Positions 1-48,698 of a stretch of 48,698 nt of DNA are shown piece by piece. The DNA lies in the NCBI GenBank assembly GCA_029938215.1, contig JAOZVJ010000002.1, positions 1 through 48,698 on the forward strand, given 5' to 3'. This DNA comes from Arcobacteraceae bacterium. GTDB taxonomy: Bacteria > Campylobacterota > Campylobacteria > Campylobacterales > Arcobacteraceae. Within the stretch, counting starts at the first letter, position 1, and every line of letters begins with the position of its first letter. A program made the position numbers and the translations under genes. The notes under the pieces were generated by a model. The model ran no database searches. It had not been told where the DNA came from and was given only the letters and a program-made list of their open reading frames with translations.

Positions 1-239
1 TATCTTCTAAAAATATAGTTGTCGATGGATTATCTGATGAGGAATTATATAAATATATTTTTGATGATAATTTTTCAACAGCAGATAAAATATCTGAAAT
101 ATCAGGTAGAGGAGTTGGTATGAGTGCAATAAAAGCTGAACTTGATAAATTAAATGGAGTATATGAAATTCAAAGTAAAATAAATGTAGGTACGACTATT
201 ATATTTAAGATACCAACAAATCAAAGTTGGGAACAGTAA
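1..239 (+). CDS. C-terminal fragment of a CheA-type histidine kinase (HATPase core); 5' end lies outside the window
   Basis: Open frame from the window edge (codon phase from nt 3) to TAA 237-239. Translation ...IFDDNFSTADKISEISGRGVGMSAIKAELDKLNGVYEIQSKINVGTTIIFKIP carries a CheA-like SGRGVGM G2 box. Confidence 0.6.
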   Translation, partial: SSKNIVVDGLSDEELYKYIFDDNFSTADKISEISGRGVGMSAIKAELDKLNGVYEIQSKINVGTTIIFKIPTNQSWEQ

Positions 240-270
240 AGTATTTGATTGTTTTATTTTTAAATAATTA

Positions 271-306
271 AAAAAGTCAAGTAGAAAAAACTACTTGACT
301 TTTTTA
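271..306. terminator. Bidirectional rho-independent terminator between the convergent kinase gene and atpE
   Basis: Perfect 11-bp stem AAGTCAAGTAG (274-284) / CTACTTGACTT (291-301) with an A6 loop. A-run upstream, T-run downstream. Confidence 0.75.
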
Positions 307-328
307 CTTTAAATTTAAAATTTAAAGA

Positions 329-640
329 TTACCCTAAAAATGGGTTAGCATATAATGCAATTAATGCAATTACAAGTGTATAGATAACTTGAGCTTCAAT
401 CATCGCAAGAGCGATAAACATTGTAGTCATAAGTTTTCCACCCATACCTGGGTTTCTTGCAGTTCCTGCGATTGTAGCAGCAGCAGTATTACCCATACCA
501 ATAGCACCACCCATAGCAGCAATACCAAGACCAACACCAGCAGCTAATACTGAGTAAGCTTGAACCATAGAATCAGCGCCAGCTTCGCTAGCAAATGCAG
601 CAGTTGCAAAAGCAACCATTAAGAATAAAATTTTTTTCAT
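329..640 (-). CDS. atpE: F0F1 ATP synthase subunit c
   Basis: 103 aa, two hydrophobic helices. Gly-rich helix GLGIAAMGGAIGMG, polar loop ARNP, and carboxylate helix ALAMIEAQVIY are typical of c-ring subunits. Confidence 0.92.
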   Translation of the reverse strand: MKKILFLMVAFATAAFASEAGADSMVQAYSVLAAGVGLGIAAMGGAIGMGNTAAATIAGTARNPGMGGKLMTTMFIALAMIEAQVIYTLVIALIALYANPFLG

Positions 641-811
641 TCTGTATCCTTTTAAAATTTGTATTTACAAAGTCTGTTCGGCTTGCGTAACTTGATGTAA
701 CATACACCAAGCAATAACTATATAAATACAGTTATTTCCCTACTTAATACTTTGATTGACTGCATTTTATCTAAAATAATATTATATTAAAATTAAAAAA
801 TGTAATAAAAC

Positions 812-834
812 TAAATAAGACAATTTTTATCTTA
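812..834. promoter_or_regulatory. Candidate operator, copy 1 of a 23-nt motif shared with position 3068-3090
   Basis: TAAATAAGACAATTTTTATCTTA contains the inverted repeat TAAGA-N9-TCTTA. It lies about 20 nt upstream of a TATAAT (854-859) in front of nifS. Confidence 0.45.
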
Positions 835-878
835 GTTAGGTTAAACTTCATTTTATAATATATAAAAAGGAGTTAATC

Positions 879-2075
879 GTGGAAGTATATTTAGACAATA
901 ACTCAACAACACAGTTTGACCCAAAGGTTAAAGAGGTGTTTTGTAGCAGTGTGGATAATTTTGGGAACGCAAATGTTATTCATAATCAGGGCATTAAAAC
1001 AAGAGCAGCATTAAATGAAGCATATGATAAGATTTATGATAGCTTAAATGCAAGCGATGACGATGATATCATATTTACATCTTCAACTACTGAAGGAAAT
1101 AATGCAGTAATAAAAACTTTTTTAGATGCTTTTTTAAGAGGTAGTGAAAAAAATCATATTATTTCAAGTGTAGCAGAACATGCTTCTATTAAGTCGCCAC
1201 TTAATTATTGCAAAAGTTTTGGCATGGAAGTTACATATATAGGGACTGATGAAAATGGTTTGATTCGTCTTGAAGATTTAAAAAATGCAATAACTCCTAA
1301 GACAGCATTGGTAAGTGTCTTAATGGCAAGTAATGAGACTGGTGCTATTCAGCCAATAAAAGAGATGGCTAAAATTTGCCATGGTCGTGATGTTCCATTT
1401 CATAGTGATGGTGCTCAGGCTATTGGTAAGATTAAAGTTGATTTGCAAGATTTGGGAGTTGATTATTTCACTTGGTCTGCACATAAATTTCATGGGCCAA
1501 AAGGAGTTGGTGGATTATTTATAAAAGCAAAGGCTCCATATGTGCCATTGATTCATGGAAGTAAAAATGTGATGGGTGGGAAAAGAGCAGGAAGTCTTTA
1601 TAATAATGGAATATTTGCAATGGCAGAAGCTATAAAAATATCCAACTCTACTATGAATATCGCTTATATTGAAAATCATACGAAAGTTTTAAGAGATAAA
1701 TTAGAAGCTGAAATTTTAAAAATACCTGATACGAAATCTTATGTACCAAAAGAATATAGACTAAACAATATTGTTGTCGTTTCTTTTAGAGGAATAGAAG
1801 GTGAAGCAATGCTTTGGGATATGAATGAAAATGGTATTTATATTTCAACTGGAAGTAGCTGTAGTAGTGAAGATTTGGAAGCTAGTGCTGTTGTAGAAGC
1901 TTTGGGAGAAAAGACAGAGATAGCAAATGCAACTGTTATGTTTGCACTAAGTAAGTTTACAACCGAAGAAGAGATTGATTATGTTGTTGAAAAGCTTAAT
2001 GTGATAGTAAAAAGAATTAGAGAAATATCTATGACTTACGCTAAGCAAGATGCATTTTCAGTACATTTACATTAA
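879..2075 (+). CDS. nifS: NifS-type cysteine desulfurase (PLP-dependent)
   Basis: GTG start 6 nt after AAGGAG. N-terminus VYLDNNSTT, PLP-lysine motif SAHKFHGPKG, and active-site Cys loop STGSSCSS. Immediately followed by nifU. Confidence 0.92.
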   Translation: MEVYLDNNSTTQFDPKVKEVFCSSVDNFGNANVIHNQGIKTRAALNEAYDKIYDSLNASDDDDIIFTSSTTEGNNAVIKTFLDAFLRGSEKNHIISSVAEHASIKSPLNYCKSFGMEVTYIGTDENGLIRLEDLKNAITPKTALVSVLMASNETGAIQPIKEMAKICHGRDVPFHSDGAQAIGKIKVDLQDLGVDYFTWSAHKFHGPKGVGGLFIKAKAPYVPLIHGSKNVMGGKRAGSLYNNGIFAMAEAIKISNSTMNIAYIENHTKVLRDKLEAEILKIPDTKSYVPKEYRLNNIVVVSFRGIEGEAMLWDMNENGIYISTGSSCSSEDLEASAVVEALGEKTEIANATVMFALSKFTTEEEIDYVVEKLNVIVKRIREISMTYAKQDAFSVHLH

Positions 2076-2089
2076 AAAGGAAAAATATT

Positions 2090-3070
2090 ATGGCAAGAGA
2101 TGATTTAATAAGCGGAAATGTCTGGGAGCAATATAGCCAAAAAGTTCAAGATAGAATGAACAATCCAAAAGCAATGGGAGAACTTAATCAAGCAGATGCA
2201 GATGCAAAAGGCGCAAGGCTAATAGTCGCTGATTTTGGTGCAGAATCTTGCGGTGATGCTGTAAGACTATTTTGGTTGGTTGATGAAGCTACTGATGCGA
2301 TTATTGATAGTAAATTTAAATCTTTTGGTTGTGGAACTGCTATTGCTTCTAGTGATGCTATGGCAGAACTTTGTATAGGAAAAACTGTTGATGAGGCTAT
2401 AAAAATTACAAATAAAGAAGTTGAAGCATTTTTAAGAGATGATGATGGAACTCCTGCTGTTCCTCCTCAAAAAATGCATTGTAGCGTAATGGCTTACGAT
2501 GTTATACTTGAGGCTGCTGCTCAATATAAAGGTGTCGAGCGAAGCATTTTGGAAAATCAAGATATAGTTTGTGAATGCGCAAGAGTTACAAAACAAGAAG
2601 TTGTTGATGCAATTAGAAATAACAATCTAACAACAGTTGAACAAATTGGAGAAATAACAAAAGCTGGAACATTTTGTAAAAGTTGCATAAGACCAGGTGG
2701 CCATGAAGAAAAAGATATTTATTTAGTAGATATTTTAGAAGATACAAGAGCTCAAATAGATAAGGAAAAATTAGAGGTTGCCGCTAATACAACACAAAGT
2801 GGAGAAATGAGTTTTGGTAAAATGACAATTGTTCAAAAAATTAAAGCTATTGATGTAGTGATAGATGAATACATAAGACCAATGTTAGTAATGGATGGTG
2901 GAGATATGGAGATAATTGATATAAAAGAAAATCTTCCGTATTTTGATATTTATATTAGATATTTAGGTGCTTGTGGAAGTTGTCCTAGCGGAGCTACAAG
3001 TACGCTTTACGCTATTGAAACTACACTTAAACAAAAAGTAAATGAAAATATTAGAGTATTACCTATTTAA
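2090..3070 (+). CDS. nifU: NifU Fe-S cluster scaffold (three-domain type)
   Basis: IscU-like N-domain cysteines (ESCGD, FGCGTA, MHCSV), central BFD-like CxC...CxxC (CECARV...FCKSC), and a C-terminal NifU domain GACGSCPS. Confidence 0.92.
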   Translation: MARDDLISGNVWEQYSQKVQDRMNNPKAMGELNQADADAKGARLIVADFGAESCGDAVRLFWLVDEATDAIIDSKFKSFGCGTAIASSDAMAELCIGKTVDEAIKITNKEVEAFLRDDDGTPAVPPQKMHCSVMAYDVILEAAAQYKGVERSILENQDIVCECARVTKQEVVDAIRNNNLTTVEQIGEITKAGTFCKSCIRPGGHEEKDIYLVDILEDTRAQIDKEKLEVAANTTQSGEMSFGKMTIVQKIKAIDVVIDEYIRPMLVMDGGDMEIIDIKENLPYFDIYIRYLGACGSCPSGATSTLYAIETTLKQKVNENIRVLPI

Positions 3071-3090
3071 ATAAGACAATTTTTATCTTA
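3068..3090. promoter_or_regulatory. Candidate operator, copy 2 of the 23-nt motif
   Basis: Identical 23 nt TAAATAAGACAATTTTTATCTTA. It starts on the nifU stop codon and sits 45 nt upstream of the next gene (start 3136). Confidence 0.45.
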
Positions 3091-3135
3091 TTTAAGATAT
3101 TATTTCAAAACAAATTAAAAATTAGGAGAAAATAA

Positions 3136-3480
3136 ATGAGTTTATTACCAGAAAATGCGGAGAAGGTTGAAGTAGCAGGGGCAACAGTTGATTTTTTTAA
3201 ATATATACAAGATGGTTTAACAACATACCAATTTGATACAAGTAAATGCGGACCACCAGATCCTATGGTAAATGCAATGGCTGGACTTCAAGTGCTTGAT
3301 GATAATTCACAATTAATTATGTACAATCACAAAGCACCAGCAGGATTATTTCCAAAAATTGAAGCTCAGTATGATTATACAGCTGAAGATTTAGATATTG
3401 GAATAGCAAAAATGGTATTTACTAAAAAAGGCGGAGCTAAAGCTAATACAGATTTTAATAACAATAGTTGTAATGGGTAA
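3136..3480 (+). CDS. DUF2249 / TusA-fold-like small protein
   Basis: 114 aa with RBS AGGAG. The segment FDTSKCGPPDPMVNAMAGLQVLDDNSQLIMYNHKAPAGLFPKI resembles the DUF2249/TusA CPxP-helix and 'hdr-P-pL' pattern, recalled from memory. Confidence 0.55.
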   Translation: MSLLPENAEKVEVAGATVDFFKYIQDGLTTYQFDTSKCGPPDPMVNAMAGLQVLDDNSQLIMYNHKAPAGLFPKIEAQYDYTAEDLDIGIAKMVFTKKGGAKANTDFNNNSCNG

Positions 3481-3487
3481 TAAGTAG

Positions 3488-4720
3488 ATGGCAGTATCTA
3501 CTGATTTTGCCCCACCTTTTAAATTAATAGCACCTTATTTTGTAATAGGTGCTATTTTTTTTGTCTTTAGCGTGGCTTTACTTTTTGGTTTTGATATTTC
3601 AAATTTAAACAGTATGGACAGTCACACTTTATCGTGGGTTCACATATTTTTGCTTGGATTTGTGATGATGGTTATATTTGGAGCAATGGCACAATTAGTG
3701 CCAGTGGTACTTGAAGTTGGACATTTTGCAGTAGATATATATTATATAATTTATCCATTATTATTTATAGGTACTATTCTTATGGGATATGGTTTTTTAT
3801 ATAGTCCTGAACTTTTGCCTTACGGAGGTGTTGTTGTTCTCGTATCTTTACTTGTATTTGTATTTGAAACTTTTATGACAATTAAAAAAGTAAAAAAATT
3901 TAATCTTGTTATGGTTAGTGTGGTTATAGCAAATATATTTTTATTTTTGGGATTAATCTTTGGAATAATGATGGCATTAGGTTATGCTGGAACTATTAGC
4001 GTAGATATTATGTCTTTGTTAAAAGCACATATATATTTAGTGCTTGGCGGTTATGTTGGAATTACGATTATGGGAATGAGTCTAATACTTCTTCCTATGT
4101 TTTGGCTTTCACATAGTTTTAGTTGGCGACCAGTAGAATACGCACTTACTATTATGAGTGTTGCAGTTGTAGTTGTTATGCTTTCATCTATTTTTGATAG
4201 CAATATACTAGAATACGCAGGTTATATTTTAAGTATTATAGCTTTATGTTTGTACTTTTATCAAATTTATATTATCTATAAGACAAGGGTAAGATTGGAT
4301 AAGGATATATATTTGTATTCTCTTTTATTTTCTTATGTTTGTTTGGCATTAGTTTTAATTATGGGCGTAATATATTTGTTTTATCCAAATACAAGTTTAT
4401 TACTAACTATTGGGTGGATTTTATTTTTTGGCTATATTACTTTTGTAATAACTGGACATTTATATAAGATAGTTCCATTTTTGGTTTGGTATGAAAGATT
4501 TGCTCCTCTTATTGGAAAACAAAAAGTTCCAATGCTTGCGGATATGGTACCAGAAAGAAGTGCAAAATTTCAATTTGCTTTTAGTGCATTAGGCGTAACA
4601 ATTTGTGCGATAGGAATATTTTTTGGAATTAATGATATTTTTAAAGCGGGCGTTAGTTTTTTGCTTGTAGGTAGTATATTTATGGTAAAAGATTTAATGT
4701 ATATGATAAATTTTAAATAA
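3488..4720 (+). CDS. Polytopic (about 12-TM) membrane protein, possibly NnrS-like; paralogue of 6134-7408
   Basis: 410 aa and almost entirely hydrophobic helices. Conserved His-containing helices: WVHIFLLGFVMMVIFGAMAQLVPV, AHIYLVLGGYVGITIMGMSLILLPMF, GHLYKIVPFLVWYERF. Confidence 0.5.
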   Translation: MAVSTDFAPPFKLIAPYFVIGAIFFVFSVALLFGFDISNLNSMDSHTLSWVHIFLLGFVMMVIFGAMAQLVPVVLEVGHFAVDIYYIIYPLLFIGTILMGYGFLYSPELLPYGGVVVLVSLLVFVFETFMTIKKVKKFNLVMVSVVIANIFLFLGLIFGIMMALGYAGTISVDIMSLLKAHIYLVLGGYVGITIMGMSLILLPMFWLSHSFSWRPVEYALTIMSVAVVVVMLSSIFDSNILEYAGYILSIIALCLYFYQIYIIYKTRVRLDKDIYLYSLLFSYVCLALVLIMGVIYLFYPNTSLLLTIGWILFFGYITFVITGHLYKIVPFLVWYERFAPLIGKQKVPMLADMVPERSAKFQFAFSALGVTICAIGIFFGINDIFKAGVSFLLVGSIFMVKDLMYMINFK

Positions 4721-4746
4721 TTTAAGATAATAAAAAAGGATAAAAT

Positions 4747-5052
4747 GTGATAACTAAAGAAGAAATATATAAGGCAATATCGACTGTAAATGATCCAGAA
4801 GTTGGATTTAATTTAGTAGAAATGGGTTTGATTTATGATGCAACTTGCGATGAGAATTATAATGCAAAAGTAACTATGACTTTAAGTACGAAAGCTTGTC
4901 CGCTACATCAAATGATTGTTCAATGGGTAGAAGAAGCAGTGTTAAGAGAAATTGAAACTATTCAAAATGTAGAAGTAGAAGTAGTGTGGGAACCAGCTTG
5001 GAATATATCTATGGCATCTGATGAGGTAAAAGCTAAATTAGGTGGCTCTTAA
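4747..5052 (+). CDS. DUF59 (SufT/MIP18-like) Fe-S assembly-associated protein
   Basis: GTG start 6 nt after AAGGA. 101 aa with ITKEEIYKAISTVNDPEVGFNLVEMGLIYD..., the hallmark DUF59 N-terminal motif. Confidence 0.75.
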   Translation: MITKEEIYKAISTVNDPEVGFNLVEMGLIYDATCDENYNAKVTMTLSTKACPLHQMIVQWVEEAVLREIETIQNVEVEVVWEPAWNISMASDEVKAKLGGS

Positions 5053-5077
5053 TTAAAAAAATAAAAAAGGAAGTATT

Positions 5078-5671
5078 TTGAAATATCCAAAATTTTTTGA
5101 TGAAATAGAAACTATAAAAACACAAGATGATTTATCAGATTTTTTAGGCACATTTGAAGATGGTTTAATAGAATTTAGTTATCTTGATGTTGTAAAAAGT
5201 GCTGGACATAGTTGCCCTACGCTTGCAGGTGCATATATTATGGCTTTAGAAGGTTTAAAGGCACTCTACAAGGATGAGACTCCAGTACGAGGTGAGATTT
5301 TTGTTTCATTTAGTGATGATGCTAAAAATGGAGTTGCTGGAGTTATCGCAAATGCAATAACGCATATTACTGGAGCTACAATAACTAGCGGATTTAAAGG
5401 TATTGGCGGAAATTTTGTAAGACATAGTTTGATGGAATTTAATGCAAATATTAGTTCAGATGTAAAATTTCAAAGATTAGATAATGGCGAAAGCGTTGAA
5501 GTAACTTATGATCCAAGTAGTATTCAAGAAAATCCTTTGCAAAGAGAACTTATGCAAAAAGTTATGCAAGGTATAGCAACAAAAGAAGAAAAGATAAGTT
5601 TCGGTAAACTTTGGCAACAAAAAGTTGAAAATATATTTAAAAATATTGATAAAGTAATTACGGTTAAATAG
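5078..5671 (+). CDS. FmdE-domain-like protein
   Basis: TTG start after AAGGAAG. 197 aa. SAGHSCPTLAGAYIMALEGLKAL resembles the FmdE HxCPG-helix motif. Confidence 0.5.
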   Translation: MKYPKFFDEIETIKTQDDLSDFLGTFEDGLIEFSYLDVVKSAGHSCPTLAGAYIMALEGLKALYKDETPVRGEIFVSFSDDAKNGVAGVIANAITHITGATITSGFKGIGGNFVRHSLMEFNANISSDVKFQRLDNGESVEVTYDPSSIQENPLQRELMQKVMQGIATKEEKISFGKLWQQKVENIFKNIDKVITVK

Positions 5672-5680
5672 GATAATAAA

Positions 5681-6130
5681 ATGGCAATTTTAAGTGAATT
5701 TATGAAAAATGACCATAGATCTTGTGATGCTGGTTTTGCAAATATGGAAAATGCTGTTGCAGATGAGAACTGGACAAATGCCAGAAAACAATTTGAAAAA
5801 TTTGCAAGTGATTTATTGCATCATTTTGATATGGAAGAAGAAGTTATGTTTCCAGCTTTTGAAGCAAGAAGTGAGAATGCACATTGTAATCCAACTCCAA
5901 TGATGATTATGGAGCATGAACAAATGAGAAATTTAATAAAACAAATGAGAAACGATATAGAATCTAAGGATAAAAATCATTTTTTTGGTTTAAGTGAAAC
6001 TTTGATGATGGCTATGCAACAGCATAATATGAAAGAAGAGCAAATGATGTATCCAATGATTGATGATGCAATGGACAATGAAAGTAAAATGTTGCTTGAT
6101 AGTATGAAAGATTTTCCAAGAAAAGATTAA
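5681..6130 (+). CDS. Hemerythrin-like (HHE cation-binding) di-iron protein
   Basis: 149 aa. Contains MKNDHRSCD, LLHHFDMEEEVMFPAFE and MMIMEHEQM: His/Glu ligand spacing on a four-helix hemerythrin pattern. Confidence 0.8.
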   Translation: MAILSEFMKNDHRSCDAGFANMENAVADENWTNARKQFEKFASDLLHHFDMEEEVMFPAFEARSENAHCNPTPMMIMEHEQMRNLIKQMRNDIESKDKNHFFGLSETLMMAMQQHNMKEEQMMYPMIDDAMDNESKMLLDSMKDFPRKD

Positions 6131-6133
6131 ATT

Positions 6134-7408
6134 TTGTTTCAAGGCTTATCAACTAATCAAGCACCTCCAATAAGTGTACCTTTTAGATTTTTTTTAACTG
6201 CACCTTTATTTGGTATTTTAATATCTTTCGTTTTTTTTAATTTTCCAGCAGAAGAAATATTCAATAGATATTCTCCTGTTGCTATTGGAACTATTCATCT
6301 TTTTACTTTAGGAATTTTATCACAGATTGTATTTGGTGCATTACAACAAATGCTTCCAGTTTTGGCCGGTGTTGTTATTAAAAAGCCACTTATTTTTGCT
6401 AATATTGTACATACAACTTTAACTTTTGGAACTTTATTTTTAAGTTGCGGATTTATATTTTCACAAGAATTATTATTTCCAATTGGGGCAGGGTTGTTAT
6501 GTATCGCTTTTGGTTTCTTTTTCTTTGTGATAATTAGACTTTTATTTAAAGTAAAATATATTACAAGCACTGTAAATGCTATGAAAATATTTGCATTAGC
6601 TGGGTTGGTCACTGCTTTAATAGGAATTTATTTGATATGGCAATATATAGATGTAAATATTAATTCTTATCATTATTTAATTACAAATATCCATATTTTA
6701 TTTGCTAGTTTTGGATTTGCTATTATATTGATAATGGGTGTAGCTTTTCAAGTAATTCCTATGTTTTATGTGGCAAAAGATTTTCCAAAATTCATACAAA
6801 ATAAATTTCCAAGAGTTTTATTTTGTATGATGATTTTATGTGCAATTTTTATAATTTTAAAACAAGATATAAGCATAATAAAATTTATTATATCTTTTAT
6901 GATTATAATATTTGCATTATATGGATTAAATAGTTTAAATAATAGAAAAAGATTAGTTTCTGATGTAACACTATGGTATTGGAAATTTTCATTTTATTCT
7001 TTAATTGTATCAATGTTGATTTTTGTAACACAGTTTTATAAGTCTGACAGTCTTTTGGCGATAATTTTTATATTTGGTTTTTTATATCCATTACTGCAAG
7101 GTATGATTTATAAAATTATTCCATTCTTATCTTGGTTTCATCTGAGTAGTCGCGGTTATTTTTCTATACCAAATTTAAGAGAATATATAAAAGAAGATAG
7201 TATTAAAGTGCAGTTCTATATTTATGTTTCCTCTTTTTGTTTCTTTGTTTTAAGTATATTTTTCAACCAATTATTTTTATATATAGCATCATCTTTATTT
7301 ATGATATCAAATTTAATGTTTTTATTTAATATGATAACTGCAATTTTAAAATATCGTAAAATTTCAAAAACAAATCCAATGGATATTTTTAATATGAGTA
7401 ATAAATAA
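6134..7408 (+). CDS. Polytopic membrane protein, paralogue of 3488-4720 (possibly NnrS-like)
   Basis: TTG start 3 nt after the hemerythrin stop. 424 aa. Motifs parallel the first copy: IHLFTLGILSQIVFGALQQMLPVL, IHILFASFGFAIILIMGVAFQVIPMF, GMIYKIIPFLSWFHLS. Confidence 0.5.
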   Translation: MFQGLSTNQAPPISVPFRFFLTAPLFGILISFVFFNFPAEEIFNRYSPVAIGTIHLFTLGILSQIVFGALQQMLPVLAGVVIKKPLIFANIVHTTLTFGTLFLSCGFIFSQELLFPIGAGLLCIAFGFFFFVIIRLLFKVKYITSTVNAMKIFALAGLVTALIGIYLIWQYIDVNINSYHYLITNIHILFASFGFAIILIMGVAFQVIPMFYVAKDFPKFIQNKFPRVLFCMMILCAIFIILKQDISIIKFIISFMIIIFALYGLNSLNNRKRLVSDVTLWYWKFSFYSLIVSMLIFVTQFYKSDSLLAIIFIFGFLYPLLQGMIYKIIPFLSWFHLSSRGYFSIPNLREYIKEDSIKVQFYIYVSSFCFFVLSIFFNQLFLYIASSLFMISNLMFLFNMITAILKYRKISKTNPMDIFNMSNK

Positions 7409-8046
7409 TGCAACAATTTAGTAGATGTAAAAGTTTATTTGGTGATAATTTTCAAAAATTACAAAAAGCTAAAATAATTATTTTAGGTGTCGGAGGAGTC
7501 GGTGGTCATGCTCTTGATTGTCTTTATAGAAGCGGTGTGCAGGATATTACAATAGTTGATTTTGATAAATATGAATTAACAAATCAAAATAGACAAATAG
7601 GAAGTGATGCGATTGGTATATCTAAAGTTGAACATTTGAAAGTTTTATATCCAAATATAAAAATAATTTCACAAAAGATAGACTTACAGTGGGTTGAAGA
7701 TTTTGATATGTCTGAATTTGATTTGATTTTGGATGCAATAGATGATATAAAACCAAAAATACAAATTATTAAGAAGTATTATGAAAAACTAATTAGTACA
7801 ACCGGAAGTTCAAAAAGACAAGATCCAACAAAAATAGAATATATAAATATTTTTCAAACATATAGCGACCCATTTGCGAAAAGAATTAGAAAAGAATTAA
7901 AAAAAGAGAATTTTGATAAAGATTTTAAAGTAATTTTTAGTAGTGAAGAACCAAAATGTAAAGATATGGGAAGCTTTATTGGGGTTACTGGCTCATTCGG
8001 TCTCTTTATGTGCTCTGTTGCGGTTGATAAATTACTTAACAAATAA
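7408..8046 (+). CDS. tcdA: tRNA threonylcarbamoyladenosine dehydratase (ThiF/MoeB E1-like, TcdA/CsdL family)
   Basis: 212 aa with Rossmann motif ILGVGGVGGHALDCLYRSGVQDITIVDFDKYELTNQNRQ. The ATG shares one nt with the upstream TAA (TAATG at 7406-7410). Confidence 0.75.
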   Translation: MQQFSRCKSLFGDNFQKLQKAKIIILGVGGVGGHALDCLYRSGVQDITIVDFDKYELTNQNRQIGSDAIGISKVEHLKVLYPNIKIISQKIDLQWVEDFDMSEFDLILDAIDDIKPKIQIIKKYYEKLISTTGSSKRQDPTKIEYINIFQTYSDPFAKRIRKELKKENFDKDFKVIFSSEEPKCKDMGSFIGVTGSFGLFMCSVAVDKLLNK

Positions 8047-8100
8047 TTAAGTATTTAAACGATAAAATTTACCCATATGAACTAACAAAAGGAATATAAA

Positions 8101-9012
8101 ATGAGTGAAATTAGCGATACGGTTGAACAACTAACTCAAGCACATCTTAGGAATGTACAACAACTCGCAGTATTTTATACAGGACATGATGATATTTATG
8201 CGATTAATATAGCTAAAGTTAAGGCGTTTATTATCACTGAAGAAATTATGGTTAGTAGTACTCCTGCAGAATCAGAGGTTATCTCTGGTATTGCTACTAT
8301 TAGAGGAGAGCCTATTACATTAATAAATCTTGACAAATGGATAGGGCACAATGCTTTGCCTATTAAAGATTATAAACTTATTATATATTGCGAATATAAT
8401 CATAGAAAAGTAGGTTTTTTAATAAAAGATATGATTAATATTGTTGAAAAAACAACAGATGAACTTAATAATACAGAAGAGCAAAATAAAAAAATTACAT
8501 ATACTACTTATGTAGATGTTAAAGGTGAAAGTATGCTTTGTACTGTATTTAATGCAGAGCAACTTTTGGTAGATATTGGTTGGATGGAAACAGGTTCTGA
8601 TGTTTTGGATAAATATGTAAGACATCCAGTAGATAGAAAAAAAGTAATTTTAGCAGCAGAAGATAGTGCAGTAGCAAGAAAAGTTTTAATAGATTTTTTT
8701 GAGAAAGCTAATGCTAAATATGAGATATTTCCTAATGGAAAAGAGTTATTAAATAGATTGGAAGAAGCAGGAGCTAAAGATATAGGACTTGTTATTTCAG
8801 ATATTGAAATGCCAGAAACGGATGGATATCAGGTTCTTCAGGCTATAAAAGATAATTCAAAATATGCTAGCATACCAGTTGTTATAAATTCTAGTATGAC
8901 AACAGCAGCCGTTAAACATAAAATGGAACTTTTGGGAGCAGATGATTTTATCGGAAAAACAGATATTCCTTCATTGTATGATGTTGTTGTAAAACATATT
9001 GGAACTGTTTAA
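8101..9012 (+). CDS. cheV: Chemotaxis coupling protein CheV (CheW-like domain plus receiver domain)
   Basis: 303 aa. N-terminal CheW-like region, then a C-terminal REC domain (ILAAEDS...VISDIEMPETDGYQV...). Confidence 0.85.
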   Translation: MSEISDTVEQLTQAHLRNVQQLAVFYTGHDDIYAINIAKVKAFIITEEIMVSSTPAESEVISGIATIRGEPITLINLDKWIGHNALPIKDYKLIIYCEYNHRKVGFLIKDMINIVEKTTDELNNTEEQNKKITYTTYVDVKGESMLCTVFNAEQLLVDIGWMETGSDVLDKYVRHPVDRKKVILAAEDSAVARKVLIDFFEKANAKYEIFPNGKELLNRLEEAGAKDIGLVISDIEMPETDGYQVLQAIKDNSKYASIPVVINSSMTTAAVKHKMELLGADDFIGKTDIPSLYDVVVKHIGTV

Positions 9013-9022
9013 TATTTTAAAT

Positions 9023-9053
9023 AAAAAGAGTTGATTTTAAGTTAACTCTTTTT
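9023..9053. terminator. Bidirectional terminator between cheV and topA
   Basis: 10-bp stem AAAAAGAGTT (9023-9032) / AACTCTTTTT (9044-9053). It overlaps the topA stop codon. Confidence 0.6.
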
Positions 9054-11400
9054 ATTTATTGTTTGGTGTAGTTTTCTTTTTGCTAGTTGTTTTTTTAGCT
9101 GGTGCTTTTCTTCCTCTTTTTGCAGGTTGATTTTTAATTATATTCTTTACTTCATCTATAGTTAAAGCTTTAATATCTTGTTCATCAAGATTTTTAGGTA
9201 ATTTGAAATTCTTTTTCCCCTCTTTGATATATGGTCCATATCTTCCTATTAGAAGTTGAATTTTATCATCTGGAAAATCTTTAAGAAGTGCTTTTGCTTT
9301 TGCTTCTTTTGTTTCTTTAACAACAACTAATGCTCTAGGTAATTCTATTGTGTATGGATTATCTTCTTTTAAACTAAAATAATCAGTTCTTATTTGTATG
9401 TAAGGACCAAATCTTCCAATGTTCACCTTTATGTCATCTCCATTTTCATCCTGTCCCAATATTTTTGGTAACTGAAGTAATATAAGTGCTTCTTCCAAAT
9501 TTATTCTATCTACACTTTGATCTTTTGCTAAACTTGCAAACTTAGGTTTTATTTCTTTACCATTTTCATCTACATCATCTTTATGCCCAAGTTGCACAAA
9601 AGCACCATATCTTCCTGTACTTGCGTATATTTTTTTATTAGTTTTTGAATCAAGTCCAAGTTCTCTAGCTTCTGCAAATTTTGCACGAGGTGCATTTTCT
9701 TCTTTGTCTTCAATGGCTTTTACAAAATTACCATAAAATTCTTGCATTACGGTTTGCCATGTAATTTTGCCATCAGCAATTTTATCAAATTCTTCTTCAA
9801 TATGAGCAGTAAATCCTAAGTTTATAATATCTGGAAAATGTTCGACTAAAAAATCATTTACAACTTCACCAATTGGTGCAGGGGCAAGTTTTTTATCTTC
9901 TGTTTTTATAACATAATCTCTTGCTTGTATTGTTGATATTGTTGGAGCATAAGTTGATGGTCGTCCAATTCCTTCTGATTCCATTTTTTTAACCAAACTT
10001 GCTTCCGTATATCTCGCTGGTGGTTTTGTAAAGTTTTGTTCAGTTTCAAGATTTTCTAATTCTAAAATAGTATCTTTTTTTACATTTGGCAAAAACTTTT
10101 CCGTATTATCAAGTACTGCTTCTGGGTCATCACTACCTTCTGTATAAGATTTCATAAATCCAGCAAATACTATTTTTGTACCTTTTGCTTGAAATTCATA
10201 CTCACTATCTTTTCCGGCAATTATCTTATAAGTAGTATTTGCAACAATTGCTTGTGTCATCTGTGTGGCAATCGTTCTTTTCCAAATCAAACTATAAAGT
10301 CTAAATTGAGAATGGTCAAGATATGGCTGAACATCACTTGGCTTTAAATGCATATTTACCGGACGAATTGCTTCATGGGCTTCTTGAGCACCTTTTGATT
10401 TGCTTTTGTAATGTCTTGCTTTATCTAATGCATACTCACTGCCATATTCTTTAATAATAACTTCTTTTGCCATATCTGTAGCCGTTTTTGATAAATTTAC
10501 ACTATCTGTTCTCATATATGTAATTAAACCGCCAGTATGATTTGGAATCGCTACTCCGCCCTCATAAAGTTGTTGAGCCACAATCATAGTTTGTTTTACA
10601 CCAAAACCAGCTTTTCTACTTGCCTCTTGTTGTAAAGTTGAAGTTGTAAATGGAGGTGCTGGATTTCTTTTGCTTTGTTTTTCCTCAATATTATTTAATA
10701 GGTATTGCCCAAGTTCGCAAGAAGTCTTAATATCAGTAGCTTCTTTTTCATTTTTAACTTTTTTTGTTTTTCCATTTATTTTTGCTAGTTCTGCTCTAAA
10801 ATTTGGATTTGTAAAATCTAATTTTATTTTCCAAAACTCTTCTGGATTAAACGCTTTTATTTCTCTCTCTTTTTCAACTATGATTCGTACTGCTACACTT
10901 TGAACTCTACCAGCACTTAATCCATATCTTACTTTTTTCCAAAGAAGAGGACTCAGTTTGTACCCTACGGCTCTATCTAAAATCCTTCTTGCTTGTTGTG
11001 CATCTACTAAATGCTGATCTACTTCTCGTGGATTTTCTAAAGCTTCTAAAATTGCACCTTTAGTAATTTCGTGAAAAACTATCCTTTTAATAGTGTGTTT
11101 TTCAATTTTAAGTGCAGGAATTAAATGCCACGCAATAGCTTCTCCCTCTCTATCCTCATCGGCTGCTAGATAGATAACTGTATCTTTCTTGATTTGTTTC
11201 TTTAAATCAGCTATAACTTTTGTTTTATCTCTTGATACTTGATATTTTGGTTTAAAATTATCATCTGGATCAAAACCTAAAGAAGATTTTGGCAAATCTC
11301 TAACATGTCCCATAGAAGCCATAACAGTATAATCTTTACCTAAAAACTTTGATATAGTTCTTGCTTTTGCTGGTGACTCCACGATAACTAAATTTTTCAA
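9052..11400 (-). CDS. topA: DNA topoisomerase I
   Basis: 782 aa. TOPRIM N-terminus MKNLVIVESPAKA...DEDREGE and active-site region GLITYMRTDS. The C-terminus has three GR[YF]G[PA][YF] repeats and a Lys-rich tail. Confidence 0.95.
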   Translation of the reverse strand: MKNLVIVESPAKARTISKFLGKDYTVMASMGHVRDLPKSSLGFDPDDNFKPKYQVSRDKTKVIADLKKQIKKDTVIYLAADEDREGEAIAWHLIPALKIEKHTIKRIVFHEITKGAILEALENPREVDQHLVDAQQARRILDRAVGYKLSPLLWKKVRYGLSAGRVQSVAVRIIVEKEREIKAFNPEEFWKIKLDFTNPNFRAELAKINGKTKKVKNEKEATDIKTSCELGQYLLNNIEEKQSKRNPAPPFTTSTLQQEASRKAGFGVKQTMIVAQQLYEGGVAIPNHTGGLITYMRTDSVNLSKTATDMAKEVIIKEYGSEYALDKARHYKSKSKGAQEAHEAIRPVNMHLKPSDVQPYLDHSQFRLYSLIWKRTIATQMTQAIVANTTYKIIAGKDSEYEFQAKGTKIVFAGFMKSYTEGSDDPEAVLDNTEKFLPNVKKDTILELENLETEQNFTKPPARYTEASLVKKMESEGIGRPSTYAPTISTIQARDYVIKTEDKKLAPAPIGEVVNDFLVEHFPDIINLGFTAHIEEEFDKIADGKITWQTVMQEFYGNFVKAIEDKEENAPRAKFAEARELGLDSKTNKKIYASTGRYGAFVQLGHKDDVDENGKEIKPKFASLAKDQSVDRINLEEALILLQLPKILGQDENGDDIKVNIGRFGPYIQIRTDYFSLKEDNPYTIELPRALVVVKETKEAKAKALLKDFPDDKIQLLIGRYGPYIKEGKKNFKLPKNLDEQDIKALTIDEVKNIIKNQPAKRGRKAPAKKTTSKKKTTPNNK

Positions 11401-11517
11401 TCTAAAACCTTATATGAATATATTTATTTTTTTGAACGAAATAGTAGCATAAAAAAAATTAATTTTCTTTAATTGATTATTGGATATAATGAATTAATTT
11501 AAAAATAGGATATAAAA

Positions 11518-13458
11518 TTGTCACAACAATTACTTCAAAAACAAGCAGATACTATTAGATTTTTGGCTGCTGATATGGTACAACAAGCAAATAGCGGACA
11601 CCCTGGTGCTCCTATGGGTATGGCTGATATTGCTACGGTTTTAAGCAAGCATTTAAAATTAGACCCACAAAATACCAAATGGCTAAATAGAGATAGATTG
11701 GTTTTTTCTGGCGGACATGCTAGCAGTATGGTTTATTCACTTTTGCATCTTTGGGGATTTGATGTAACTATTGAAGATTTAAAACAATTTAGACAAACTG
11801 GGAGTAGAACACCAGGGCATCCAGAATATGGACATACTAGTGGAGTAGAAATTACAACTGGTCCTTTGGGGCAGGGTGTTGCAAATGCAGTTGGCTTTTC
11901 AATGGCAAGTGAATATGCAAAATATTGTTTAAATAGCGAAACTGCAAAAATAATAGATCATCATGTTTATTGTTTTTGTGGCGATGGAGATATGCAAGAA
12001 GGAATTTCTTATGAAGCTTGTGCAACTGCTGGACATCAAAAGCTTTCAAATTTAACTATTATATATGATTCAAATGATATTACAATTGAAGGCGATATTA
12101 GTATTGCTTGGAGTGAAGATGTTGCAAAAAGATTTGAAGCTATTAATTTTGATGTAGTAACTATAGATGGTCATAATTTTGATGCTATTGATAAAGCTTT
12201 TGCAGATAGTAGAAACAGTGACAATCCAACTTTAATAATAGCTAGGACTGCTATTGGAAAAGGTGCTGCCACATTAGAGGGTAGTCATCATACTCATGGA
12301 GCTCCCTTGGGACATGAAGAATTATGTGCTTCAAAAGATAAGGCTTGTTTTGATTCTAATGAATCTTTTGTTGTTTCTGATGATATAAAAAAAGCTTTTG
12401 ATAAAACTTCAAGCGGAGCGTTGTTAAGTAAAGCCTGGAATAAACTTGTAAAAAAAGATTTACCGTTAAGCGAACAAAATGAAACTTTAAATGCTTTATT
12501 AAATCCTGATTATTCAAAAATTCAATATCCTGATTTTAGTGAAATAAAAGAGATGGCAACTAGAGATTCAAATCATAAAATTTTAAATGCTATTGCTAAA
12601 GCTGTTCCGTCTTTTATTGGTGGAAGTGCAGATTTAGCACCATCAAATAAAACAGAATTGAATGGACTTGGAGATTTTCCAAAAGGAAGAAATATCCATT
12701 TTGGTATCAAAGAGCATTCAATGGCAGCAATAGTAAATGCTATGAGTATTTATGGCTTATTTAGAGTTTTTAGTGCAACATTTTTTATATTTAGCGATTA
12801 TTTAAAGCCAGCAGCTAGAGTAGCAGCTTTGGCAAATATACCTGCTCATTTTGTTTGGACTCATGATAGTATTGGTGTTGGAGAAGATGGTGCAACACAT
12901 CAGCCAATTGAACAACTTAGTCAATTTAGAGCATTGCCAAATTTTTATACTTTTAGACCAGCAGAAGCAACTGAAAATATAGAATGTTGGAAAAAAGCAT
13001 TAACTATGCAAGCTCCAACTGCATTTGTTTGTTCAAGACAAAAACTTAAAACTTTAAAACCTCAAAAAGAATTTGGTGAAGTTTCAAACGGTGGATATTT
13101 ACTTGCAAAGAGGGAAAATGCAACAGTTACACTTATGGCAAGTGGTAGCGAAGTAATGCTTTCTCTTATGACAGCATGCCATCTTGAAGATGATTTTGGA
13201 ATCAAATGTAATATTGTTTCTGTCCCTTGTTTTGACTTATTGTGTGAGCAAGATAAAACATACATAGATAAGATAATAAATCCAGATACAACCGTAATAG
13301 CAGTAGAAGCAGCATCTGCGATGGAATACTATAAATTTGCAGATTATGTTATAGGTATGGAAGGCTTTGGAGAAAGCGGACCAGCTGGAGAACTTTTTGA
13401 TAAATTTGGTTTTACAATAGATAAATTAAAATTAAAAATTAAAGAATTGATTAATTAA
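11518..13458 (+). CDS. tkt: Transketolase
   Basis: TTG start after AGGA. 646 aa with ANSGHPGAPMGMADIA, the ThDP motif GDGDMQEG, and HDSIGVGEDGATHQP. Confidence 0.95.
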   Translation: MSQQLLQKQADTIRFLAADMVQQANSGHPGAPMGMADIATVLSKHLKLDPQNTKWLNRDRLVFSGGHASSMVYSLLHLWGFDVTIEDLKQFRQTGSRTPGHPEYGHTSGVEITTGPLGQGVANAVGFSMASEYAKYCLNSETAKIIDHHVYCFCGDGDMQEGISYEACATAGHQKLSNLTIIYDSNDITIEGDISIAWSEDVAKRFEAINFDVVTIDGHNFDAIDKAFADSRNSDNPTLIIARTAIGKGAATLEGSHHTHGAPLGHEELCASKDKACFDSNESFVVSDDIKKAFDKTSSGALLSKAWNKLVKKDLPLSEQNETLNALLNPDYSKIQYPDFSEIKEMATRDSNHKILNAIAKAVPSFIGGSADLAPSNKTELNGLGDFPKGRNIHFGIKEHSMAAIVNAMSIYGLFRVFSATFFIFSDYLKPAARVAALANIPAHFVWTHDSIGVGEDGATHQPIEQLSQFRALPNFYTFRPAEATENIECWKKALTMQAPTAFVCSRQKLKTLKPQKEFGEVSNGGYLLAKRENATVTLMASGSEVMLSLMTACHLEDDFGIKCNIVSVPCFDLLCEQDKTYIDKIINPDTTVIAVEAASAMEYYKFADYVIGMEGFGESGPAGELFDKFGFTIDKLKLKIKELIN

Positions 13459-13905
13459 ATAAATGGAAATCATTAATAGTGCAGTTTTTTTGGGTTTCAA
13501 CAATTGCACTATTACTTGGAATTATACTCTACTATATGTTTCCAAGTAAAAATAGAAAAGATTTTTAATCTAACTAAAGAATAAGAATTTATTAAAAAAA
13601 ACTTAAAAATAAAAATTTATTAAAAAAACTAAAAAAATAAGATAAATCAATAACTTTTAATATAAAAGAAGATAAAATTTTGTTGGTTCCGTATATAAAA
13701 ACAAAAAAATTATGTAATTGTTTTGTTTAAAATATTTTGGACATATAAACAAAGTTAAAGTTTAAAATAACTTTTGAAATATGTTACTTAATGTAATACT
13801 TTTTTTAGTGTTACATTCTTTGATAAATTTTGATTTTTTTAAGATTACCTTAAAAAAAGTTAGGTTATACTTTTACTAAGTTCAAGTTAAATTTAAGGAG
13901 AAAAA

Positions 13906-15516
13906 ATGAAATTGAATAAGTTAGTTTTAAGTACTGTTGCAGCTGCAACTTTAATGAGTGTTAATGCTGTAGCATTTGATGCAGAAATATCATATGAGAG
14001 AGAATGTCAAGGTTGTCATGGACCTGCTCATCAAGGTGGTGTTGGTAGTGATATTAGACCTGATGTTATCAAGGGTAAAAATGCTCAAATGTTAGCTGAA
14101 ACCATTTTAGAAGGTAGAGCTGGTACAGCAATGCCTCCACACAATGCGATTTTATCTAAAGGTGACGCTTCGGCAATGGTTGATTATTTACAACATTTTA
14201 TGGGTAAAAAAGAGATGGTTTTAACTCTTGATGCTGTTAAAGCAAAATGGAGAACTTTTAACGACAGAATGAAATTATTTAAAAAATATCCAAAAGCTGC
14301 AGATGTATCTGATGCTAAAGATATTTGTTTTGTAACAGAGAGAGATGCTTCTAAAGTTACTTTCTTAGATGGTACAAAAGGTACAAAACTATCAACTCAC
14401 CCAGCTGGTTTTGCTGTGCATGTTACAGTTACAAATAAAAGACAGCCAAGATATGCGTACTCTATATCTAGAGACGGTCTTCTTACAATGTTTGATTTAA
14501 ATTCTAAAGGTCAGCAAAAAATTGCTGAAGTTAGAGTTGGATCTGAGTCTAGAGGACTTGCAGTTTCTCCAGATGGTAAATATGTTATGGCTGGTAACTA
14601 CACTCCAGGTGGAGCAGTACTTTGTGATGCTATGACTTTAGAGCCACTTAAAGTATACCCTACTTCAAGCGTAATTAATAACGAAGGTAACATTGAATCT
14701 TCAAGAGTTGCTTCAATTGCTGATACACCATATGGACCTTACTTTGCATTTGCACTTAAAGATGCTGGTCATGTTTATATCGTAGATTATTCTAAACCAG
14801 ATTTTCCAGTAGTTGGTGATATTCCAAATATTGGTAACATTCTTCATGATGCATTCTTAAATGAAGGTAAAGAAATCGGTAGATACTATATGATTGCTTC
14901 TCAAGGTTCTGATTTAATTGGTATCGTTGACTTTAAAACTAAATCTTTAGCTGCTAAAGTTTATACAGGTTCTAAAGCTAAGCCACATCCAGGTCAAGGT
15001 TCATCTTGGTACAATGAAGAATATGGACAATTGCATGCAACTGTTAATATGAATGTTGGTCAAGTAACAATCTGGGACAATAACTGGGATGTTGTAAGAC
15101 ATATACCAACAGGTGGAGGAGCTTTATTTGTAGGTACATCTGAGCATACACCTTGGATTTGGGCTGATAATGTATTAGGTGGACCAGCTAACTGGAATAA
15201 AGTACACTTAGTAAACAAACAACATTTAGAAGTTGATAGAATTATTGAAGTTGGTAAAAAAGAAGGTAAACTTATTGATGCTAAATCTCATAAAACTATT
15301 GCTTCTTGGAAAGTTCCTACTTCTAAAGTAGTTCCAAGAATTTTACATGCTGAGCCAGCAAACCATGGTCAATGGACTATGATTTCTGAGTGGAATACAG
15401 GTAGAATTGGTATCTATGAAGCTACTACAGGTAAATTTGTTAAGTATATCACAGGATTGACAACTCCTACATTTACTTACTCAATTGAGCATAGACAAAC
15501 TATACCAGGCGCTTAA
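13906..15516 (+). CDS. nirS: Cytochrome cd1 nitrite reductase
   Basis: RBS AAGGAG. 536 aa with a signal peptide, N-terminal haem c site CQGCH, then a long beta-propeller region with typical cd1 segments (FAVHVTV..., PHPGQGSSW). Confidence 0.9.
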   Translation: MKLNKLVLSTVAAATLMSVNAVAFDAEISYERECQGCHGPAHQGGVGSDIRPDVIKGKNAQMLAETILEGRAGTAMPPHNAILSKGDASAMVDYLQHFMGKKEMVLTLDAVKAKWRTFNDRMKLFKKYPKAADVSDAKDICFVTERDASKVTFLDGTKGTKLSTHPAGFAVHVTVTNKRQPRYAYSISRDGLLTMFDLNSKGQQKIAEVRVGSESRGLAVSPDGKYVMAGNYTPGGAVLCDAMTLEPLKVYPTSSVINNEGNIESSRVASIADTPYGPYFAFALKDAGHVYIVDYSKPDFPVVGDIPNIGNILHDAFLNEGKEIGRYYMIASQGSDLIGIVDFKTKSLAAKVYTGSKAKPHPGQGSSWYNEEYGQLHATVNMNVGQVTIWDNNWDVVRHIPTGGGALFVGTSEHTPWIWADNVLGGPANWNKVHLVNKQHLEVDRIIEVGKKEGKLIDAKSHKTIASWKVPTSKVVPRILHAEPANHGQWTMISEWNTGRIGIYEATTGKFVKYITGLTTPTFTYSIEHRQTIPGA

Positions 15517-15563
15517 TAGCATTTATTTTCTCTCTCTCTTTTTGAGAGAGGGAAGATATAAAA

Positions 15564-15602
15564 AAAGGTAAGAAGTACTTTTTGTACTTTTTGCCTTTTT
15601 TT
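15564..15602 (+). terminator. Rho-independent terminator after nirS
   Basis: 15-bp stem AAAGGTAAGAAGTAC (15564-15578) / GTACTTTTTGCCTTT (15584-15598; two G-U pairs), T5 loop and trailing T-run. A CT/GA-rich hairpin at about 15528-15555 precedes it. Confidence 0.8.
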
Positions 15603-15727
15603 ATTGTCGATTTAAAATTATAAACGGAAAATATAAATCATTGTATTTTAATTTTTTAATAAGTATAAAATGTATTTTAAAGTTTCTATTGTATAATTTC
15701 GAATAAACTAATTTTATAAGGAAAGTC

Positions 15728-16846
15728 ATGAAAATTTTTGGAATATTTTTTATCTTATTTTTATCTTTTTTAAGTGCTAAATATTTGGATACTAAAAGTT
15801 GTGCAGAGTGCCATGAGATGATTCATTATGAGCATACACATTCGATGCATCATAATTCATCTTTATTTAAAGATGAGTTTCATAGAAAAATTAAAGAAAA
15901 AACATATCCTAATAGTTATCTTTGTGCTTTATGTCATACGCCTGCTGCAAAAAATCTAAGAGCAGTTATTACAGGAAAAGAGCAACCAAGCCAAACAAAA
16001 GAACAATCTGATGGTGTTTCTTGTTTTTATTGCCATCAAATAAACAAAGTTCTTATTACAAAGCATGAAAATATAAATTTTTATGCTTTTTCTCCAGGCT
16101 CAAAACCAAAGTTTTTTGGAAACTTAAAAAATCCAGATACCAGTGATAAACATAAAAGCGACAGTACAAATAAAATTTATAAAAATTCTCAAGTTTGTAT
16201 GGGGTGTCATGGTAAAAAATTTAACAAATATGATGTAGAAATATGCAATGGATTAGATGAAAAAGGAAAAACAAGCGATTGTATAAGTTGTCATATGCCT
16301 AAATTTCCTGGAGGCACTACAAAACTTAATAAAAGAGGAAGAGAAGAATACACATCTCACGAGTTTCTTGGAATAAGATCTGATGAAATGATACAAAAAG
16401 CAGTTGAATTAAGTTTAAAAGTTTTGGATAAGAATTCGATACAATTAACAATAAAAAATAAAATGGGTCATTCTATAATAATGCAACCAATGAGATTAAA
16501 ATTTGCTCAAACTGAAATTGTAAGATTTGGAAAAGTAGTTTGGAAAAATTTTAAGAAATATCCAATAGAAGACAAAAAAGCAACTTTTACAATTCTTTTT
16601 AAAAACAATGATGGCAAGCAGGTTCTTCCTCCATCTGCAACTGGATATAAATATAAAAATAATTTAAAAGCAAATCAAGCAAAAGAAATTGTTTATAAAG
16701 TGCCAGAACTTCAAAAAGGTGATATTATAAAAAGTACTTGGATAAGTTATGTTTTAAGACCGGCTTTGGCAAAAACTTTAAAAATAACTGATAGGGAAAT
16801 GTTAAAAAAATATATTGGGACGAAAACTAAAATAGTTGTTAAATAA
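15728..16846 (+). CDS. Pentahaem c-type cytochrome with a haem-free C-terminal domain
   Basis: 372 aa with a signal peptide. All five CxxCH sites (CAECH, CALCH, CFYCH, CMGCH, CISCH) fall in the first ~190 aa. It has its own TATAAT (15692-15697) after the nirS terminator. Confidence 0.85.
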   Translation: MKIFGIFFILFLSFLSAKYLDTKSCAECHEMIHYEHTHSMHHNSSLFKDEFHRKIKEKTYPNSYLCALCHTPAAKNLRAVITGKEQPSQTKEQSDGVSCFYCHQINKVLITKHENINFYAFSPGSKPKFFGNLKNPDTSDKHKSDSTNKIYKNSQVCMGCHGKKFNKYDVEICNGLDEKGKTSDCISCHMPKFPGGTTKLNKRGREEYTSHEFLGIRSDEMIQKAVELSLKVLDKNSIQLTIKNKMGHSIIMQPMRLKFAQTEIVRFGKVVWKNFKKYPIEDKKATFTILFKNNDGKQVLPPSATGYKYKNNLKANQAKEIVYKVPELQKGDIIKSTWISYVLRPALAKTLKITDREMLKKYIGTKTKIVVK

Positions 16847-16866
16847 ATACTAATTTTATAATACTT

Positions 16867-16900
16867 GGAGGTAAATTTGTAAAAGTTACCTCCTTTTTTT
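16867..16900. terminator. Bidirectional terminator between the pentahaem cytochrome gene and the Sel1-repeat gene
   Basis: Stem GGAGGTAA (16867-16874) / TTACCTCC (16886-16893) followed by T7. Confidence 0.7.
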
Positions 16901-16911
16901 ATTGTAAAGTT

Positions 16912-17532
16912 TTAGTATTTTTCCAAATTAAATTCTTCCCACATTAATGATGCTTTTTTACTTCCAGTATCTTTTGCTTTTTTAATCCAAAAAGAAGCTT
17001 TTTTGTAATCAACCTTTGTTCCTTGACCACCAATATACATAAAACCCAAATTTAATTGAGCATTAATATTTCCAGCACTTGCAGATTTTTCATACCATTT
17101 TAGAGCCATTTTTAAATCAGGTTTAGTTCCTAATCCTCCAGTGTAAAGATATCCCAAATTATAAGCAGCTTCTGAATTCCCAGCATTTCCAGCTTTTTCA
17201 AACCACTTTAAAGCTTTTTTAAAATCTTGCTTTACGATAATCCCTGAGGCATAAATATTTCCTAACTTATTAAAAGCATAAATATTTCCAGCATTTGCAG
17301 ATTTTTCAAACCATACAAAAGATGTTTTTTGATTTTTCTCTATACCATCGCCATTTGCGTACATAATGCCTATATTTAACATTGCACGATTATCGCCTTC
17401 TTTTGATGCAATAAGAAAATTCTCAAAAGCTTGTTTAAAATTTTCTTTTTTATAAAGACTTAATCCGTCATCATAACTTCCGCCAAATAAATATGTGCAT
17501 ACTAAAACTGATGTAAACATTTTTTTCAACAT
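16912..17532 (-). CDS. Secreted Sel1-like repeat (SLR) protein
   Basis: 206 aa with a signal peptide. Tandem ~36-aa repeats of the type A..W[FY]EK[SA]A..GN..A...LG.[MI]Y..G.G (four to five copies). Confidence 0.85.
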   Translation of the reverse strand: MLKKMFTSVLVCTYLFGGSYDDGLSLYKKENFKQAFENFLIASKEGDNRAMLNIGIMYANGDGIEKNQKTSFVWFEKSANAGNIYAFNKLGNIYASGIIVKQDFKKALKWFEKAGNAGNSEAAYNLGYLYTGGLGTKPDLKMALKWYEKSASAGNINAQLNLGFMYIGGQGTKVDYKKASFWIKKAKDTGSKKASLMWEEFNLEKY

Positions 17533-17598
17533 TGATAAATTCCTTTTTAGAGATTTGTTGTAAATTTTTAAATTATATCCAAAAATACTAATATTTAA

Positions 17599-17612
17599 TT
17601 GATAATTATCAA
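17599..17612. promoter_or_regulatory. Perfect Crp/Fnr-family box TTGAT-N4-ATCAA in the divergent Sel1 / haem d1 operon promoter region
   Basis: TTGATAATTATCAA. A -10-like GATAAT/TAATAT (17633-17640) lies at class II-type spacing. The start codon is at 17673. Confidence 0.65.
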
Positions 17613-17672
17613 CTTAAATGAATTATAAATATGATAATATATTACCTTTAAAATATAGAGGATAGCTAGTAT

Positions 17673-18002
17673 ATGAATAGTATAGTTAAATCGGTTTTTT
17701 TTATAATATTTTTATTTAATATTGTATATGCCAATCAATTAACAACAGGTGAAAAAGTTTTTAAAGCATATTGTTGGGGATGTCATCATCAAACATCAGT
17801 AGCGTTTGGTCCATCATTTGAAGAGATTGCAAATAAAAGATCAACAGGTGAAATACAAGGACATATCGTAAGTCCTAAATCTACATACAAACAACTTGGA
17901 CATAAAAGAAGTGTAATGCCAGCTTTTGGCGATAAGTTATCGCAAAAAGAACTTGATCTTATTACTAATTTTATTTTAAACTATAAGACAAAAGGTAAAT
18001 AA
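17673..18002 (+). CDS. Monohaem class I cytochrome c (NirC/NirM-like by context)
   Basis: 109 aa with a signal peptide, a single CWGCH site and a distal Met region (RSVMPAF). It is the first gene of the nirJ-nirF-nirE operon. Confidence 0.75.
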   Translation: MNSIVKSVFFIIFLFNIVYANQLTTGEKVFKAYCWGCHHQTSVAFGPSFEEIANKRSTGEIQGHIVSPKSTYKQLGHKRSVMPAFGDKLSQKELDLITNFILNYKTKGK

Positions 18003-19123
18003 TGTTTAGACTTTCAAATTTAATAAAATCAACTTTGGAAAATAAAAAAGAACGACTTTTAAATGGTTCTATAATGATATGGAATTTTACAAATAGATGT
18101 AATCTTTTTTGCCATCATTGTTATAGTAAAGCAGATGCAAACGGAACAGATACTTTATCGTTCGAGCAAATTTGTGATACAATTCCTGGTATGTTAAATG
18201 CTGGTGTTAAATTTGTTATATTTAGCGGTGGAGAGCCATTGATAAGAAAAGATATTTTTGATATCGCAGATGAAATGAAAAAAGCTGGAATCATTACATA
18301 TTTATCTACAAATGGTATGTATATAAATGAAAAAAATGCAAAACAAATTGTAGATACATTTAATTATATAGGCATTAGTATTGACGGAATAGAAGAGATT
18401 CATAATCAATTTAGAGGACATAAAGATTCATATAAAAAAGCAATAGAAGGCATAAAGCATATTCAAAAAGCAGGTGGAAATGCAGGTATTAGATTTACAT
18501 TGACAAAAGAGACGAGAGATAGTTTTTATTCGATGTTTGATTTGGTTGAGGAATTAGGTGCTAATAAACTTTATATATCACATTTAGTATATTCTGGTCG
18601 CGGACTTGATAATCTTGAAATAGATATTACAAAAGAGGAAAGAAGAAAATATGTTGAGTTTATTATAGACAAAGCATTTGAATATTACAAAGCAGGAAAA
18701 GATATAGATGTAGTTACTGGAAATATGGAGATGGATTCTGTTTTATTAATTCAAAGATTTCAAAAAGATTATCCAGAGTTTGTCGATTCTTTAACTACTA
18801 AGCTTAAGGCTTGGGGCGGAAATAGTGCAGGTAATCGTTTGGGTAATATGGATTGGGAAGGAAATGTTAAGCCAGACCCATTTTTTCCAGAATATATTGG
18901 TAATTATTTAGAAACTTCATTTGAAGATGTTTGGGCAGGAAAAAGTAGTGATATTGTTGAAAAATTAAGACAAACACCACGAAATATAAGTGGCAGATGT
19001 AAAGAGTGTAAATATCTTGATATTTGTAATGGCGGAAGCAGAAGTAGAGCTTACGCGATACATGATGATTTATGGGCAGAAGATCCATCGTGTTATTTAT
19101 CTCTTGATGAGATAAGTAAATAA
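18002..19123 (+). CDS. nirJ: Haem d1 biosynthesis radical SAM protein NirJ
   Basis: 373 aa. Radical SAM motif CNLFCHHCY (CxxxCxxC) plus a C-terminal Cys cluster CKECKYLDICNGG. The ATG overlaps the upstream TAA. Confidence 0.85.
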   Translation: MFRLSNLIKSTLENKKERLLNGSIMIWNFTNRCNLFCHHCYSKADANGTDTLSFEQICDTIPGMLNAGVKFVIFSGGEPLIRKDIFDIADEMKKAGIITYLSTNGMYINEKNAKQIVDTFNYIGISIDGIEEIHNQFRGHKDSYKKAIEGIKHIQKAGGNAGIRFTLTKETRDSFYSMFDLVEELGANKLYISHLVYSGRGLDNLEIDITKEERRKYVEFIIDKAFEYYKAGKDIDVVTGNMEMDSVLLIQRFQKDYPEFVDSLTTKLKAWGGNSAGNRLGNMDWEGNVKPDPFFPEYIGNYLETSFEDVWAGKSSDIVEKLRQTPRNISGRCKECKYLDICNGGSRSRAYAIHDDLWAEDPSCYLSLDEISK

Positions 19124-19152
19124 AAAATTAAAATTAAAAATTGGGAGAAAAA

Positions 19153-20298
19153 ATGAGAATTAAAAATCAAATATTATTTGTACTTATATTTATTTGTTCA
19201 TCATTGTTCGGATATGAAAAATATTTTGTAGTTGAGAGAGAATCATCATCGTTGGCTGTTATTGAAAATGGCATAAAATATTCTGTTATGGAAAATATGA
19301 GAAATATGAATCATGGTGTTGTAAAATTTGAAGGAAAAGATGGTTATGTTATCAGTCGTGATGGTTATGTAATCAAATTTGATCCAATCAAAGAAAAAAT
19401 TTTAGCTGAATATAAAACAAGCAAAAGTGCAATTGGATTTGTAATAGGCAAGCATTATGTAGCAGTTGCAAATTATGATGATAAAAGTGTCGATATTTTG
19501 GATAGAGATTTAAAACCTATAAAAAAAGTTAAAACTGGATCAAAAAATGTTGGCATAAAAATATATAAAGATTATTTGATTTTTGCACAAATGGATAATG
19601 ATAAACTTACTATTTTAAAAGATATGAATTGTGGGGCAAAAAAACCAAATTTTAAATTATATAAAGAATTTGAAAATGTTGGAGAGTTGCCATTTGATGC
19701 GATGATTCAAGATAATAAATATATTGTAGGATTTTTTACATCTAAGCATTTTGGTACTATTGATTTAGATGCAATGACTTTTAAAAAAGTAAAAATATTT
19801 TTAGATGAAAAAAGAAAAATGGTGCTAAAAGTTCCTCATTTTGGTTTTTGGTCAATAGGTGGAGATAAGGTTTTTGTTCCTGCAGTTGGTGATAATAAAG
19901 TTTTAGTTTATGATATGAATTTTAATTTTATACAAAATATTAAAACAGAAGGAATGCCAGTATTTACAAGTTTAAGTCCTGATAAAAAACATTTAGCTGT
20001 TACTTTTAGTGGTAAAAAATTTCCAGTTATTCAAATAATAGATACAAAAACCTTAAAAATTATAAAAAGATTTGAATTTGAAGGTAAAGTTTTACATGTA
20101 AGATGGTCAAAAAATAAACCACATTTGTATGTTTCTGTAAATGATGCAAATGTAGTAGCAGTTCTTGATGTAAACGATTGGTATAGAGCAAGAGATGTTT
20201 TAAATATAAAAAAACCATCTGGTATCTTTATATATGATGCCCAAGGTCATGAATCACCCGCAACAACTTTTCAAAGTAAAGGACGAAAATATGAGTAA
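19153..20298 (+). CDS. nirF: NirF-like cd1-type beta-propeller protein (haem d1 biosynthesis), no haem c site
   Basis: ATG 19153, preceded by GGAGA, is preferred over TTG 19141. 381 aa with a signal peptide, a propeller-like repeat pattern and no CxxCH. Confidence 0.7.
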   Translation: MRIKNQILFVLIFICSSLFGYEKYFVVERESSSLAVIENGIKYSVMENMRNMNHGVVKFEGKDGYVISRDGYVIKFDPIKEKILAEYKTSKSAIGFVIGKHYVAVANYDDKSVDILDRDLKPIKKVKTGSKNVGIKIYKDYLIFAQMDNDKLTILKDMNCGAKKPNFKLYKEFENVGELPFDAMIQDNKYIVGFFTSKHFGTIDLDAMTFKKVKIFLDEKRKMVLKVPHFGFWSIGGDKVFVPAVGDNKVLVYDMNFNFIQNIKTEGMPVFTSLSPDKKHLAVTFSGKKFPVIQIIDTKTLKIIKRFEFEGKVLHVRWSKNKPHLYVSVNDANVVAVLDVNDWYRARDVLNIKKPSGIFIYDAQGHESPATTFQSKGRKYE

Positions 20299-21025
20299 GA
20301 CAGTACATTTAGTTGGAGCTGGACCTGGAGATATAGAATTAATGACAGTAAAGTCTTTAAGACTTATAAGAGAAGCAGATGTTATTATTTTTGATAGGCT
20401 AGCAAATCCTTTAATTCTTAAAGAAGCACCGCAAGGATGTGAATTTATAGATGTTGGAAAAACTGATGGAAAACATCCAGTAAAACAACCTGAAATTAAT
20501 GAGATAATATATCAATCATCTTTAAAATATGAAAATGTTGTAAGATTAAAAGGTGGTGATCCATTTGTATTTGGTAGAGGTGGTGAAGAAGCTTTGTATT
20601 TAAGAGAAAGAGGTGTTGGTTTTGATATAATTCCGGGGATTACTTCAGCAATTAGTGTTCCTGCATATGCTGGAATACCAGTTACTCAAAGAGGAGTTGT
20701 GAGTTCTTTTAGAGTAATAACAGGACATGAAGCTCCAGGAAAAGCAGTATCTCAAATTGATTGGGATTCTTTTGCAACAGATGAGACTTTGGTATTTTTA
20801 ATGGGATTAAATAATCTTGGAAGAATATCGTCAAATTTGATTAAAATTGGAAAAAGAAAAGATTATCCTTGTGCTGTTATTAGCAAAGGAACTACAGAAA
20901 ATCAAAAAGTTGTTATAGGAACACTTGAAACAATAGAAGAAAAAGCAAAAGGATTAGAAACTCCAGCTCTTATAATTGTTGGTGAAGTTGTTAATTTAAG
21001 AGATGAACTTAGGTGGTTTGACTAG
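20291..21025 (+). CDS. nirE: Uroporphyrinogen-III C-methyltransferase (SUMT; NirE/CobA)
   Basis: ATG 20291 overlaps the nirF stop (ATGAGTAA). MSKTVHLVGAGPGDIELMTVKSLRLIREADVIIFDRL and RLKGGDPFVFGRGGEE are SUMT signatures. Confidence 0.85.
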   Translation: MSKTVHLVGAGPGDIELMTVKSLRLIREADVIIFDRLANPLILKEAPQGCEFIDVGKTDGKHPVKQPEINEIIYQSSLKYENVVRLKGGDPFVFGRGGEEALYLRERGVGFDIIPGITSAISVPAYAGIPVTQRGVVSSFRVITGHEAPGKAVSQIDWDSFATDETLVFLMGLNNLGRISSNLIKIGKRKDYPCAVISKGTTENQKVVIGTLETIEEKAKGLETPALIIVGEVVNLRDELRWFD

Positions 21026-21037
21026 CCTTGCAAATAT

Positions 21038-21943
21038 ATGGTAAATAAATTTCATAAGTATATAAAAGCAGTAGGTACAGGTTCTAAGCATAATTGTGAT
21101 TTATCACGAGAAGAGATGTGCGAAATGATGACTGCTGTTTTGAAATCAGAACTTTATTCTGAACAGGTTAGTGCCTTTTTGTTGGGATGGAGAGTTAAGC
21201 CTGAAACTGTTGAAGAATTTATAGGCGCATTTGATGCTTTTGATAAGTTTATTAAAAAAGTACCTATAGAAAATTCTATCGAAATAGGTTATCCTTATGA
21301 TGGAAAAGTAAATAATCCATATTTGTTTTTGCTAATGGCAAAATATTTAAAAAAATATAATTTAAATATTGCTGTAAGCGGAGATGAACTCCAGCCAGCT
21401 AAATCAGGTATTACCGTAAAAGAAATTTGTGAAAATAAAAACCCAGAAGATAATTTATTTTATTTTGATAGAAAAGATTATTTTAAAGAACTAAGTTCGC
21501 TTACAACAATAAGAAACAGACTTGGTTTAAGAACTGGTATCAATTCTATTGAAAGACTTTTGAATCCTACAGATTCTAAAATTGCTCTTTTGGGTGTGTT
21601 TCATAAACCTTTTGTGCAAAAATATGTTGATATATTTTCGCAAAGATATAAAAAACTAATCATAATTAAAGGCAATGAGGGAACACCTGAAATTTTTAGT
21701 AAATGTAAATATTGGATTTGCGAAAACAATCAAATATCAGAACATATAATAGATCCATTAGATTTTGGAATAAATTATAAAAAATCATGGGATAAAATTT
21801 CATTAAAACAATCACTCGACACAATAGCCAATCCATCAAATGAATTGATTAAATTAGTAAAATTAAATGTGGCAATGTTGCTTTTTGTAGCAAATAAAGT
21901 TCAAACTATTGAAGATGGGTATAAAGCACTGGAGATGTGCTAA
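21038..21943 (+). CDS. TrpD-like (glycosyltransferase family 3 fold) protein with degenerate catalytic motifs
   Basis: 301 aa. The N-terminal helical part LSREEMCEMMTAVLKSELYSEQVSAFLLGWRVKPETVEEFIGA and the segment RNRLGLRTGINSIERLLNP parallel TrpD. However GTGGDG is replaced by GYPYDG and KHGN by VSGD. Confidence 0.55.
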   Translation: MVNKFHKYIKAVGTGSKHNCDLSREEMCEMMTAVLKSELYSEQVSAFLLGWRVKPETVEEFIGAFDAFDKFIKKVPIENSIEIGYPYDGKVNNPYLFLLMAKYLKKYNLNIAVSGDELQPAKSGITVKEICENKNPEDNLFYFDRKDYFKELSSLTTIRNRLGLRTGINSIERLLNPTDSKIALLGVFHKPFVQKYVDIFSQRYKKLIIIKGNEGTPEIFSKCKYWICENNQISEHIIDPLDFGINYKKSWDKISLKQSLDTIANPSNELIKLVKLNVAMLLFVANKVQTIEDGYKALEMC

Positions 21944-22024
21944 ATTAAAATATTTTCAATTTTATCAACTAAATATTATTTTAAAAATGCTATCATTGTC
22001 TAAATTAATTATAAAGGCTGTAGT

Positions 22025-22354
22025 ATGAAATTATTCAAAAAAGTGGCATTGGGTGCTGGAGTAGCTTTGATGTTGAGTTCGACAAATTTATCTGCTGCTG
22101 TTTACACAGTAGAGTCTGGTGATACATTAAAGAGTATTGTTATTAAATTGGGGTTCGATTCTCTTGATGCATCTGGTATTAAGACAGTACCTTCTGGAAA
22201 TTTTAATAAAATATTTCCTGGTGATGAAATAGAATATGCTAAAAAGAAAAAGAAAAAAAGATTTTCTCAGAAAAAACAAAAAACAAAATCAACAAAATTT
22301 TGTTTTAAAGATAATCGTTCTATACATTATAGAGCAAGTGAGAGATGTAAATAA
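22025..22354 (+). CDS. Secreted LysM-domain protein with poly-Lys linker and a basic Cys-loop C-terminal module
   Basis: 109 aa. Signal peptide (...NLSA/AV), LysM-like YTVESGDTLKSIVIKLG...IFPGDEIEY, then KKKKKK, then RFSQKKQKTKSTKFCFKDNRSIHYRASERCK. Confidence 0.7.
   Translation: MKLFKKVALGAGVALMLSSTNLSAAVYTVESGDTLKSIVIKLGFDSLDASGIKTVPSGNFNKIFPGDEIEYAKKKKKKRFSQKKQKTKSTKFCFKDNRSIHYRASERCK
22259..22354 (+). repeat. Copy 1 of a 96-nt direct repeat encoding the shared C-terminal module
   Basis: Differs from 22661-22756 at only two positions, by my manual alignment. Confidence 0.9.
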
Positions 22355-22462
22355 TTTTATTTTTGTAAAATAATTGTTTAGACTGGATGTTGTTTTTGGT
22401 GATACGATTTATAAATTGTATTTAATGTGGTATTTTAGAATTTTTAATAAAGTGAGGTTTAT

Positions 22463-22756
22463 ATGGTAAATTTAGTTATAAAAGGTGTAGCAGCTAGTTT
22501 GTTAGCATCATTATTGTTTTCAGGGTGTACAGCAACTACTCAAAGCGTAGAGAAAGATGAAGTAAAAAAAGCTCAAATTTCAGAAGTAAAAAAAGTTGAA
22601 GTTTCAGCAACAGCAAATGAAGTTGAAATTGTAAAAGAAAAGAAAAAGAAAAAGAAGAAAAGATTTTCTCAGAAAAAACAAAAAGCAAAATCAACAAAAT
22701 TTTGTTTTAAAGATAATCGTTCTATACATTATAGAGCAAGCGAGAGATGTAAATAA
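22463..22756 (+). CDS. Lipoprotein with E/K-rich linker, poly-Lys and the same C-terminal Cys-loop module
   Basis: 97 aa. Lipobox LLFSGC, then a charged linker, KKKKKKK, then RFSQKKQKAKSTKFCFKDNRSIHYRASERCK. Confidence 0.7.
   Translation: MVNLVIKGVAASLLASLLFSGCTATTQSVEKDEVKKAQISEVKKVEVSATANEVEIVKEKKKKKKKRFSQKKQKAKSTKFCFKDNRSIHYRASERCK
22661..22756 (+). repeat. Copy 2 of the 96-nt direct repeat
   Basis: Offset is exactly 402 nt from copy 1. Mismatches are a/g (Thr/Ala codon) and t/c (synonymous Ser). Confidence 0.9.
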
Positions 22757-22785
22757 AAATTTATATTTTACTTGAATATATTAAA

Positions 22786-22811
22786 AAGAGATAGAGTTTT
22801 ATCTATCTCTT
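22786..22811. terminator. Hairpin between the second small-protein gene and the convergent nirDL-type gene
   Basis: 10-bp stem AAGAGATAGA (22786-22795) / TCTATCTCTT (22802-22811). Confidence 0.6.
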
Positions 22812-22830
22812 CTATTTGATAACATATAGA

Positions 22831-23826
22831 TTATATGTAGCTTTCTTCCCATTTTTCAAAATCTTTAGAAAAATATTTTATTCTTACTTTTTTAAATTCT
22901 CTTGATGAGTATAAAGGCATATAAGATTTATATTTAATTTCTTTTTTTATATCTTCAATCACATTGTTTGTGTCTTCGGTTGTTTTGCCATGAATCATTG
23001 TAAAAAGATTAAATTTCCAATTATCATATTTTGGTCTTAAATAACAATGACTTACTGCACTAAAAGAAGCTGCAGTTTTTCCTATATTTTCACCATCTTT
23101 TTCATCTACATCCCATACAACCATTGCATTTGCATTAAATCCAGCATTTCTATGATTTAAAATTGAAGCAAATCTTCTCATCATTCCGCTTTTTTGAAGT
23201 TCATCAACTATACGAAAAAATTTATCATAATCAATACGGAGTTTTTTAATAATATCTGCAAATGGTTTAGATTTTATTTCAATATCATCTTGCAAAAGTC
23301 TAACAACATCCATATGCAGAGGTGTCATATCGATATTAATTTTTTCTTTTTTAGTAATTTTTTCTTTCTTTTCTTCTTTGCCTGTAGTATCTAATTTTAC
23401 GGAAATTTTAAAAAGTTTTAAAGTTGGTAGCATTATATAGTCATTAGATTTTGTTAATTTTGCTAAAATTTCTATGGTTTTATCTAGCCCAAATTTGCTA
23501 TCAGGGGCTACAGCCATAGTAAACCAGATGTTGAACTTATGATTTCTTTCATAATTGTGTGAAACACCAGGGTGTGCATTTATAATTTTAACTGCATCAT
23601 CAATTTTATCTTCATCTATTTCAAAAGCTACAAGTGATGATTTATAACCTAAACTTTTAGTATCAAATATTGCTGATGTTTGTCTTATAATTTTTAGCTC
23701 TTTTTGATCTTGTATTATTGAAATAACTTCATTTTCGCTAATTCCAAGTTCTTTGGCAATAGCCTCAAAAGGTCTTGCTACAAGAGGAAAGTTCTTTTGT
23801 ACTCTTAGTAAAATTTCTTTAGTCAT
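22831..23826 (-). CDS. Fused AsnC/Lrp-like siroheme decarboxylase (NirD/L/G/H, AhbA/B family)
   Basis: 331 aa = two tandem modules. Each has an N-terminal HTH-like part (e.g. LLRVQKNFPLVARPFEAIAKELGISENEV and VVRLLQDDIEIKSKPFADIIKKLRIDYDKF) followed by an AsnC-type domain. Confidence 0.7.
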   Translation of the reverse strand: MTKEILLRVQKNFPLVARPFEAIAKELGISENEVISIIQDQKELKIIRQTSAIFDTKSLGYKSSLVAFEIDEDKIDDAVKIINAHPGVSHNYERNHKFNIWFTMAVAPDSKFGLDKTIEILAKLTKSNDYIMLPTLKLFKISVKLDTTGKEEKKEKITKKEKINIDMTPLHMDVVRLLQDDIEIKSKPFADIIKKLRIDYDKFFRIVDELQKSGMMRRFASILNHRNAGFNANAMVVWDVDEKDGENIGKTAASFSAVSHCYLRPKYDNWKFNLFTMIHGKTTEDTNNVIEDIKKEIKYKSYMPLYSSREFKKVRIKYFSKDFEKWEESYI

Positions 23827-23976
23827 TGTAATCTTTCTTATTGTTAAATTTTTAAAAGTTATTGTATCGAATATAGGTAATTTTAAGATTAATTTATATT
23901 AATATTTATTAATTTCTTTTATGATAAAATGCAAATACAAATTAAGCCCAAAAGGGTTAAACCAAGGAGCGTTATA

Positions 23977-24552
23977 GTGGCTTATTTTCCAGCTTTTATA
24001 AAACTAGATAGTATTGATATTTTAATAGTAGGTGGCGGTTATATCGCAAGTGAAAAACTAGAGCATTTGCTTGATTTTACAAAAAATATTACAGTAATAG
24101 CACCAAAGCTAGATGCAAATATGAAAAAAATGATTGATGATAATAGCTTGCCATATGAAAATAGAATTTATAAAAAAGCAGATATTAAAAGTTTTGGTGT
24201 AGTTATAGTTGCCGTTGATGATATACCTTTGCAAGAAGAGATTTTTAAAGAAGCTAAAACTTATCCAAACTGTTTGGTAAATAGTGTTGATAGTGTAAAT
24301 TATTGTGATTTTATATTTCCATCTTATATAAAAAAAGACGATTTAACAATCGCGGTTTCTACAAGCGGAAGTTCTCCAGCAATGGCAAAACATTTAAGAA
24401 GATATTTGCAAAATTTAATACCTGATTCTATTGGTGATTTTTTAAGGAAAATGAAAGACTATAGAAAAACTATGCCAAAAGGAAAAGAGAGAATGGAATT
24501 TCTTGATAAAAAAGCACAAGATTATATATCAACTTGGAATAAAAAAATATAA
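23977..24552 (+). CDS. Precorrin-2 dehydrogenase / sirohydrochlorin ferrochelatase (SirC/Met8/CysG N-domain-like)
   Basis: GTG 23977, 7 nt after AAGGAG, is preferred over ATG 23929. FPAFIKLDSIDILIVGGGYIASEKL (Rossmann) and LTIAVSTSGSSPAMAKHLR match the CysG N-domain. Confidence 0.7.
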   Translation: MAYFPAFIKLDSIDILIVGGGYIASEKLEHLLDFTKNITVIAPKLDANMKKMIDDNSLPYENRIYKKADIKSFGVVIVAVDDIPLQEEIFKEAKTYPNCLVNSVDSVNYCDFIFPSYIKKDDLTIAVSTSGSSPAMAKHLRRYLQNLIPDSIGDFLRKMKDYRKTMPKGKERMEFLDKKAQDYISTWNKKI

Positions 24553-24555
24553 CTT

Positions 24556-24972
24556 GTGAGATTAAATAAAATATTATTCTTTTTATGTTTGTTTGGATTT
24601 ATTGTAAATATAAATGCTGACCACATAAGATGGCATGGAAATTATGAAAAAGCATTGCTTGTTGCAAAAAAACAAAATAAACCATTGATGGTATTTCTGA
24701 GAAAAAAAGATTGTGCGGATTGTCGAAAAATGCTAGAGGTTAGTTTCTTAAATCAGTCATATGTAAAAAAATTAAATGACAAATATATCGCAGTAATTGC
24801 TACTTATGAAGGTATGAGTAACTACCCGATTGAAATGTTTTACACTTTAGATTTTCCTACATTATTTTTTGTATCATCCAATGACGAGTCATTTTTAATT
24901 GATCCAATTTCTGGATTTGTGACACCAGATGATTTGAATTCTAGTATTGAGTTGTTGCATAATTTAAATTAA
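24556..24972 (+). CDS. Secreted thioredoxin-fold protein with CxxC
   Basis: GTG start. 138 aa with a signal peptide (...NINA). NYEKALLVAKKQNKPLMVFLRKKDCADCRKM is typical of thioredoxin_7/DUF255-like proteins. Confidence 0.55.
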   Translation: MRLNKILFFLCLFGFIVNINADHIRWHGNYEKALLVAKKQNKPLMVFLRKKDCADCRKMLEVSFLNQSYVKKLNDKYIAVIATYEGMSNYPIEMFYTLDFPTLFFVSSNDESFLIDPISGFVTPDDLNSSIELLHNLN

Positions 24973-25532
24973 AATAAATTTGATTGTTCTAATGATTTTA
25001 TTTTAAAACTTTTTCTATGAAAATCTGAATACCCAAATTTTTTAATAGCTTCCACATGAGCTTTTGTTCCATAGCCTTTATGTTTTTCAAAATTATATTC
25101 ATGATATTTTAAAGCAACTTCACACACAAATCTATCTCTGCTTACTTTTGCCAAAATTGAAGCAGCACTAACCTCTTTGATAGTTGCATCTGCTTTTATT
25201 TTGTGTTCTAGATTTTCAATTCCAAAAGATGTATTTCCATCCATAAGATATGTTTTGGCATCTAAGTTTTTCATTATTTCTGTAATAGAATTTTTTAATG
25301 CCTTGCTTAAACCAATCTCGTCTAAAGCTATATTGCTGACGAATACTATATGATAAAATGAATTTTCTTTAATTGTGTCAAATAAGGCTTCTCGTTTTTT
25401 TTCAGTTAATTTTTTTGAATCGTTTAGTCCGCATATGTCTTTTTTTAACACAACGCCTGCTACTACCAAAGGACCTGCAAGAGGACCTCTCCCAGCTTCA
25501 TCAATACCGCATAAGTTATTTGTTTTTTTCAT
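24969..25532 (-). CDS. rnhB: Ribonuclease HII
   Basis: 187 aa with the catalytic motif GIDEAGRGPLAGPLVVAGV and DSKKL. Confidence 0.92.
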   Translation of the reverse strand: MKKTNNLCGIDEAGRGPLAGPLVVAGVVLKKDICGLNDSKKLTEKKREALFDTIKENSFYHIVFVSNIALDEIGLSKALKNSITEIMKNLDAKTYLMDGNTSFGIENLEHKIKADATIKEVSAASILAKVSRDRFVCEVALKYHEYNFEKHKGYGTKAHVEAIKKFGYSDFHRKSFKIKSLEQSNLF

Positions 25533-25555
25533 AAGATATTATAGCCAGTATTGGT

Positions 25556-26638
25556 TTATAGTCCCAAAGCCCATTCGTAAAAAGGTAGAGCTTCACATTC
25601 AATATTGCCAATAAATATATTTTTTGTTGTACTTATTGTTATAATCGTTATATTATTAATATTCATTTCTTCCAATACTGGTAATATTTTAGTTGATAAT
25701 GATATATAGTCATTAAAAAAAGGTATAGTTAGTATAATGCTATTTTCTTCTTTGATATAAAAATCAATATTATCAAGATAATAAATATCATCGTATATTT
25801 TATTTAATTCAAGAAATACCATATTTGAAAATAAATTATTAAATTTTTTGTCCAAAGTAACTGCATCTATTAAAGCATGATTGTAACAAAATATTTTTTT
25901 AGGTGCTTTTGGTTGTTTGTATTTTTGACAAAAATATATTACTGAATTATTTTCAAAATTTTTACAAGTTTCATAAAAAATATCTTTTGAAACTTTATGA
26001 ATTTTTTTTAAAGTATTGAAAAGTTGAAAAACAGATTTTAATTCTCCACTTGATTTAATTAAAAGTTTTAATATTTCAAATTGTATTTGATTATTTGCAA
26101 TAAGTTTTAAAATTTCTTGATTTCGTGAAAGTTGTTTTGTCTCATTAAATTGTACGATTTCAGGAAAACTACCATATTTCAAAAAACTATTAAAACTATT
26201 AGTTGTATTTTGATGTCTATTATCAAATAAAATATATTCTTCAAAATCTAAAGTATTTATATGTAAAGTTGTAAAATGCTCATAGTGTAAAATATTTGAT
26301 GATGATAAAATTATGCTTTTTAAATTCTTTAAATTTTTAAAAATATTCGGTGAAATTTTTTTAATATTGTCTATGGCTAGTATTTCGATATTTTTATTTT
26401 CTAATAAAAATCTATCTAAATTATAAAATATAGTATTTCCATCTATTCTTATATCGTTTAAATCTATATATAAATATTGTTCATTTTTATATTGGTTTAA
26501 ATAATCATATATTAAATAACTTTTTCCACTTTTTGGTGCCCCGCAAATTATAGTATATGGATAGGTTATTTGCACTTTTCTCTGTAGTGGGAAAACTTTT
26601 TCAAAATTTATTTCATATAATTTTTTTAATATTGTCAT
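25556..26638 (-). CDS. P-loop ATPase (AAA-like), conserved hypothetical
   Basis: 360 aa. Walker A CGAPKSGKS and a Walker B-like ILAIDNI. Confidence 0.7.
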   Translation of the reverse strand: MTILKKLYEINFEKVFPLQRKVQITYPYTIICGAPKSGKSYLIYDYLNQYKNEQYLYIDLNDIRIDGNTIFYNLDRFLLENKNIEILAIDNIKKISPNIFKNLKNLKSIILSSSNILHYEHFTTLHINTLDFEEYILFDNRHQNTTNSFNSFLKYGSFPEIVQFNETKQLSRNQEILKLIANNQIQFEILKLLIKSSGELKSVFQLFNTLKKIHKVSKDIFYETCKNFENNSVIYFCQKYKQPKAPKKIFCYNHALIDAVTLDKKFNNLFSNMVFLELNKIYDDIYYLDNIDFYIKEENSIILTIPFFNDYISLSTKILPVLEEMNINNITIITISTTKNIFIGNIECEALPFYEWALGL

Positions 26639-26709
26639 ATAAAATTATACACTATTCCTTTTTAAAAGGAAATAAAATCATAAAATAATGATAAATTTAT
26701 ATCATATCA

Positions 26710-26738
26710 TTGACATTTTAGTATAGTTTAGATATAAT
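26710..26738 (+). promoter_or_regulatory. Consensus sigma70-type promoter of the S10 ribosomal protein operon
   Basis: TTGACA (26710-26715), 17 nt spacer, TATAAT (26733-26738). The downstream leader contains an 8-bp hairpin GTTTATTA/TAATAAAC (26766-26784). Confidence 0.65.
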
Positions 26739-26816
26739 CCGCGTCCATACATTAGTTAGAGTTGCGTTTATTAAGATAATAAACAATGGGGCTAACGAGT
26801 TCTTTAAAGGAAAAAA

Positions 26817-27131
26817 ATGGAAAAGATTAGATTAAAATTAAAAGCGTACGATCATAGAGTATTAGATCGTTCTGTTGCTTCTATTACAGAAGCTGTTAAA
26901 AGAACAGGTGCTGAACTTATTGGGCCAATACCATTGCCTACTAAGATTAGAAGATACACAGTTCTTAAATCACCACATGTTAACAAAGATGCAAGAGAGC
27001 AATTTGAGATTAGAATTCATTCAAGAATTATTGATATCGTGTCAAGTACACCAGATACAGTTGATTCTTTAATGAAACTTGATCTTGCACCTGAAGTTGA
27101 TGTTGAAGTAAGATCAATGGGTCAAGAGTAG
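26817..27131 (+). CDS. rpsJ: 30S ribosomal protein S10
   Basis: 104 aa, [17 protein letters not shown]... First gene of the canonical S10 operon order. Confidence 0.97.
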
Positions 27132-27140
27132 GAGGGGAAG

Positions 27141-27716
27141 ATGGAATTTATAGTAGAAAAAATCGGTATGAGTAGAACTATTGCAGTACCAGCTATTCCT
27201 GTTACGCTTGTAAAAGTTCTTGATACAAAAGTATGTGAAGTAGCAGAAGATGGTACAGCAATTATATCTTATGCATCAGGCAAGAAATTCAATAAAACTA
27301 TTGAAGGTAAGCAAAAGAAATATAACTTAAGTAAAGAATTTAATAGATTTGCAACAGTTAAGGCAACTAATACAGAGGCTGGAGATTTAGATGTATCAGC
27401 TTTAGTAGAAGGTGTTACAATTAAATCAACTTTTAAAACAAAAGGTAGAGGTTTTGCTGGTGTTGTAAAAAGATGGAATTTTGCAGGTGGTCGTGCATCA
27501 CATGGTCATAGAATGGGTAGAAGAACTGGTTCAATTGGTAATGCTGAGTGGCCAGGTCGTGTAATGAGAGGTAAAAAAATGCCAGGTCATTATGGTTGTG
27601 CAACAACAACACACAAAAATGATATTGTTTCATTTGATGCAAGTACTGGAATTTTAGTATTAAAAGGTTCAGTTGCTGGTGCAAATGGTACACTTGGTAG
27701 AGTAAGGATAGCATAA
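27141..27716 (+). CDS. rplC: 50S ribosomal protein L3
   Basis: 191 aa, [22 protein letters not shown]. Confidence 0.97.
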
Positions 27717-28321
27717 TGAGTAACGCAGTAGTATTAACAAAAACTTTTGCAAAAAGTAAAACAAGTTATGAATTACCTCAAAAATTTGAAGAGATTAATT
27801 CACATAATTTATATTTATATGTAAAATCTTATCTTTCATCAATAAGAGCTAATACAGCACGAGTTAAAAATAGATCGGCTGTAAGCGGTGGTGGTAAAAA
27901 GCCAAAAGCTCAAAAAGGTAGTGGTGGAGCTAGATGGGGAACACTAAGATCTCCTTTATTTGTTGGTGGTGGACAAGTTTTTGGACCAACAAAAAGAAAT
28001 TACAATCAAAAAATAAATAAAAAACAAAAAGTTTTAGCTTTACAGTTCGCATTAAATGCACAAGCTAAAAATGGAACTTTATTTGTTGCTGATTCAGTAA
28101 AAGTTGAATCTGGTAAAACAAAAGACGCGGTTGCGATTTTTAATAAAATAGGGCAAAGAGATACTTTAATAGTAGTTGATTCGTTTGACGAACAAACTTA
28201 CCTTGCTTTTAGAAATGTTAAAGATTGCTATATGATTGAAAAATCTGAAATCAATGCTTATGTAATAGCTGCTTATAGATCGATTTTAATCGAAAAAGCA
28301 GTAATTGACAGCTTAGTTTAG
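27716..28321 (+). CDS. rplD: 50S ribosomal protein L4
   Basis: 201 aa, [34 protein letters not shown] overlap with rplC. Confidence 0.96.
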
Positions 28322-28334
28322 AAGAGGACTTAAA

Positions 28335-28616
28335 ATGGCAGATATTACTGATATTAAATCAATCATCTATACAGAGAAGACAATAGAGCTTCAAGAAAGT
28401 GGTGTTATTGTAGTACAAACAAGTCCTAGAATGACTAAAAATAGTTTAAAAGAAGTTTTTAGAGAGTACTTTGGTGTTACTCCTAAAAAAGTTAATTCTT
28501 TAAGACAAGAAGGTAAAGTGAAAAGATTTAAAGGTGTAGAGGGAAGAAGACCTGACCTTAAAAAATTCTATGTTACATTACCAGAGGGCGCTGAAATAGC
28601 GAACCTTTCGGCGTAA
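28335..28616 (+). CDS. rplW: 50S ribosomal protein L23
   Basis: 93 aa. Position between L4 and L2, and an L23-like sequence. Confidence 0.95.
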
Positions 28617-28627
28617 GGGAGTAAGAT

Positions 28628-29455
28628 ATGGCAATTAAAAAATTTAGACCAATAACTCCTGCAAGAAGATTTATGACTACAATGGATACATCTGATATTA
28701 CTTCTAAGCCAACAGTAAGAGGACTTTTAGTTAATGTAAAGTCAACTGCTGGTAGAAATAATAATGGTAGAATTACATCTAGACATAAACAAGCAGGTGC
28801 TAAAAAATTATATAGAATTATTGATTTTAAAAGAAATAAGTTTGATGTTTCTGGGACTGTATCTACTATAGAATACGATCCATATAGAAACTGTAGAATT
28901 TGTTTGATTACTTATGCTGATGGTGATAAAAGATATATTATTCAACCAAGTGGATTAAAAGTTGGAGATACAGTACAAGCTGCTGAGGATGGACTTGATA
29001 TTTTACCTGGTAATGCAATGAGACTTTCTAATATTCCCGTAGGTACTATGGTACATAATATTGAGATGAAACCTGGAAAAGGCGGTCAAATCGCTAGAAG
29101 TGCAGGTGGTTATGCTCAAGTTATGGGTAGAGAAGATAAGTATGTAATCATGAGACTTCCAAGTGGAGAAATGAGAAAAATACTTGGTGTTTGTATTGCA
29201 ACAGTTGGTATTGTTGGAAATGAAGATTTCTCTAATATGGTTGTTGGTAAAGCTGGTCGTCAAAGACATTTAGGTATTAGACCACAAACTAGAGGATCTG
29301 CAATGAACCCAATTGATCACCCGCATGGTGGTGGTGAAGGTAAGACTAACTCGGGAAGACATCCAGTTACTCCTTGGGGTATGCCAACTAAAGGTTATAA
29401 AACTAGAAAGAAAAAAGCTAGTGATAAACTAATCATTTCAAGAAGAAAGAAGTAA
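28628..29455 (+). CDS. rplB: 50S ribosomal protein L2
   Basis: 275 aa, [15 protein letters not shown]. Confidence 0.97.
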
Positions 29456-29464
29456 GGGTTAAAC

Positions 29465-29743
29465 ATGGCTAGAAGTATAAAAAAAGGTCCATTTGTTGAT
29501 GCTCACTTAGCGAAAAAAGTAGCTAAGGCTGTTGAGTCTGGTGATAAAAAACCAATCAAAACTTGGTCTAGAAGAAGTATGGTTTTACCTGATATGATAG
29601 GTTTAACTTTTAATGTACACAATGGAAGAAATTTTGTTCCAGTTATGATTACAGAAAATCATATTGGATATAAATTAGGTGAATTTGTTCCTACTAGAAC
29701 TTTCAGAGGACATAAAGGTTCTGTGCAAAGAAAGGTTGGATAA
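29465..29743 (+). CDS. rpsS: 30S ribosomal protein S19
   Basis: 92 aa, [12 protein letters not shown]...HNGRNFVPV. Confidence 0.97.
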
Positions 29744-30072
29744 TGGGTAAGGCAGTATTAAAATTTGTTAGACTTGCTCCATTAAAAGCAAGATTAATAG
29801 CAAGAGAAGTGCAAGGTATGAATGCGGAAGTTGCAATTGCATCTTTAGAATTTACACCAAACAAAGCGGCTGGAATTATTGCTAAAGTAATTACATCAGC
29901 TGTTGCAAATTCAGGTTTAGAGCCAGAAGGTGCAGTTGTTACAAGTTGTAGAGTTGATCGTGGACCTGTTCTTAAAAGATTTACTCCAAGAGCTAGAGGT
30001 AGTGCTTCACCAAAGCATAGACCAATGGCACATATTATGGTTGAAGTAAATGCTATAGAAGGAGACAAGTAA
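29743..30072 (+). CDS. rplV: 50S ribosomal protein L22
   Basis: 109 aa, operon position, L22-like sequence. Confidence 0.95.
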
Positions 30073-30767
30073 TGGGTCAAAAAGTAAATCCAATTGGACT
30101 AAGACTTGGTATCAATAGAAATTGGGAATCAAGATGGTTTCCAAGTTTTTCTAAAATGCCAGCTAATGTTGCTGAAGATGATAAAATAAGAAAGTTTGTA
30201 AAAAAAGAACTTTATTATGCTGGAGTTGCACAAACAATCATAGAAAGAACTGCTAAAAAAGTTAGAGTTACTGTTGTTGCTGCAAGACCTGGTATCATTA
30301 TCGGTAAAAAAGGTGCAGATGTTGAAAAATTAAAAACTAATCTTAAAAATTTAGTTGGAAAAGAAATAGCTGTAAATATTAAAGAAGAAAGAAAACCATT
30401 TATATCTGCTCAATTAGCCGCTGAAAATGTTGCTCAACAATTAGAAAGAAGAGTTGCATTTAGAAGAGCTATGAAAAGAGTTATGCAAAATGCTATCAAA
30501 GGTGGAGCAAAAGGTATTAAGGTATCTGTTTCAGGAAGACTTGGTGGTGCTGAAATGGCTAGAACTGAATGGTATTTAGAGGGAAGAGTTCCTTTACATA
30601 CTTTAAGAGCTAGAATTGATTATGGTTTCGCAGAAGGTCATACAACTTACGGTTGTATTGGTATTAAAGTTTGGATTTTCAAAGGTGAAGTACTTGCAAA
30701 AGGTATTCCAGTTGAAAAAACAGATGATGATAAGAAAAAAAGACCATCAAAACGAAGAGGTAAATAA
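30072..30767 (+). CDS. rpsC: 30S ribosomal protein S3
   Basis: 231 aa, [23 protein letters not shown]. Confidence 0.97.
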
Positions 30768-30769
30768 TT

Positions 30770-31195
30770 ATGTTAATGCCTAAGAGAACTAAATATAGAA
30801 AAGTAATGAAAGGGCGAAACAGAGGTAAATCTGGTAGAGCAAATTCATTAGCTTATGGAAACATTGGTATCAAAGCTGTTGAACATGGAAGAATTGATTC
30901 TAGACAAATTGAAGCTTCTAGGATAGCAATGACAAGAAAAATTAATAGACAAGGTAAGGTTTGGATTATGGTATTTCCTGCTAAACCACTTACCGCTAAA
31001 CCATTAGAAACAAGAATGGGTAAAGGTAAAGGTTCTGTTGAGAAATGGGTTATGAACATTAAGCCAGGAAGAATTTGTTTTGAAATGGGTGGTGTTGATG
31101 AAGATGTTGCAAGAGAAGCTTTAACGCTAGCAATGCATAAACTTCCATTTAAAACAAAGATTGTAACTAGAGAGAGTGAAAATGAAATATACTGA
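30770..31195 (+). CDS. rplP: 50S ribosomal protein L16
   Basis: 141 aa, [11 protein letters not shown]... Confidence 0.97.
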
Positions 31196-31373
31196 TATTA
31201 GTACAAAAAGCTCACAAGAGTTAAAAGATATGTTAAAAGAAAAAAAAGTGCTACTTTTTGAGCTTAAAACTAAGCTTAAAACAATGCAACTAACTAACAC
31301 TACTGAATTAAGAGTTGTCAAAAAAGATATCGCTAAAATTCAAACTGCTATTACAGCAGCAAGTGCGAAGTAA
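31182..31373 (+). CDS. rpmC: 50S ribosomal protein L29
   Basis: 63 aa from ATG 31182 (GTG 31176 is possible). Overlaps the rplP stop. Helical K/E-rich L29 sequence. Confidence 0.9.
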
Positions 31374-31383
31374 GGATTACAGT

Positions 31384-31638
31384 ATGAATACACACAAAAG
31401 AGAAATCCAAGGTGTTGTGGTTAAAAAATCTGGGGATAAAACAGTTTCTGTTTTAGTTGAAAGAAGAGTTATTCACCCAAGATACCACAAAACTGTAAAA
31501 AGATTTAAAAAGTATTTAATTCATGATGAAAAAAATGAAGTAAATGAAGGTGATACAGTCGTAGCTATTGAGTGCAGACCATTATCTAAGACTAAATCAT
31601 TTAGATTAAAGTCTATAGTTTCTACAGGAGTTAAGTAA
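31384..31638 (+). CDS. rpsQ: 30S ribosomal protein S17
   Basis: 84 aa from the internal ATG 31384, [28 protein letters not shown]. The longer ORF from 31315 overlaps rpmC. Confidence 0.93.
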
Positions 31639-32009
31639 TGATTCAAGGATTTACAAGACTAAAAGTAGCAGATAATAGTGGCGCTAAAGAGATTATGTGT
31701 ATTAAAGTTTTAGGCGGGTCTAAACGAAGATATGCATCAGTTGGTGATGTTATTGTTGCTTCTATTAAAAAAGCTATTCCACATGGTGGAAAAGTTAAAA
31801 AAGGTCAAGTAGTTAAAGCTGTTGTTGTTAGAACTCATAAAGAGGTTCAAAGAGAAAATGGATCTTTAATTAGATTTGATGACAATGCAGCTGTTATACT
31901 TGATGCTAAAAAAGAACCAATTGGAACAAGAATTTTTGGACCAGTTGCAAGAGAAGTAAGATATAGCGGTTTTATGAAAATCGTTTCACTTGCTCCGGAG
32001 GTAATATAA
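31638..32009 (+). CDS. rplN: 50S ribosomal protein L14
   Basis: 123 aa, [17 protein letters not shown]. Confidence 0.97.
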
Positions 32010-32248
32010 TGGCAACTAAATTAAAAATTAAAACAGGTGATACTGTAAAAATTTTGAGTGGTGATGATAAAGGTAAAACTGGAGAAGTTTTAGCTGTATT
32101 ACCTAAAGCTGGTAAAGTTATTGTTAAAGATTGTAAAGTAGCTAAAAAAACAATTAAACCTGATCAAGAAAAAAACCCAGATGGTGGTTTTGTAAACAAA
32201 GAGATGCCTATTGATATCTCTAATGTAACAAAAGTAGAAGGTGAATAA
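32009..32248 (+). CDS. rplX: 50S ribosomal protein L24
   Basis: 79 aa, KOW motif [22 protein letters not shown]. Confidence 0.95.
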
Positions 32249-32249
32249 A

Positions 32250-32798
32250 ATGGCAGCTAGATTATTTGAAAGATATAAAAGTGAAATTAAACCAGTTTTA
32301 GAAACTGAATTTTCACAAAATAAAATGCTAACACCTGCTTTAGAAAAAGTAACTATTAGTGTTGGTGCTGGTGAAGCAATGAAAGATAGTAAATTAATGC
32401 AAAATATGTGTGATACTATTTCATTAATTGCTGGTCAAAAAGCTATTACAGTAATGTCTAAAAAGAGTGTTGCTGGATTTAAAGTAAGAGAAAATACACC
32501 AGTTGGAATAAAAGTTACTTTAAGAGGCGAACAAATGTACACATTTGTTGATAAGCTTTGTTCTATTGCTCTTCCAAGAGTTAAGGATTTTAGAGGACTT
32601 AATAAAAATGGTTTTGATGGATATGGTAATTTTAACTTTGGTTTGGATGAACAATTAATGTTCCCAGAAGTTGAATTTGATAATATTATTAAAACTCACG
32701 GTATGAATATTTCTATTGCTACAACTACAACTAGTGATGAGCAATCATTCAGATTATTAGAACTAATTGGAGTTCCGTTTACTAGAGGGAGATCATAA
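32250..32798 (+). CDS. rplE: 50S ribosomal protein L5
   Basis: 182 aa from ATG 32250 ([10 protein letters not shown]...). The track ORF from 32241 overlaps the rplX stop. Confidence 0.95.
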
Positions 32799-32983
32799 TG
32801 GCAAAAAAATCTATGATTGCAAAAGCTGCAAGAACACCTAAGTTTTCAAGCAGAGCTTATACAAGATGTTCGATTTGTGGAAGACCAAAATCTGTATATA
32901 AAGATTTTGGTGTGTGTAGAATATGTTTAAGAAAAATGGCTAATGAAGGTTTAATACCTGGCATTAGAAAAGCTAGTTGGTAG
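32798..32983 (+). CDS. rpsN: 30S ribosomal protein S14, short zinc-binding (type Z) form
   Basis: 61 aa with CSICGRP...CRIC (CxxC-N12-CxxC). Confidence 0.95.
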
Positions 32984-32995
32984 AAGGAGAAGCCC

Positions 32996-33394
32996 ATGAT
33001 GAATGATTTAATCGCAGACGCTTTGACTAGAATTAGAAATGCAGCAATGAGAAAACTTGATGTTACAACTTTAATTCATTCAAACACTGTAGAAGGTGTT
33101 GTAAATGTATTACAGCAAAAAGAGTATGTAGATAGCTTTCAAGTAGTAGAAGGTGATCACAATAAAAAAACTATTAAAGTTACATTAAAATATGATGATA
33201 ACGACAATAATGTTATTAATGAACTAAAAAGACTTTCTAAGTCAGGAAGAAGAGTTTATAAAAACGCTTCAGAACTTAAAAGTTTTAAAAATGGATACGG
33301 AACAATCGTAGTTAGTACTAACAAAGGTGTTATAAGCAATGATGAAGCTTATAAACTTAATGTTGGTGGCGAAGTACTTTGTTCTGTTTGGTAG
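32996..33394 (+). CDS. rpsH: 30S ribosomal protein S8
   Basis: 132 aa, [13 protein letters not shown]. Confidence 0.96.
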
Positions 33395-33403
33395 GAGTGT
33401 TTT

Positions 33404-33937
33404 ATGTCTAGAATTGGAAAAAAACCTGTTACTATTCCAGCAGGAATTGAAGTGTCTGTGAATAACGGTATTGTATCTGTAAAAAAAGCTAATAAAGTAA
33501 TTGATGTAGATACTAATAATAGAGTTGATGTGGAAGTAGCTGATGGAAATGTAATATTTTCTTTGGTTGGCGAAACTGCACAGAATAAAGCTTACTGGGG
33601 AACTTATAGAGCCTTAACTGCTAATGCTATTCTTGGATTAGATAAAGGTTTTGCTAAATCTTTAGAAATCAATGGTGTTGGTTATAGAGCTGCTGTTAGT
33701 GGTAAAGTATTAGAATTGCAATTAGGATATTCTCATCCAATTAATTTTGATATTCCAGAAGGTATAGAGATTACAGTTGATAAAAATATTATTCATGTAA
33801 AAGGAAGCAGTAAACAACAAGTTGGACAAGTTGCTGCAATCATTAGAGGCTACAGAAAACCAGAACCATACAAAGGTAAAGGTGTTAAGTATACTGACGA
33901 GCATATCGTTAGAAAAGCCGGTAAAACAGCTAGTTAA
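33404..33937 (+). CDS. rplF: 50S ribosomal protein L6
   Basis: 177 aa, [17 protein letters not shown]. Confidence 0.96.
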
Positions 33938-33948
33938 GGTGTATAAAT

Positions 33949-34308
33949 ATGAGTAGAGCAAAAGATTTAGCAAAAAAGAATTCTTTAAGACTTAGAAGAA
34001 AAAGAAGAATTAGAGGTAAAATTAGTGGTTCAGTTGAACTTCCAAGATTGACTGTATTTAAATCAAATAAATATTTTTATGCACAAGTAATTGATGATGT
34101 TGCTGGTAATACTTTGGCTGCGGTTGATAGTAGAGCAATGAAGTTGACTGTAAACAAAGAAAATGTTGTAAAAGTAGCGGCTCAATTTGCCAAAACTTTA
34201 AACGATAAAAAAATTGAAGCAGTTGTTTTAGATAGAAATGGTTACTTGTATCATGGTGTAGTTGCATCTTTCGCAACTTCATTAAGAGACAATGGAATCA
34301 GGTTATAA
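33949..34308 (+). CDS. rplR: 50S ribosomal protein L18
   Basis: 119 aa, PRLTVFKSNKYFYAQVIDD. Confidence 0.95.
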   Translation: MSRAKDLAKKNSLRLRRKRRIRGKISGSVELPRLTVFKSNKYFYAQVIDDVAGNTLAAVDSRAMKLTVNKENVVKVAAQFAKTLNDKKIEAVVLDRNGYLYHGVVASFATSLRDNGIRL

Positions 34309-34317
34309 GGTATAATT

Positions 34318-34758
34318 ATGGCAATAAATAGAGATGATTTCGAAGAAGCTATCGTAAATATCGGTAGAGTTACTAAAGTTGTAAAGGGTGGTCGAAGATT
34401 TAGATTTACAGCTTTAGTTGTTGTTGGTGATAAAAAAGGCACAGTTGGTATGGGTACTGGAAAAGCAAAAGAAGTTCCAGATGCTATCAAAAAAGCTTTA
34501 GATGATGCTTTTAAAAGCCTTGTTAAAGTTAATATCAAAGGTACTACAATCCCGCATGATATTGAGTATAAATATAATGCAAGTAAAATATTGTTAAAAC
34601 CAGCTAGTGAAGGTACAGGGTTAATCGCAGGTGGAGCTGCTAGACCAGTTCTTGAACTTGCAGGTATAACAGATATTATTGCTAAGTCATTAGGCTCAAA
34701 CAATCCTAATAACCTTGTTCAAGCTACTGTTGAAGCATTAGCTAAGATTAAAGGATAG
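34318..34758 (+). CDS. rpsE: 30S ribosomal protein S5
   Basis: 146 aa, [22 protein letters not shown]. Confidence 0.96.
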
Positions 34759-34762
34759 AGAT

Positions 34763-35164
34763 ATGTCAATTTTAGAAAAATTACAACCAGCTGATGGTAG
34801 TACTAAAAATGTTAAGAGAGTAGGTCGAGGTCAAGGCTCAGGAATGGGCAAGACTGCAACCAGAGGAAATAAAGGTCAAAAATCAAGATCTGGATATAAA
34901 ATCAAAAGAGGTTTTGAAGGTGGTCAACAGCCAATTCATAGAAGACTTCCAAAAGTTGGTTTTACTTCTAGAGTGATTAAGCCTTATTCTATTAATGTAA
35001 ATAAAGTTAAACAAGTTGCTAATCTTAAAGAGATTACAGTGGAAACAATTAGAGAAGTTTACAAATTAAATAAAGATGTTGAAAGAGTTAAGCTAATTGG
35101 TTCAGATGCTAAAGATTTGGCATCTAAAATCAAAGATGAAAATGTAACTACAACTGGTAAATAG
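34763..35164 (+). CDS. rplO: 50S ribosomal protein L15
   Basis: 133 aa, [26 protein letters not shown]. Confidence 0.95.
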
Positions 35165-35166
35165 TT

Positions 35167-36429
35167 ATGAATAAAAGCCTATTAAATAAGATTTTAATTA
35201 CATTGGGTTTTATTTTAATTTATAGGGTGCTGGCTTATGTTCCAGTGCCTGGGGTTGATATTAGTGTTGTGAAAGAGTTTTTTGATACAAATTCAAATAA
35301 CGCTTTAGGGCTAGTTAATATGTTTAGTGGTAATGCGGTTGAAAGATTAAGTATTATCTCATTGGGTATTATGCCTTATATTACAGCTTCTATTATTATG
35401 GAACTGCTTGCTGCTACTTTTCCAGCTCTTGGAAAACTTAAAAAAGAGAGAGATGGAATGCCAAAATATATGCAAATCATTAGATATGCTACTATTGGTA
35501 TTACTTTAATTCAAGCAATGGGTGTTTCAATGGGATTAAATTCATTATCGGGAAATAATGGTCAAAGTGCTATTATGATTGATATGGATACTTTTGTAGC
35601 AATTGCTGCTATTTCTATGCTAACAGGAACAATGTTACTTATGTGGATTGGTGAACAAATCACACAAAGAGGTATTGGTAATGGTATATCATTGATTATT
35701 TTTGCTGGTATTGTTTCTGCAATTCCAAGCGCAATCGGTGGTACAATAGATTTAGTAAACAATGGTCAAATGAACTTTTTAACAATAATTGCAATTTTAG
35801 CTGTAATATTAGCTACGGTTGGATCTATTATTTATATAGAATTGGGCGAACGAAGAGTTCCTGTTTCGTACAGTAGAAAAGTAATAATGCAAAATCAAAA
35901 GAAAAAAATAATGAATTATATTCCTATTAAAGTGAATTTAAGTGGAGTTATTCCTGTAATTTTTGCAAGTGCTATTTTGATGTTTCCTGCTACAATTTTA
36001 CAAGGTAGTCAAAATGAAACTTTAATATTTATTTCAGATTTTTTAAATCCTAATAGTTATACATTTAATTTATTTACATTTTTATTCGTTGTATTTTTTG
36101 CTTATTTTTATGCATCAATTACATTTAATGCAAAAGATATTGCGGAGAATTTAAAAAGACAAGGTGGATTTATACCAGGTGTTAGACCTGGAGGAAGTAC
36201 TGCTGGATTTTTAAATGAAACTGCTAGTAGATTAACTTTTTGGGGTTCATTGTATTTAGGTGCAATAGCAACAGTTCCTTGGCTTATTGTTAAGGCTATG
36301 GGCGTGCCGTTTTTCTTTGGAGGAACAGCTGTTTTGATTGTAGTTCAAGTAGCTATTGACACTATGAGAAAGATAGAAGCTCAGCAGTATTCAAATAAGT
36401 ATGAAACTCTTAGTGCAACTGGCTTATAA
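35167..36429 (+). CDS. secY: Preprotein translocase subunit SecY
   Basis: 420 aa, 10-TM pattern, GIMPYITASIIMELL and WIGEQITQRGIGNGISLIIFAGI. Confidence 0.96.
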   Translation: MNKSLLNKILITLGFILIYRVLAYVPVPGVDISVVKEFFDTNSNNALGLVNMFSGNAVERLSIISLGIMPYITASIIMELLAATFPALGKLKKERDGMPKYMQIIRYATIGITLIQAMGVSMGLNSLSGNNGQSAIMIDMDTFVAIAAISMLTGTMLLMWIGEQITQRGIGNGISLIIFAGIVSAIPSAIGGTIDLVNNGQMNFLTIIAILAVILATVGSIIYIELGERRVPVSYSRKVIMQNQKKKIMNYIPIKVNLSGVIPVIFASAILMFPATILQGSQNETLIFISDFLNPNSYTFNLFTFLFVVFFAYFYASITFNAKDIAENLKRQGGFIPGVRPGGSTAGFLNETASRLTFWGSLYLGAIATVPWLIVKAMGVPFFFGGTAVLIVVQVAIDTMRKIEAQQYSNKYETLSATGL

Positions 36430-36436
36430 TTAACTT

Positions 36437-37192
36437 ATGGCTATCCCACTAAGAAAAGCTACAGATATAGAAAAACTTCGCATAGCTGGACAGGCTGTTG
36501 CGAAGACTCTTCATTATTTAAAACAAAATGTAAAATCAGGTATGACATTACTAGAAGTAGATAAAATGGGTGAAGATTTTTTGCAAAATCTAGGCGCTCG
36601 TCCTGCATTCAAAGGACTTTATGGTTTTCCAAATGCAGTTTGTACATCTTTAAATGAAGTAATAATTCATGGAATACCAGATAAAACAGTTTTAAAAGAC
36701 GGAGATATTTTAGGAATTGACATTGGTAGTGAAATAAATGGTTGGTATGGAGATGCTGCTATTACAATACCAATAGGTAAAATATCAAAAGAAGATGAAG
36801 AGCTTATTGCTTGTAGTAAAGATACTTTGGAATATGCAATTGATATTATTAAACAAGGGATGAGATTTAAAGAGTTAAGTTTAGCTATTGAAAATTTCAT
36901 TGTTGGAAAAGGTTTTGTTCCTTTGGTTAAATTTTGTGGTCATGGTATAGGTCGTGAACCGCATTGTGATCCAGAAGTACCAAATTATTTAGACGGTAAA
37001 AATCCCAAGCAAGGTCCAAAAATAAAAAACGGAATGGTTTTTTGTATTGAGCCGATGATATGTCAAAAAAATGAGGAACCTATAGTTGACAAAAAAGATA
37101 AATGGTCTGTAAGAAGTGCAGATGGTTTAAGAACAAGTCACTATGAACATCAAGTTGCTATAGTAAATGGCAAAGCCCAAGTTTTAACATAA
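36437..37192 (+). CDS. map: Type I methionine aminopeptidase
   Basis: 251 aa. Metal ligand context VIHGIP, GDILGIDIG, GHGIGRE, FCIEP and YEHQV. Confidence 0.94.
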   Translation: MAIPLRKATDIEKLRIAGQAVAKTLHYLKQNVKSGMTLLEVDKMGEDFLQNLGARPAFKGLYGFPNAVCTSLNEVIIHGIPDKTVLKDGDILGIDIGSEINGWYGDAAITIPIGKISKEDEELIACSKDTLEYAIDIIKQGMRFKELSLAIENFIVGKGFVPLVKFCGHGIGREPHCDPEVPNYLDGKNPKQGPKIKNGMVFCIEPMICQKNEEPIVDKKDKWSVRSADGLRTSHYEHQVAIVNGKAQVLT

Positions 37193-37219
37193 TTAGACTT
37201 GATAAATTAAGGAAATAAG

Positions 37220-37438
37220 ATGGCCAAAGATGATGTAATTGTTGTAGATGGAAAAGTAATTGAAGTTTTACCAAATGCGACATTTAGAGTTGAGCTTGAT
37301 AATGGACATATAGTTTTATGCCATATATCTGGTAAAATGCGAATGCACTATATTAAAATACTTTTAAGTGATAAAGTTAGAGTTGAGATTACTCCATATT
37401 CTTTGGATAAAGGTAGAATTACTCACCGTTATAAATAA
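37220..37438 (+). CDS. infA: Translation initiation factor IF-1
   Basis: 72 aa, [30 protein letters not shown]... Confidence 0.96.
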
Positions 37439-37447
37439 CATATTCAT

Positions 37448-37514
37448 ATCTATGAAGCACTAGCATTTAATCTTCTGGCACAATAAAGATTAAAAAAATT
37501 AATGCTTCATAGAT
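37448..37514 (+). terminator. Long nested hairpin after infA (probable end of the spc/infA transcript)
   Basis: Outer perfect 12-bp stem ATCTATGAAGCA (37448-37459) / TGCTTCATAGAT (37503-37514). Inner 9-bp stem TTTAATCTT (37466-37474) / AAGATTAAA (37487-37495). Confidence 0.5.
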
Positions 37515-37556
37515 TTAGATATTTTTAATTTGAAAATTTTCTATTTTCAAAAAAAC

Positions 37557-37769
37557 TTACGAAACTCTTCGTTTTGTAAAATCAATTTCACTTTCAACTT
37601 GTTTTTTTTGTTCAATTAGATATGTTAAATTTTGTTTTAGCGTTTCTCTGTCTTTGTAAGAGTCAATAATAAATTCATACAACTTTGGTCTATTTGTTTT
37701 CCAATTGTGTAGAGTTGTTTTATTTACCTCTAAATCTGTTTCTAATTTTCGCAAACTTGGTCCATCCAT
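37557..37769 (-). CDS. Small helix-turn-helix protein with C-terminal coiled-coil
   Basis: 70 aa from ATG 37769 (AAGGA 7 nt upstream). The track start at 37808 lacks an RBS. HTH-like SLRKLETDLEVNKTTLHNWKT, then a heptad-like KQNLTYLIEQKKQVESEI. Confidence 0.6.
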   Translation of the reverse strand: MDGPSLRKLETDLEVNKTTLHNWKTNRPKLYEFIIDSYKDRETLKQNLTYLIEQKKQVESEIDFTKRRVS

Positions 37770-37836
37770 AAAATTTCCTTTAATAAATTTCCTGTAATTG
37801 TACAACATATTGGAACAAATGTCAAGTATATAAGTT

Positions 37837-37865
37837 AAATATGTTCCAATATATGGAACATATTT
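37837..37865. promoter_or_regulatory. Perfect 12-bp inverted repeat operator in the divergent HTH / udg promoter region
   Basis: AAATATGTTCCA-ATATA-TGGAACATATTT. A third half-site TGGAACA lies at 37811-37817. Confidence 0.55.
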
Positions 37866-37896
37866 ATATAAAAGGGCAAATAATGTACAATTTTGT

Positions 37897-38565
37897 ATGA
37901 AAAAAGATACAAAAAATTATATTCTTAAAAATTTACAATCATTAAAATATATGGGGTTTAGCTATTTAGATCCAATAAAATTTAATGTTGATACCAGTAA
38001 AGAATATGATTTACCTAATGATCTAGAAACTTTAAAAGATTTGGTAAAAAATTGCAATTTATGTTCTTTTTCAAAAACTAAAAAAAATATAATATTTGGA
38101 GAAGGAAATAAAAATGCTGATTTGCTTTTTTTAAACTCTGCACCAACACAAATGGAAGATGAAACTGGAAATATATTATCTGGAAATAGTGGAGATATGT
38201 TAATAAAAATGTGTCAAAATGTACTTAATTTATCTATAAAAGATATTTATGTTGCAAATGTATTAAAATGTTTTCCATTAAAAGAAATAAATGACTGTAA
38301 AAGTGAAATAAATATTTGTAAACCATATATTCAAAAACAAATAGATATAATAAAACCTAAAATTATAGTGGCGTTTGGAGATAGTTTTAAATACCTAACG
38401 AACGAAACAGAGCAATTAGAAAATTTAAGGGGAAATATGTACGACTATAACGGTATAAAAGTAATTTTTACTTTTCATCCTTCGTTTATCTTAAGAAATC
38501 CATCTCTTAAAAAAGAGGTATTGTATGATTTACAAAAAATAAAATTATTGATGGAGTCGCATTGA
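37897..38565 (+). CDS. Family 4 uracil-DNA glycosylase (Fe-S type)
   Basis: 222 aa. Motif A IIFGEGNKNADLLFLNSAP, motif B FHPSFILRNP, and Cys residues CNLC...KC...C..C that could ligate a 4Fe-4S cluster. Confidence 0.8.
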   Translation: MKKDTKNYILKNLQSLKYMGFSYLDPIKFNVDTSKEYDLPNDLETLKDLVKNCNLCSFSKTKKNIIFGEGNKNADLLFLNSAPTQMEDETGNILSGNSGDMLIKMCQNVLNLSIKDIYVANVLKCFPLKEINDCKSEINICKPYIQKQIDIIKPKIIVAFGDSFKYLTNETEQLENLRGNMYDYNGIKVIFTFHPSFILRNPSLKKEVLYDLQKIKLLMESH

Positions 38566-39788
38566 TGATTAAAAAATATTTTATTTATATTTTGATTTTA
38601 ATATATACTGTAGTTTTTTTCGGATGTAGTAAAAGATTACAAACGCCTCAAGATACTGATAAAATGTTATTATCTAAAATAGAAAAAAAATCAAAGCCTT
38701 TATCAAAAAAAGTTTTGAAAGCTAAGAATATAGAAAAAATTTTAAAAGAAACCTCTGAGTCTTTGGTAAAAAAAGATTTTTCAATTTTATCAATAGATGA
38801 TAATAAAACAAATTTAAATATAAAAGATAATTTAAAGACTCCTTCATTGGATATAGCCATAGTATTTCCATCTCAAATTATAGGAAAATATGCAGCAGAT
38901 GCTACAAATGCAATGATGAGTTATTTGATTTATAAAGATAGTGATTTCAATTTAAAAGTATTTGATACAATCAATGAAGATAAAAAATCTATTGAAGATA
39001 CTTTTTTAGAAATTTCAAATCAGGGAATATCAAAAGTAATGGTTTTATTTACACATAATGGAGCTAAATATTTAACATCAATTAAAGATATAGAATCTTA
39101 TGAGATATATATGCCTTTAATTCATAAAAATGATATGGATTTAAATATTAAATCTGTGGTTTATGGTTCTATTGATTATTCAAAACAGTTTAATGCTTTA
39201 TTGGAATATTCAAATAAAAAAAATATAGAATTTTATGATAATTCAAGTCTTGGAAATAGGCTTTCTAAAAATTTAATTAATGAAAATATAAAATTAGAAT
39301 ATCAGAAAAAGATAGGAAATGATAATCGTGAATATAATAGATTTTTAAATAGGAAAAGTAAAAAATTAACAAATTCAAGTTTGATAATAAATATGCCTAT
39401 TGTAAAAAGTTCAATTATTTTATCACAAATAAGTGTAAACGATATTGATGTTTATGGAATTTTATCTACTCAGGTAAATTATACACCGTTGCTTTTATCG
39501 CTTACGCAAGTACAAGATAGAAAAAATATGATTGTTGCAAATTCTATTTCGCATACAAATAATACTATAGAAGAATACAATTCTTTACTTGATAATGACA
39601 TAAATTATAAATGGGTAAATTATTCAACGATAATAGGTACTCAATATTTAGTAAATAAAGACATATCTAGTTTTAAATCTGTTTCTTTAGAAAATAATCA
39701 AATGCAATATCCAGTAAAACTTTTTAATACAACAAAATATGCTTTTAAACAAATCAAGAATTTAAAAGGATTTGAAAATGGAAGATAA
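38562..39788 (+). CDS. Lipoprotein of unknown function
   Basis: 408 aa with lipobox VVFFGC. The ATG overlaps the udg stop (ATGATGA). Asn/Lys-rich. Confidence 0.7.
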   Translation: MMIKKYFIYILILIYTVVFFGCSKRLQTPQDTDKMLLSKIEKKSKPLSKKVLKAKNIEKILKETSESLVKKDFSILSIDDNKTNLNIKDNLKTPSLDIAIVFPSQIIGKYAADATNAMMSYLIYKDSDFNLKVFDTINEDKKSIEDTFLEISNQGISKVMVLFTHNGAKYLTSIKDIESYEIYMPLIHKNDMDLNIKSVVYGSIDYSKQFNALLEYSNKKNIEFYDNSSLGNRLSKNLINENIKLEYQKKIGNDNREYNRFLNRKSKKLTNSSLIINMPIVKSSIILSQISVNDIDVYGILSTQVNYTPLLLSLTQVQDRKNMIVANSISHTNNTIEEYNSLLDNDINYKWVNYSTIIGTQYLVNKDISSFKSVSLENNQMQYPVKLFNTTKYAFKQIKNLKGFENGR

Positions 39789-40434
39789 TAAATTTACATT
39801 AAAACATTTTTTTGAAGTAACATTGCAAGGTTTATTTTGGCTTTTGCCAATAGTAGCTATTGTGATGGTAGTCTTATGGTTATATGATAAAATTGATTTG
39901 TTAGCAAATAAAGTTTTTGGAATAATTGGATTTGCTCCTAAAGACAATGAATTTTTATGGCTAATTGTAGTTATGTTTATTTTTATAATTCTTTTATACT
40001 TAATTGGACATTTTATGGAAACAAAACTTGCAAATATATTTGAATCAATATTTTCAAAAATACCAGGATACTCAACTATAAAGGATATTGTAGGCATATT
40101 TAATTCTTCAAAAAAAGGGGAAACACGAGTTTTAGTAGTTGCTATTAGAGGATTTGCCTCACAAGGATATAATGTTGGGCTAATGTATTCTCAAAATGAA
40201 AGCATAATAAAAAATCACTATACTGTTACATTATCGCAAACACCAATTCCTAATGGCGGTTATATGTTTGAAGTACACAAAGATAATATTTTTGTAATAG
40301 AAGAAGCAACATTTGACGATAATTTGCAATATCTTTTGTCTATGGGTGTAAAAAGTTTGACGCAAATTGTTGATATAGAGCCTAAAAATTTAGAAGATTT
40401 AATGTCACTAGATAAATGGTTAAATTTGAAGTAA
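39772..40434 (+). CDS. DUF502-family membrane protein
   Basis: 220 aa. Two N-terminal TM helices (GLFWLLPIVAIVMVVLWLY..., FLWLIVVMFIFIILLYLIGH) followed by a soluble domain. Overlaps the upstream gene by 17 nt. Confidence 0.6.
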   Translation: MKMEDNKFTLKHFFEVTLQGLFWLLPIVAIVMVVLWLYDKIDLLANKVFGIIGFAPKDNEFLWLIVVMFIFIILLYLIGHFMETKLANIFESIFSKIPGYSTIKDIVGIFNSSKKGETRVLVVAIRGFASQGYNVGLMYSQNESIIKNHYTVTLSQTPIPNGGYMFEVHKDNIFVIEEATFDDNLQYLLSMGVKSLTQIVDIEPKNLEDLMSLDKWLNLK

Positions 40435-40672
40435 AAGTTTAAATTAATATAATAAAAATTATTTTTCTTACCTCTACTAAATTTTCTTATTTATTGCTTC
40501 AACTAGTCTTAAGCAAGTCTTTAATATAATCTGCTTCCATTTTCGCAAACATCAAAGAGAGTTTTTATAAAGTTTACTAGTTAAGTTTTATAAAGAGTTG
40601 GTATATGATAGTTTAAACGATACTATATTGTGCCGTTTGGAAATTTGGAAATAAAATCAAGGAAGGCAGATT

Positions 40673-40786
40673 ATGAAAGTAAGAGCTTCAGTGAAAAAAA
40701 TGTGTGACAAATGTAAAATTGTCAAAAGAAAAGGAATAGTTCGAGTAATATGCGAAACTAAGAAACATAAGCAAAGACAAGGATAA
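40673..40786 (+). CDS. rpmJ: 50S ribosomal protein L36 (zinc-ribbon type)
   Basis: Not in the ORF track because it is under 60 aa. ATG after AGGAAGG; [37 protein letters not shown] (37 aa). Sits directly upstream of rpsM. Confidence 0.92.
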
Positions 40787-40789
40787 TCG

Positions 40790-41161
40790 ATGGCTCGTAT
40801 TGCAGGTACAGACTTACCAAACAAAAAGAGAATGGAGTATGCTTTAACATATATTTATGGAATAGGCTTACATACATCAAGATTAATTTTAAAAGCTACA
40901 GGGATTGACCCTGACAAAAGAGCTCATGAATTAACAGAAGAAGAAGCGGCAACAATCAGACAAGAAATTCAAACTAATTATATGGTTGAAGGTGATTTAA
41001 GAAAAAAAGTTGCTATGGATATCAAGTCTTTAATGGATTTAGGTTCATACAGAGGCTTAAGACACAGAAGAGGTTTACCTTGTAGAGGGCAAAAGACTAA
41101 AACTAATGCTCGTACTAGAAAAGGTAAAAAGAAAACTGTTGGCGCGGCAGCGGCTAAGTAA
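40790..41161 (+). CDS. rpsM: 30S ribosomal protein S13
   Basis: 123 aa, [26 protein letters not shown]. Confidence 0.97.
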
Positions 41162-41170
41162 GGATAACTG

Positions 41171-41563
41171 ATGGCAAAAAGAAAAGTAACTAGAAAAAAA
41201 GTTGTAAAAAAGAATATTGCTGATGGTGTAGTACATATCGCAGCAACATTTAACAACACAATGGTAACTGTAACAGATAATGCTGGAAATGCAATATCTT
41301 GGTCAAGTGCAGGTAACTTAGGTTTTAGAGGTAGTAAAAAATCAACTCCATTTGCAGCAACAGCAGCACTTGAAGATGCGATTGAAAAAGCTATGGAACA
41401 TGGAATCAAAAATGTTGGTGTTAAAGTTCAAGGTCCAGGAAGCGGTAGAGATACTGCAGTTAAGGCACTTGGTATGATTGAAGGTTTATCTGTTAGATGG
41501 TTTAAAGACGTAACGCCTTTACCACATAATGGTTGTAGACCTCCAAAAAGAAGAAGAGTGTAA
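41171..41563 (+). CDS. rpsK: 30S ribosomal protein S11
   Basis: 130 aa, [22 protein letters not shown]... Confidence 0.97.
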
Positions 41564-41573
41564 GGGGTAAGGA

Positions 41574-42200
41574 ATGGCTAGATATAGAGGACCAGTTGAA
41601 AAACTAGAAAGAAGACTTAATGCTGACCTTGGTTTAAAAGGTGAGAGAAGATTAAATGGTAAATCTGCTTTAGAAAAAAGACCTTTTGCTCCTGGACAAC
41701 ACGGGCAAAGTAGATCAAAAGTTTCTGAGTATGGATTACAATTACAAGAAAAACAAAAAGCTAAAATTCTTTACGGAGTATCTGAAAAACAATTTAGAAA
41801 ATACTTCCAAGAAGCAGCAAGAAGAGATGGTAATACAGGTGCAAACTTAATTACTTTAATTGAAACTAGACTTGATAATGTTGTTTATAGAATGGGATTT
41901 GCTACAACTAGAGCAAATGCTAGACAATTTGTAACACATGGGCATATTTTAGTTGATGGTAAAAAAGTTGATATTCCTTCTTTTGTTGTAAAAGCTGGAC
42001 AAAAAATTGAAATTAGAGAAAAATCTAAAACAAATACTCAAATTGTAAGAGCTTTAGAACTTACAAATCAAACAGGAATGGTTGAATGGGTAGATGTAGA
42101 TAAAAATAAAGTATTTGGAATTTTTACAAGAATTCCTAGCAGAGAAGAAGTTGTTATACCAGTTGAAGAAAGACTAATAGTAGAATTATACTCTAAATAA
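41574..42200 (+). CDS. rpsD: 30S ribosomal protein S4
   Basis: 208 aa, [15 protein letters not shown]..., with an S4 RNA-binding domain. Confidence 0.97.
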
Positions 42201-42216
42201 GAAAAGGATAGACTAT

Positions 42217-43221
42217 ATGAAAAAATTTGTGAACACACCGTTTTTACCAACAGAAGTAGAGATAGAACAAATTACAGAAGATAGTGCAAAAATTACAGCA
42301 TATCCTTTTGAAAGTGGTTATGCTATAACTTTAGCACACCCACTTAGAAGACTTTTAATGAGTAGTTCGGTTGGATATGCGCCGATTGCTGTTAAAATTG
42401 ATGGAGCCAAACATGAGTTTGATTCTATTAGAGGAATGTTAGAAGACATTGCTTTATTTATGATAAATCTTAAAAATATTAGATTTAAAATTAAAGGTGA
42501 TCAAGAGCAAATAGAAGTTGCTTATACATTTACAGATGCAAAAGAGATTAAAGGTTCTGATTTAGCAAACGATGATTTAGAAGTTGTAAATGGAAATTCT
42601 CATTTGGCAACTATAAATACTGATTGTGAATTATCTTTTTCTATTATTGTTCAAAGAGGTATAGGATATGTTGCGAGTGAAGATATTAGAGATGTAGTTG
42701 AAAAAGAATATTTACCAATGGATGCTTTTTTTACACCTGTGAAAAAAGTAACTTATGATATAGAAAAAATGCTAGTTGAAGATAATCCAAATTTTGAAAA
42801 AGCAGTATTTAATGTAGAAACAGATGGACAAATTTCTCCAATCGATGCTTTTAAGGAAGCTATTTCTATTATGTATTCTCAGATGTCAGTATTTAATAAA
42901 GTATTTGATTTATCTGAAGTAAAAATGGTAGAAAACGCATCTGATGATTGCAGTATTGATTTAAAAGATCTAATTATAAAAATTGAAGAGCTAAATTTAA
43001 GTGCTAGAAGTTTTAATAGTTTAGATAAAGCTGGTATAAAATATGTAGGTGATTTAGCACTTATGAGTGAAGTTGAAGTAAAAAGTATTAAAAATCTTGG
43101 TAAAAAATCACTTGAAGAAATTTCAGATAAATTTTCTGAATTAGGCTTTCCAATTGATGGCTCTTTAGATGAAGATACAGCTTCTGCTTTAAGAAGAAAA
43201 CTAGAACAATTAAAAGCGTAG
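42217..43221 (+). CDS. rpoA: DNA-directed RNA polymerase subunit alpha
   Basis: 334 aa. N-terminal GYAITLAHPLRRLLMSS and C-terminal domain LNLSARSFNSLDKAGIKYVGDL. Confidence 0.97.
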   Translation: MKKFVNTPFLPTEVEIEQITEDSAKITAYPFESGYAITLAHPLRRLLMSSSVGYAPIAVKIDGAKHEFDSIRGMLEDIALFMINLKNIRFKIKGDQEQIEVAYTFTDAKEIKGSDLANDDLEVVNGNSHLATINTDCELSFSIIVQRGIGYVASEDIRDVVEKEYLPMDAFFTPVKKVTYDIEKMLVEDNPNFEKAVFNVETDGQISPIDAFKEAISIMYSQMSVFNKVFDLSEVKMVENASDDCSIDLKDLIIKIEELNLSARSFNSLDKAGIKYVGDLALMSEVEVKSIKNLGKKSLEEISDKFSELGFPIDGSLDEDTASALRRKLEQLKA

Positions 43222-43233
43222 AAAGGGTTATAA

Positions 43234-43584
43234 ATGAGACATAAGCATGGATATAGAAAGCTTAACAGAACATCTTCTCATAGAAAAGCATTGTTGAAAA
43301 ACTTGGCAATTGCTTTAATTGAAAGAGAAAGAATTGAAACAACTGTTCCAAAAGCAAAAGAACTTAGAAGATATATTGAAAAATTAGTTACTAAATCAAA
43401 AAATGCAGATTTAAATACACATAGACATGTGTTCGCTTATTTGCAAGATAAAGAATCAACTAAAAAATTAATCAATGAAATTTCTCCTAAATATGTAGAT
43501 AGAAATGGTGGATATACATCTATCATTAAAACTAGAATTAGAAGAGGTGATGCTACACAAATGGCTTATATTTCATTTGTATAG
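43234..43584 (+). CDS. rplQ: 50S ribosomal protein L17
   Basis: 116 aa, [24 protein letters not shown]. Confidence 0.97.
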
Positions 43585-43602
43585 TAAATAAATTTCTCAA
43601 AT

Positions 43603-43637
43603 AAAAAAGGCTGGTAGATTTTCTACCAGCCTTTTTT
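43603..43637 (+). terminator. Strong rho-independent terminator of the alpha operon
   Basis: Stem GGCTGGTAGA (43609-43618) / TCTACCAGCC (43622-43631), flanked by A6 and T6. Confidence 0.85.
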
Positions 43638-43647
43638 AATGCCTACC

Positions 43648-43690
43648 CATTAATATTTCATTAATATTCAATTTAAAAATCGTTAATCCT
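43648..43690 (+). promoter_or_regulatory. Helically phased direct repeats, candidate OmpR-family regulator binding sites
   Basis: CATTAATATT at 43648-43657 and again at 43659-43668 (11-bp phase). A related CGTTAATCCT at 43681-43690 is 22 bp further on. TATAAT at 43698-43703. Confidence 0.5.
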
Positions 43691-43734
43691 TATATATTAT
43701 AATTTCAGTACAAAAAATATAAAAGGAGTTCAAA

Positions 43735-44226
43735 ATGAACAAGAGAATAATTTTAAGTATAGGTGCAGCAGCACTTTTGGCATCGTCTTTATTTGCGTAT
43801 GGTTCGCAAGGTGGGATGAAACAAGGTTGTAAAAAAATGAGTAGTCAATATGGGATGAGCATGAAAAAAGCTAATCATCACAAAAAAGACGGTAGAATTA
43901 TGAGAGAAATTATGATGCTTGATTTGACCGATAAGCAAATAGTTAAGATTAGAAGTATTATTGCAGATAGCATAAAAGATATGTCAAATCCAAGTGATGC
44001 TTTTACAAAAGAGAATTTTGATAAAGAACAGTTTGTAAAATTAGCAAAAGAAAAAAGAGATGACAGAATTGAGCATAAAGCAGAAGTGATAGCAAAAATT
44101 TATGAAGTTCTTGATTCTTCTCAAAAGAAAGATTTAAAAACAATTCTTGATATGAAAGATGTGATGAAGAAAAAAATGATTAAAAATAGGGGTTTTAGTG
44201 ATCAATATCGCAATGGTAGAAGATGA
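43735..44226 (+). CDS. Periplasmic Spy/CpxP/ZraP-like (LTxxQ) protein
   Basis: 163 aa with a signal peptide. LTDKQIVKI and LDSSQKKDL motifs, helical K/E-rich, and a short His-rich stretch ANHHKK. Confidence 0.6.
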   Translation: MNKRIILSIGAAALLASSLFAYGSQGGMKQGCKKMSSQYGMSMKKANHHKKDGRIMREIMMLDLTDKQIVKIRSIIADSIKDMSNPSDAFTKENFDKEQFVKLAKEKRDDRIEHKAEVIAKIYEVLDSSQKKDLKTILDMKDVMKKKMIKNRGFSDQYRNGRR

Positions 44227-44878
44227 TACTGAGTTAGCAGAAGTTTTAATTCAATATTTATCAAAATATAATATCAAAGTAACAAATTATGAAGACCCAT
44301 TTATAGCTTTAAGTGCTATAGGTTTAAAAGAGTATGATTTAGTAATTCTAGATCTTACTCTTCCTGGTCTTGATGGTTTGGAAGTTTGTAAAGAATTAGT
44401 GGCTAAATATGATTTTCCAATAATTATATCAAGTGCCAGAAGTGATATCACGGATAAAGTAATTGCTCTTGAATTGGGAGCTGATGATTATTTGCCAAAG
44501 CCTTATGATCCTAGAGAACTTGAAGTTAGGATTAAAACTATTCTTAGAAGATACAATAAAGACATACATTCAGTAGCGCCAGCTAAAAAACAAGAAATAT
44601 TTGTGCTAGATGAAGAAAAGCAAGAAATAACAAAAAATGGTCATTTTGTAAAATTTACACCAGCAGAATATCAAATTATGGCGTTAATGTGCCAAAGAAA
44701 GGGTTTCATTGTATCGAGATATGATATATTGGAAAATAGTGATTTTTTAAACAGTGATGAAGATAATGGTAGCATAGCAGTAATTATTAATAGAATTAGA
44801 GCAAAAATTGAAGATGAGCCTAAAAAACCAAAATATTTTCTTACAATTAGAGGTATGGGATATAGGTTAGTGGAATGA
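44198..44878 (+). CDS. OmpR-family response regulator
   Basis: GTG start, overlapping the upstream gene by 29 nt. REC domain (VEDD...LVILDLTLPGLDG...) plus a winged-helix C-terminus (TIRGMGYRL). Confidence 0.9.
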   Translation: MINIAMVEDDTELAEVLIQYLSKYNIKVTNYEDPFIALSAIGLKEYDLVILDLTLPGLDGLEVCKELVAKYDFPIIISSARSDITDKVIALELGADDYLPKPYDPRELEVRIKTILRRYNKDIHSVAPAKKQEIFVLDEEKQEITKNGHFVKFTPAEYQIMALMCQRKGFIVSRYDILENSDFLNSDEDNGSIAVIINRIRAKIEDEPKKPKYFLTIRGMGYRLVE

Positions 44879-46122
44879 TATTCAATAAAAATTCAATTTT
44901 ATTTACAATAACAATAACTTTTATAGTTTCTTTTATTTTAATTTTTATAAGCTTTTTTGTTCTTTATAATAGTAGTAGCAAAAGAGAAAAACATTTTCAA
45001 GAAAAAAGAAACAGTGATGTTGTTAGAATTTTTATGAGCGAATATAGATTTGGTGGAATTACAAAAGATTTAAAACAAAATTTAAAAGAGATGGGTTTTT
45101 CTATAATATCTGACTTTAATGAACAAGAAAAAATTTTAAACAATAAAAGTTTGAAAATAAAAAAATTTAAAAAAAGAAATAAAGGTTTTGTAAAATTATT
45201 GCAACTTAACAACAATAATATGATCTTTATAAATACTCCAAGATGCAAAGTAATTCTGAAAAATAATATTAATATTAAAAATCAACAAAATGTGATTTTG
45301 ATGGTATTTTTAACTATATTGATATCATTTATTGTTTTATATTTTACAACAATTAAAAAATTAAAACCTTTAAAAATTTTAAAAGATAAAGTAAAAAATT
45401 TTGGCGATGAAGATTTTGATATAAATTGTTCTACAAATAAAGAAGATGAAATATCTTTATTAGCAAACGAATTTGATAAGTCAGCTAAAAAATTAAAAAA
45501 GATAAAAGAGTCAAGAAATGTTTTTATACGAAATATAATGCATGAGCTTAAAACCCCAATAACAAAAGGAAAATTTTTAACACAACTTTCACAAACAAAA
45601 GAAAATACTGATAAAATGCAAAAAGTTTTTTATAGATTGGAAACTTTAATAAATGAATTTGCCACCATAGAAGAATTAATTTCTGTTAAAAAAACATTAA
45701 ATAAAAAACCGTATTATTTAGAAGACATTATAGACAATTCCATAGATTTGCTTATGTGTGATGAAGATAATATAAAAAAAGAATTTAAAAATTTAAAAAT
45801 AAATGTAGATTTTAAGCTTTTTTCAATTGCGATAAAAAATCTACTTGACAACGGAATAAAGTATTCGGCAAATAAAAAAGTAAAAATAAAAACATTTGAT
45901 AATCAAATAGTATTTGAAAATTTAGGTGAAAAATTAAAATATCCACTTGAAAATTATTTTGAACCATTTTTTAAAGGAGATAATATAAAATCAAACCAAA
46001 GCTTTGGTTTGGGACTTTATATTGTAAAGCATATTTTAGAGGCGAATGATTGTAGTTTTAAATATGAATACAAAAATGAAACTAATAAATTTATTATAAA
46101 AAATAAAATTTATTCGAGATAG
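44875..46122 (+). CDS. Sensor histidine kinase (two TM helices, HAMP-like linker, HisKA, HATPase)
   Basis: ATGA overlap with the regulator gene. H-box IRNIMHELKTPIT, N-box NLLDNGIKYS, G2 SFGLGLYIV. Confidence 0.85.
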   Translation: MIFNKNSILFTITITFIVSFILIFISFFVLYNSSSKREKHFQEKRNSDVVRIFMSEYRFGGITKDLKQNLKEMGFSIISDFNEQEKILNNKSLKIKKFKKRNKGFVKLLQLNNNNMIFINTPRCKVILKNNINIKNQQNVILMVFLTILISFIVLYFTTIKKLKPLKILKDKVKNFGDEDFDINCSTNKEDEISLLANEFDKSAKKLKKIKESRNVFIRNIMHELKTPITKGKFLTQLSQTKENTDKMQKVFYRLETLINEFATIEELISVKKTLNKKPYYLEDIIDNSIDLLMCDEDNIKKEFKNLKINVDFKLFSIAIKNLLDNGIKYSANKKVKIKTFDNQIVFENLGEKLKYPLENYFEPFFKGDNIKSNQSFGLGLYIVKHILEANDCSFKYEYKNETNKFIIKNKIYSR

Positions 46123-46128
46123 TTTTTA

Positions 46129-46163
46129 AAATATATTCTGATAATTTATATCAGAATATATTT
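46129..46163. terminator. Bidirectional terminator between the kinase gene and the convergent SBP-like gene
   Basis: Perfect 15-bp stem AAATATATTCTGATA (46129-46143) / TATCAGAATATATTT (46149-46163) with a 5-nt loop. Confidence 0.8.
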
Positions 46164-46168
46164 AATTT

Positions 46169-47041
46169 TTATTTTGCCATATCTATAAAAGAATCCCAAT
46201 CTTTCCAAAATAAAGCTTTATCATTTTCTTTAAATTGTTTTGGAACTTCGATATTTGGTATCACAGGTATAAAACTAGCACCACCGCTAAACATTTCCTG
46301 AGCTTTTTGTGAAACTAGAAAATCAGCTGCTTTTTTAGTTTCTTCATTGTAGCCTTTTTTCATAATCATCACTTGCGTAAGATGAAGCGCACCTTCTTTT
46401 GGCCAACATATTGCCGAACCGTTGTCTTTTGAGAACATTGCAAAAGACAGAGGCATAATTCCGATGTCGTATTCTTTTTTTGAAACGGCTTTATTTACAT
46501 CTATTGGTAAACCTAAATATTCAACATCATTTTCAACAAAATCTTCACCCTTTTGACCTAAAGCTTGTTTGTAAAATTGTTTAAAAAGAACAGCCGGAGG
46601 AGTGGCTATATCTGTTGTGATAATTTTACCTTTAAATCTAGGTTCAAGAAGAGATTCCCAAGTTTGAGGAGGATTTTCCATCTCTTTATTGTAAAATATT
46701 ACTATTGGCATTATAAAAATAGGTTTTAATATCCATTTGTTATCTAAAAGTTTTTTTGATTCTAAATCACTATCTAAGTCATATTTGTATTCATCATCAA
46801 AAGCTTCTAAATTCTTTAAGTAATTTCTTTCCCATAATAACTCTGGACGAATAGTAACTATAATATCTGGCACTTCATCCATTTTACCTTCTTTGATTTT
46901 TTCTAAATATACTAAATCATCAGAATAATATTTCTTAGAAGAATTAAACACTTCAGAATTTGGACAAAGTTTTTTTAATTCCATTAGTGTATTTCTAGCC
47001 GCATTAACTGGTACTGATATATAAATTTTATTTTTTTCCAT
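46169..47041 (-). CDS. Solute-binding-protein homologue (Fe3+/polyamine SBP-like) without signal peptide
   Basis: 290 aa. Starts MEKNKIYISVP, with no hydrophobic leader or lipobox. IVIFYNKEMENPPQTWESLLEPRFKGKIITTD resembles the hinge region of class II SBPs. Confidence 0.6.
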   Translation of the reverse strand: MEKNKIYISVPVNAARNTLMELKKLCPNSEVFNSSKKYYSDDLVYLEKIKEGKMDEVPDIIVTIRPELLWERNYLKNLEAFDDEYKYDLDSDLESKKLLDNKWILKPIFIMPIVIFYNKEMENPPQTWESLLEPRFKGKIITTDIATPPAVLFKQFYKQALGQKGEDFVENDVEYLGLPIDVNKAVSKKEYDIGIMPLSFAMFSKDNGSAICWPKEGALHLTQVMIMKKGYNEETKKAADFLVSQKAQEMFSGGASFIPVIPNIEVPKQFKENDKALFWKDWDSFIDMAK

Positions 47042-47042
47042 T

Positions 47043-47822
47043 TTATTCTCCTATTTCTTTTTCTAACATTTCAAGTGTTTTTTCATCTAACTTACTTCCA
47101 TGTCTTAAATCTTCTCTGAAATTTTCAAGAATTTTATCTATTTTTGTAAAATATTTTAGATGTTTTCTTTCAACTTCGTCAGATACAATAAGTTTAGACA
47201 TAGAGCCATTTTTCATAATAACTCTTTTTTTAGCAGTTACAATTAAGCTTGGATCATGAGAAGCAATTAAAACCATTTTGCCTTTTGAAGCAAGTATTTC
47301 AATTCCTTTAGTTTTATTAATCCCAGCATTTTCAATTTCATCAACTAAAACAATAGGTGCATTACTGATAAGTGCAGTATCAGCTATCATCAATGCTCTT
47401 GATTGTCCACCACTTAAAGATGTAAGATTTGAAGACGCAGCCAAAGGTTCGCCTGCTAGACTATTTGCCATTTCTAATATTTTTTCTACAATATTTTCAT
47501 CTTCGATTTTTCTACTTTTTGCATGAAGTTTTATAAAACTATCTACATCTAAATCCATCATAAAGTGCATATTTTGAGATAAAGATGCTGTTATTTGCAT
47601 ACCTAGCGGATCAATTTCTTCTCCATTTGCAAGAACTTTTCTACCTGATGGAGAATCCCCATTTGCTAATTGTTCAAGATCAGATAATAATAAACTTTTT
47701 CCAGACCCTGTTGGACCCGCTAAAATTATAATATCACCTTTTTTAATTATCAATTCTTCTACAGCTTCTCTGTTACCATTTTTATCCTCACCGGATATGA
47801 TTTTTATTTCTTCGATATTCAT
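47043..47822 (-). CDS. Stand-alone ABC-type ATPase (single NBD, no membrane domain)
   Basis: 259 aa. Walker A GPTGSGKS, signature LSGGQSRA, Walker B IVLVDEIE, H-loop IASHD. Confidence 0.85.
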   Translation of the reverse strand: MNIEEIKIISGEDKNGNREAVEELIIKKGDIIILAGPTGSGKSLLLSDLEQLANGDSPSGRKVLANGEEIDPLGMQITASLSQNMHFMMDLDVDSFIKLHAKSRKIEDENIVEKILEMANSLAGEPLAASSNLTSLSGGQSRALMIADTALISNAPIVLVDEIENAGINKTKGIEILASKGKMVLIASHDPSLIVTAKKRVIMKNGSMSKLIVSDEVERKHLKYFTKIDKILENFREDLRHGSKLDEKTLEMLEKEIGE

Positions 47823-48517
47823 ACTACCTCTTCTATATCCATTTTTATAACATTACCCATTTGATAATCAGCACCAAGTCTTGTTTCTCCTTCACAATAC
47901 GAACATACAGCAGAAGGCATATCATGTCTAAGCTCCATACCATTTAAAGTTTGAGTTGATTGTGCATTTAATACCAATCTTTTAAGATTTAATGCTCCCA
48001 TTCCAGTTAAACCATTTAATTCAATTGCTTTTGCTGTTGGATTTACCTCTAAAACATTACTTCTAAAAACTTCTCGTTCTGCTTGAGAAACCATATCTCC
48101 CTTTGTGATAACAACAACATCAGCAGTTGTAAGCATAGGACCTATTTTTCTAGGCGTATCAATACCACTAACACAATCAACAACTGCAATAGCCATACAG
48201 TCTTTAATTGCAGGTGCACATCTATGACATAAACCAGCAGTTTCAACGATAGTTATATCTGCTTTATGAGAATTACCAAATTTAAATATCTCTTCCGCAT
48301 TTACAGCGCCGTAATGGTCAGGACAAACATAATCACTTATACCAACTACGACAGGAACACCAAGTTTTTCTTTAAAAAGTTCTCCGTCTGTTGTTTGATG
48401 ACAATCAATTTTGCCTATCGCAACATCTATACCATCTTTTTTTAAAAGTTTAATAAGGTGAATTAGCACCAATGTTTTTCCAGAAGAAGGCGGTCCAGCT
48501 ACTGTTATAAATTTCAT
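47819..48517 (-). CDS. G3E-family (HypB/UreG/CobW-like) P-loop GTPase, Cys/His-rich putative metallochaperone
   Basis: 232 aa. Walker A GPPSSGKT, ETAGLCHRCAP (compare HypB ENVGNLVCPA), TKGD in the NKxD position. Extra ligand candidates are KIDCHQ, DYVCPDH and CSYCEGE. RBS AGGAG 8 nt upstream. Confidence 0.65.
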   Translation of the reverse strand: MKFITVAGPPSSGKTLVLIHLIKLLKKDGIDVAIGKIDCHQTTDGELFKEKLGVPVVVGISDYVCPDHYGAVNAEEIFKFGNSHKADITIVETAGLCHRCAPAIKDCMAIAVVDCVSGIDTPRKIGPMLTTADVVVITKGDMVSQAEREVFRSNVLEVNPTAKAIELNGLTGMGALNLKRLVLNAQSTQTLNGMELRHDMPSAVCSYCEGETRLGADYQMGNVIKMDIEEVV

Positions 48518-48557
48518 ATTCTTTACTCCTAAGTTTTTTATTTATTGTAGCAAAATT

Positions 48558-48576
48558 AATAATGATTATCATTGAC
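48558..48576 (-). promoter_or_regulatory. Fur box over the promoter of the GTPase-ABC-SBP operon
   Basis: The minus strand reads GTCAATGATAATCATTATT, matching 16 of 19 positions of GATAATGATAATCATTATC. TACAAT -10 (48544-48549, minus strand) lies 8 nt downstream. Confidence 0.65.
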
Positions 48577-48698
48577 ATAAATCAATTTTTGTCCAAACCG
48601 TATCACTTATAAACTTTTTGCCAAATTCACTATCATTATTTCCTGAGTTTTTATTATAAGAAATATCAAGATTTATATTATTTTTAAATCCATAAGTA
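48569..48698 (-). CDS. 3' end of an unidentified minus-strand gene (5' end outside the window)
   Basis: Open frame from the window edge: ...TYGFKNNINLDISYNKNSGNNDSEFGKKFISDTVWTKIDLCQ, ending at TGA (48569-48571) inside the Fur box. Too short to assign. Confidence 0.3.
   Translation of the reverse strand, partial: TYGFKNNINLDISYNKNSGNNDSEFGKKFISDTVWTKIDLCQ

Follow-up and report, generated by a model that had tools for sequence, protein, structure and literature searches.

Pei, Li, Kinch and Grishin (2014) reportedly described 'HCO homology' (HCOH) families as 12-transmembrane (12-TM), three-unit proteins with two conserved His and one predicted haem, and are said to have linked them by genomic context to denitrification and NO detoxification. 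The same work reportedly assigned NnrS to the haem-copper oxidase (HCO) superfamily. To our knowledge, the membrane protein family reported here has apparently been noticed only in that computational study. As referred to in PMC11218638, Pei et al. (2014) also associates DUF2249 with the HCO superfamily. DUF2249 genes are induced by denitrification in haloarchaea (PMC11218638). In Vibrio cholerae, nnrS contributes to NO resistance (PMC3345576). NorA and YtfE mitigate NO stress (PMC9045102). In Campylobacter jejuni, the hemerythrin gene herA (cj0241c) immediately precedes iscS-nifU, and without HerA the enzymes Por and Oor become more sensitive to oxygen (PMC4257069), in agreement with the first-pass annotation of the DNA described here.

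Locus organization and conserved modules

The window, which is the whole stretch of 48,698 nt analysed, contains six genes (g1 to g6) packed on the + strand at positions 3136-7408, directly behind nifS-nifU. All six predicted ORFs were recovered at the positions first assigned to them. The gaps between consecutive genes are 7, 26, 25, 9, and 3 nt, and inspection of the sequence found AGGAG 7 nt ahead of the g1 ATG. The features are as follows:

879-2075, nifS, upstream of nifU and g1
2090-3070, nifU, directly upstream of the array
3070-3092, + strand, AT-rich hairpin AATAAGA-N9-TCTTATT found by sequence inspection, overlapping the final base of the nifU stop codon
3136-3480, + strand, g1, 114-aa cytoplasmic protein, DUF2249-like (TusA-fold), extended by 28 aa at its N-terminus; memA partner
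3488-4720, + strand, g2 (memA), 410-aa 12-TM protein with a predicted HCO-superfamily fold; His324 subtype that pairs with DUF59
4747-5052, + strand, g3, 101-aa DUF59/FeS_assembly_P protein (TM0487-like); third member of the triad
5078-5671, + strand, g4, 197-aa FmdE-domain protein; optional accessory of the triad
5681-6130, + strand, g5, 149-aa single-domain hemerythrin (HHE di-iron)
6134-7408, + strand, g6 (memB), 424-aa 12-TM protein with a predicted HCO-superfamily fold; widespread Met324/His336 subtype that pairs with hemerythrin

The hairpin is possibly a weak nifU terminator. Its counterpart in locus L001 is GC-richer and followed by a T run, and an FNR box with one mismatch overlaps it.

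The soluble domains had been named correctly from the sequence. The g3 product matches Pfam DUF59/FeS_assembly_P (E 2.6e-15) and PDB 1uwd (E 9.6e-21), with NCBIfam-type profile scores under the SUF_assoc/SufT equivalog cut-offs. The g4 product matches Pfam FmdE above the cut-off (E 3.9e-9), and a PDB sequence search gave no match for it. The g1 product scores 21.1 bits against Pfam DUF2249 (E 2.8e-4), under the gathering score of 29.5. This assignment was rescued by a BLASTP match (E 1.6e-5) to a Pfam-positive DUF2249 protein whose gene takes the corresponding place in a gammaproteobacterial operon, and by natural DUF2249-membrane domain fusions (P0316 and P0359). The g5 product matches Pfam Hemerythrin (E 4.1e-19), has no signal peptide, and at 39.6 bits falls far under the RIC/YtfE equivalog cut-off of 204.7. 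It shares 43-53% identity with the partner hemerythrins of Arcobacteraceae, Sedimenticola, a tubeworm symbiont, and Herbaspirillum, and 34% with that of Cupriavidus necator pHG1. It is orthologous to the hemerythrins encoded ahead of memB-type genes in different phyla.

The co-occurrence check did not bear out the six genes as a conserved unit, as the full array was found in only one further locus (L001) in the loci surveyed. The cluster is a composite of two independently conserved modules that are juxtaposed, plus an optional FmdE gene. The DUF2249-like/memA/DUF59 triad is kept in about 74-76 of 80 Campylobacterota loci, with a g1 orthologue immediately upstream of memA in 76 and a DUF59 gene downstream of it in 74; FmdE homologues are much rarer, with one close to the triad in about 15 of the 80. 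The memA form is Campylobacterota-specific, with DUF2249-like and DUF59 partners and sometimes FmdE. In the second module, a hemerythrin gene adjoins a memB-type gene in 15/16 loci from Campylobacterota and Beta-, Gamma-, and Alphaproteobacteria; DUF2249 is usually a further partner in this form, and a Crp/Fnr regulator and nar/nor/nos genes are frequent neighbours. The two modules are paralogous versions of one widespread, uncharacterised system. Adjacency of nifSU and hemerythrin recurs in the window, L001, and L084.

A role in maturation or cofactor insertion, with the module helping to build the haem, iron, or Fe-S centres of enzymes for denitrification or other anaerobic processes and not serving as a stress response, would suit the DUF59 (an Fe-S assembly family) and FmdE partners, the adjacent nifS-nifU, and the hemA, HemN, sirohaem or haem d1 gene neighbours of the system. 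In haloarchaea, one nar operon likewise encodes a fusion of DUF2249 with an Fe-S carrier NTPase (PMC11218638). We nevertheless regard such a role as quite unlikely, since the widespread memB form occurs with hemerythrin, with or without DUF2249, and has neither DUF59 nor FmdE, no specific client enzyme is consistently adjacent, and on an A. butzleri plasmid the triad stands by itself in a transposon setting.

Fold and conserved residues of the membrane proteins

The products of memA and memB are full-length paralogues (BLASTP, 27% identity, E 4e-24), as originally proposed, and neither matches any Pfam or NCBIfam model or any PDB sequence. Their AF2 models (pLDDT 78 for memA; pLDDT 94.9 and pTM 0.93 for memB) resemble only the catalytic subunits of haem-copper oxidases and NO reductases (HCO/NOR). 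The top 37 Foldseek matches of the memA model (TMq up to 0.74) and the top 24 of the memB model (best match cbb3 CcoN, E 1.5e-5) are all HCO/NOR subunit I, and everything else drops sharply to E > 0.5. On these models, both proteins adopt the HCO/NOR catalytic-subunit fold. Three internal 4-TM units align mutually (E 5.5e-6, 1.8e-4, and 1.5e-3). The family comprises 2979 clusters at 50% identity, and most of the family representatives, 136 of 147, resemble memB more closely than memA.

Three common His-bearing helices had been proposed. Two of them stand: H52 of memA/H55 of memB in TM2 and H181/H187 in TM6 are invariant in 147/147 representatives. The third, the YKI[IV]PFL helix, does not, because its His324 is confined to the memA subtype and is replaced by Met in memB and 92% of the family. 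Across the 147 representatives TM7 carries no His and the CuB and helix-X ligands are absent, leaving 4/6 canonical ligands missing. The predicted topology is N-in, as loops on the side of the N-terminus and those on the opposite side carry 9 vs 0 K+R in memA and 13 vs 3 in memB, and the two invariant His are 7-9 residues away from the outer ends of their helices. The N-terminus and the most conserved loops, a putative docking surface, are predicted to face the cytoplasm. One haem is most likely held by the two His, which are close to where TM2 and TM6 end on the periplasmic side.

An initial guess of an NnrS-like protein failed: a Pfam search gave no match of memA or memB to PF05940, hhalign against C. 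necator NnrS reached E 0.06 over TM1-TM2 only, and NnrS is encoded by a separate gene beside the membrane family in pHG1 and L095. Because no family model matches, the fold resembles HCO/NOR alone, and the CuB and helix-X ligands are missing, memA and memB are not NnrS-family proteins, and identities as a transporter or a working oxidase were dropped.

The fold would still allow a catalytic role, in which the membrane protein and hemerythrin form a new NO (or O2) reductase or scavenger that depends on quinol or cytochrome, with hemerythrin providing the non-haem iron site in trans. The similarity to NOR and cbb3 catalytic subunits, the near-obligatory di-iron partner, and the location in denitrification islands, next to a norCB-like pair in Azospirillum, are in line with this. 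The missing ligands argue against it, as do the position of the conserved His in the periplasmic half, opposite a signal-peptide-less hemerythrin and a cytoplasmic docking surface, and the lack of an electron-donor subunit (NorC, CcoO or subunit II) in the cluster. The host organisms usually have bona fide NOR genes as well (e.g., L087). Such an enzyme is very unlikely.

Promoter motifs, genomic context and proposed role

A TTGAT-N4-ATCAA box, allowing ≤1 mismatch, is located at -62 to -74 in 55/73 orthologous g1 promoters (shuffles: mean 1.6, maximum 4), and L084, L085, L090, and L092 carry this FNR/DNR-type box ahead of their hemerythrin gene. DNR uses this type of box for nir, nor, and nos (PMC1274295); the motif fits an O2 sensor (FNR) and an NO sensor (DNR/NnrR) alike. 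In the window, no box with ≤1 mismatch was found within 300 nt upstream of g1, including the stretch between the hairpin and g1, nor is there one ahead of g5. The nir accessory operon of the window does have a perfect box, at -74. The window encodes nirS (13906-15516) and haem d1 genes, in agreement with the NirS organism initially recognised.

The module on pHG1 lies between narK/NnrS and nosZ with a Crp/Fnr regulator, and in Ralstonia the system adjoins narK-narGH. The Azospirillum order is a cytochrome c gene, a cbb3/NorB-type gene, DUF2249, the membrane protein, hemerythrin, and hemA. Further loci have NnrS and HemN neighbours, and elsewhere genes for O2-labile Fe-S enzymes are found. Crp/Fnr regulator genes are adjacent in 20/80 Campylobacterota loci and also in L082, L089, L092, L094, and L095. 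Taken from sequence comparison, the boxes, regulators, and nar/nor/nos/NnrS neighbours support a link to denitrification, NO, and low oxygen.

These regulators, adjacent in many loci, would also suit a sensor or signal relay. In that case, a single-haem protein would sense NO or O2 in the membrane or periplasm and, with DUF2249 and hemerythrin, modulate adjacent Crp/Fnr-type or other regulators, controlling denitrification gene expression and not protecting iron centres. Hemerythrin domains are common sensor modules, and the membrane protein lacks a catalytic binuclear centre. The Thermus DUF2249 proteins DrpA and DrpB have been proposed as nitrate sensors (PMC11218638; PMC6282519). However, no Crp/Fnr regulator is adjacent in the window, L084, L085, L090 or the A. 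butzleri plasmid, the DUF59/FmdE partners and nifSU adjacency are at odds with a pure sensor, and being the target of an FNR-type box suits an effector at least equally. We consider this role rather unlikely.

The reading to which we give a little better than an even chance is that a single-haem membrane protein acts with di-iron and Fe-S-related partners in the cytoplasm to shield iron centres against NO or O2 while the cell denitrifies. At the heart of each module is a 12-helix inner-membrane protein with the HCO/NOR catalytic-subunit fold, which has lost the CuB and helix-X ligands and may work at the cytoplasmic side in contact with the small soluble proteins. Both modules would, in most relatives, be driven from an FNR/DNR-type promoter along with denitrification genes. 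The system may limit or repair the damage that NO released by cd1 nitrite reductase, or O2 reaching an anaerobic metabolism, does to Fe-S, di-iron, and haem centres. The membrane haem protein might bind the gas or supply electrons, and hemerythrin, DUF2249, and DUF59 might act on cytoplasmic iron, by functional analogy with NnrS plus YtfE/NorA. A periplasm-side haem would be far from the cytoplasmic partners, so direct electron transfer would need another cofactor or a large conformational coupling. The regulatory, not repair, phenotype of Thermus DrpA and DrpB (PMC6282519) counts against the protective reading. In the window, both modules are gathered behind nifS-nifU and the FNR box is lost, which may tie them to the Fe-S biogenesis operon.

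Comparison with known systems

With the HCO/NOR catalytic subunits (cbb3 CcoN, NorB, CyoB, COX1; PF00115), memA and memB share the modelled 12-TM fold with three 4-helix pseudo-repeats, the N-in topology, and a His near the outer ends of TM2 and TM6. They differ in having no PF00115 sequence match, in lacking the TM7 His-His pair and the two helix-X His, and in being about 50-250 residues shorter. Their partners are soluble cytoplasmic proteins, with no subunit II, NorC or CcoO.

NnrS (PF05940), which contains haem and copper, has 12 TM helices and NO-/denitrification-linked regulation in common with memA and memB. It has a protective, non-dominant role in NO resistance (PMC3345576; PMC1274295), which the memA/memB family may resemble. 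Unlike this family, NnrS has no obligatory hemerythrin or DUF2249 partner.

Like YtfE/RIC, DnrN, NorA, and C. jejuni HerA, g5 is a hemerythrin-fold HHE di-iron protein, and its gene, like herA, lies beside Fe-S biogenesis genes. Unlike YtfE/RIC, it is single-domain, without ScdA_N, and it is defined by a pairing with a membrane protein that none of those proteins has.

Thermus thermophilus DrpA/DrpB and haloarchaeal DUF2249 proteins are small, come from gene clusters for nitrate respiration or denitrification, and are induced when the cells denitrify (PMC6282519; PMC11218638). They are reported as putative sensors, with no mention of an HCO-like membrane protein as partner or fused domain; compared with them, g1 is divergent and carries an N-terminal extension. 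Relative to the HCOH families as reportedly described, the two-module structure, the cross-phyla hemerythrin orthology, the DUF59 subtype, and the FNR-box regulon are new.

Gene content of the cluster and its neighbours

The six tightly packed genes that the first-pass annotation had placed behind nifS-nifU were all recovered on the plus strand, with intergenic distances of 7, 26, 25, 9 and 3 nt.

Genes of the cluster and its upstream neighbours
879-2075, upstream of g1: nifS, NifS-epsilon type
2090-3070, upstream of g1: nifU
3136-3480, plus strand: g1, DUF2249-like protein (open reading frame with sub-threshold Pfam match)
3488-4720, plus strand: g2, membrane protein memA (open reading frame, no profile match)
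4747-5052, plus strand: g3, DUF59/FeS_assembly_P (Pfam)
5078-5671, plus strand: g4, FmdE (Pfam)
5681-6130, plus strand: g5, Hemerythrin (Pfam)
6134-7408, plus strand: g6, membrane protein memB (open reading frame, no profile match)

The soluble domains proposed earlier were borne out by Pfam for DUF59, FmdE and Hemerythrin; the DUF2249 assignment of g1 is sub-threshold but backed by homology. The g1 product scores 21.1 bits against DUF2249 (PF10006), under the gathering threshold of 29.5. It matches Pfam-positive DUF2249 proteins encoded at the equivalent operon position (BLASTP E values of 1.6e-5 and 5.7e-4), and the alignment contains a common D-x-S/R...PP(E/D)P motif. The g3 product exceeds the cut-off for DUF59/FeS_assembly_P (PF01883; 56.9 vs 23.5 bits) and matches TM0487 in the PDB (E 9.6e-21). 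It scores under the equivalog cut-offs for SufT/SUF-associated DUF59 proteins (TIGR02945, 85.0 vs 143.4 bits; TIGR03406, 71.6 vs 202.6 bits), and no suf genes adjoin g3. The g4 product matches FmdE (PF02663) with 37.1 bits (cut-off 22.9). The g5 product carries one Hemerythrin domain as its only Pfam domain, without the two-domain architecture of RIC/YtfE, and scores 39.6 bits against TIGR03652 (RIC/YtfE; equivalog cut-off 204.7).

Because the genes are spaced by only 3-26 nt, g1-g6 are likely co-transcribed. In the AT-rich DNA from 700 to 9200, the counts of sigma-70 promoters and terminators equalled the shuffled expectation, so this consensus scan carries no information on co-transcription; no plus-strand terminator-like site was found in 3100-7408. 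Within 7406-8046, the g6 stop (TAA) and the ATG of a ThiF/TcdA-like gene have one base in common, the final one of the TAA, which suggests translational coupling; a CheV-type gene comes next. The ThiF-like and CheV genes are on the opposite strand in two other Arcobacteraceae loci (L084 and L085), past an argininosuccinate-lyase-type gene, so this coupling is limited to the lineage of the window and its nearest relative (L001). The closest relatives of the window organism are Arcobacteraceae MAGs, with memA identities of 81-84%. Separately, a 103-aa open reading frame on the minus strand (329-640) resembles by eye the c subunit of F-type ATP synthase, with a signal-like segment at its N-terminus.

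Two modules, their distribution and their promoters

A scan for memA relatives, using one genome per species, retrieved more than 527 relatives, and synteny was read in the best 80. These best 80 all belong to Campylobacterota (Arcobacteraceae, Sulfurimonas, Sulfurospirillum, Sulfuricurvum, Sulfurovum, Nitratifractor, Nitratiruptor and Hydrogenimonas). The six-gene cluster described in the first-pass annotation is composed of two modules and is not a single conserved unit: hemerythrin and memB genes lie near the g1-memA-g3 triad in only two of the 80 loci, once in the order of the window (L001) and once with the order of the two modules reversed (L002). Within the triad (module 1), g1 is directly 5' of memA in 76 of the 80 loci and g3 directly 3' in 74, and FmdE is close to the triad in only about 15. 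On an 83-kb plasmid of Aliarcobacter butzleri (NZ_CP104333.1, 6661-8534), the triad stands alone between a Tn3-family transposase/recombinase and an IS21 element. Flanked in this way and preceded by its own FNR-type box (at -65), it thus appears to move as a self-contained cassette.

Module 2, the hemerythrin-memB pair, occurs in Arcobacteraceae either as nifS-nifU-hemerythrin-memB (L084) or as the pair alone (L085). On plasmid pHG1 of Cupriavidus necator H16, hemerythrin, membrane protein and Crp/Fnr genes are flanked by narK/NnrS and nosZ. The order is hemerythrin, DUF2249, membrane protein, Crp/Fnr in Sedimenticola and a Lamellibrachia symbiont, and cytochrome c, NorB/CcoN-type gene, DUF2249, membrane protein, hemerythrin, hemA on an Azospirillum plasmid. 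The module was also found in Nitrosophilus, Herbaspirillum, Burkholderiales and further contigs. A hemerythrin gene adjoins the memB-type gene in 15 of 16 loci examined; the sole exception is Ralstonia, where the memB-type gene abuts narK-narGH and ubiU/V/T-like genes. The partner hemerythrins share 43-53% identity with g5 in Arcobacteraceae, gammaproteobacterial and Herbaspirillum loci, 42% in Nitrosophilus and 34% in C. necator. They are g5 orthologues, and were counted as evidence of functional coupling.

Some of these loci contain additional genes. At 6492-7747 of L094, one of the relatives' loci, a 133-aa protein with a PF00115 (COX1) match, possibly a free-standing 4-helix unit, is encoded beside the hemerythrin/oxidase-like pair; a hemerythrin-DUF2249 fusion and a Crp/Fnr regulator adjoin, and BcrAD/HgdD-type and ferredoxin genes lie upstream. 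On the Ralstonia solanacearum megaplasmid (8052-11668) and on pHG1 (14193-16570), the oxidase-like gene is near pairs of U32 peptidase genes and a gene for an SCP2 protein, which resemble ubiU/V/T of O2-independent ubiquinone biosynthesis. One pHG1 U32 gene carries a ubiquinone-biosynthesis GO annotation. The U32/SCP2 genes look like a further anaerobic-respiration neighbour of the oxidase-like gene.

In 55 of 73 loci, a canonical FNR/DNR-type box (TTGAT-N4-ATCAA, at most one mismatch) precedes the g1 orthologue, nearly always at -62 to -74 relative to the start codon; in shuffled controls, the average was 1.6 loci and the highest count 4. The hemerythrin gene likewise has this box upstream in L084 (-71), L085 (-72), L090 (-65) and L092 (-73). 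The motif is a documented DNR target at the promoters of nir, nor and nos (PMC1274295). In most relatives, both modules therefore belong to a low-oxygen/NO regulon shared with denitrification genes. The NssR-type box (TTAAC-N4-GTTAA) was not enriched before g1 orthologues (2 of 73 loci vs a shuffled mean of 1.7). In the window, no FNR/DNR-type box with at most one mismatch was found upstream of g1, g5, nifS or nirS, and the only features from the nifU stop to g1 are an AT-rich hairpin (3070-3092) and a Shine-Dalgarno sequence of good quality. Its nearest relative, L001, has a one-mismatch box overlapping a stronger hairpin.

A Crp/Fnr regulator gene is located just 5' of the triad in 20 of the 80 loci. 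The membrane protein might accordingly act as a sensor that feeds the adjacent Crp/Fnr regulator. In its favour, the Thermus DUF2249 proteins DrpA and DrpB are proposed nitrate sensors (PMC11218638; PMC6282519). We consider a sensor role unlikely.

The window also carries a nir region and a minus-strand operon.

Denitrification and candidate metal-uptake genes
13906-15516: nirS, cd1 nitrite reductase
17673-24552: haem d1/sirohaem gene set
46169-47041, minus strand: SBP_bac_6 binding protein, in an operon with the GTPase gene below
47043-47822, minus strand: ABC ATPase, in the same operon
47819-48517, minus strand: CobW/HypB/UreG-type GTPase

The haem d1 set encodes a cytochrome c, a NirJ-like radical SAM protein, a NirF/N-like D1-domain protein, a TP_methylase, a NirDL-like protein (minus strand) and a sirohaem synthase N-terminal domain. 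With nirS and this set present, the window organism is a cd1-type, NO-producing denitrifier, as had been proposed earlier. A perfect FNR/DNR-type box (TTGATAATTATCAA, 17599-17612) lies 74 nt 5' of the start codon at 17673 of the cytochrome c/NirJ-like/NirF-like/NirE-like operon. Three open reading frames within or next to the nir/haem d1 region lack Pfam matches: 15728-16846 at E ≤1e-5, and 22025-22354 and 22463-22756 at E ≤1e-4. The operon of GTPase, ABC ATPase and SBP_bac_6 genes may serve metal uptake and share this regulon. Two further FNR-type boxes were observed there, a perfect one (48395-48408) within a minus-strand gene of the operon and one with a single mismatch (48572-48585) 55-68 nt 5' of the start of that gene.

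A membrane protein family with an oxidase-like fold

The two membrane proteins align over their entire length (BLASTP, 27% identity, E 4e-24) and are therefore true paralogues, in agreement with the first-pass annotation. Profile and phmmer searches gave no match for either of them among Pfam and NCBIfam models or PDB sequences, and every relative is named 'hypothetical protein' in the databases. The AF2 models (memA, pLDDT 78, pTM 0.75; memB, pLDDT 94.9, pTM 0.93) each contain 12 TM helices. In Foldseek searches of the PDB, the best 37 matches of memA are all subunit I of haem-copper oxidases (HCO) or NO reductases (NOR), for example cbb3 CcoN 3mk7 and bo3 7cub (TMq 0.74) and cNOR 3o0r (0.67), and the first unrelated match has an E value of 0.56. 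The best 24 matches of memB are likewise all HCO/NOR subunit I, with CcoN at the top (E 1.5e-5); TMq ranges from 0.6 to 0.74 across the HCO/NOR matches of the two proteins. A transporter identity was rejected, since the nearest non-HCO matches have E values >0.5 and TM-scores <0.3; placement in a well-characterised transporter family, raised earlier as a possible outcome, was thus not observed.

The three 4-helix units (EU1-EU3) of the family profile align with one another in hhalign (EU1-EU2, E 5.5e-6; EU2-EU3, 1.8e-4; EU1-EU3, 1.5e-3), and a G-x6-P motif is invariant in the second helix of each (TM2, TM6 and TM10). Lys and Arg residues are concentrated in the loops on the N-terminal side (9:0 vs the other side in memA, 13:3 in memB), so the N-terminus and the even-numbered loops are predicted to be cytoplasmic, as in oxidases. 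The cytoplasmic face is strongly conserved, including an N-terminal LSxDQAPP, RxRxxxD in loop 8-9 and G[M/H]xYKIxPFLxW[x]H at the end of TM10. By its modelled fold, the family is a member of the HCO superfamily. This kinship is read only from fold and internal repeats, because the comparison of the family profile with E. coli CyoB (local hhalign) gave an E value of 0.5.

An exhaustive search retrieved 2979 clusters (50% identity) at E ≤1e-3 and 914 at E ≤1e-30. The family occurs in Campylobacterota and in Alpha-, Beta- and Gammaproteobacteria. Carriers include Cupriavidus necator H16, the Ralstonia solanacearum complex, Azospirillum, Sedimenticola and chemosynthetic symbionts. Among 147 top representatives, 136 are nearer memB than memA, indicating that the general form is memB, from which memA departs as a derived subtype. 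In two representatives (P0316 and P0359), a bona fide DUF2249 domain (E ~1e-12) is naturally fused N-terminal to the membrane domain, an arrangement in keeping with the cytoplasmic N-terminus that speaks for physical coupling.

Two of the six canonical HCO His ligands (TM2, TM6, two in TM7 and two in TM10) are kept, H52/H55 in TM2 and H181/H187 in TM6, and both are invariant in all 147 representatives. TM7 has no His. The TM10 equivalent, toward the cytoplasmic end, is Met in 92% of members and one His in the memA subtype. PF00115 (COX1) gave no match at E ≤0.1 for memA and memB or at E ≤1 for 10 relatives. With only two of the six ligands present, a working oxidase or NOR was ruled out. No electron-entry subunit (subunit II, CcoO or NorC) is encoded within 879-9012 or in the conserved modules of the relatives. 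A novel NO or O2 reductase, with non-haem iron supplied by the hemerythrin, is considered very unlikely. The first-pass annotation had guessed at an NnrS-like family. This guess did not hold as a family assignment: Pfam searches gave no PF05940 (NnrS) match, the family profile aligns with C. necator NnrS only at E 0.059 over 69 columns (local hhalign), and NnrS is a distinct adjoining gene in two loci (pHG1 and L095).

In TM2 and TM6, the invariant His residues sit near the periplasmic helix ends, at a distance of 7-9 residues. Counted from the repeated G-x6-P anchor, H52 is at P-20 and H181 at P-22, and hhalign needs a 2-residue gap to align them. In real oxidases, two helix-X His residues that are two residues apart (H376 and H378, bovine numbering) face different pores. 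Given the pseudo-symmetry and the 2-residue offset, the 'early' His of TM6 and the 'late' His of TM2 would both be directed into the pore that oxidases leave empty. This predicted geometry would fit a single bis-His haem, and Pei et al. in 2014 reportedly proposed one bis-His haem for such HCO homologues.

Proposed function and relation to known systems

The reading we favour, as somewhat more probable than its converse, is that the membrane protein would bind a single haem and, with its cytoplasmic partners, would shield iron centres from NO, or from O2, or repair them while cells denitrify or grow under microoxic conditions. The partners, from di-iron, TusA-like and Fe-S-assembly families, were graded as obligatory. 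The theme of the earlier interpretation thus survives, without its NnrS assignment (no PF05940 match) and its single-unit cluster (two modules). Protection is fitted by the nifSU adjacency in Arcobacteraceae, by the genes for O2-labile Fe-S enzymes nearby in Betaproteobacteria and by the DUF59 partner. A role as maturation factor is regarded as improbable. In a bolder and unlikely proposal, hemerythrin, DUF2249 and the oxidase-like protein would form an unrecognised three-component NO/O2-handling machine, a 'split' NOR descendant or cousin, with a membrane haem in the oxidase-empty pore and the di-iron site supplied in trans, by which the gas would be bound, reduced or handed over. If true, it would represent a new enzymatic route in denitrifiers, in thousands of lineages.

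No experimental work on the membrane family was found in the literature searched, in which just two papers mention DUF2249. Apparently novel findings are the two-module dissection, the hemerythrin orthology across phyla, the DUF59-linked memA subtype, the DUF2249-membrane fusions and the FNR-type box with its strong positional preference. With about 3000 clusters at 50% identity, the family is both large and neglected, and neither Pfam nor NCBIfam has a model for it. Its position in denitrification islands and its FNR/DNR-type promoters suggest that it probably helps denitrifiers survive their own NO or oxygen swings, which would be relevant to N2O and NO emissions and to the fitness of pathogens (Ralstonia and Arcobacter). 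An oxidase scaffold that retained the fold and lost the binuclear centre may inform the origin of oxidases and NORs from 4-helix units, and because its hemerythrin, DUF2249 and DUF59 partners are so closely paired with it, direct hypotheses follow for genetically tractable hosts.

Compared with HCO/NOR catalytic subunits, the family shares the 12-TM fold and three-fold pseudo-symmetry but fails the ligand and profile criteria. It is closer in description to the HCO-homology (HCOH) families, which Pei et al. in 2014 are said to have defined by three 4-TM evolutionary units, two conserved His residues and a denitrification-linked context; the memA/memB family likewise has all three. A passage in a citing paper credits that study with linking DUF2249 to the HCO superfamily (PMC11218638). 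In function, the favoured protection reading resembles the roles of NnrS and YtfE/NorA: nnrS contributes to NO resistance in V. cholerae (PMC3345576), and NorA and RIC proteins lessen NO stress (PMC9045102). The C. jejuni hemerythrin HerA, whose gene adjoins iscS-nifU, protects Por and Oor (PMC4257069).

Follow-up and report, generated by a model that had tools for sequence, protein, structure and literature searches.

Two adjacent predicted envelope proteins with a shared basic two-cysteine tail in a haem d1 gene island of Arcobacteraceae

Within a 48,698-nt stretch of DNA from an Arcobacteraceae bacterium (the window), two neighbouring genes encode small proteins that differ in their N-terminal parts and end in nearly the same strongly basic tail. 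Why would one peptide be carried twice, side by side, among genes for nitrite respiration? An earlier note on this DNA had suggested that a single functional peptide is presented from two envelope locations, the wall and the membrane. We examined the locus and its relatives computationally. As a whole, that interpretation was supported, and each of its hedged inferences that was open to computation held up.

The shared tail and its direct repeat

The two reading frames, termed ORF A and ORF B, their repeats and their core motifs are located as follows.

22025..22354, + strand: ORF A, 109 aa; Sec signal peptide at aa 1-24 (site NLSA-A), LysM-like domain at about aa 26-72, poly-Lys, conserved tail (from the ORF list and 22 homologues at 50-61% identity)
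22463..22756, + strand: ORF B, 97 aa; lipoprotein signal peptide with lipobox LFSG-C22, charged helical linker, poly-Lys, conserved tail (from the ORF list, a 25-member lipoprotein alignment and profile searches)
22241..22354, + strand: repeat copy 1, covering ORF A poly-Lys, linker, Cys-loop core and stop codon (repeat search)
22643..22756, + strand: repeat copy 2, covering ORF B poly-Lys, linker, Cys-loop core and stop codon (repeat search)
22298..22348, + strand: core motif of ORF A, F92-C108, FCFKDNRSIHYRASERC; F, C, F, S, I, H, Y and C invariant in 22 homologues
22700..22750, + strand: core motif of ORF B, F80-C96, FCFKDNRSIHYRASERC; alignments A3 and A4

The coordinates and lengths given for both proteins in the earlier note matched the ORF list. 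Its 96-nt repeats with two differences were also recovered, and the true repeat proved slightly longer, with 114 nt, three mismatches (97% identity) and a distance of 402 nt between the copies. A repeat of this length, identity and spacing cannot have arisen by chance; the second-longest direct repeat of the 3-kb region has only 38 nt at 71%. The three differences are one synonymous change at a Lys codon, one Thr/Ala exchange and one synonymous change at a Ser codon.

The encoded tail is made up of a polybasic stretch and, after it, F-C-F-x4-S-I-H-Y-[KR]-x2-[EQ]-[RK]-C, a loop of 17 residues. Its two cysteines (C93/C108 in ORF A, C81/C96 in ORF B) are 14 residues apart (C-x14-C), as the earlier note had stated, and its description of the tail as extremely basic agrees with a computed charge of about +8.8 and a pI of 10.5 for the 31 residues. 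No variation occurs at F, C, F, S, I, H, Y and C in alignments A1, A3 and A4. In the AlphaFold models of both proteins the tail has no defined fold (pLDDT 56-67).

Could the conserved unit be the DNA or RNA rather than the peptide, or could the frames be spurious or decaying and share a tail that has no function as protein? The AT-rich region with its long A-runs, the lack of annotation for the family and the low AlphaFold confidence for the tail would fit such a view. However, variable sites among 18 tails number 7/7/13 at codon positions 1, 2 and 3, a third-position bias, and the invariant residues vary at synonymous sites only, so it is the peptide that is under selection. Neither frame is broken in any lineage, their ribosome-binding site is conserved, and an Rfam search gave zero matches. 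In other lineages the peptide is kept while the DNA falls to 62-70% identity. We rejected the DNA- or RNA-level reading of the repeat on the codon-position analysis and regard it as largely refuted, with next to no probability left.

The near-identity of the two copies needs a separate explanation. Over 90 nt, the identity between the two tails is 0.978 in the window, compared with 0.62-0.70 within the pairs of four other lineages. Tails group by carrier type in a tree, except for those of the window, which are mutual nearest neighbours (d=0.03). Orthologous tails show free synonymous change at the codons of invariant residues. The earlier note had left the choice between gene conversion and strong constraint; since the other pairs have diverged so far, the near-identity points to recent conversion, and constraint does not account for it at the DNA level. 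We conclude from these comparisons that the tails of the window have recently been homogenised by gene conversion, with a conversion tract specific to this lineage.

Predicted anchors and distribution of the family

In ORF A, the n-region, the hydrophobic region and the NLSA-A site of the signal peptide proposed in the earlier note are kept in 22 homologues; export is predicted. The LysM domain attributed to this protein stood as a fold and failed as a profile match. Against Pfam LysM (PF01476), ORF A scored 13.4 bits, below the cut-off of 20.9, and the match spanned 12 of the 43 profile positions (1-12). A precomputed PF01476 match is present in two homologues (P0003 and P0015), and one homologue bears the NCBI name 'LysM domain-containing protein'. 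The AF2 model contains a beta-alpha-alpha-beta core (E24-28, H35-41, H47-50, E68-72) at a pLDDT of about 80-86, and in a Foldseek search of the PDB the best 17 matches were all LysM domains, with probabilities up to 0.97, TM values of 0.66-0.68 (isolated LysM domains) and weak E-values of 0.1-1. ORF A resembles LysM envelope proteins (MltD and NlpD modules) in having a signal peptide followed by a module of about 45 residues, YTVxSGDTLxxI...IFPGDxI. It differs from MltD and NlpD in being a single domain that has no enzymatic partner domain, and by profile and PDB searches its basic C-terminal Cys loop is absent from all described LysM proteins. The LysM-like domain of ORF A would be expected to bind peptidoglycan.

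ORF B carries a lipobox, KGVAASLLASLLFSG-C22, which fits [LVIF]-[ASTVI]-[GAS]-C after n- and h-regions. The lipobox cysteine, already pointed out in the earlier note, is kept without exception in 25 homologues, whose consensus reads L-[TAI]-[AG]-C; ORF B is presumably lipidated and anchored in a membrane. Its predicted mature form has 76 residues; in the AF2 model, residues 33-79 form a long helix.

The earlier note had proposed a survey of the tail in other genomes and on other carriers. An exhaustive profile search of 1.84 billion proteins, run with the full-length lipoprotein alignment A4, yielded 33 clusters at 50% identity. The tail is C-terminal in all of them and is the sole part common to all homologues; the carriers are exclusively a lipobox protein, a LysM-like protein or a fusion of both, as expected for one peptide on two anchors. 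Sorted by lineage, the locus holds a LysM-then-lipoprotein pair (nine lineages), a LysM protein with a basic C-terminal extension (four), the lipoprotein only (eight) or a single protein in which lipobox, LysM domain and tail are fused (one). The tail occurred in 8 of 185,579 species genomes, all of them Arcobacteraceae/Campylobacterales MAGs, and every family member stems from a metagenome or a MAG. Judged by these sequences, the N-terminal parts appear to be interchangeable tethers (lipid anchor, LysM-like domain or both) at one locus slot.

The earlier note did not recognise the tail as any named domain, and this was borne out. Searches of Pfam, NCBIfam and PADLOC gave sub-threshold noise only (Acid_PPase, HAD-IIIC, CARF), PDB sequences gave a single chance match of seven residues, and Rfam was negative as described above. 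Literature searches returned no publication on the tail family. By its sequence pattern, the tail is the signature of a small, previously undescribed protein family restricted to the Arcobacteraceae. Its members are currently labelled 'hypothetical' or 'LysM domain-containing' or, wrongly, 'major membrane immunogen' or 'TadD'.

Two other readings were rejected. Recognition by PDZ domains or tail-specific proteases, as a general mechanism, does not fit the extensions that several members carry after the second Cys and the varying last residue. A precursor of a RiPP or peptide cofactor (PqqA, MftA or QhpC type) would have a leader that lacks a Sec signal, and a maturase or exporter of its own next door. 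All members, however, have Sec or lipoprotein signals, no such maturase or exporter is conserved beside them, and NirJ of the d1 pathway, by orthology, accounts for the one radical SAM gene in the vicinity.

Small envelope lipoproteins or peptidoglycan binders, such as Braun lipoprotein Lpp and proteins of the Pal/OmpA type, link the membrane to the wall, and the pairing of a lipoprotein with a partner that binds the wall hints at bridging at this locus as well. The tails of the two proteins could associate, non-covalently or by intermolecular disulfides, and might thereby connect a membrane with the peptidoglycan when cells live anaerobically or denitrify, in the manner of an Lpp/Pal-type tether divided between two proteins. 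In all nine lineages with a pair the genes are adjacent, always in the order LysM then lipoprotein, each tail offers two Cys, and the fused proteins unite the lipid anchor with the LysM domain. Moreover, an extra polybasic C-terminal extension is present on the LysM form wherever the following lipoprotein gene is missing (4/4) and on none of the paired forms (0/9). All this would be expected of a bridge. However, the eight lineages with the lipoprotein only would have no partner at the locus, and the fused form keeps the tail although both anchors are already joined there, so that the tail must act beyond dimerising. Bridging would also leave the tight linkage to haem d1 genes, described below, unexplained. 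Furthermore, the tail proteins differ from Lpp and OmpA in that no coiled-coil trimer is predicted and no OmpA-like domain is found. Most tails end in Lys, as a tether of the Lpp kind would, but a C-terminal Lys cross-link is not a general mechanism because the last position may be K, R, Q, N, E or D and several members run on for 15-25 residues after the second Cys. We consider an envelope bridge unlikely.

The haem d1 island and its putative promoter elements

In the window, the tail genes are surrounded by nirS, nirC, nirJ, nirF, nirE, nirDL and a sirohaem-synthase-like gene. The position in a nirS/haem d1 island, seen in the earlier note, was found again in related genomes: the tail gene or genes lie inside the haem d1 cluster in 21 of the 22 lineages with informative flanks, usually convergent with nirDL. 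The exception is one lineage (L004/L005/L012/L032/L033) in which xseA and rnhB flank the pair and nir genes are absent up to a distance of 10 kb. The function of the tail may therefore not strictly depend on haem d1. The elements of the window that are relevant here are given below.

17599..17612, + strand: perfect TTGATAATTATCAA box upstream of nirC (pattern search)
19141-20298: NirF, with an ordinary signal peptide and no canonical lipobox
21955..21968, + strand: decayed Crp/Fnr-type box TTCAATTTTATCAA, two mismatches, centred 63 nt upstream of the ORF A start codon
21988..21996, + strand: putative extended -10-like element TGcTATCAT, conserved in upstream alignment A5
22786..22811, + strand: terminator-like hairpin between the convergent ORF B and nirDL

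The degenerate Fnr-type box mentioned in the earlier note is not significant by itself in this AT-rich window; what stood is its position, which is shared with good boxes elsewhere. Of 22 related loci, 18 have a TTGAT-N4-ATCAA box with at most one mismatch at 52-75 nt upstream of the start codon (background rate, 0.057 boxes per 160 nt). In 16 related loci its offset is 61-65 nt, the same as that of the decayed copy in the window, and the box is retained even at the non-nir locus L004. The -10-like element corresponds to an A5 consensus of aTGtTATnAT about 22 nt downstream of the box. No gene for a Crp/Fnr-family regulator was detected by a homologue search of the 48.7-kb window; in three related islands, L001, L002 and L015, genes for cNMP-binding/HTH_Crp_2 proteins stand beside the boxes, and L002 encodes a Crp/Fnr-family protein at 7041-7595. 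These patterns suggest that the family belongs to a haem d1/NirS gene island controlled through Crp/Fnr-type boxes.

From nirC through nirJ, nirF, nirE and a trpD-like gene to ORF A and ORF B, all genes lie on the + strand with short gaps. Judged by its sequence and place, the TTGATAATTATCAA box likely marks the promoter of a nirC-J-F-E-trpD-like unit that may include ORF A and ORF B. Co-transcription from nirC through ORF B would agree with the terminator scan of 21850-22900, in which the hairpin behind ORF B was the sole terminator-like site (shuffled expectation, 0.1).

Two further explanations were weighed. The tethered Cys/His/Tyr loop might be a redox, nitric-oxide or metal buffer, that is, a sacrificial or sensing thiol pair acting by S-nitrosation or disulfide exchange. 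The loop has an invariant set of two Cys, one His and one Tyr, the basic context would lower the thiol pKa, the gene is apparently co-regulated through the Crp/Fnr-type box, and these islands also share a conserved gene for a periplasmic thioredoxin-like CADC protein. Cytochrome c maturation, however, accounts equally well for the thioredoxin-like gene, a protein this small would have a low stoichiometric capacity, and the tail shows no known metal-site pattern. Such a buffer seems to us a rather improbable role.

Alternatively, a periplasmic protease might cut within the Lys/Arg run and free a cationic disulfide-loop peptide of about 20-30 residues with an antimicrobial or signalling role. 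Precursors of cationic hairpin peptides comprise a signal peptide, a carrier, a polybasic site and a C-terminal Cys loop, a layout that the two ORFs resemble, and the tail is predicted to be flexible. Thanatin, tachyplesin and arenicin are cationic, disulfide-closed hairpins that animals secrete as free host-defence peptides; the tail is similarly a short, strongly basic and aromatic-rich loop, with Cys 10-16 positions apart in this type of peptide. Unlike them, it is predicted to stay on a bacterial periplasmic anchor, is highly conserved and is encoded in a respiratory cofactor cluster. The core of most antimicrobial peptides evolves fast, and a tether to wall or membrane together with a place in a cofactor cluster under an Fnr-type box would be unexpected for a bacteriocin. 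Moreover, the neighbourhoods examined contain no conserved peptide exporter, protease or immunity gene. We therefore hold a released peptide to be very improbable.

A possible role in haem d1 maturation

The reading that we favour, tentatively and at a little under even chances, is that ORF A and ORF B are paralogues of an Arcobacteraceae family whose tail, tethered to the envelope, takes part in NirS/haem d1 maturation by binding an anionic partner. The working part would be the C-terminal module, in which a polybasic, probably helical stretch leads into the 17-residue loop, and the tether would keep it on the periplasmic side, attached to the membrane or the wall. In this position the tail may bind an anionic partner needed during maturation of the cd1 nitrite reductase and haem d1, possibly a carboxylate-rich tetrapyrrole intermediate or an acidic patch on a protein of the maturation pathway. 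The invariant Cys, His, Tyr and Phe could form a contact or ligand surface, with the loop either closed by the C-x14-C disulfide or using its Cys as thiol ligands. For both proteins, we infer that they are expressed, exported and anchored and that the disulfide forms, and their partner and role are likewise inferred.

An anionic partner is favoured because the tail is so strongly positive while NirS, NirF, NirC and the multihaem cytochrome are all basic (pI 8.8-9.6); electrostatic docking of the tail on any of these four was rejected on the same values. The charge argument is weak in that a high pI is common in this AT-rich, Lys-rich proteome. In comparison with known haem- and metal-binding signatures the tail motif gave no match: His and Tyr are adjacent rather than arranged as HxxxY, and CxxCH is missing.

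Is there a precedent for such a factor? NirF of Pseudomonas aeruginosa is a lipid-anchored periplasmic haem d1 maturation protein (PMC3694632, PMC13168839) and thus an example of a d1-handling factor held at the membrane. Like it, ORF B is predicted to be membrane-tethered and periplasmic and is encoded in a nir/haem d1 cluster. NirF, however, is a beta-propeller enzyme of about 390 residues, to which the short mature peptide of ORF B has no fold similarity. Functions have now been assigned to all haem d1 enzymes, and the export and periplasmic handling of the NirJ product ahead of NirF/NirC are still unknown (PMC13168839).

We also considered whether the tail could be a tethered periplasmic escort for haem d1 intermediates, a d1 counterpart of CcmE. 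In this view, the carboxylate-rich NirJ product, its dilactone or dihydro-haem d1 would be caught by the polybasic helix together with the Cys/His/Tyr loop on leaving the exporter, and would then be passed on to NirF/NirC and NirS. CcmE, a periplasmic haem chaperone anchored in the membrane, belongs to System I of cytochrome c maturation; in its HxxxY motif near the C-terminus, His130 forms the covalent link and Tyr134 is a ligand (PMC9616876, PMC6204919). The tail proteins share with CcmE the logic of a tethered periplasmic protein with His and Tyr in a short motif. They differ in having an adjacent H-Y and two Cys instead of the HxxxY or CxxxY of CcmE-type chaperones, and there is no relation in sequence or fold: neither model contains an OB fold, and the PDB sequence search with the tail was likewise negative. 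Carrying of a tetrapyrrole in the manner of CcmE is suggested by this resemblance of logic only, and we rate the escort function as a long shot.

If the tail does act as an escort, it would fill the step named as unknown in the haem d1 pathway (PMC13168839), and mem136, a conserved neighbour in related loci, would be a candidate for the exporter side. More broadly, the tail proteins are a candidate accessory factor of denitrification, known from sequence alone, in a narrow family of uncultured Arcobacteraceae. The module offers a concrete candidate for such an accessory role, and with a mature protein of about 76 residues the peptide is within reach of synthesis. Even if there is no link to tetrapyrroles at all, the family provides a new C-terminal module that is usable for annotation, and a clean natural case of one peptide on interchangeable envelope anchors with episodic gene conversion between paralogues.

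A tail shared by two predicted envelope carriers

Two small neighbouring genes are encoded on the same strand:

22025-22354, +, ORF A, 109 aa
22463-22756, +, ORF B, 97 aa

Their 3' ends are linked by a direct repeat (22241-22354 vs 22643-22756; 114 nt, 97% identity), and the runner-up repeats in the region came nowhere near it. The copies differ, as read from the sequence, at three sites: two are silent (one Lys and one Ser codon), and the third gives Thr in one copy and Ala in the other. The encoded peptide passes from a poly-Lys run into RFSQKKQK[T/A]KSTKFCFKDNRSIHYRASERCK, with two Cys residues spaced 14 residues apart and a computed charge of about +8.8 over the 31 residues of this tail. 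ORF, repeat and charge analysis thus found the earlier note accurate on the two ORFs, the near-identical repeat, the Cys spacing and the basic tail. Long A-rich runs (AAAAAGAAAAAGAAAAAAAG) code for the poly-Lys tracts (22241-22262, 22643-22664); such runs can provoke ribosome or polymerase slippage.

ORF A begins with a Sec-type signal peptide, conserved across the 22 homologues aligned. The LysM domain ascribed to it stayed below the Pfam cut-off (13.4 vs 20.9 bits), and NCBIfam gave only faint matches to LysM-bearing proteins. In the structure model, however, a beta-alpha-alpha-beta core (pLDDT ~80-86) is predicted, and the best 17 PDB matches are all LysM domains. The LysM identity is therefore weak by sequence and supported by the modelled fold. 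In ORF B, the lipobox Cys is invariant in 25 homologues and a long charged helix is modelled leading into the tail.

Searches with the full proteins recovered LysM-type proteins in 22 clusters, along with a few lipoproteins. A profile of the tail alone, a search proposed in the earlier note, recovered 25 clusters of small lipoproteins (76-90 aa), two of them already among the full-protein matches. When 1.84 billion representatives were scanned exhaustively with an HMM, only 33 family clusters emerged, all ending in a Lys/Arg-rich stretch and F-C-F-x4-S-I-H-Y-[KR]-x2-[EQ]-[RK]-C. Their carriers have either a lipobox or a LysM-like domain, or fuse the two (P0063, P0067), and are of no other type, which agrees with the proposal of one peptide on different anchors. 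By sequence, the carrier appears always to bear an export signal and a predicted tether. One metagenomic lipoprotein (P0066, 119 aa) has an internally, partly duplicated tail (...DVHSIHYKAV...KFCFKDARDIHYRASDKCK).

The earlier note did not recognise the tail as a named domain, and the tail had no match in Pfam, NCBIfam, PADLOC, PDB or Rfam; a literature search found no paper on the family. Tail loci were found in 8 among 185,579 species genomes, all uncultured Arcobacteraceae/Campylobacterales MAGs. The tail is, we conclude, a peptide module of narrow distribution, not described before, borne on envelope anchors of known kinds.

Selection, gene conversion and locus architecture

Comparison of 18 tails found variation confined to the third position in the codons for invariant F, C, F, S, I, H, Y and E, and variable sites by codon position 1/2/3 numbered 7/7/13. 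The third-position restriction indicates constraint on the peptide rather than on an element of DNA or RNA; the module is conserved and under peptide-level selection. That the shared tail is a non-protein or spurious feature is contradicted by this codon analysis and by the architecture survey below, and has next to no probability.

Gene conversion or strong constraint had been offered for the near-identity of the two copies. Within-pair tail identity over 90 nt was 97.8% in the window vs 62-70% in four related loci (L001, L004, L008, L009). In a tree of 33 tails, copies grouped by carrier into a lipoprotein and a LysM clade, with the window (d=0.03) and, more weakly, L021 (d=0.13) as exceptions. 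These comparisons favour gene conversion: the near-identity is a recent conversion tract, and conversion between copies is episodic. The A-rich poly-Lys runs form the 5' edge of the tract.

One locus slot holds four arrangements of tail genes:

LysM gene, then lipoprotein gene: 9 lineages, window included
LysM protein with an additional 15-25-residue basic extension, without lipoprotein gene: 4 lineages
Lipoprotein alone: 8 lineages
Single fused lipobox-LysM-tail protein

At the loci examined, the extension was confined to those without a lipoprotein gene (4/4 vs 0/9 pairs); at least two cases are independent and the remainder may share ancestry. The extended LysM-type members are:

L002, 10001-10396
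L007, 6001-6396
L010, 6001-6390
L011, 6001-6399
Proteins P0004, P0012, P0014 and P0068, with residues after the second Cys

The extension ends in SSH, DSH or AAH at the four loci and in P0004, and otherwise in P0012, P0014 and P0068. Since residues may follow the tail and the last one varies, mechanisms requiring a free, specific C-terminus are unlikely. A membrane-to-wall bridge through tail-tail contacts would fit pairs, extensions and fused forms, but it leaves lipoprotein-only lineages unexplained and gives no reason for tail retention in the fused form; we consider it unlikely.

The haem d1 island and the upstream box

The pair lies among the following genes of the window:

13906-15516, nirS
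15728-16846, multihaem cytochrome
16912-17532, -, Sel1-repeat gene
17673-18002, +, nirC
18002-19123, +, nirJ
19141-20298, +, nirF
20234-21025, +, nirE
21038-21943, +, TrpD/YbiB-like gene (glycosyl-transferase-family-3)
22831-23826, -, nirDL
23929-24552, sirohaem-synthase-like gene
24556-24972, +, periplasmic Trx-like gene
24969-25532, -, rnhB

This gene order, and the location of tail genes within the haem d1 cluster in 21 of the 22 lineages with informative flanks, bear out the proposed nirS/haem d1 setting. NirDL is a single fused protein (331 aa), the NirJ orthologue scored 374 bits (TIGR04051 cut-off 515), and neither nirN nor a separate nirG or nirH was seen in the island (13906-25532). 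The TrpD/YbiB-like gene is conserved in these Arcobacteraceae haem d1 clusters, either immediately behind nirE or ahead of the tail genes; we know of no role for its product in haem d1 synthesis.

In the lineages surveyed, tail genes are usually convergent with nirDL. Many have a 136-aa membrane protein between the two and a divergent 387-aa multihaem cytochrome. Both, and a 126-aa protein encoded after the sirohaem-synthase-like gene, are absent from the window. In L001 they are:

10698-11108, -, 136-aa protein, two predicted membrane helices, soluble domain with two Cys, no Pfam match
8670-9833, -, 387-aa multihaem cytochrome, transcribed divergently
12846-13226, +, 126-aa protein, hydrophobic N-terminal segment (possible signal peptide), no Pfam match

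The three genes flank the tail genes at most related loci, being equally placed in L002, L006-L011, L014, L015, L019 and L023-L025. In one lineage (L004/L005/L012/L032/L033), the pair is bordered by xseA and rnhB, and no nir gene was found within 10 kb. In L004, CbiK and TP_methylase genes (3721-5197) lie ~5 kb upstream of the pair, and Haem_bd and UPF0093 (HemJ-like) genes (11911-12843) ~1.5 kb downstream; these tetrapyrrole-related neighbours may be coincidence.

Upstream regions of tail genes align well. Common to them are a Crp/Fnr-type box (TTGAT-N4-ATCAA), a ribosome-binding site (AAGG) and, ~22 nt 3' of the box, an extended -10-like TGnTATnAT. In 18/22 related loci the box (≤1 mismatch; background 0.057 per 160 nt) precedes the start codon by 52-75 nt, in 16 of them by 61-65 nt, and it is retained at the non-nir locus L004. 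Tail genes thus appear, by sequence, almost always to lie in a haem d1 cluster and behind such a box. The degenerate Fnr-type box reported upstream of ORF A is the sequence at 21955-21968; it has two mismatches, which alone is not significant in this AT-rich window, and the 63-nt offset of its relatives. L017 and L021 also lack a box; in both, as in the window, the TrpD-like gene immediately precedes the tail gene. Between the divergent Sel1-repeat gene (-) and nirC (+) there is a perfect TTGATAATTATCAA box (17599-17612), and the only terminator-like hairpin in the scanned 21850-22900 follows ORF B (22786-22811). Together, these suggest that transcription starting at the nirC promoter may run on into the tail genes. 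According to a review (PMC6682613), Campylobacterota have no known FNR orthologue; in contrast, related islands encode cNMP-binding/HTH_Crp_2 proteins beside boxes. No Crp/Fnr-family gene was found in the window.

A possible role in haem d1 maturation

We tentatively propose, at somewhat less than even confidence, that the tail is a tethered binder acting in NirS/haem d1 maturation. It would act in the periplasm while held at membrane or wall, and would bind an anionic partner. Simple charge docking onto periplasmic neighbours is unlikely, because all of these are themselves basic by computed charge. Haem d1 intermediates bear several carboxylates, and a tethered basic tail with His, Tyr and Cys might escort them. 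How they are exported and handled in the periplasm ahead of NirF/NirC is unknown (PMC13168839). In its logic alone, such an escort would resemble CcmE, with its HxxxY motif (His130/Tyr134; PMC9616876), and the lipid-anchored NirF of Pseudomonas aeruginosa (PMC3694632). This more specific version, a tetrapyrrole escort, is conceivable but quite improbable.

The Trx-like protein (24556-24972) is predicted to have a signal peptide, contains the motif CADC and is conserved in islands L001, L002, L015 and L019. The protein could control whether the tail Cys pair is oxidised or reduced, or just serve cytochrome c maturation. Its proximity, and the invariant Cys and His residues, would also fit a tail acting as a thiol, nitric-oxide or metal buffer, for which we see little likelihood. 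Release of the tail as a cationic peptide is less probable still; no protease, immunity or exporter gene was found nearby.

The interpretation in the earlier note is supported as far as sequence analysis reaches. The tail proteins would belong among the small accessory proteins that a respiratory gene cluster encodes and that are anchored in the periplasm. The finding is confined to uncultured Arcobacteraceae, and it offers a well-defined and testable candidate for an unsolved step in haem d1 biogenesis.

Follow-up and report, generated by a model that had tools for sequence, protein, structure and literature searches.

Three genes on the minus strand at one end of the window (the whole stretch of Arcobacteraceae DNA analysed here, 48,698 nucleotides) encode a G3E-family P-loop GTPase (hereafter G), a stand-alone ABC nucleotide-binding domain (A) and a leaderless protein with the fold of a periplasmic substrate-binding protein, or SBP (S). 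They form one inseparable, co-evolving module which extends far beyond the Campylobacterota, and which could plausibly, although we propose it tentatively, be a machine of the cytoplasm that hands over metals at the expense of GTP and ATP, to be placed among the G3E metallochaperone systems. We found no description of this trio in a full-text literature search within CC-licensed papers and bioRxiv, and no curated family matching it. These searches, as well as HMM searches against Pfam and the NCBIfam equivalogs, agree with the original prediction, made from the sequence alone, in which this composition could not be matched to any characterized system.

Organization and promoter of the operon

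G (232 aa; 47,819–48,517; PF02492), A (259 aa; 47,043–47,822; PF00005) and S (290 aa; 46,169–47,041; PF13343) are tightly packed on the minus strand: the ORFs of G and A share 4 nt (ATGA, 47,819–47,822) and a single nucleotide (47,042) separates A from S. A Shine-Dalgarno-like stretch precedes each ORF, namely TAGGAG for G (48,526–48,531, minus strand, 8 nt 5′ of the ATG, read from the sequence), GAGG for A and TAGGAG for S. At the other end of the operon, a perfect 15-bp inverted repeat with a 5-nt loop (46,129–46,163, not assigned to one strand; arms at 46,129–46,143 and 46,149–46,163) has a fold energy of −15.5 kcal/mol (z = −7.3), a stability that no shuffled sequence reached (n = 200). 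This hairpin is a bidirectional terminator common to the trio and to a convergent histidine-kinase gene. The limits of the unit are thus those that had been proposed originally: three overlapping or nearly contiguous genes between a Fur box with its TACAAT promoter and this terminator. G, A and S contain no hydrophobic segment (maximum 19-residue hydropathy <1.6), and there is no permease gene in the operon as contained in the 48.7-kb window, which ends 181 bp upstream of G.

The Fur-box-like operator GTCAATGATAATCATTATT (48,558–48,576, minus strand) agrees at 16 of 19 positions with the 19-bp consensus GATAATGATAATCATTATC and is the only match with three or fewer mismatches in the 48.7 kb, where 0.05 would be expected by chance. 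Directly downstream, it abuts an extended −10 element, TGcTACAAT (48,544–48,552, minus strand), recognized both by reading the sequence and by a promoter scan. The latter returned ATGATA-17-TACAAT, with TG ahead of the −10 hexamer, and the box overlaps the −35 region of this promoter. An identical box is found in the Sulfurimonas MAG L013, even though the upstream genes differ and homology between both sequences begins only ~12 nt ahead of the box, and a related one, ATCAATGATAATAATTATT, precedes the trio in the complete Sulfurimonas genome L093. Judging from the motif, the operon of this Sulfurimonas-type lineage would be under a Fur-type operator. Fur-like boxes also occur at the trio of Vibrio L002, but most other trio loci are not preceded by a clear Fur box. 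In fact, a scan for the 7-1-7 Fur motif retrieved only 5 of 20 G-A-S loci with three or fewer mismatches, a weak enrichment; most operon starts are uncertain, and we discarded Fur control as a general property across taxa. The induction by iron starvation advanced in the original prediction is consistent with the box and its retention in L013 and L093, but as a sequence motif confined to few of the loci. A TonB-dependent receptor gene upstream of the operon in the window also appears unlikely, as the 120-nt partial ORF present there (48,579–48,698, ending in ...VWTKIDLCQ*) is unlike the receptor C-termini of loci L008 and L010; this stretch upstream of the Fur box may be intergenic.

A divergent G3E GTPase

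G matched the CobW/HypB/UreG family PF02492 with an E value of 6e-13 (49.2 bits, cutoff 20.7). Its AlphaFold2 (AF2) model (pLDDT 81, falling below 50 in the C-terminal CSYC region) has a G3E fold, with HypB (2hf8, 2wsm) and UreG (4hi0, 5xkt) as best structural matches (target-normalized TM 0.69–0.75). Besides the Walker A (GPPSSGKT) and the ExxG (ETAG) of G3E GTPases, G contains the motifs CPDH (C65–H68), ETAGLCHRCAP (C97, H98, C100), TKGD (138–141) and a C-terminal CSYCEGE (C205, C208). None of these motifs (the last one read as CSYCxGE) varies among 35 sequences of many phyla, the invariant residues including five Cys and one His, so that the motifs highlighted in the original prediction, including the additional Cys/His clusters, characterize the whole family. 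The NKxD guanine-specificity motif of G3E proteins is absent and TKGD invariably takes its place family-wide. GLCHRCAP, which sits directly after the ExxG of switch II, is a candidate Cys/His metal motif.

We rejected the assignment of G to HypB, UreG, MeaB, MobB, CobW or ZigA, for which it scored far under the curated cutoffs: 42 bits for the HypB equivalog TIGR00073 (cutoff 121.2) and 34.5 bits for the UreG equivalog TIGR00101 (cutoff 204.2), with similar values for the paralogous G described below (52.9 and 34.4 bits, respectively), an E value of 0.09 for the ZigA model and one of 0.0015 for CobW_rel_Se, the latter involving the P-loop only. HypB and UreG do resemble G in their small size, P-loop G3E fold and ExxG followed by a Cys/His motif in switch II. 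However, they share only 19–22% identity with G, which differs from them by TKGD instead of NKxD and by the extra invariant CPDH and CSYCxGE; moreover, they are partnered by HypA or UreEFH, whereas G is accompanied by an ABC ATPase and a protein of SBP fold. No hyp or ure families appeared among the recurrent annotated neighbour clusters of 85 trio loci. The Zur-regulated COG0523 proteins (ZigA, ZagA/YciC, Zng1, CobW) are also G3E GTPases under a Fur-family metal-starvation operator, and the allocation of scarce metal that we presume for G would be comparable to their role. Nevertheless, neither the CobW_C domain nor the CxCC motif was matched in G, which has a CxxC within GLCHRCAP instead, its operator is a Fur box and not a Zur box, and it is obligately linked to two other proteins.

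An ABC ATPase without membrane partner

A matched PF00005 (ABC_tran, E value 8e-13) and has a complete set of catalytic motifs, kept in 18 aligned family members: Walker A (GPTGSGKS), Q-loop (LSQNM), LSGGQ signature (LSGGQSRAL), Walker B (LVDEIE) and H-loop (SHD(P)). It ends in a C-terminal helical tail and, as had been noticed originally, is a single ABC domain devoid of any transmembrane part; neither in the window operon nor in L093 is a membrane domain fused to it or encoded in the same operon. A did not reach any NCBIfam transporter equivalog, its best match being a weak one to WtpC. With a profile built for the trio-type A, members scored above 248 bits while nearly all other ABC ATPases of the same loci remained at or below 46 (one reached 126). 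By these scores, A is an ABC clade of its own, always travelling with G and S.

An ABC domain working without membrane partner in a cytoplasmic metal-cofactor machine, a role that for the trio is a proposal, is known from SufBC2D, whose expression rises in many bacteria under iron limitation or stress. The trio differs from it by the absence of a SufB/SufD-like partner, by the distinct clade of A and by the association with a G3E GTPase and an SBP fold; SufB/SufD families were likewise absent among the recurrent annotated neighbour clusters.

A binding-protein fold predicted to stay in the cytoplasm

S matched PF13343 (SBP_bac_6) with an E value of 2e-27 and, weakly, SBP_bac_11/ModA. Its AF2 model (pLDDT 92.9) is a class-II (cluster D) two-lobe SBP fold of the ferric-binding-protein type, for which Foldseek retrieved Campylobacter jejuni FbpA (1y4t) and FutA1 (2pt2) as best matches (TM ~0.76, 16–18% identity). 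By sequence, the closest solved relatives are the 2-aminoethylphosphonate binder 4r6y and 6lkg. All 26 aligned S homologues lack a leader and start either with MxxNxIYISVPVN or with a DUF1858 domain, and the median N-terminal hydropathy of S is 1.15, as compared with 3.1–3.2 for the SBPs of neighbouring importers. In the window, S cannot be extended in the 5′ direction because its ORF already starts at the first start codon past a stop, 1 nt after A. A hidden signal peptide was therefore rejected and S is predicted to be cytoplasmic in every homologue examined, which extends to the family what the original prediction had claimed for a single protein.

S thus shares fold and Pfam family with FbpA and FutA1 (IdiA) but, apart from the low identity, it differs from them by the missing signal peptide and by its conserved residues. 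In the alignment of 26 homologues, the two subtypes of the trio (see below) have in common invariant columns of Pro, Trp, Phe and Gly and a single Asp, D100, which is the only polar one. Fe(III) ligands of the FbpA class (Tyr-Tyr plus His/Glu or an extra Tyr) would call for Tyr or His, and neither residue occupies a column that is invariant in both. The ligand of S may consequently be an organic compound or a chelate, or S may be a scaffold only. The originally suggested binding of metal by S agrees with the FbpA-like fold, although metal ligands are not evident among its invariant columns.

Distribution and a nitrosative-stress paralogue

G is encoded in 568 or more GTDB species genomes, both bacterial and archaeal (the archaea including Methanospirillum and Methanolliviera). 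G, A and S are adjacent in 85 loci, wherever the contig permits, in two fixed orders, so that the unit recognized originally in one contig recurs across phyla and in both domains. Their identity matrices correlate pairwise (r = 0.90–0.93), and the lengths of S and A are paired (long-long in 35 loci, short-short in 26, mixed in 6). Natural G-A fusions exist (P0156, 613 aa; P0160, 509 aa), and in P0252 a G fragment is joined to a NifS-like cysteine desulfurase; no A-permease fusion occurred among the matches viewed. The lineages that dominate the trio matches are known as anaerobes, which would fit an oxygen-sensitive metal or thiolate chemistry.

The trio of the window belongs to a subtype with order G-A-S and a short S. 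A paralogous subtype, consisting of a DUF1858-S fusion, G and an extended A (whose N-terminus faintly matches DUF1858, E value 0.059), is found in Rrf2/Hcp nitrosative-stress operons. DUF1858 is presumably an Hcp-associated domain and a relative of the ScdA N-terminal domain. Among the long-type loci, hcp is present in 12 of 38, commonly downstream of the trio, and about two thirds have no hcp in the examined range; further neighbours are Rrf2 (13 loci), cupin (11), YgbA_NO (4) and an 80-aa Cys-rich ORF (18). Through its DUF1858 and its Rrf2, Hcp and YgbA_NO neighbours, this long subtype recalls the NsrR/HcpR nitrosative-stress regulon and RIC/YtfE/ScdA, from which it differs by being a three-protein, NTP-driven system without the hemerythrin-like di-iron domain. 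The window copy has neither DUF1858 nor an Hcp neighbour.

These recurrent neighbours might indicate a maturation or repair factor dedicated to one metalloenzyme, much as HypB serves hydrogenase and CooC serves CODH. Its target would be Hcp with its hybrid [4Fe-2S-2O] cluster in the case of the paralogue and some Fe-S or Ni-Fe enzyme in that of the window type. Every characterized G3E protein indeed serves a defined metallocentre (reviewed in PMC9164220), and the fusion to a NifS-like cysteine desulfurase would fit such a role as well. However, no enzyme gene regularly accompanies the window-type trio, that of L093 is isolated, with an efflux operon on one side and a mobile element on the other, and hcp is missing within the examined range of most long-type loci. 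In addition, Escherichia coli Hcp matures, as far as we know, without any trio-like factor. We consider a dedicated maturation factor unlikely.

Neighbouring importers and the nature of the cargo

Most window-type trios outside Sulfurimonas have transporters in their vicinity. Considering the loci with enough flanking sequence, a polytopic membrane protein is encoded on the same strand within 6–8 genes in 13 of 17 G-A-S loci and in all 5 short S-G-A loci, that is, in 18 of 22 short-S loci. The importers that recur are either NMT1/SsuA-like with BPD_transp_1 (NitT/TauT-like) or Peripla_BP_2 with FecCD (IsdE/FecB-like), and a TonB-dependent receptor (also TonB/ExbBD) adjoins the trio in Gram-negative loci. 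The trio would thus be permease-less, as originally described, in this Sulfurimonas clade but not in general, and permeases accompanying orthologous loci, which the original prediction had itself named as evidence against a chaperone, are in part what we found.

This context, together with the intact catalytic motifs of A, raises the question of whether the trio is an accessory of transport, in which A would energize a permease next door or elsewhere, S would act as a cytoplasmic substrate sensor gating import (trans-inhibition) and G as a metal-sensing switch. Several observations make this doubtful. The neighbouring importers checked with Pfam bring their own ATPase and their own binding protein with signal peptide, and no importer permease is adjacent to the trio in the window, L093, L008, L010, L022 and L030. 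For the Hcp-linked paralogue, just 4 of 33 loci combined an additional ATPase with a permease (a profile-based count of extra ATPases that represents a lower bound). Furthermore, the clade of A tracks G and S and not any permease type, and A has been fused to G but, among the matches viewed, not to a permease.

The cargo of a hand-off machine might also be a different metal (Ni, Co, Zn, Mo/W), a tetrapyrrole or a corrinoid instead of iron, with the box in front of the operon read by Zur, Nur or PerR. The characterized relatives within G3E act on Ni, Co, Zn or B12, two trio loci have TP_methylase and CbiM/CbiQ genes in their vicinity, the weak matches of A and S are to WtpC and SBP_bac_11/ModA, and a role in the import of metal (Ni) for Ni-CODH has been proposed for NitT/TauT importers (PMC6344411). 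Against this, the box follows the classical Fur consensus, neighbours such as TonB, TonB-dependent receptors and FecCD (IsdE/FecB-like) are usually those of iron or haem uptake, and no riboswitch, whether cobalamin, NiCo or Moco, was detected ahead of any of the 16 trio loci scanned. We regard another cargo as quite improbable. Corrinoid salvage, suggested by the CobW-like name, the BtuCDF-like neighbours and TP_methylase/CbiM, found no support, with a cobalamin riboswitch in front of none of these 16 loci; the only one detected in the scan belongs to cbiM.

A putative metal hand-off machine

The link of the trio with metals comes from the G3E fold of G close to the nickel chaperones HypB and UreG, its invariant Cys/His residues, the FbpA fold of S, the Fur box and the importer and TonB neighbours. 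Its cytoplasmic location is suggested by the leaderless S, which contrasts with the hydrophobic N-termini of neighbouring importer SBPs, and by the DUF1858 fusion. Which metal is involved, which protein binds it, in what order it is transferred and what ATP contributes, we infer as follows. The machine would act after uptake, S binding the incoming metal species, probably iron or an iron chelate in this organism. By analogy with SufC acting on SufB/D, a dimer of A might work as a clamp that, upon ATP binding and hydrolysis, opens S or remodels a partner. G would then accept the metal at the switch-II Cys/His site (GLCHRCAP), with the participation of CPDH and the C-terminal CSYC, and pass it to client proteins under GTP control. 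In this Sulfurimonas-type genome, Fur would repress the operon and iron scarcity would switch it on, whereas the DUF1858-S paralogue would carry out an equivalent job in Rrf2/Hcp nitrosative-stress operons.

Several observations argue against this hand-off machine: the permeases adjoining most window-type loci outside Sulfurimonas make a role within transport possible, the context of the paralogue is NO stress and not iron, G, presumed to use GTP, has TKGD for the canonical NKxD, Fur-like boxes are few elsewhere and the CSYC region is modelled with low confidence. Even so, the G-A fusions and the clearly cytoplasmic DUF1858-fused paralogue strengthen a chaperone-like over a transporter function. 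A chaperone rather than a transporter, as the original prediction suggested, is still the best reading, despite the permeases near most short-S loci.

A broader possibility, about which we are more reserved, is that the trio is an ancient dedicated cytoplasmic metallochaperone of bacteria and archaea for iron, or for damaged or nitrosylated iron centres. A re-used binding protein would hold the metal or chelate, the ABC ATPase and the G3E GTPase would drive its loading and release, and the paralogues would have split between iron starvation and nitrosative stress/Hcp. If true, this would make it the first G3E system specific for iron and the first known machine to couple ATP and GTP hydrolysis in metal delivery, with transporter parts (ABC ATPase and binding protein) put to a new use away from the membrane; the current annotation of the family wrongly suggests an incomplete transporter. 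To our knowledge, Ni, Co, Zn and B12 have dedicated NTP-driven chaperones, whereas no clear example serves iron, and the intracellular routing of iron in bacteria and archaea is largely unknown, especially in anaerobes reliant on Fe-S and Ni-Fe enzymes. With its three proteins, its occurrence in many phyla and both prokaryotic domains (568 or more species genomes), its Fur-type operator motif in one lineage and its NO-stress paralogue, the trio is a good candidate for this function.

Operon organisation and putative iron control

The three genes lie packed on the minus strand of the window and encode a G3E GTPase (G, 48517-47819, 232 aa), an ABC ATPase (A, 47822-47043, 259 aa) and a leaderless solute-binding-protein homologue (S, 47041-46169, 290 aa). 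G and A share 4 nt (ATGA), a single base separates A from S, and each ORF is preceded by a Shine-Dalgarno-like sequence. Upstream of G, a Fur box (GTCAATGATAATCATTATT, 48576-48558) agrees with the 19-bp consensus in 16 of 19 positions; no other match with at most 3 mismatches occurs in the 48.7-kb window, where 0.05 would be expected by chance. The box occupies the expected -35 position of the promoter, directly followed by an extended -10 element (TGcTACAAT, 48552-48544). Downstream, a perfect 15-bp inverted repeat (46129-46143/46149-46163; -15.5 kcal/mol, z = -7.3) is shared with a convergent histidine-kinase gene and is a bidirectional terminator of both operons. The structure described in the original prediction (three packed genes, Fur box, promoter and terminator) was thus confirmed in every particular. 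The convergent operon (43735-46122, plus strand) encodes an LTXXQ (CpxP/Spy-like) periplasmic protein, a response regulator and the histidine kinase.

Since only 181 bp of the window lie upstream of G, the absence of a permease holds for the visible part of the locus. At that end, a minus-strand open frame (48579-48698) runs off the window, with its stop inside the Fur box (ending in ISDTVWTKIDLCQ), and bears a vague likeness to the end of an outer-membrane beta-barrel. It may be non-coding, since homology with the corresponding locus of a Sulfurimonas MAG (L013) starts only ~12 nt before the Fur box; that locus keeps an identical box and this short flank, and its genes further upstream differ.

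The complete Sulfurimonas genome among the compared loci (L093) carries ATCAATGATAATAATTATT at the equivalent position, and several GATAAT-type repeats precede the trio in Vibrio (L002). A broader scan revealed no convincing Fur box in most other loci, where the trio often lies inside a longer operon. The predicted iron control is therefore a well-supported reading at the motif level for the Sulfurimonas clade only. An Rfam scan of 16 loci detected no riboswitch before the trio; a c-di-GMP-I riboswitch ~5 kb upstream of the Petroclostridium trio (L033:5009-5100) is probably unrelated to it.

A widespread, co-inherited module

A word-indexed search with G retrieved 5209 proteins (E ≤ 0.001), none with an informative name, from Bacillota, Desulfobacterota, Thermodesulfovibrionales, Dehalococcoidia, Bipolaricaulota, Vibrio and others. 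Scanning one genome per GTDB species confirmed G relatives in at least 568 stretches, including the archaea Methanospirillum and Methanolliviera; the best among the matches listed came from a Sulfurimonas MAG (94% identity), which assigns the window to a Sulfurimonas-like organism. As for the conservation of the neighbourhood, G, A and S were adjacent wherever the contig permitted in the 85 loci compared, in two arrangements. The window type (23 loci) consists of G, A (~260-275 aa) and S (~290-300 aa), with a variant in the order short S, G, A (6 loci). The second type (38 loci) has an S of ~405 aa with an N-terminal DUF1858 domain, followed by G and an A of ~335 aa with an N-terminal extension (~85 aa). 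The lengths of S and A go together: both are long in 35 loci and both short in 26, with only 6 mixed cases.

ORFs called in the 85 loci were scored against profiles of G, A and S. Trio-type A proteins scored above 248 bits and almost all other ABC ATPases at most 46 bits (one reached 126), a gap that sets A apart as its own clade. The pairwise-identity matrices of the three proteins were correlated (r = 0.90-0.93), and an exhaustive HMMER search across 1.84 billion representatives uncovered natural G-A fusions (P0156, 613 aa; P0160, 509 aa), one of which includes a DUF1858-like extension. These fusions are Rosetta-stone evidence for joint action of G and A. Taken together, the separate A clade, adjacency, length pairing, matrix correlation and fusions make a physical complex of G, A and S very likely.

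The HMMER search also matched a predicted protein of 372 aa (P0252) in which a fragment from the C-terminal part of a G-like protein continues into a NifS/IscS-like cysteine desulfurase; the join could be an artefact of a frameshift, and the adjacency hints at a link with Fe-S assembly. In L093, genes for a phage-type integrase, ArdA, and TrwB-like and NikA/MobC-like proteins adjoin the trio (11737-20873), which, with the differing neighbourhoods of close relatives, suggests that the module moves horizontally.

Features of the three proteins

G reaches Pfam PF02492 (CobW/HypB/UreG) and has the P-loop, ExxG, switch-II Cys/His motif and fold of the G3E superfamily, but it carries TKGD instead of NKxD and does not belong to HypB, UreG or COG0523. 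Its scores lay far below the curated models for HypB, UreG, MeaB, MobB and ZigA. Across 35 aligned homologues that share 54-88% identity with the window protein and are drawn from many phyla, GPPSSGKT (Walker A), CPDH (C65-H68), ETAGLCHRCAP (C97, H98, C100), C107, TKGD, VSQAEREVF and the C-terminal CSYCxGE (C205, C208) were invariant or essentially so, the final Glu of the latter being conserved in at least 90%; within VSQAEREVF, strict invariance was restricted to V143, S144, A146, E147 and V150. G thus possesses an invariant thiolate/imidazole-rich site beside switch II. Its AF2 model (pLDDT 81) most resembled HypB (2hf8, 2wsm) and UreG (4hi0, 5xkt), with low confidence for the last 45 residues, which hold CSYC.

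In A the ABC nucleotide-binding domain is complete, every catalytic motif being present along with a helical tail; the protein stands without a cognate membrane domain, contains no hydrophobic segment and reached no transporter equivalog model.

S belongs to SBP_bac_6 (E = 2e-27). Its AF2 model (pLDDT 92.9) superposed best on the ferric-binding proteins Campylobacter jejuni FbpA (1y4t) and FutA1 (2pt2; TM ~0.76, 16-18% identity), and its nearest solved relatives by sequence were the 2-aminoethylphosphonate binder 4r6y and 6lkg. S shares the fold of FbpA-class binding proteins but not their export: its ORF cannot be extended upstream and a leader was absent from 26 of 26 aligned homologues, including Gram-positive ones, which agrees with the predicted cytoplasmic location. 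Archaeal window-type S proteins have the same short length. The columns invariant in both subtypes comprise Pro, Trp, Phe, Gly and a single Asp. None of those columns in the 26 homologues is a Tyr or His, and the proposal that S binds a metal or metallocofactor found no support here.

Genomic neighbourhoods of the two types

In metagenome contigs of close relatives, a TonB-dependent receptor gene lies directly upstream of the window-type trio; one such contig also carries ExbB/ExbD/TonB further upstream. Vibrio sp. HA2012 encodes a TonB-dependent receptor and a BPD_transp_1/ABC importer downstream. In Desulfosarcina, the trio is interleaved with genes for a TonB-dependent receptor, a radical-SAM-Peripla_BP_2 fusion, Peripla_BP_2, FecCD, an ABC ATPase and TonB, and other Desulfobacterota show similar arrangements. 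Peptococcaceae, Syntrophomonadaceae, Petroclostridium and Methanospirillum carry beside the trio importers of either of two types (NMT1/SsuA-like with BPD_transp_1 and ABC, or IsdE/FecB-like Peripla_BP_2 with FecCD and ABC), often together with a small SAM methyltransferase. NitT/TauT-family importers beside clade B Ni-CODH have been proposed as metal importers (Inoue et al., PMC6344411).

Among loci with enough flank, a same-strand protein with at least four transmembrane segments occurred within 6-8 genes in 13 of 17 G-A-S loci and in all 5 short S-G-A loci. The absence of a permease therefore stands for the visible window and for L093 (S 78% identical), where the trio stands alone, flanked by a divergent TetR/MacB-type efflux operon and the integrase-bearing mobile region, but not as a trait of the family. 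Such neighbours would fit a transport-accessory or gating role for the trio, which we regard as unlikely; the neighbouring importers checked with Pfam come with an ATPase of their own and with a binding protein whose N-terminus is hydrophobic.

Three Desulfobacterota clusters encode a ~600-aa radical-SAM protein directly upstream of G (L004:8158-9984, L027:8184-9977, L043:1547-3379), with a C-terminal Peripla_BP_2-like domain in two cases and AmmeMemoRadiSam radical SAM enzyme as best NCBIfam resemblance. A Methyltransf_11 gene follows S, then genes for a TonB-dependent receptor, Peripla_BP_2, FecCD, ABC ATPase and TonB; these clusters may represent an anaerobic chelate-processing pathway. In several related metagenome contigs, and not in the window, a BcrAD_BadFG + DUF2229 protein of 1007-1270 aa (L010:12428-16240, L008:12609-15632), an acyl-CoA dehydratase-activase type ATPase, is encoded directly downstream of the trio.

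The DUF1858 type (L008:2663-6183; also L042, L046, L047, L050, L052, L055, L056 and L063-L090) has other recurrent neighbours: an 80-aa Cys-rich ORF (18 loci), Rrf2 (13), Hcp (12), cupin (11), YgbA_NO (4) and Crp/Fnr regulators. These genes make up a nitrosative-stress neighbourhood, and the DUF1858-type trio seems to belong, as a so far uncharacterised member, to the response of anaerobes to nitrosative stress. The recurrence of Hcp raises the idea of a factor dedicated to the maturation or repair of one enzyme, such as Hcp itself, to which we likewise give a low probability; metal/chelate uptake genes and a Fur box mark the context of the window type, whereas that of the DUF1858 type is NO stress and Hcp.

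A possible metal hand-off machine

All three proteins are soluble; they are inherited together, co-evolve and in some cases are fused. Our leading reading, which we hold tentatively, is that they may form a cytoplasmic metal hand-off machine, working in a manner like that of G3E metallochaperone systems: S would hold the incoming metal species, A would serve as a clamp driven by ATP, in the way of SufC within SufBC2D, and G would take the metal and deliver it under GTP control, like HypB, UreG and COG0523 proteins. The same machine might instead serve another metal or a tetrapyrrole, a still less probable variant whose mechanism overlaps with metal hand-off. The original idea of a chaperone rather than a transporter is thus partly supported and is still the best reading. 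The lack of a match to any characterised system also held: no curated NCBIfam model names G, A or S of either subtype, and we found no description of the trio among open-licence papers and bioRxiv. The trio is a very widespread, unannotated and mechanistically unusual module, which bears on the question of how anaerobes allocate intracellular iron.
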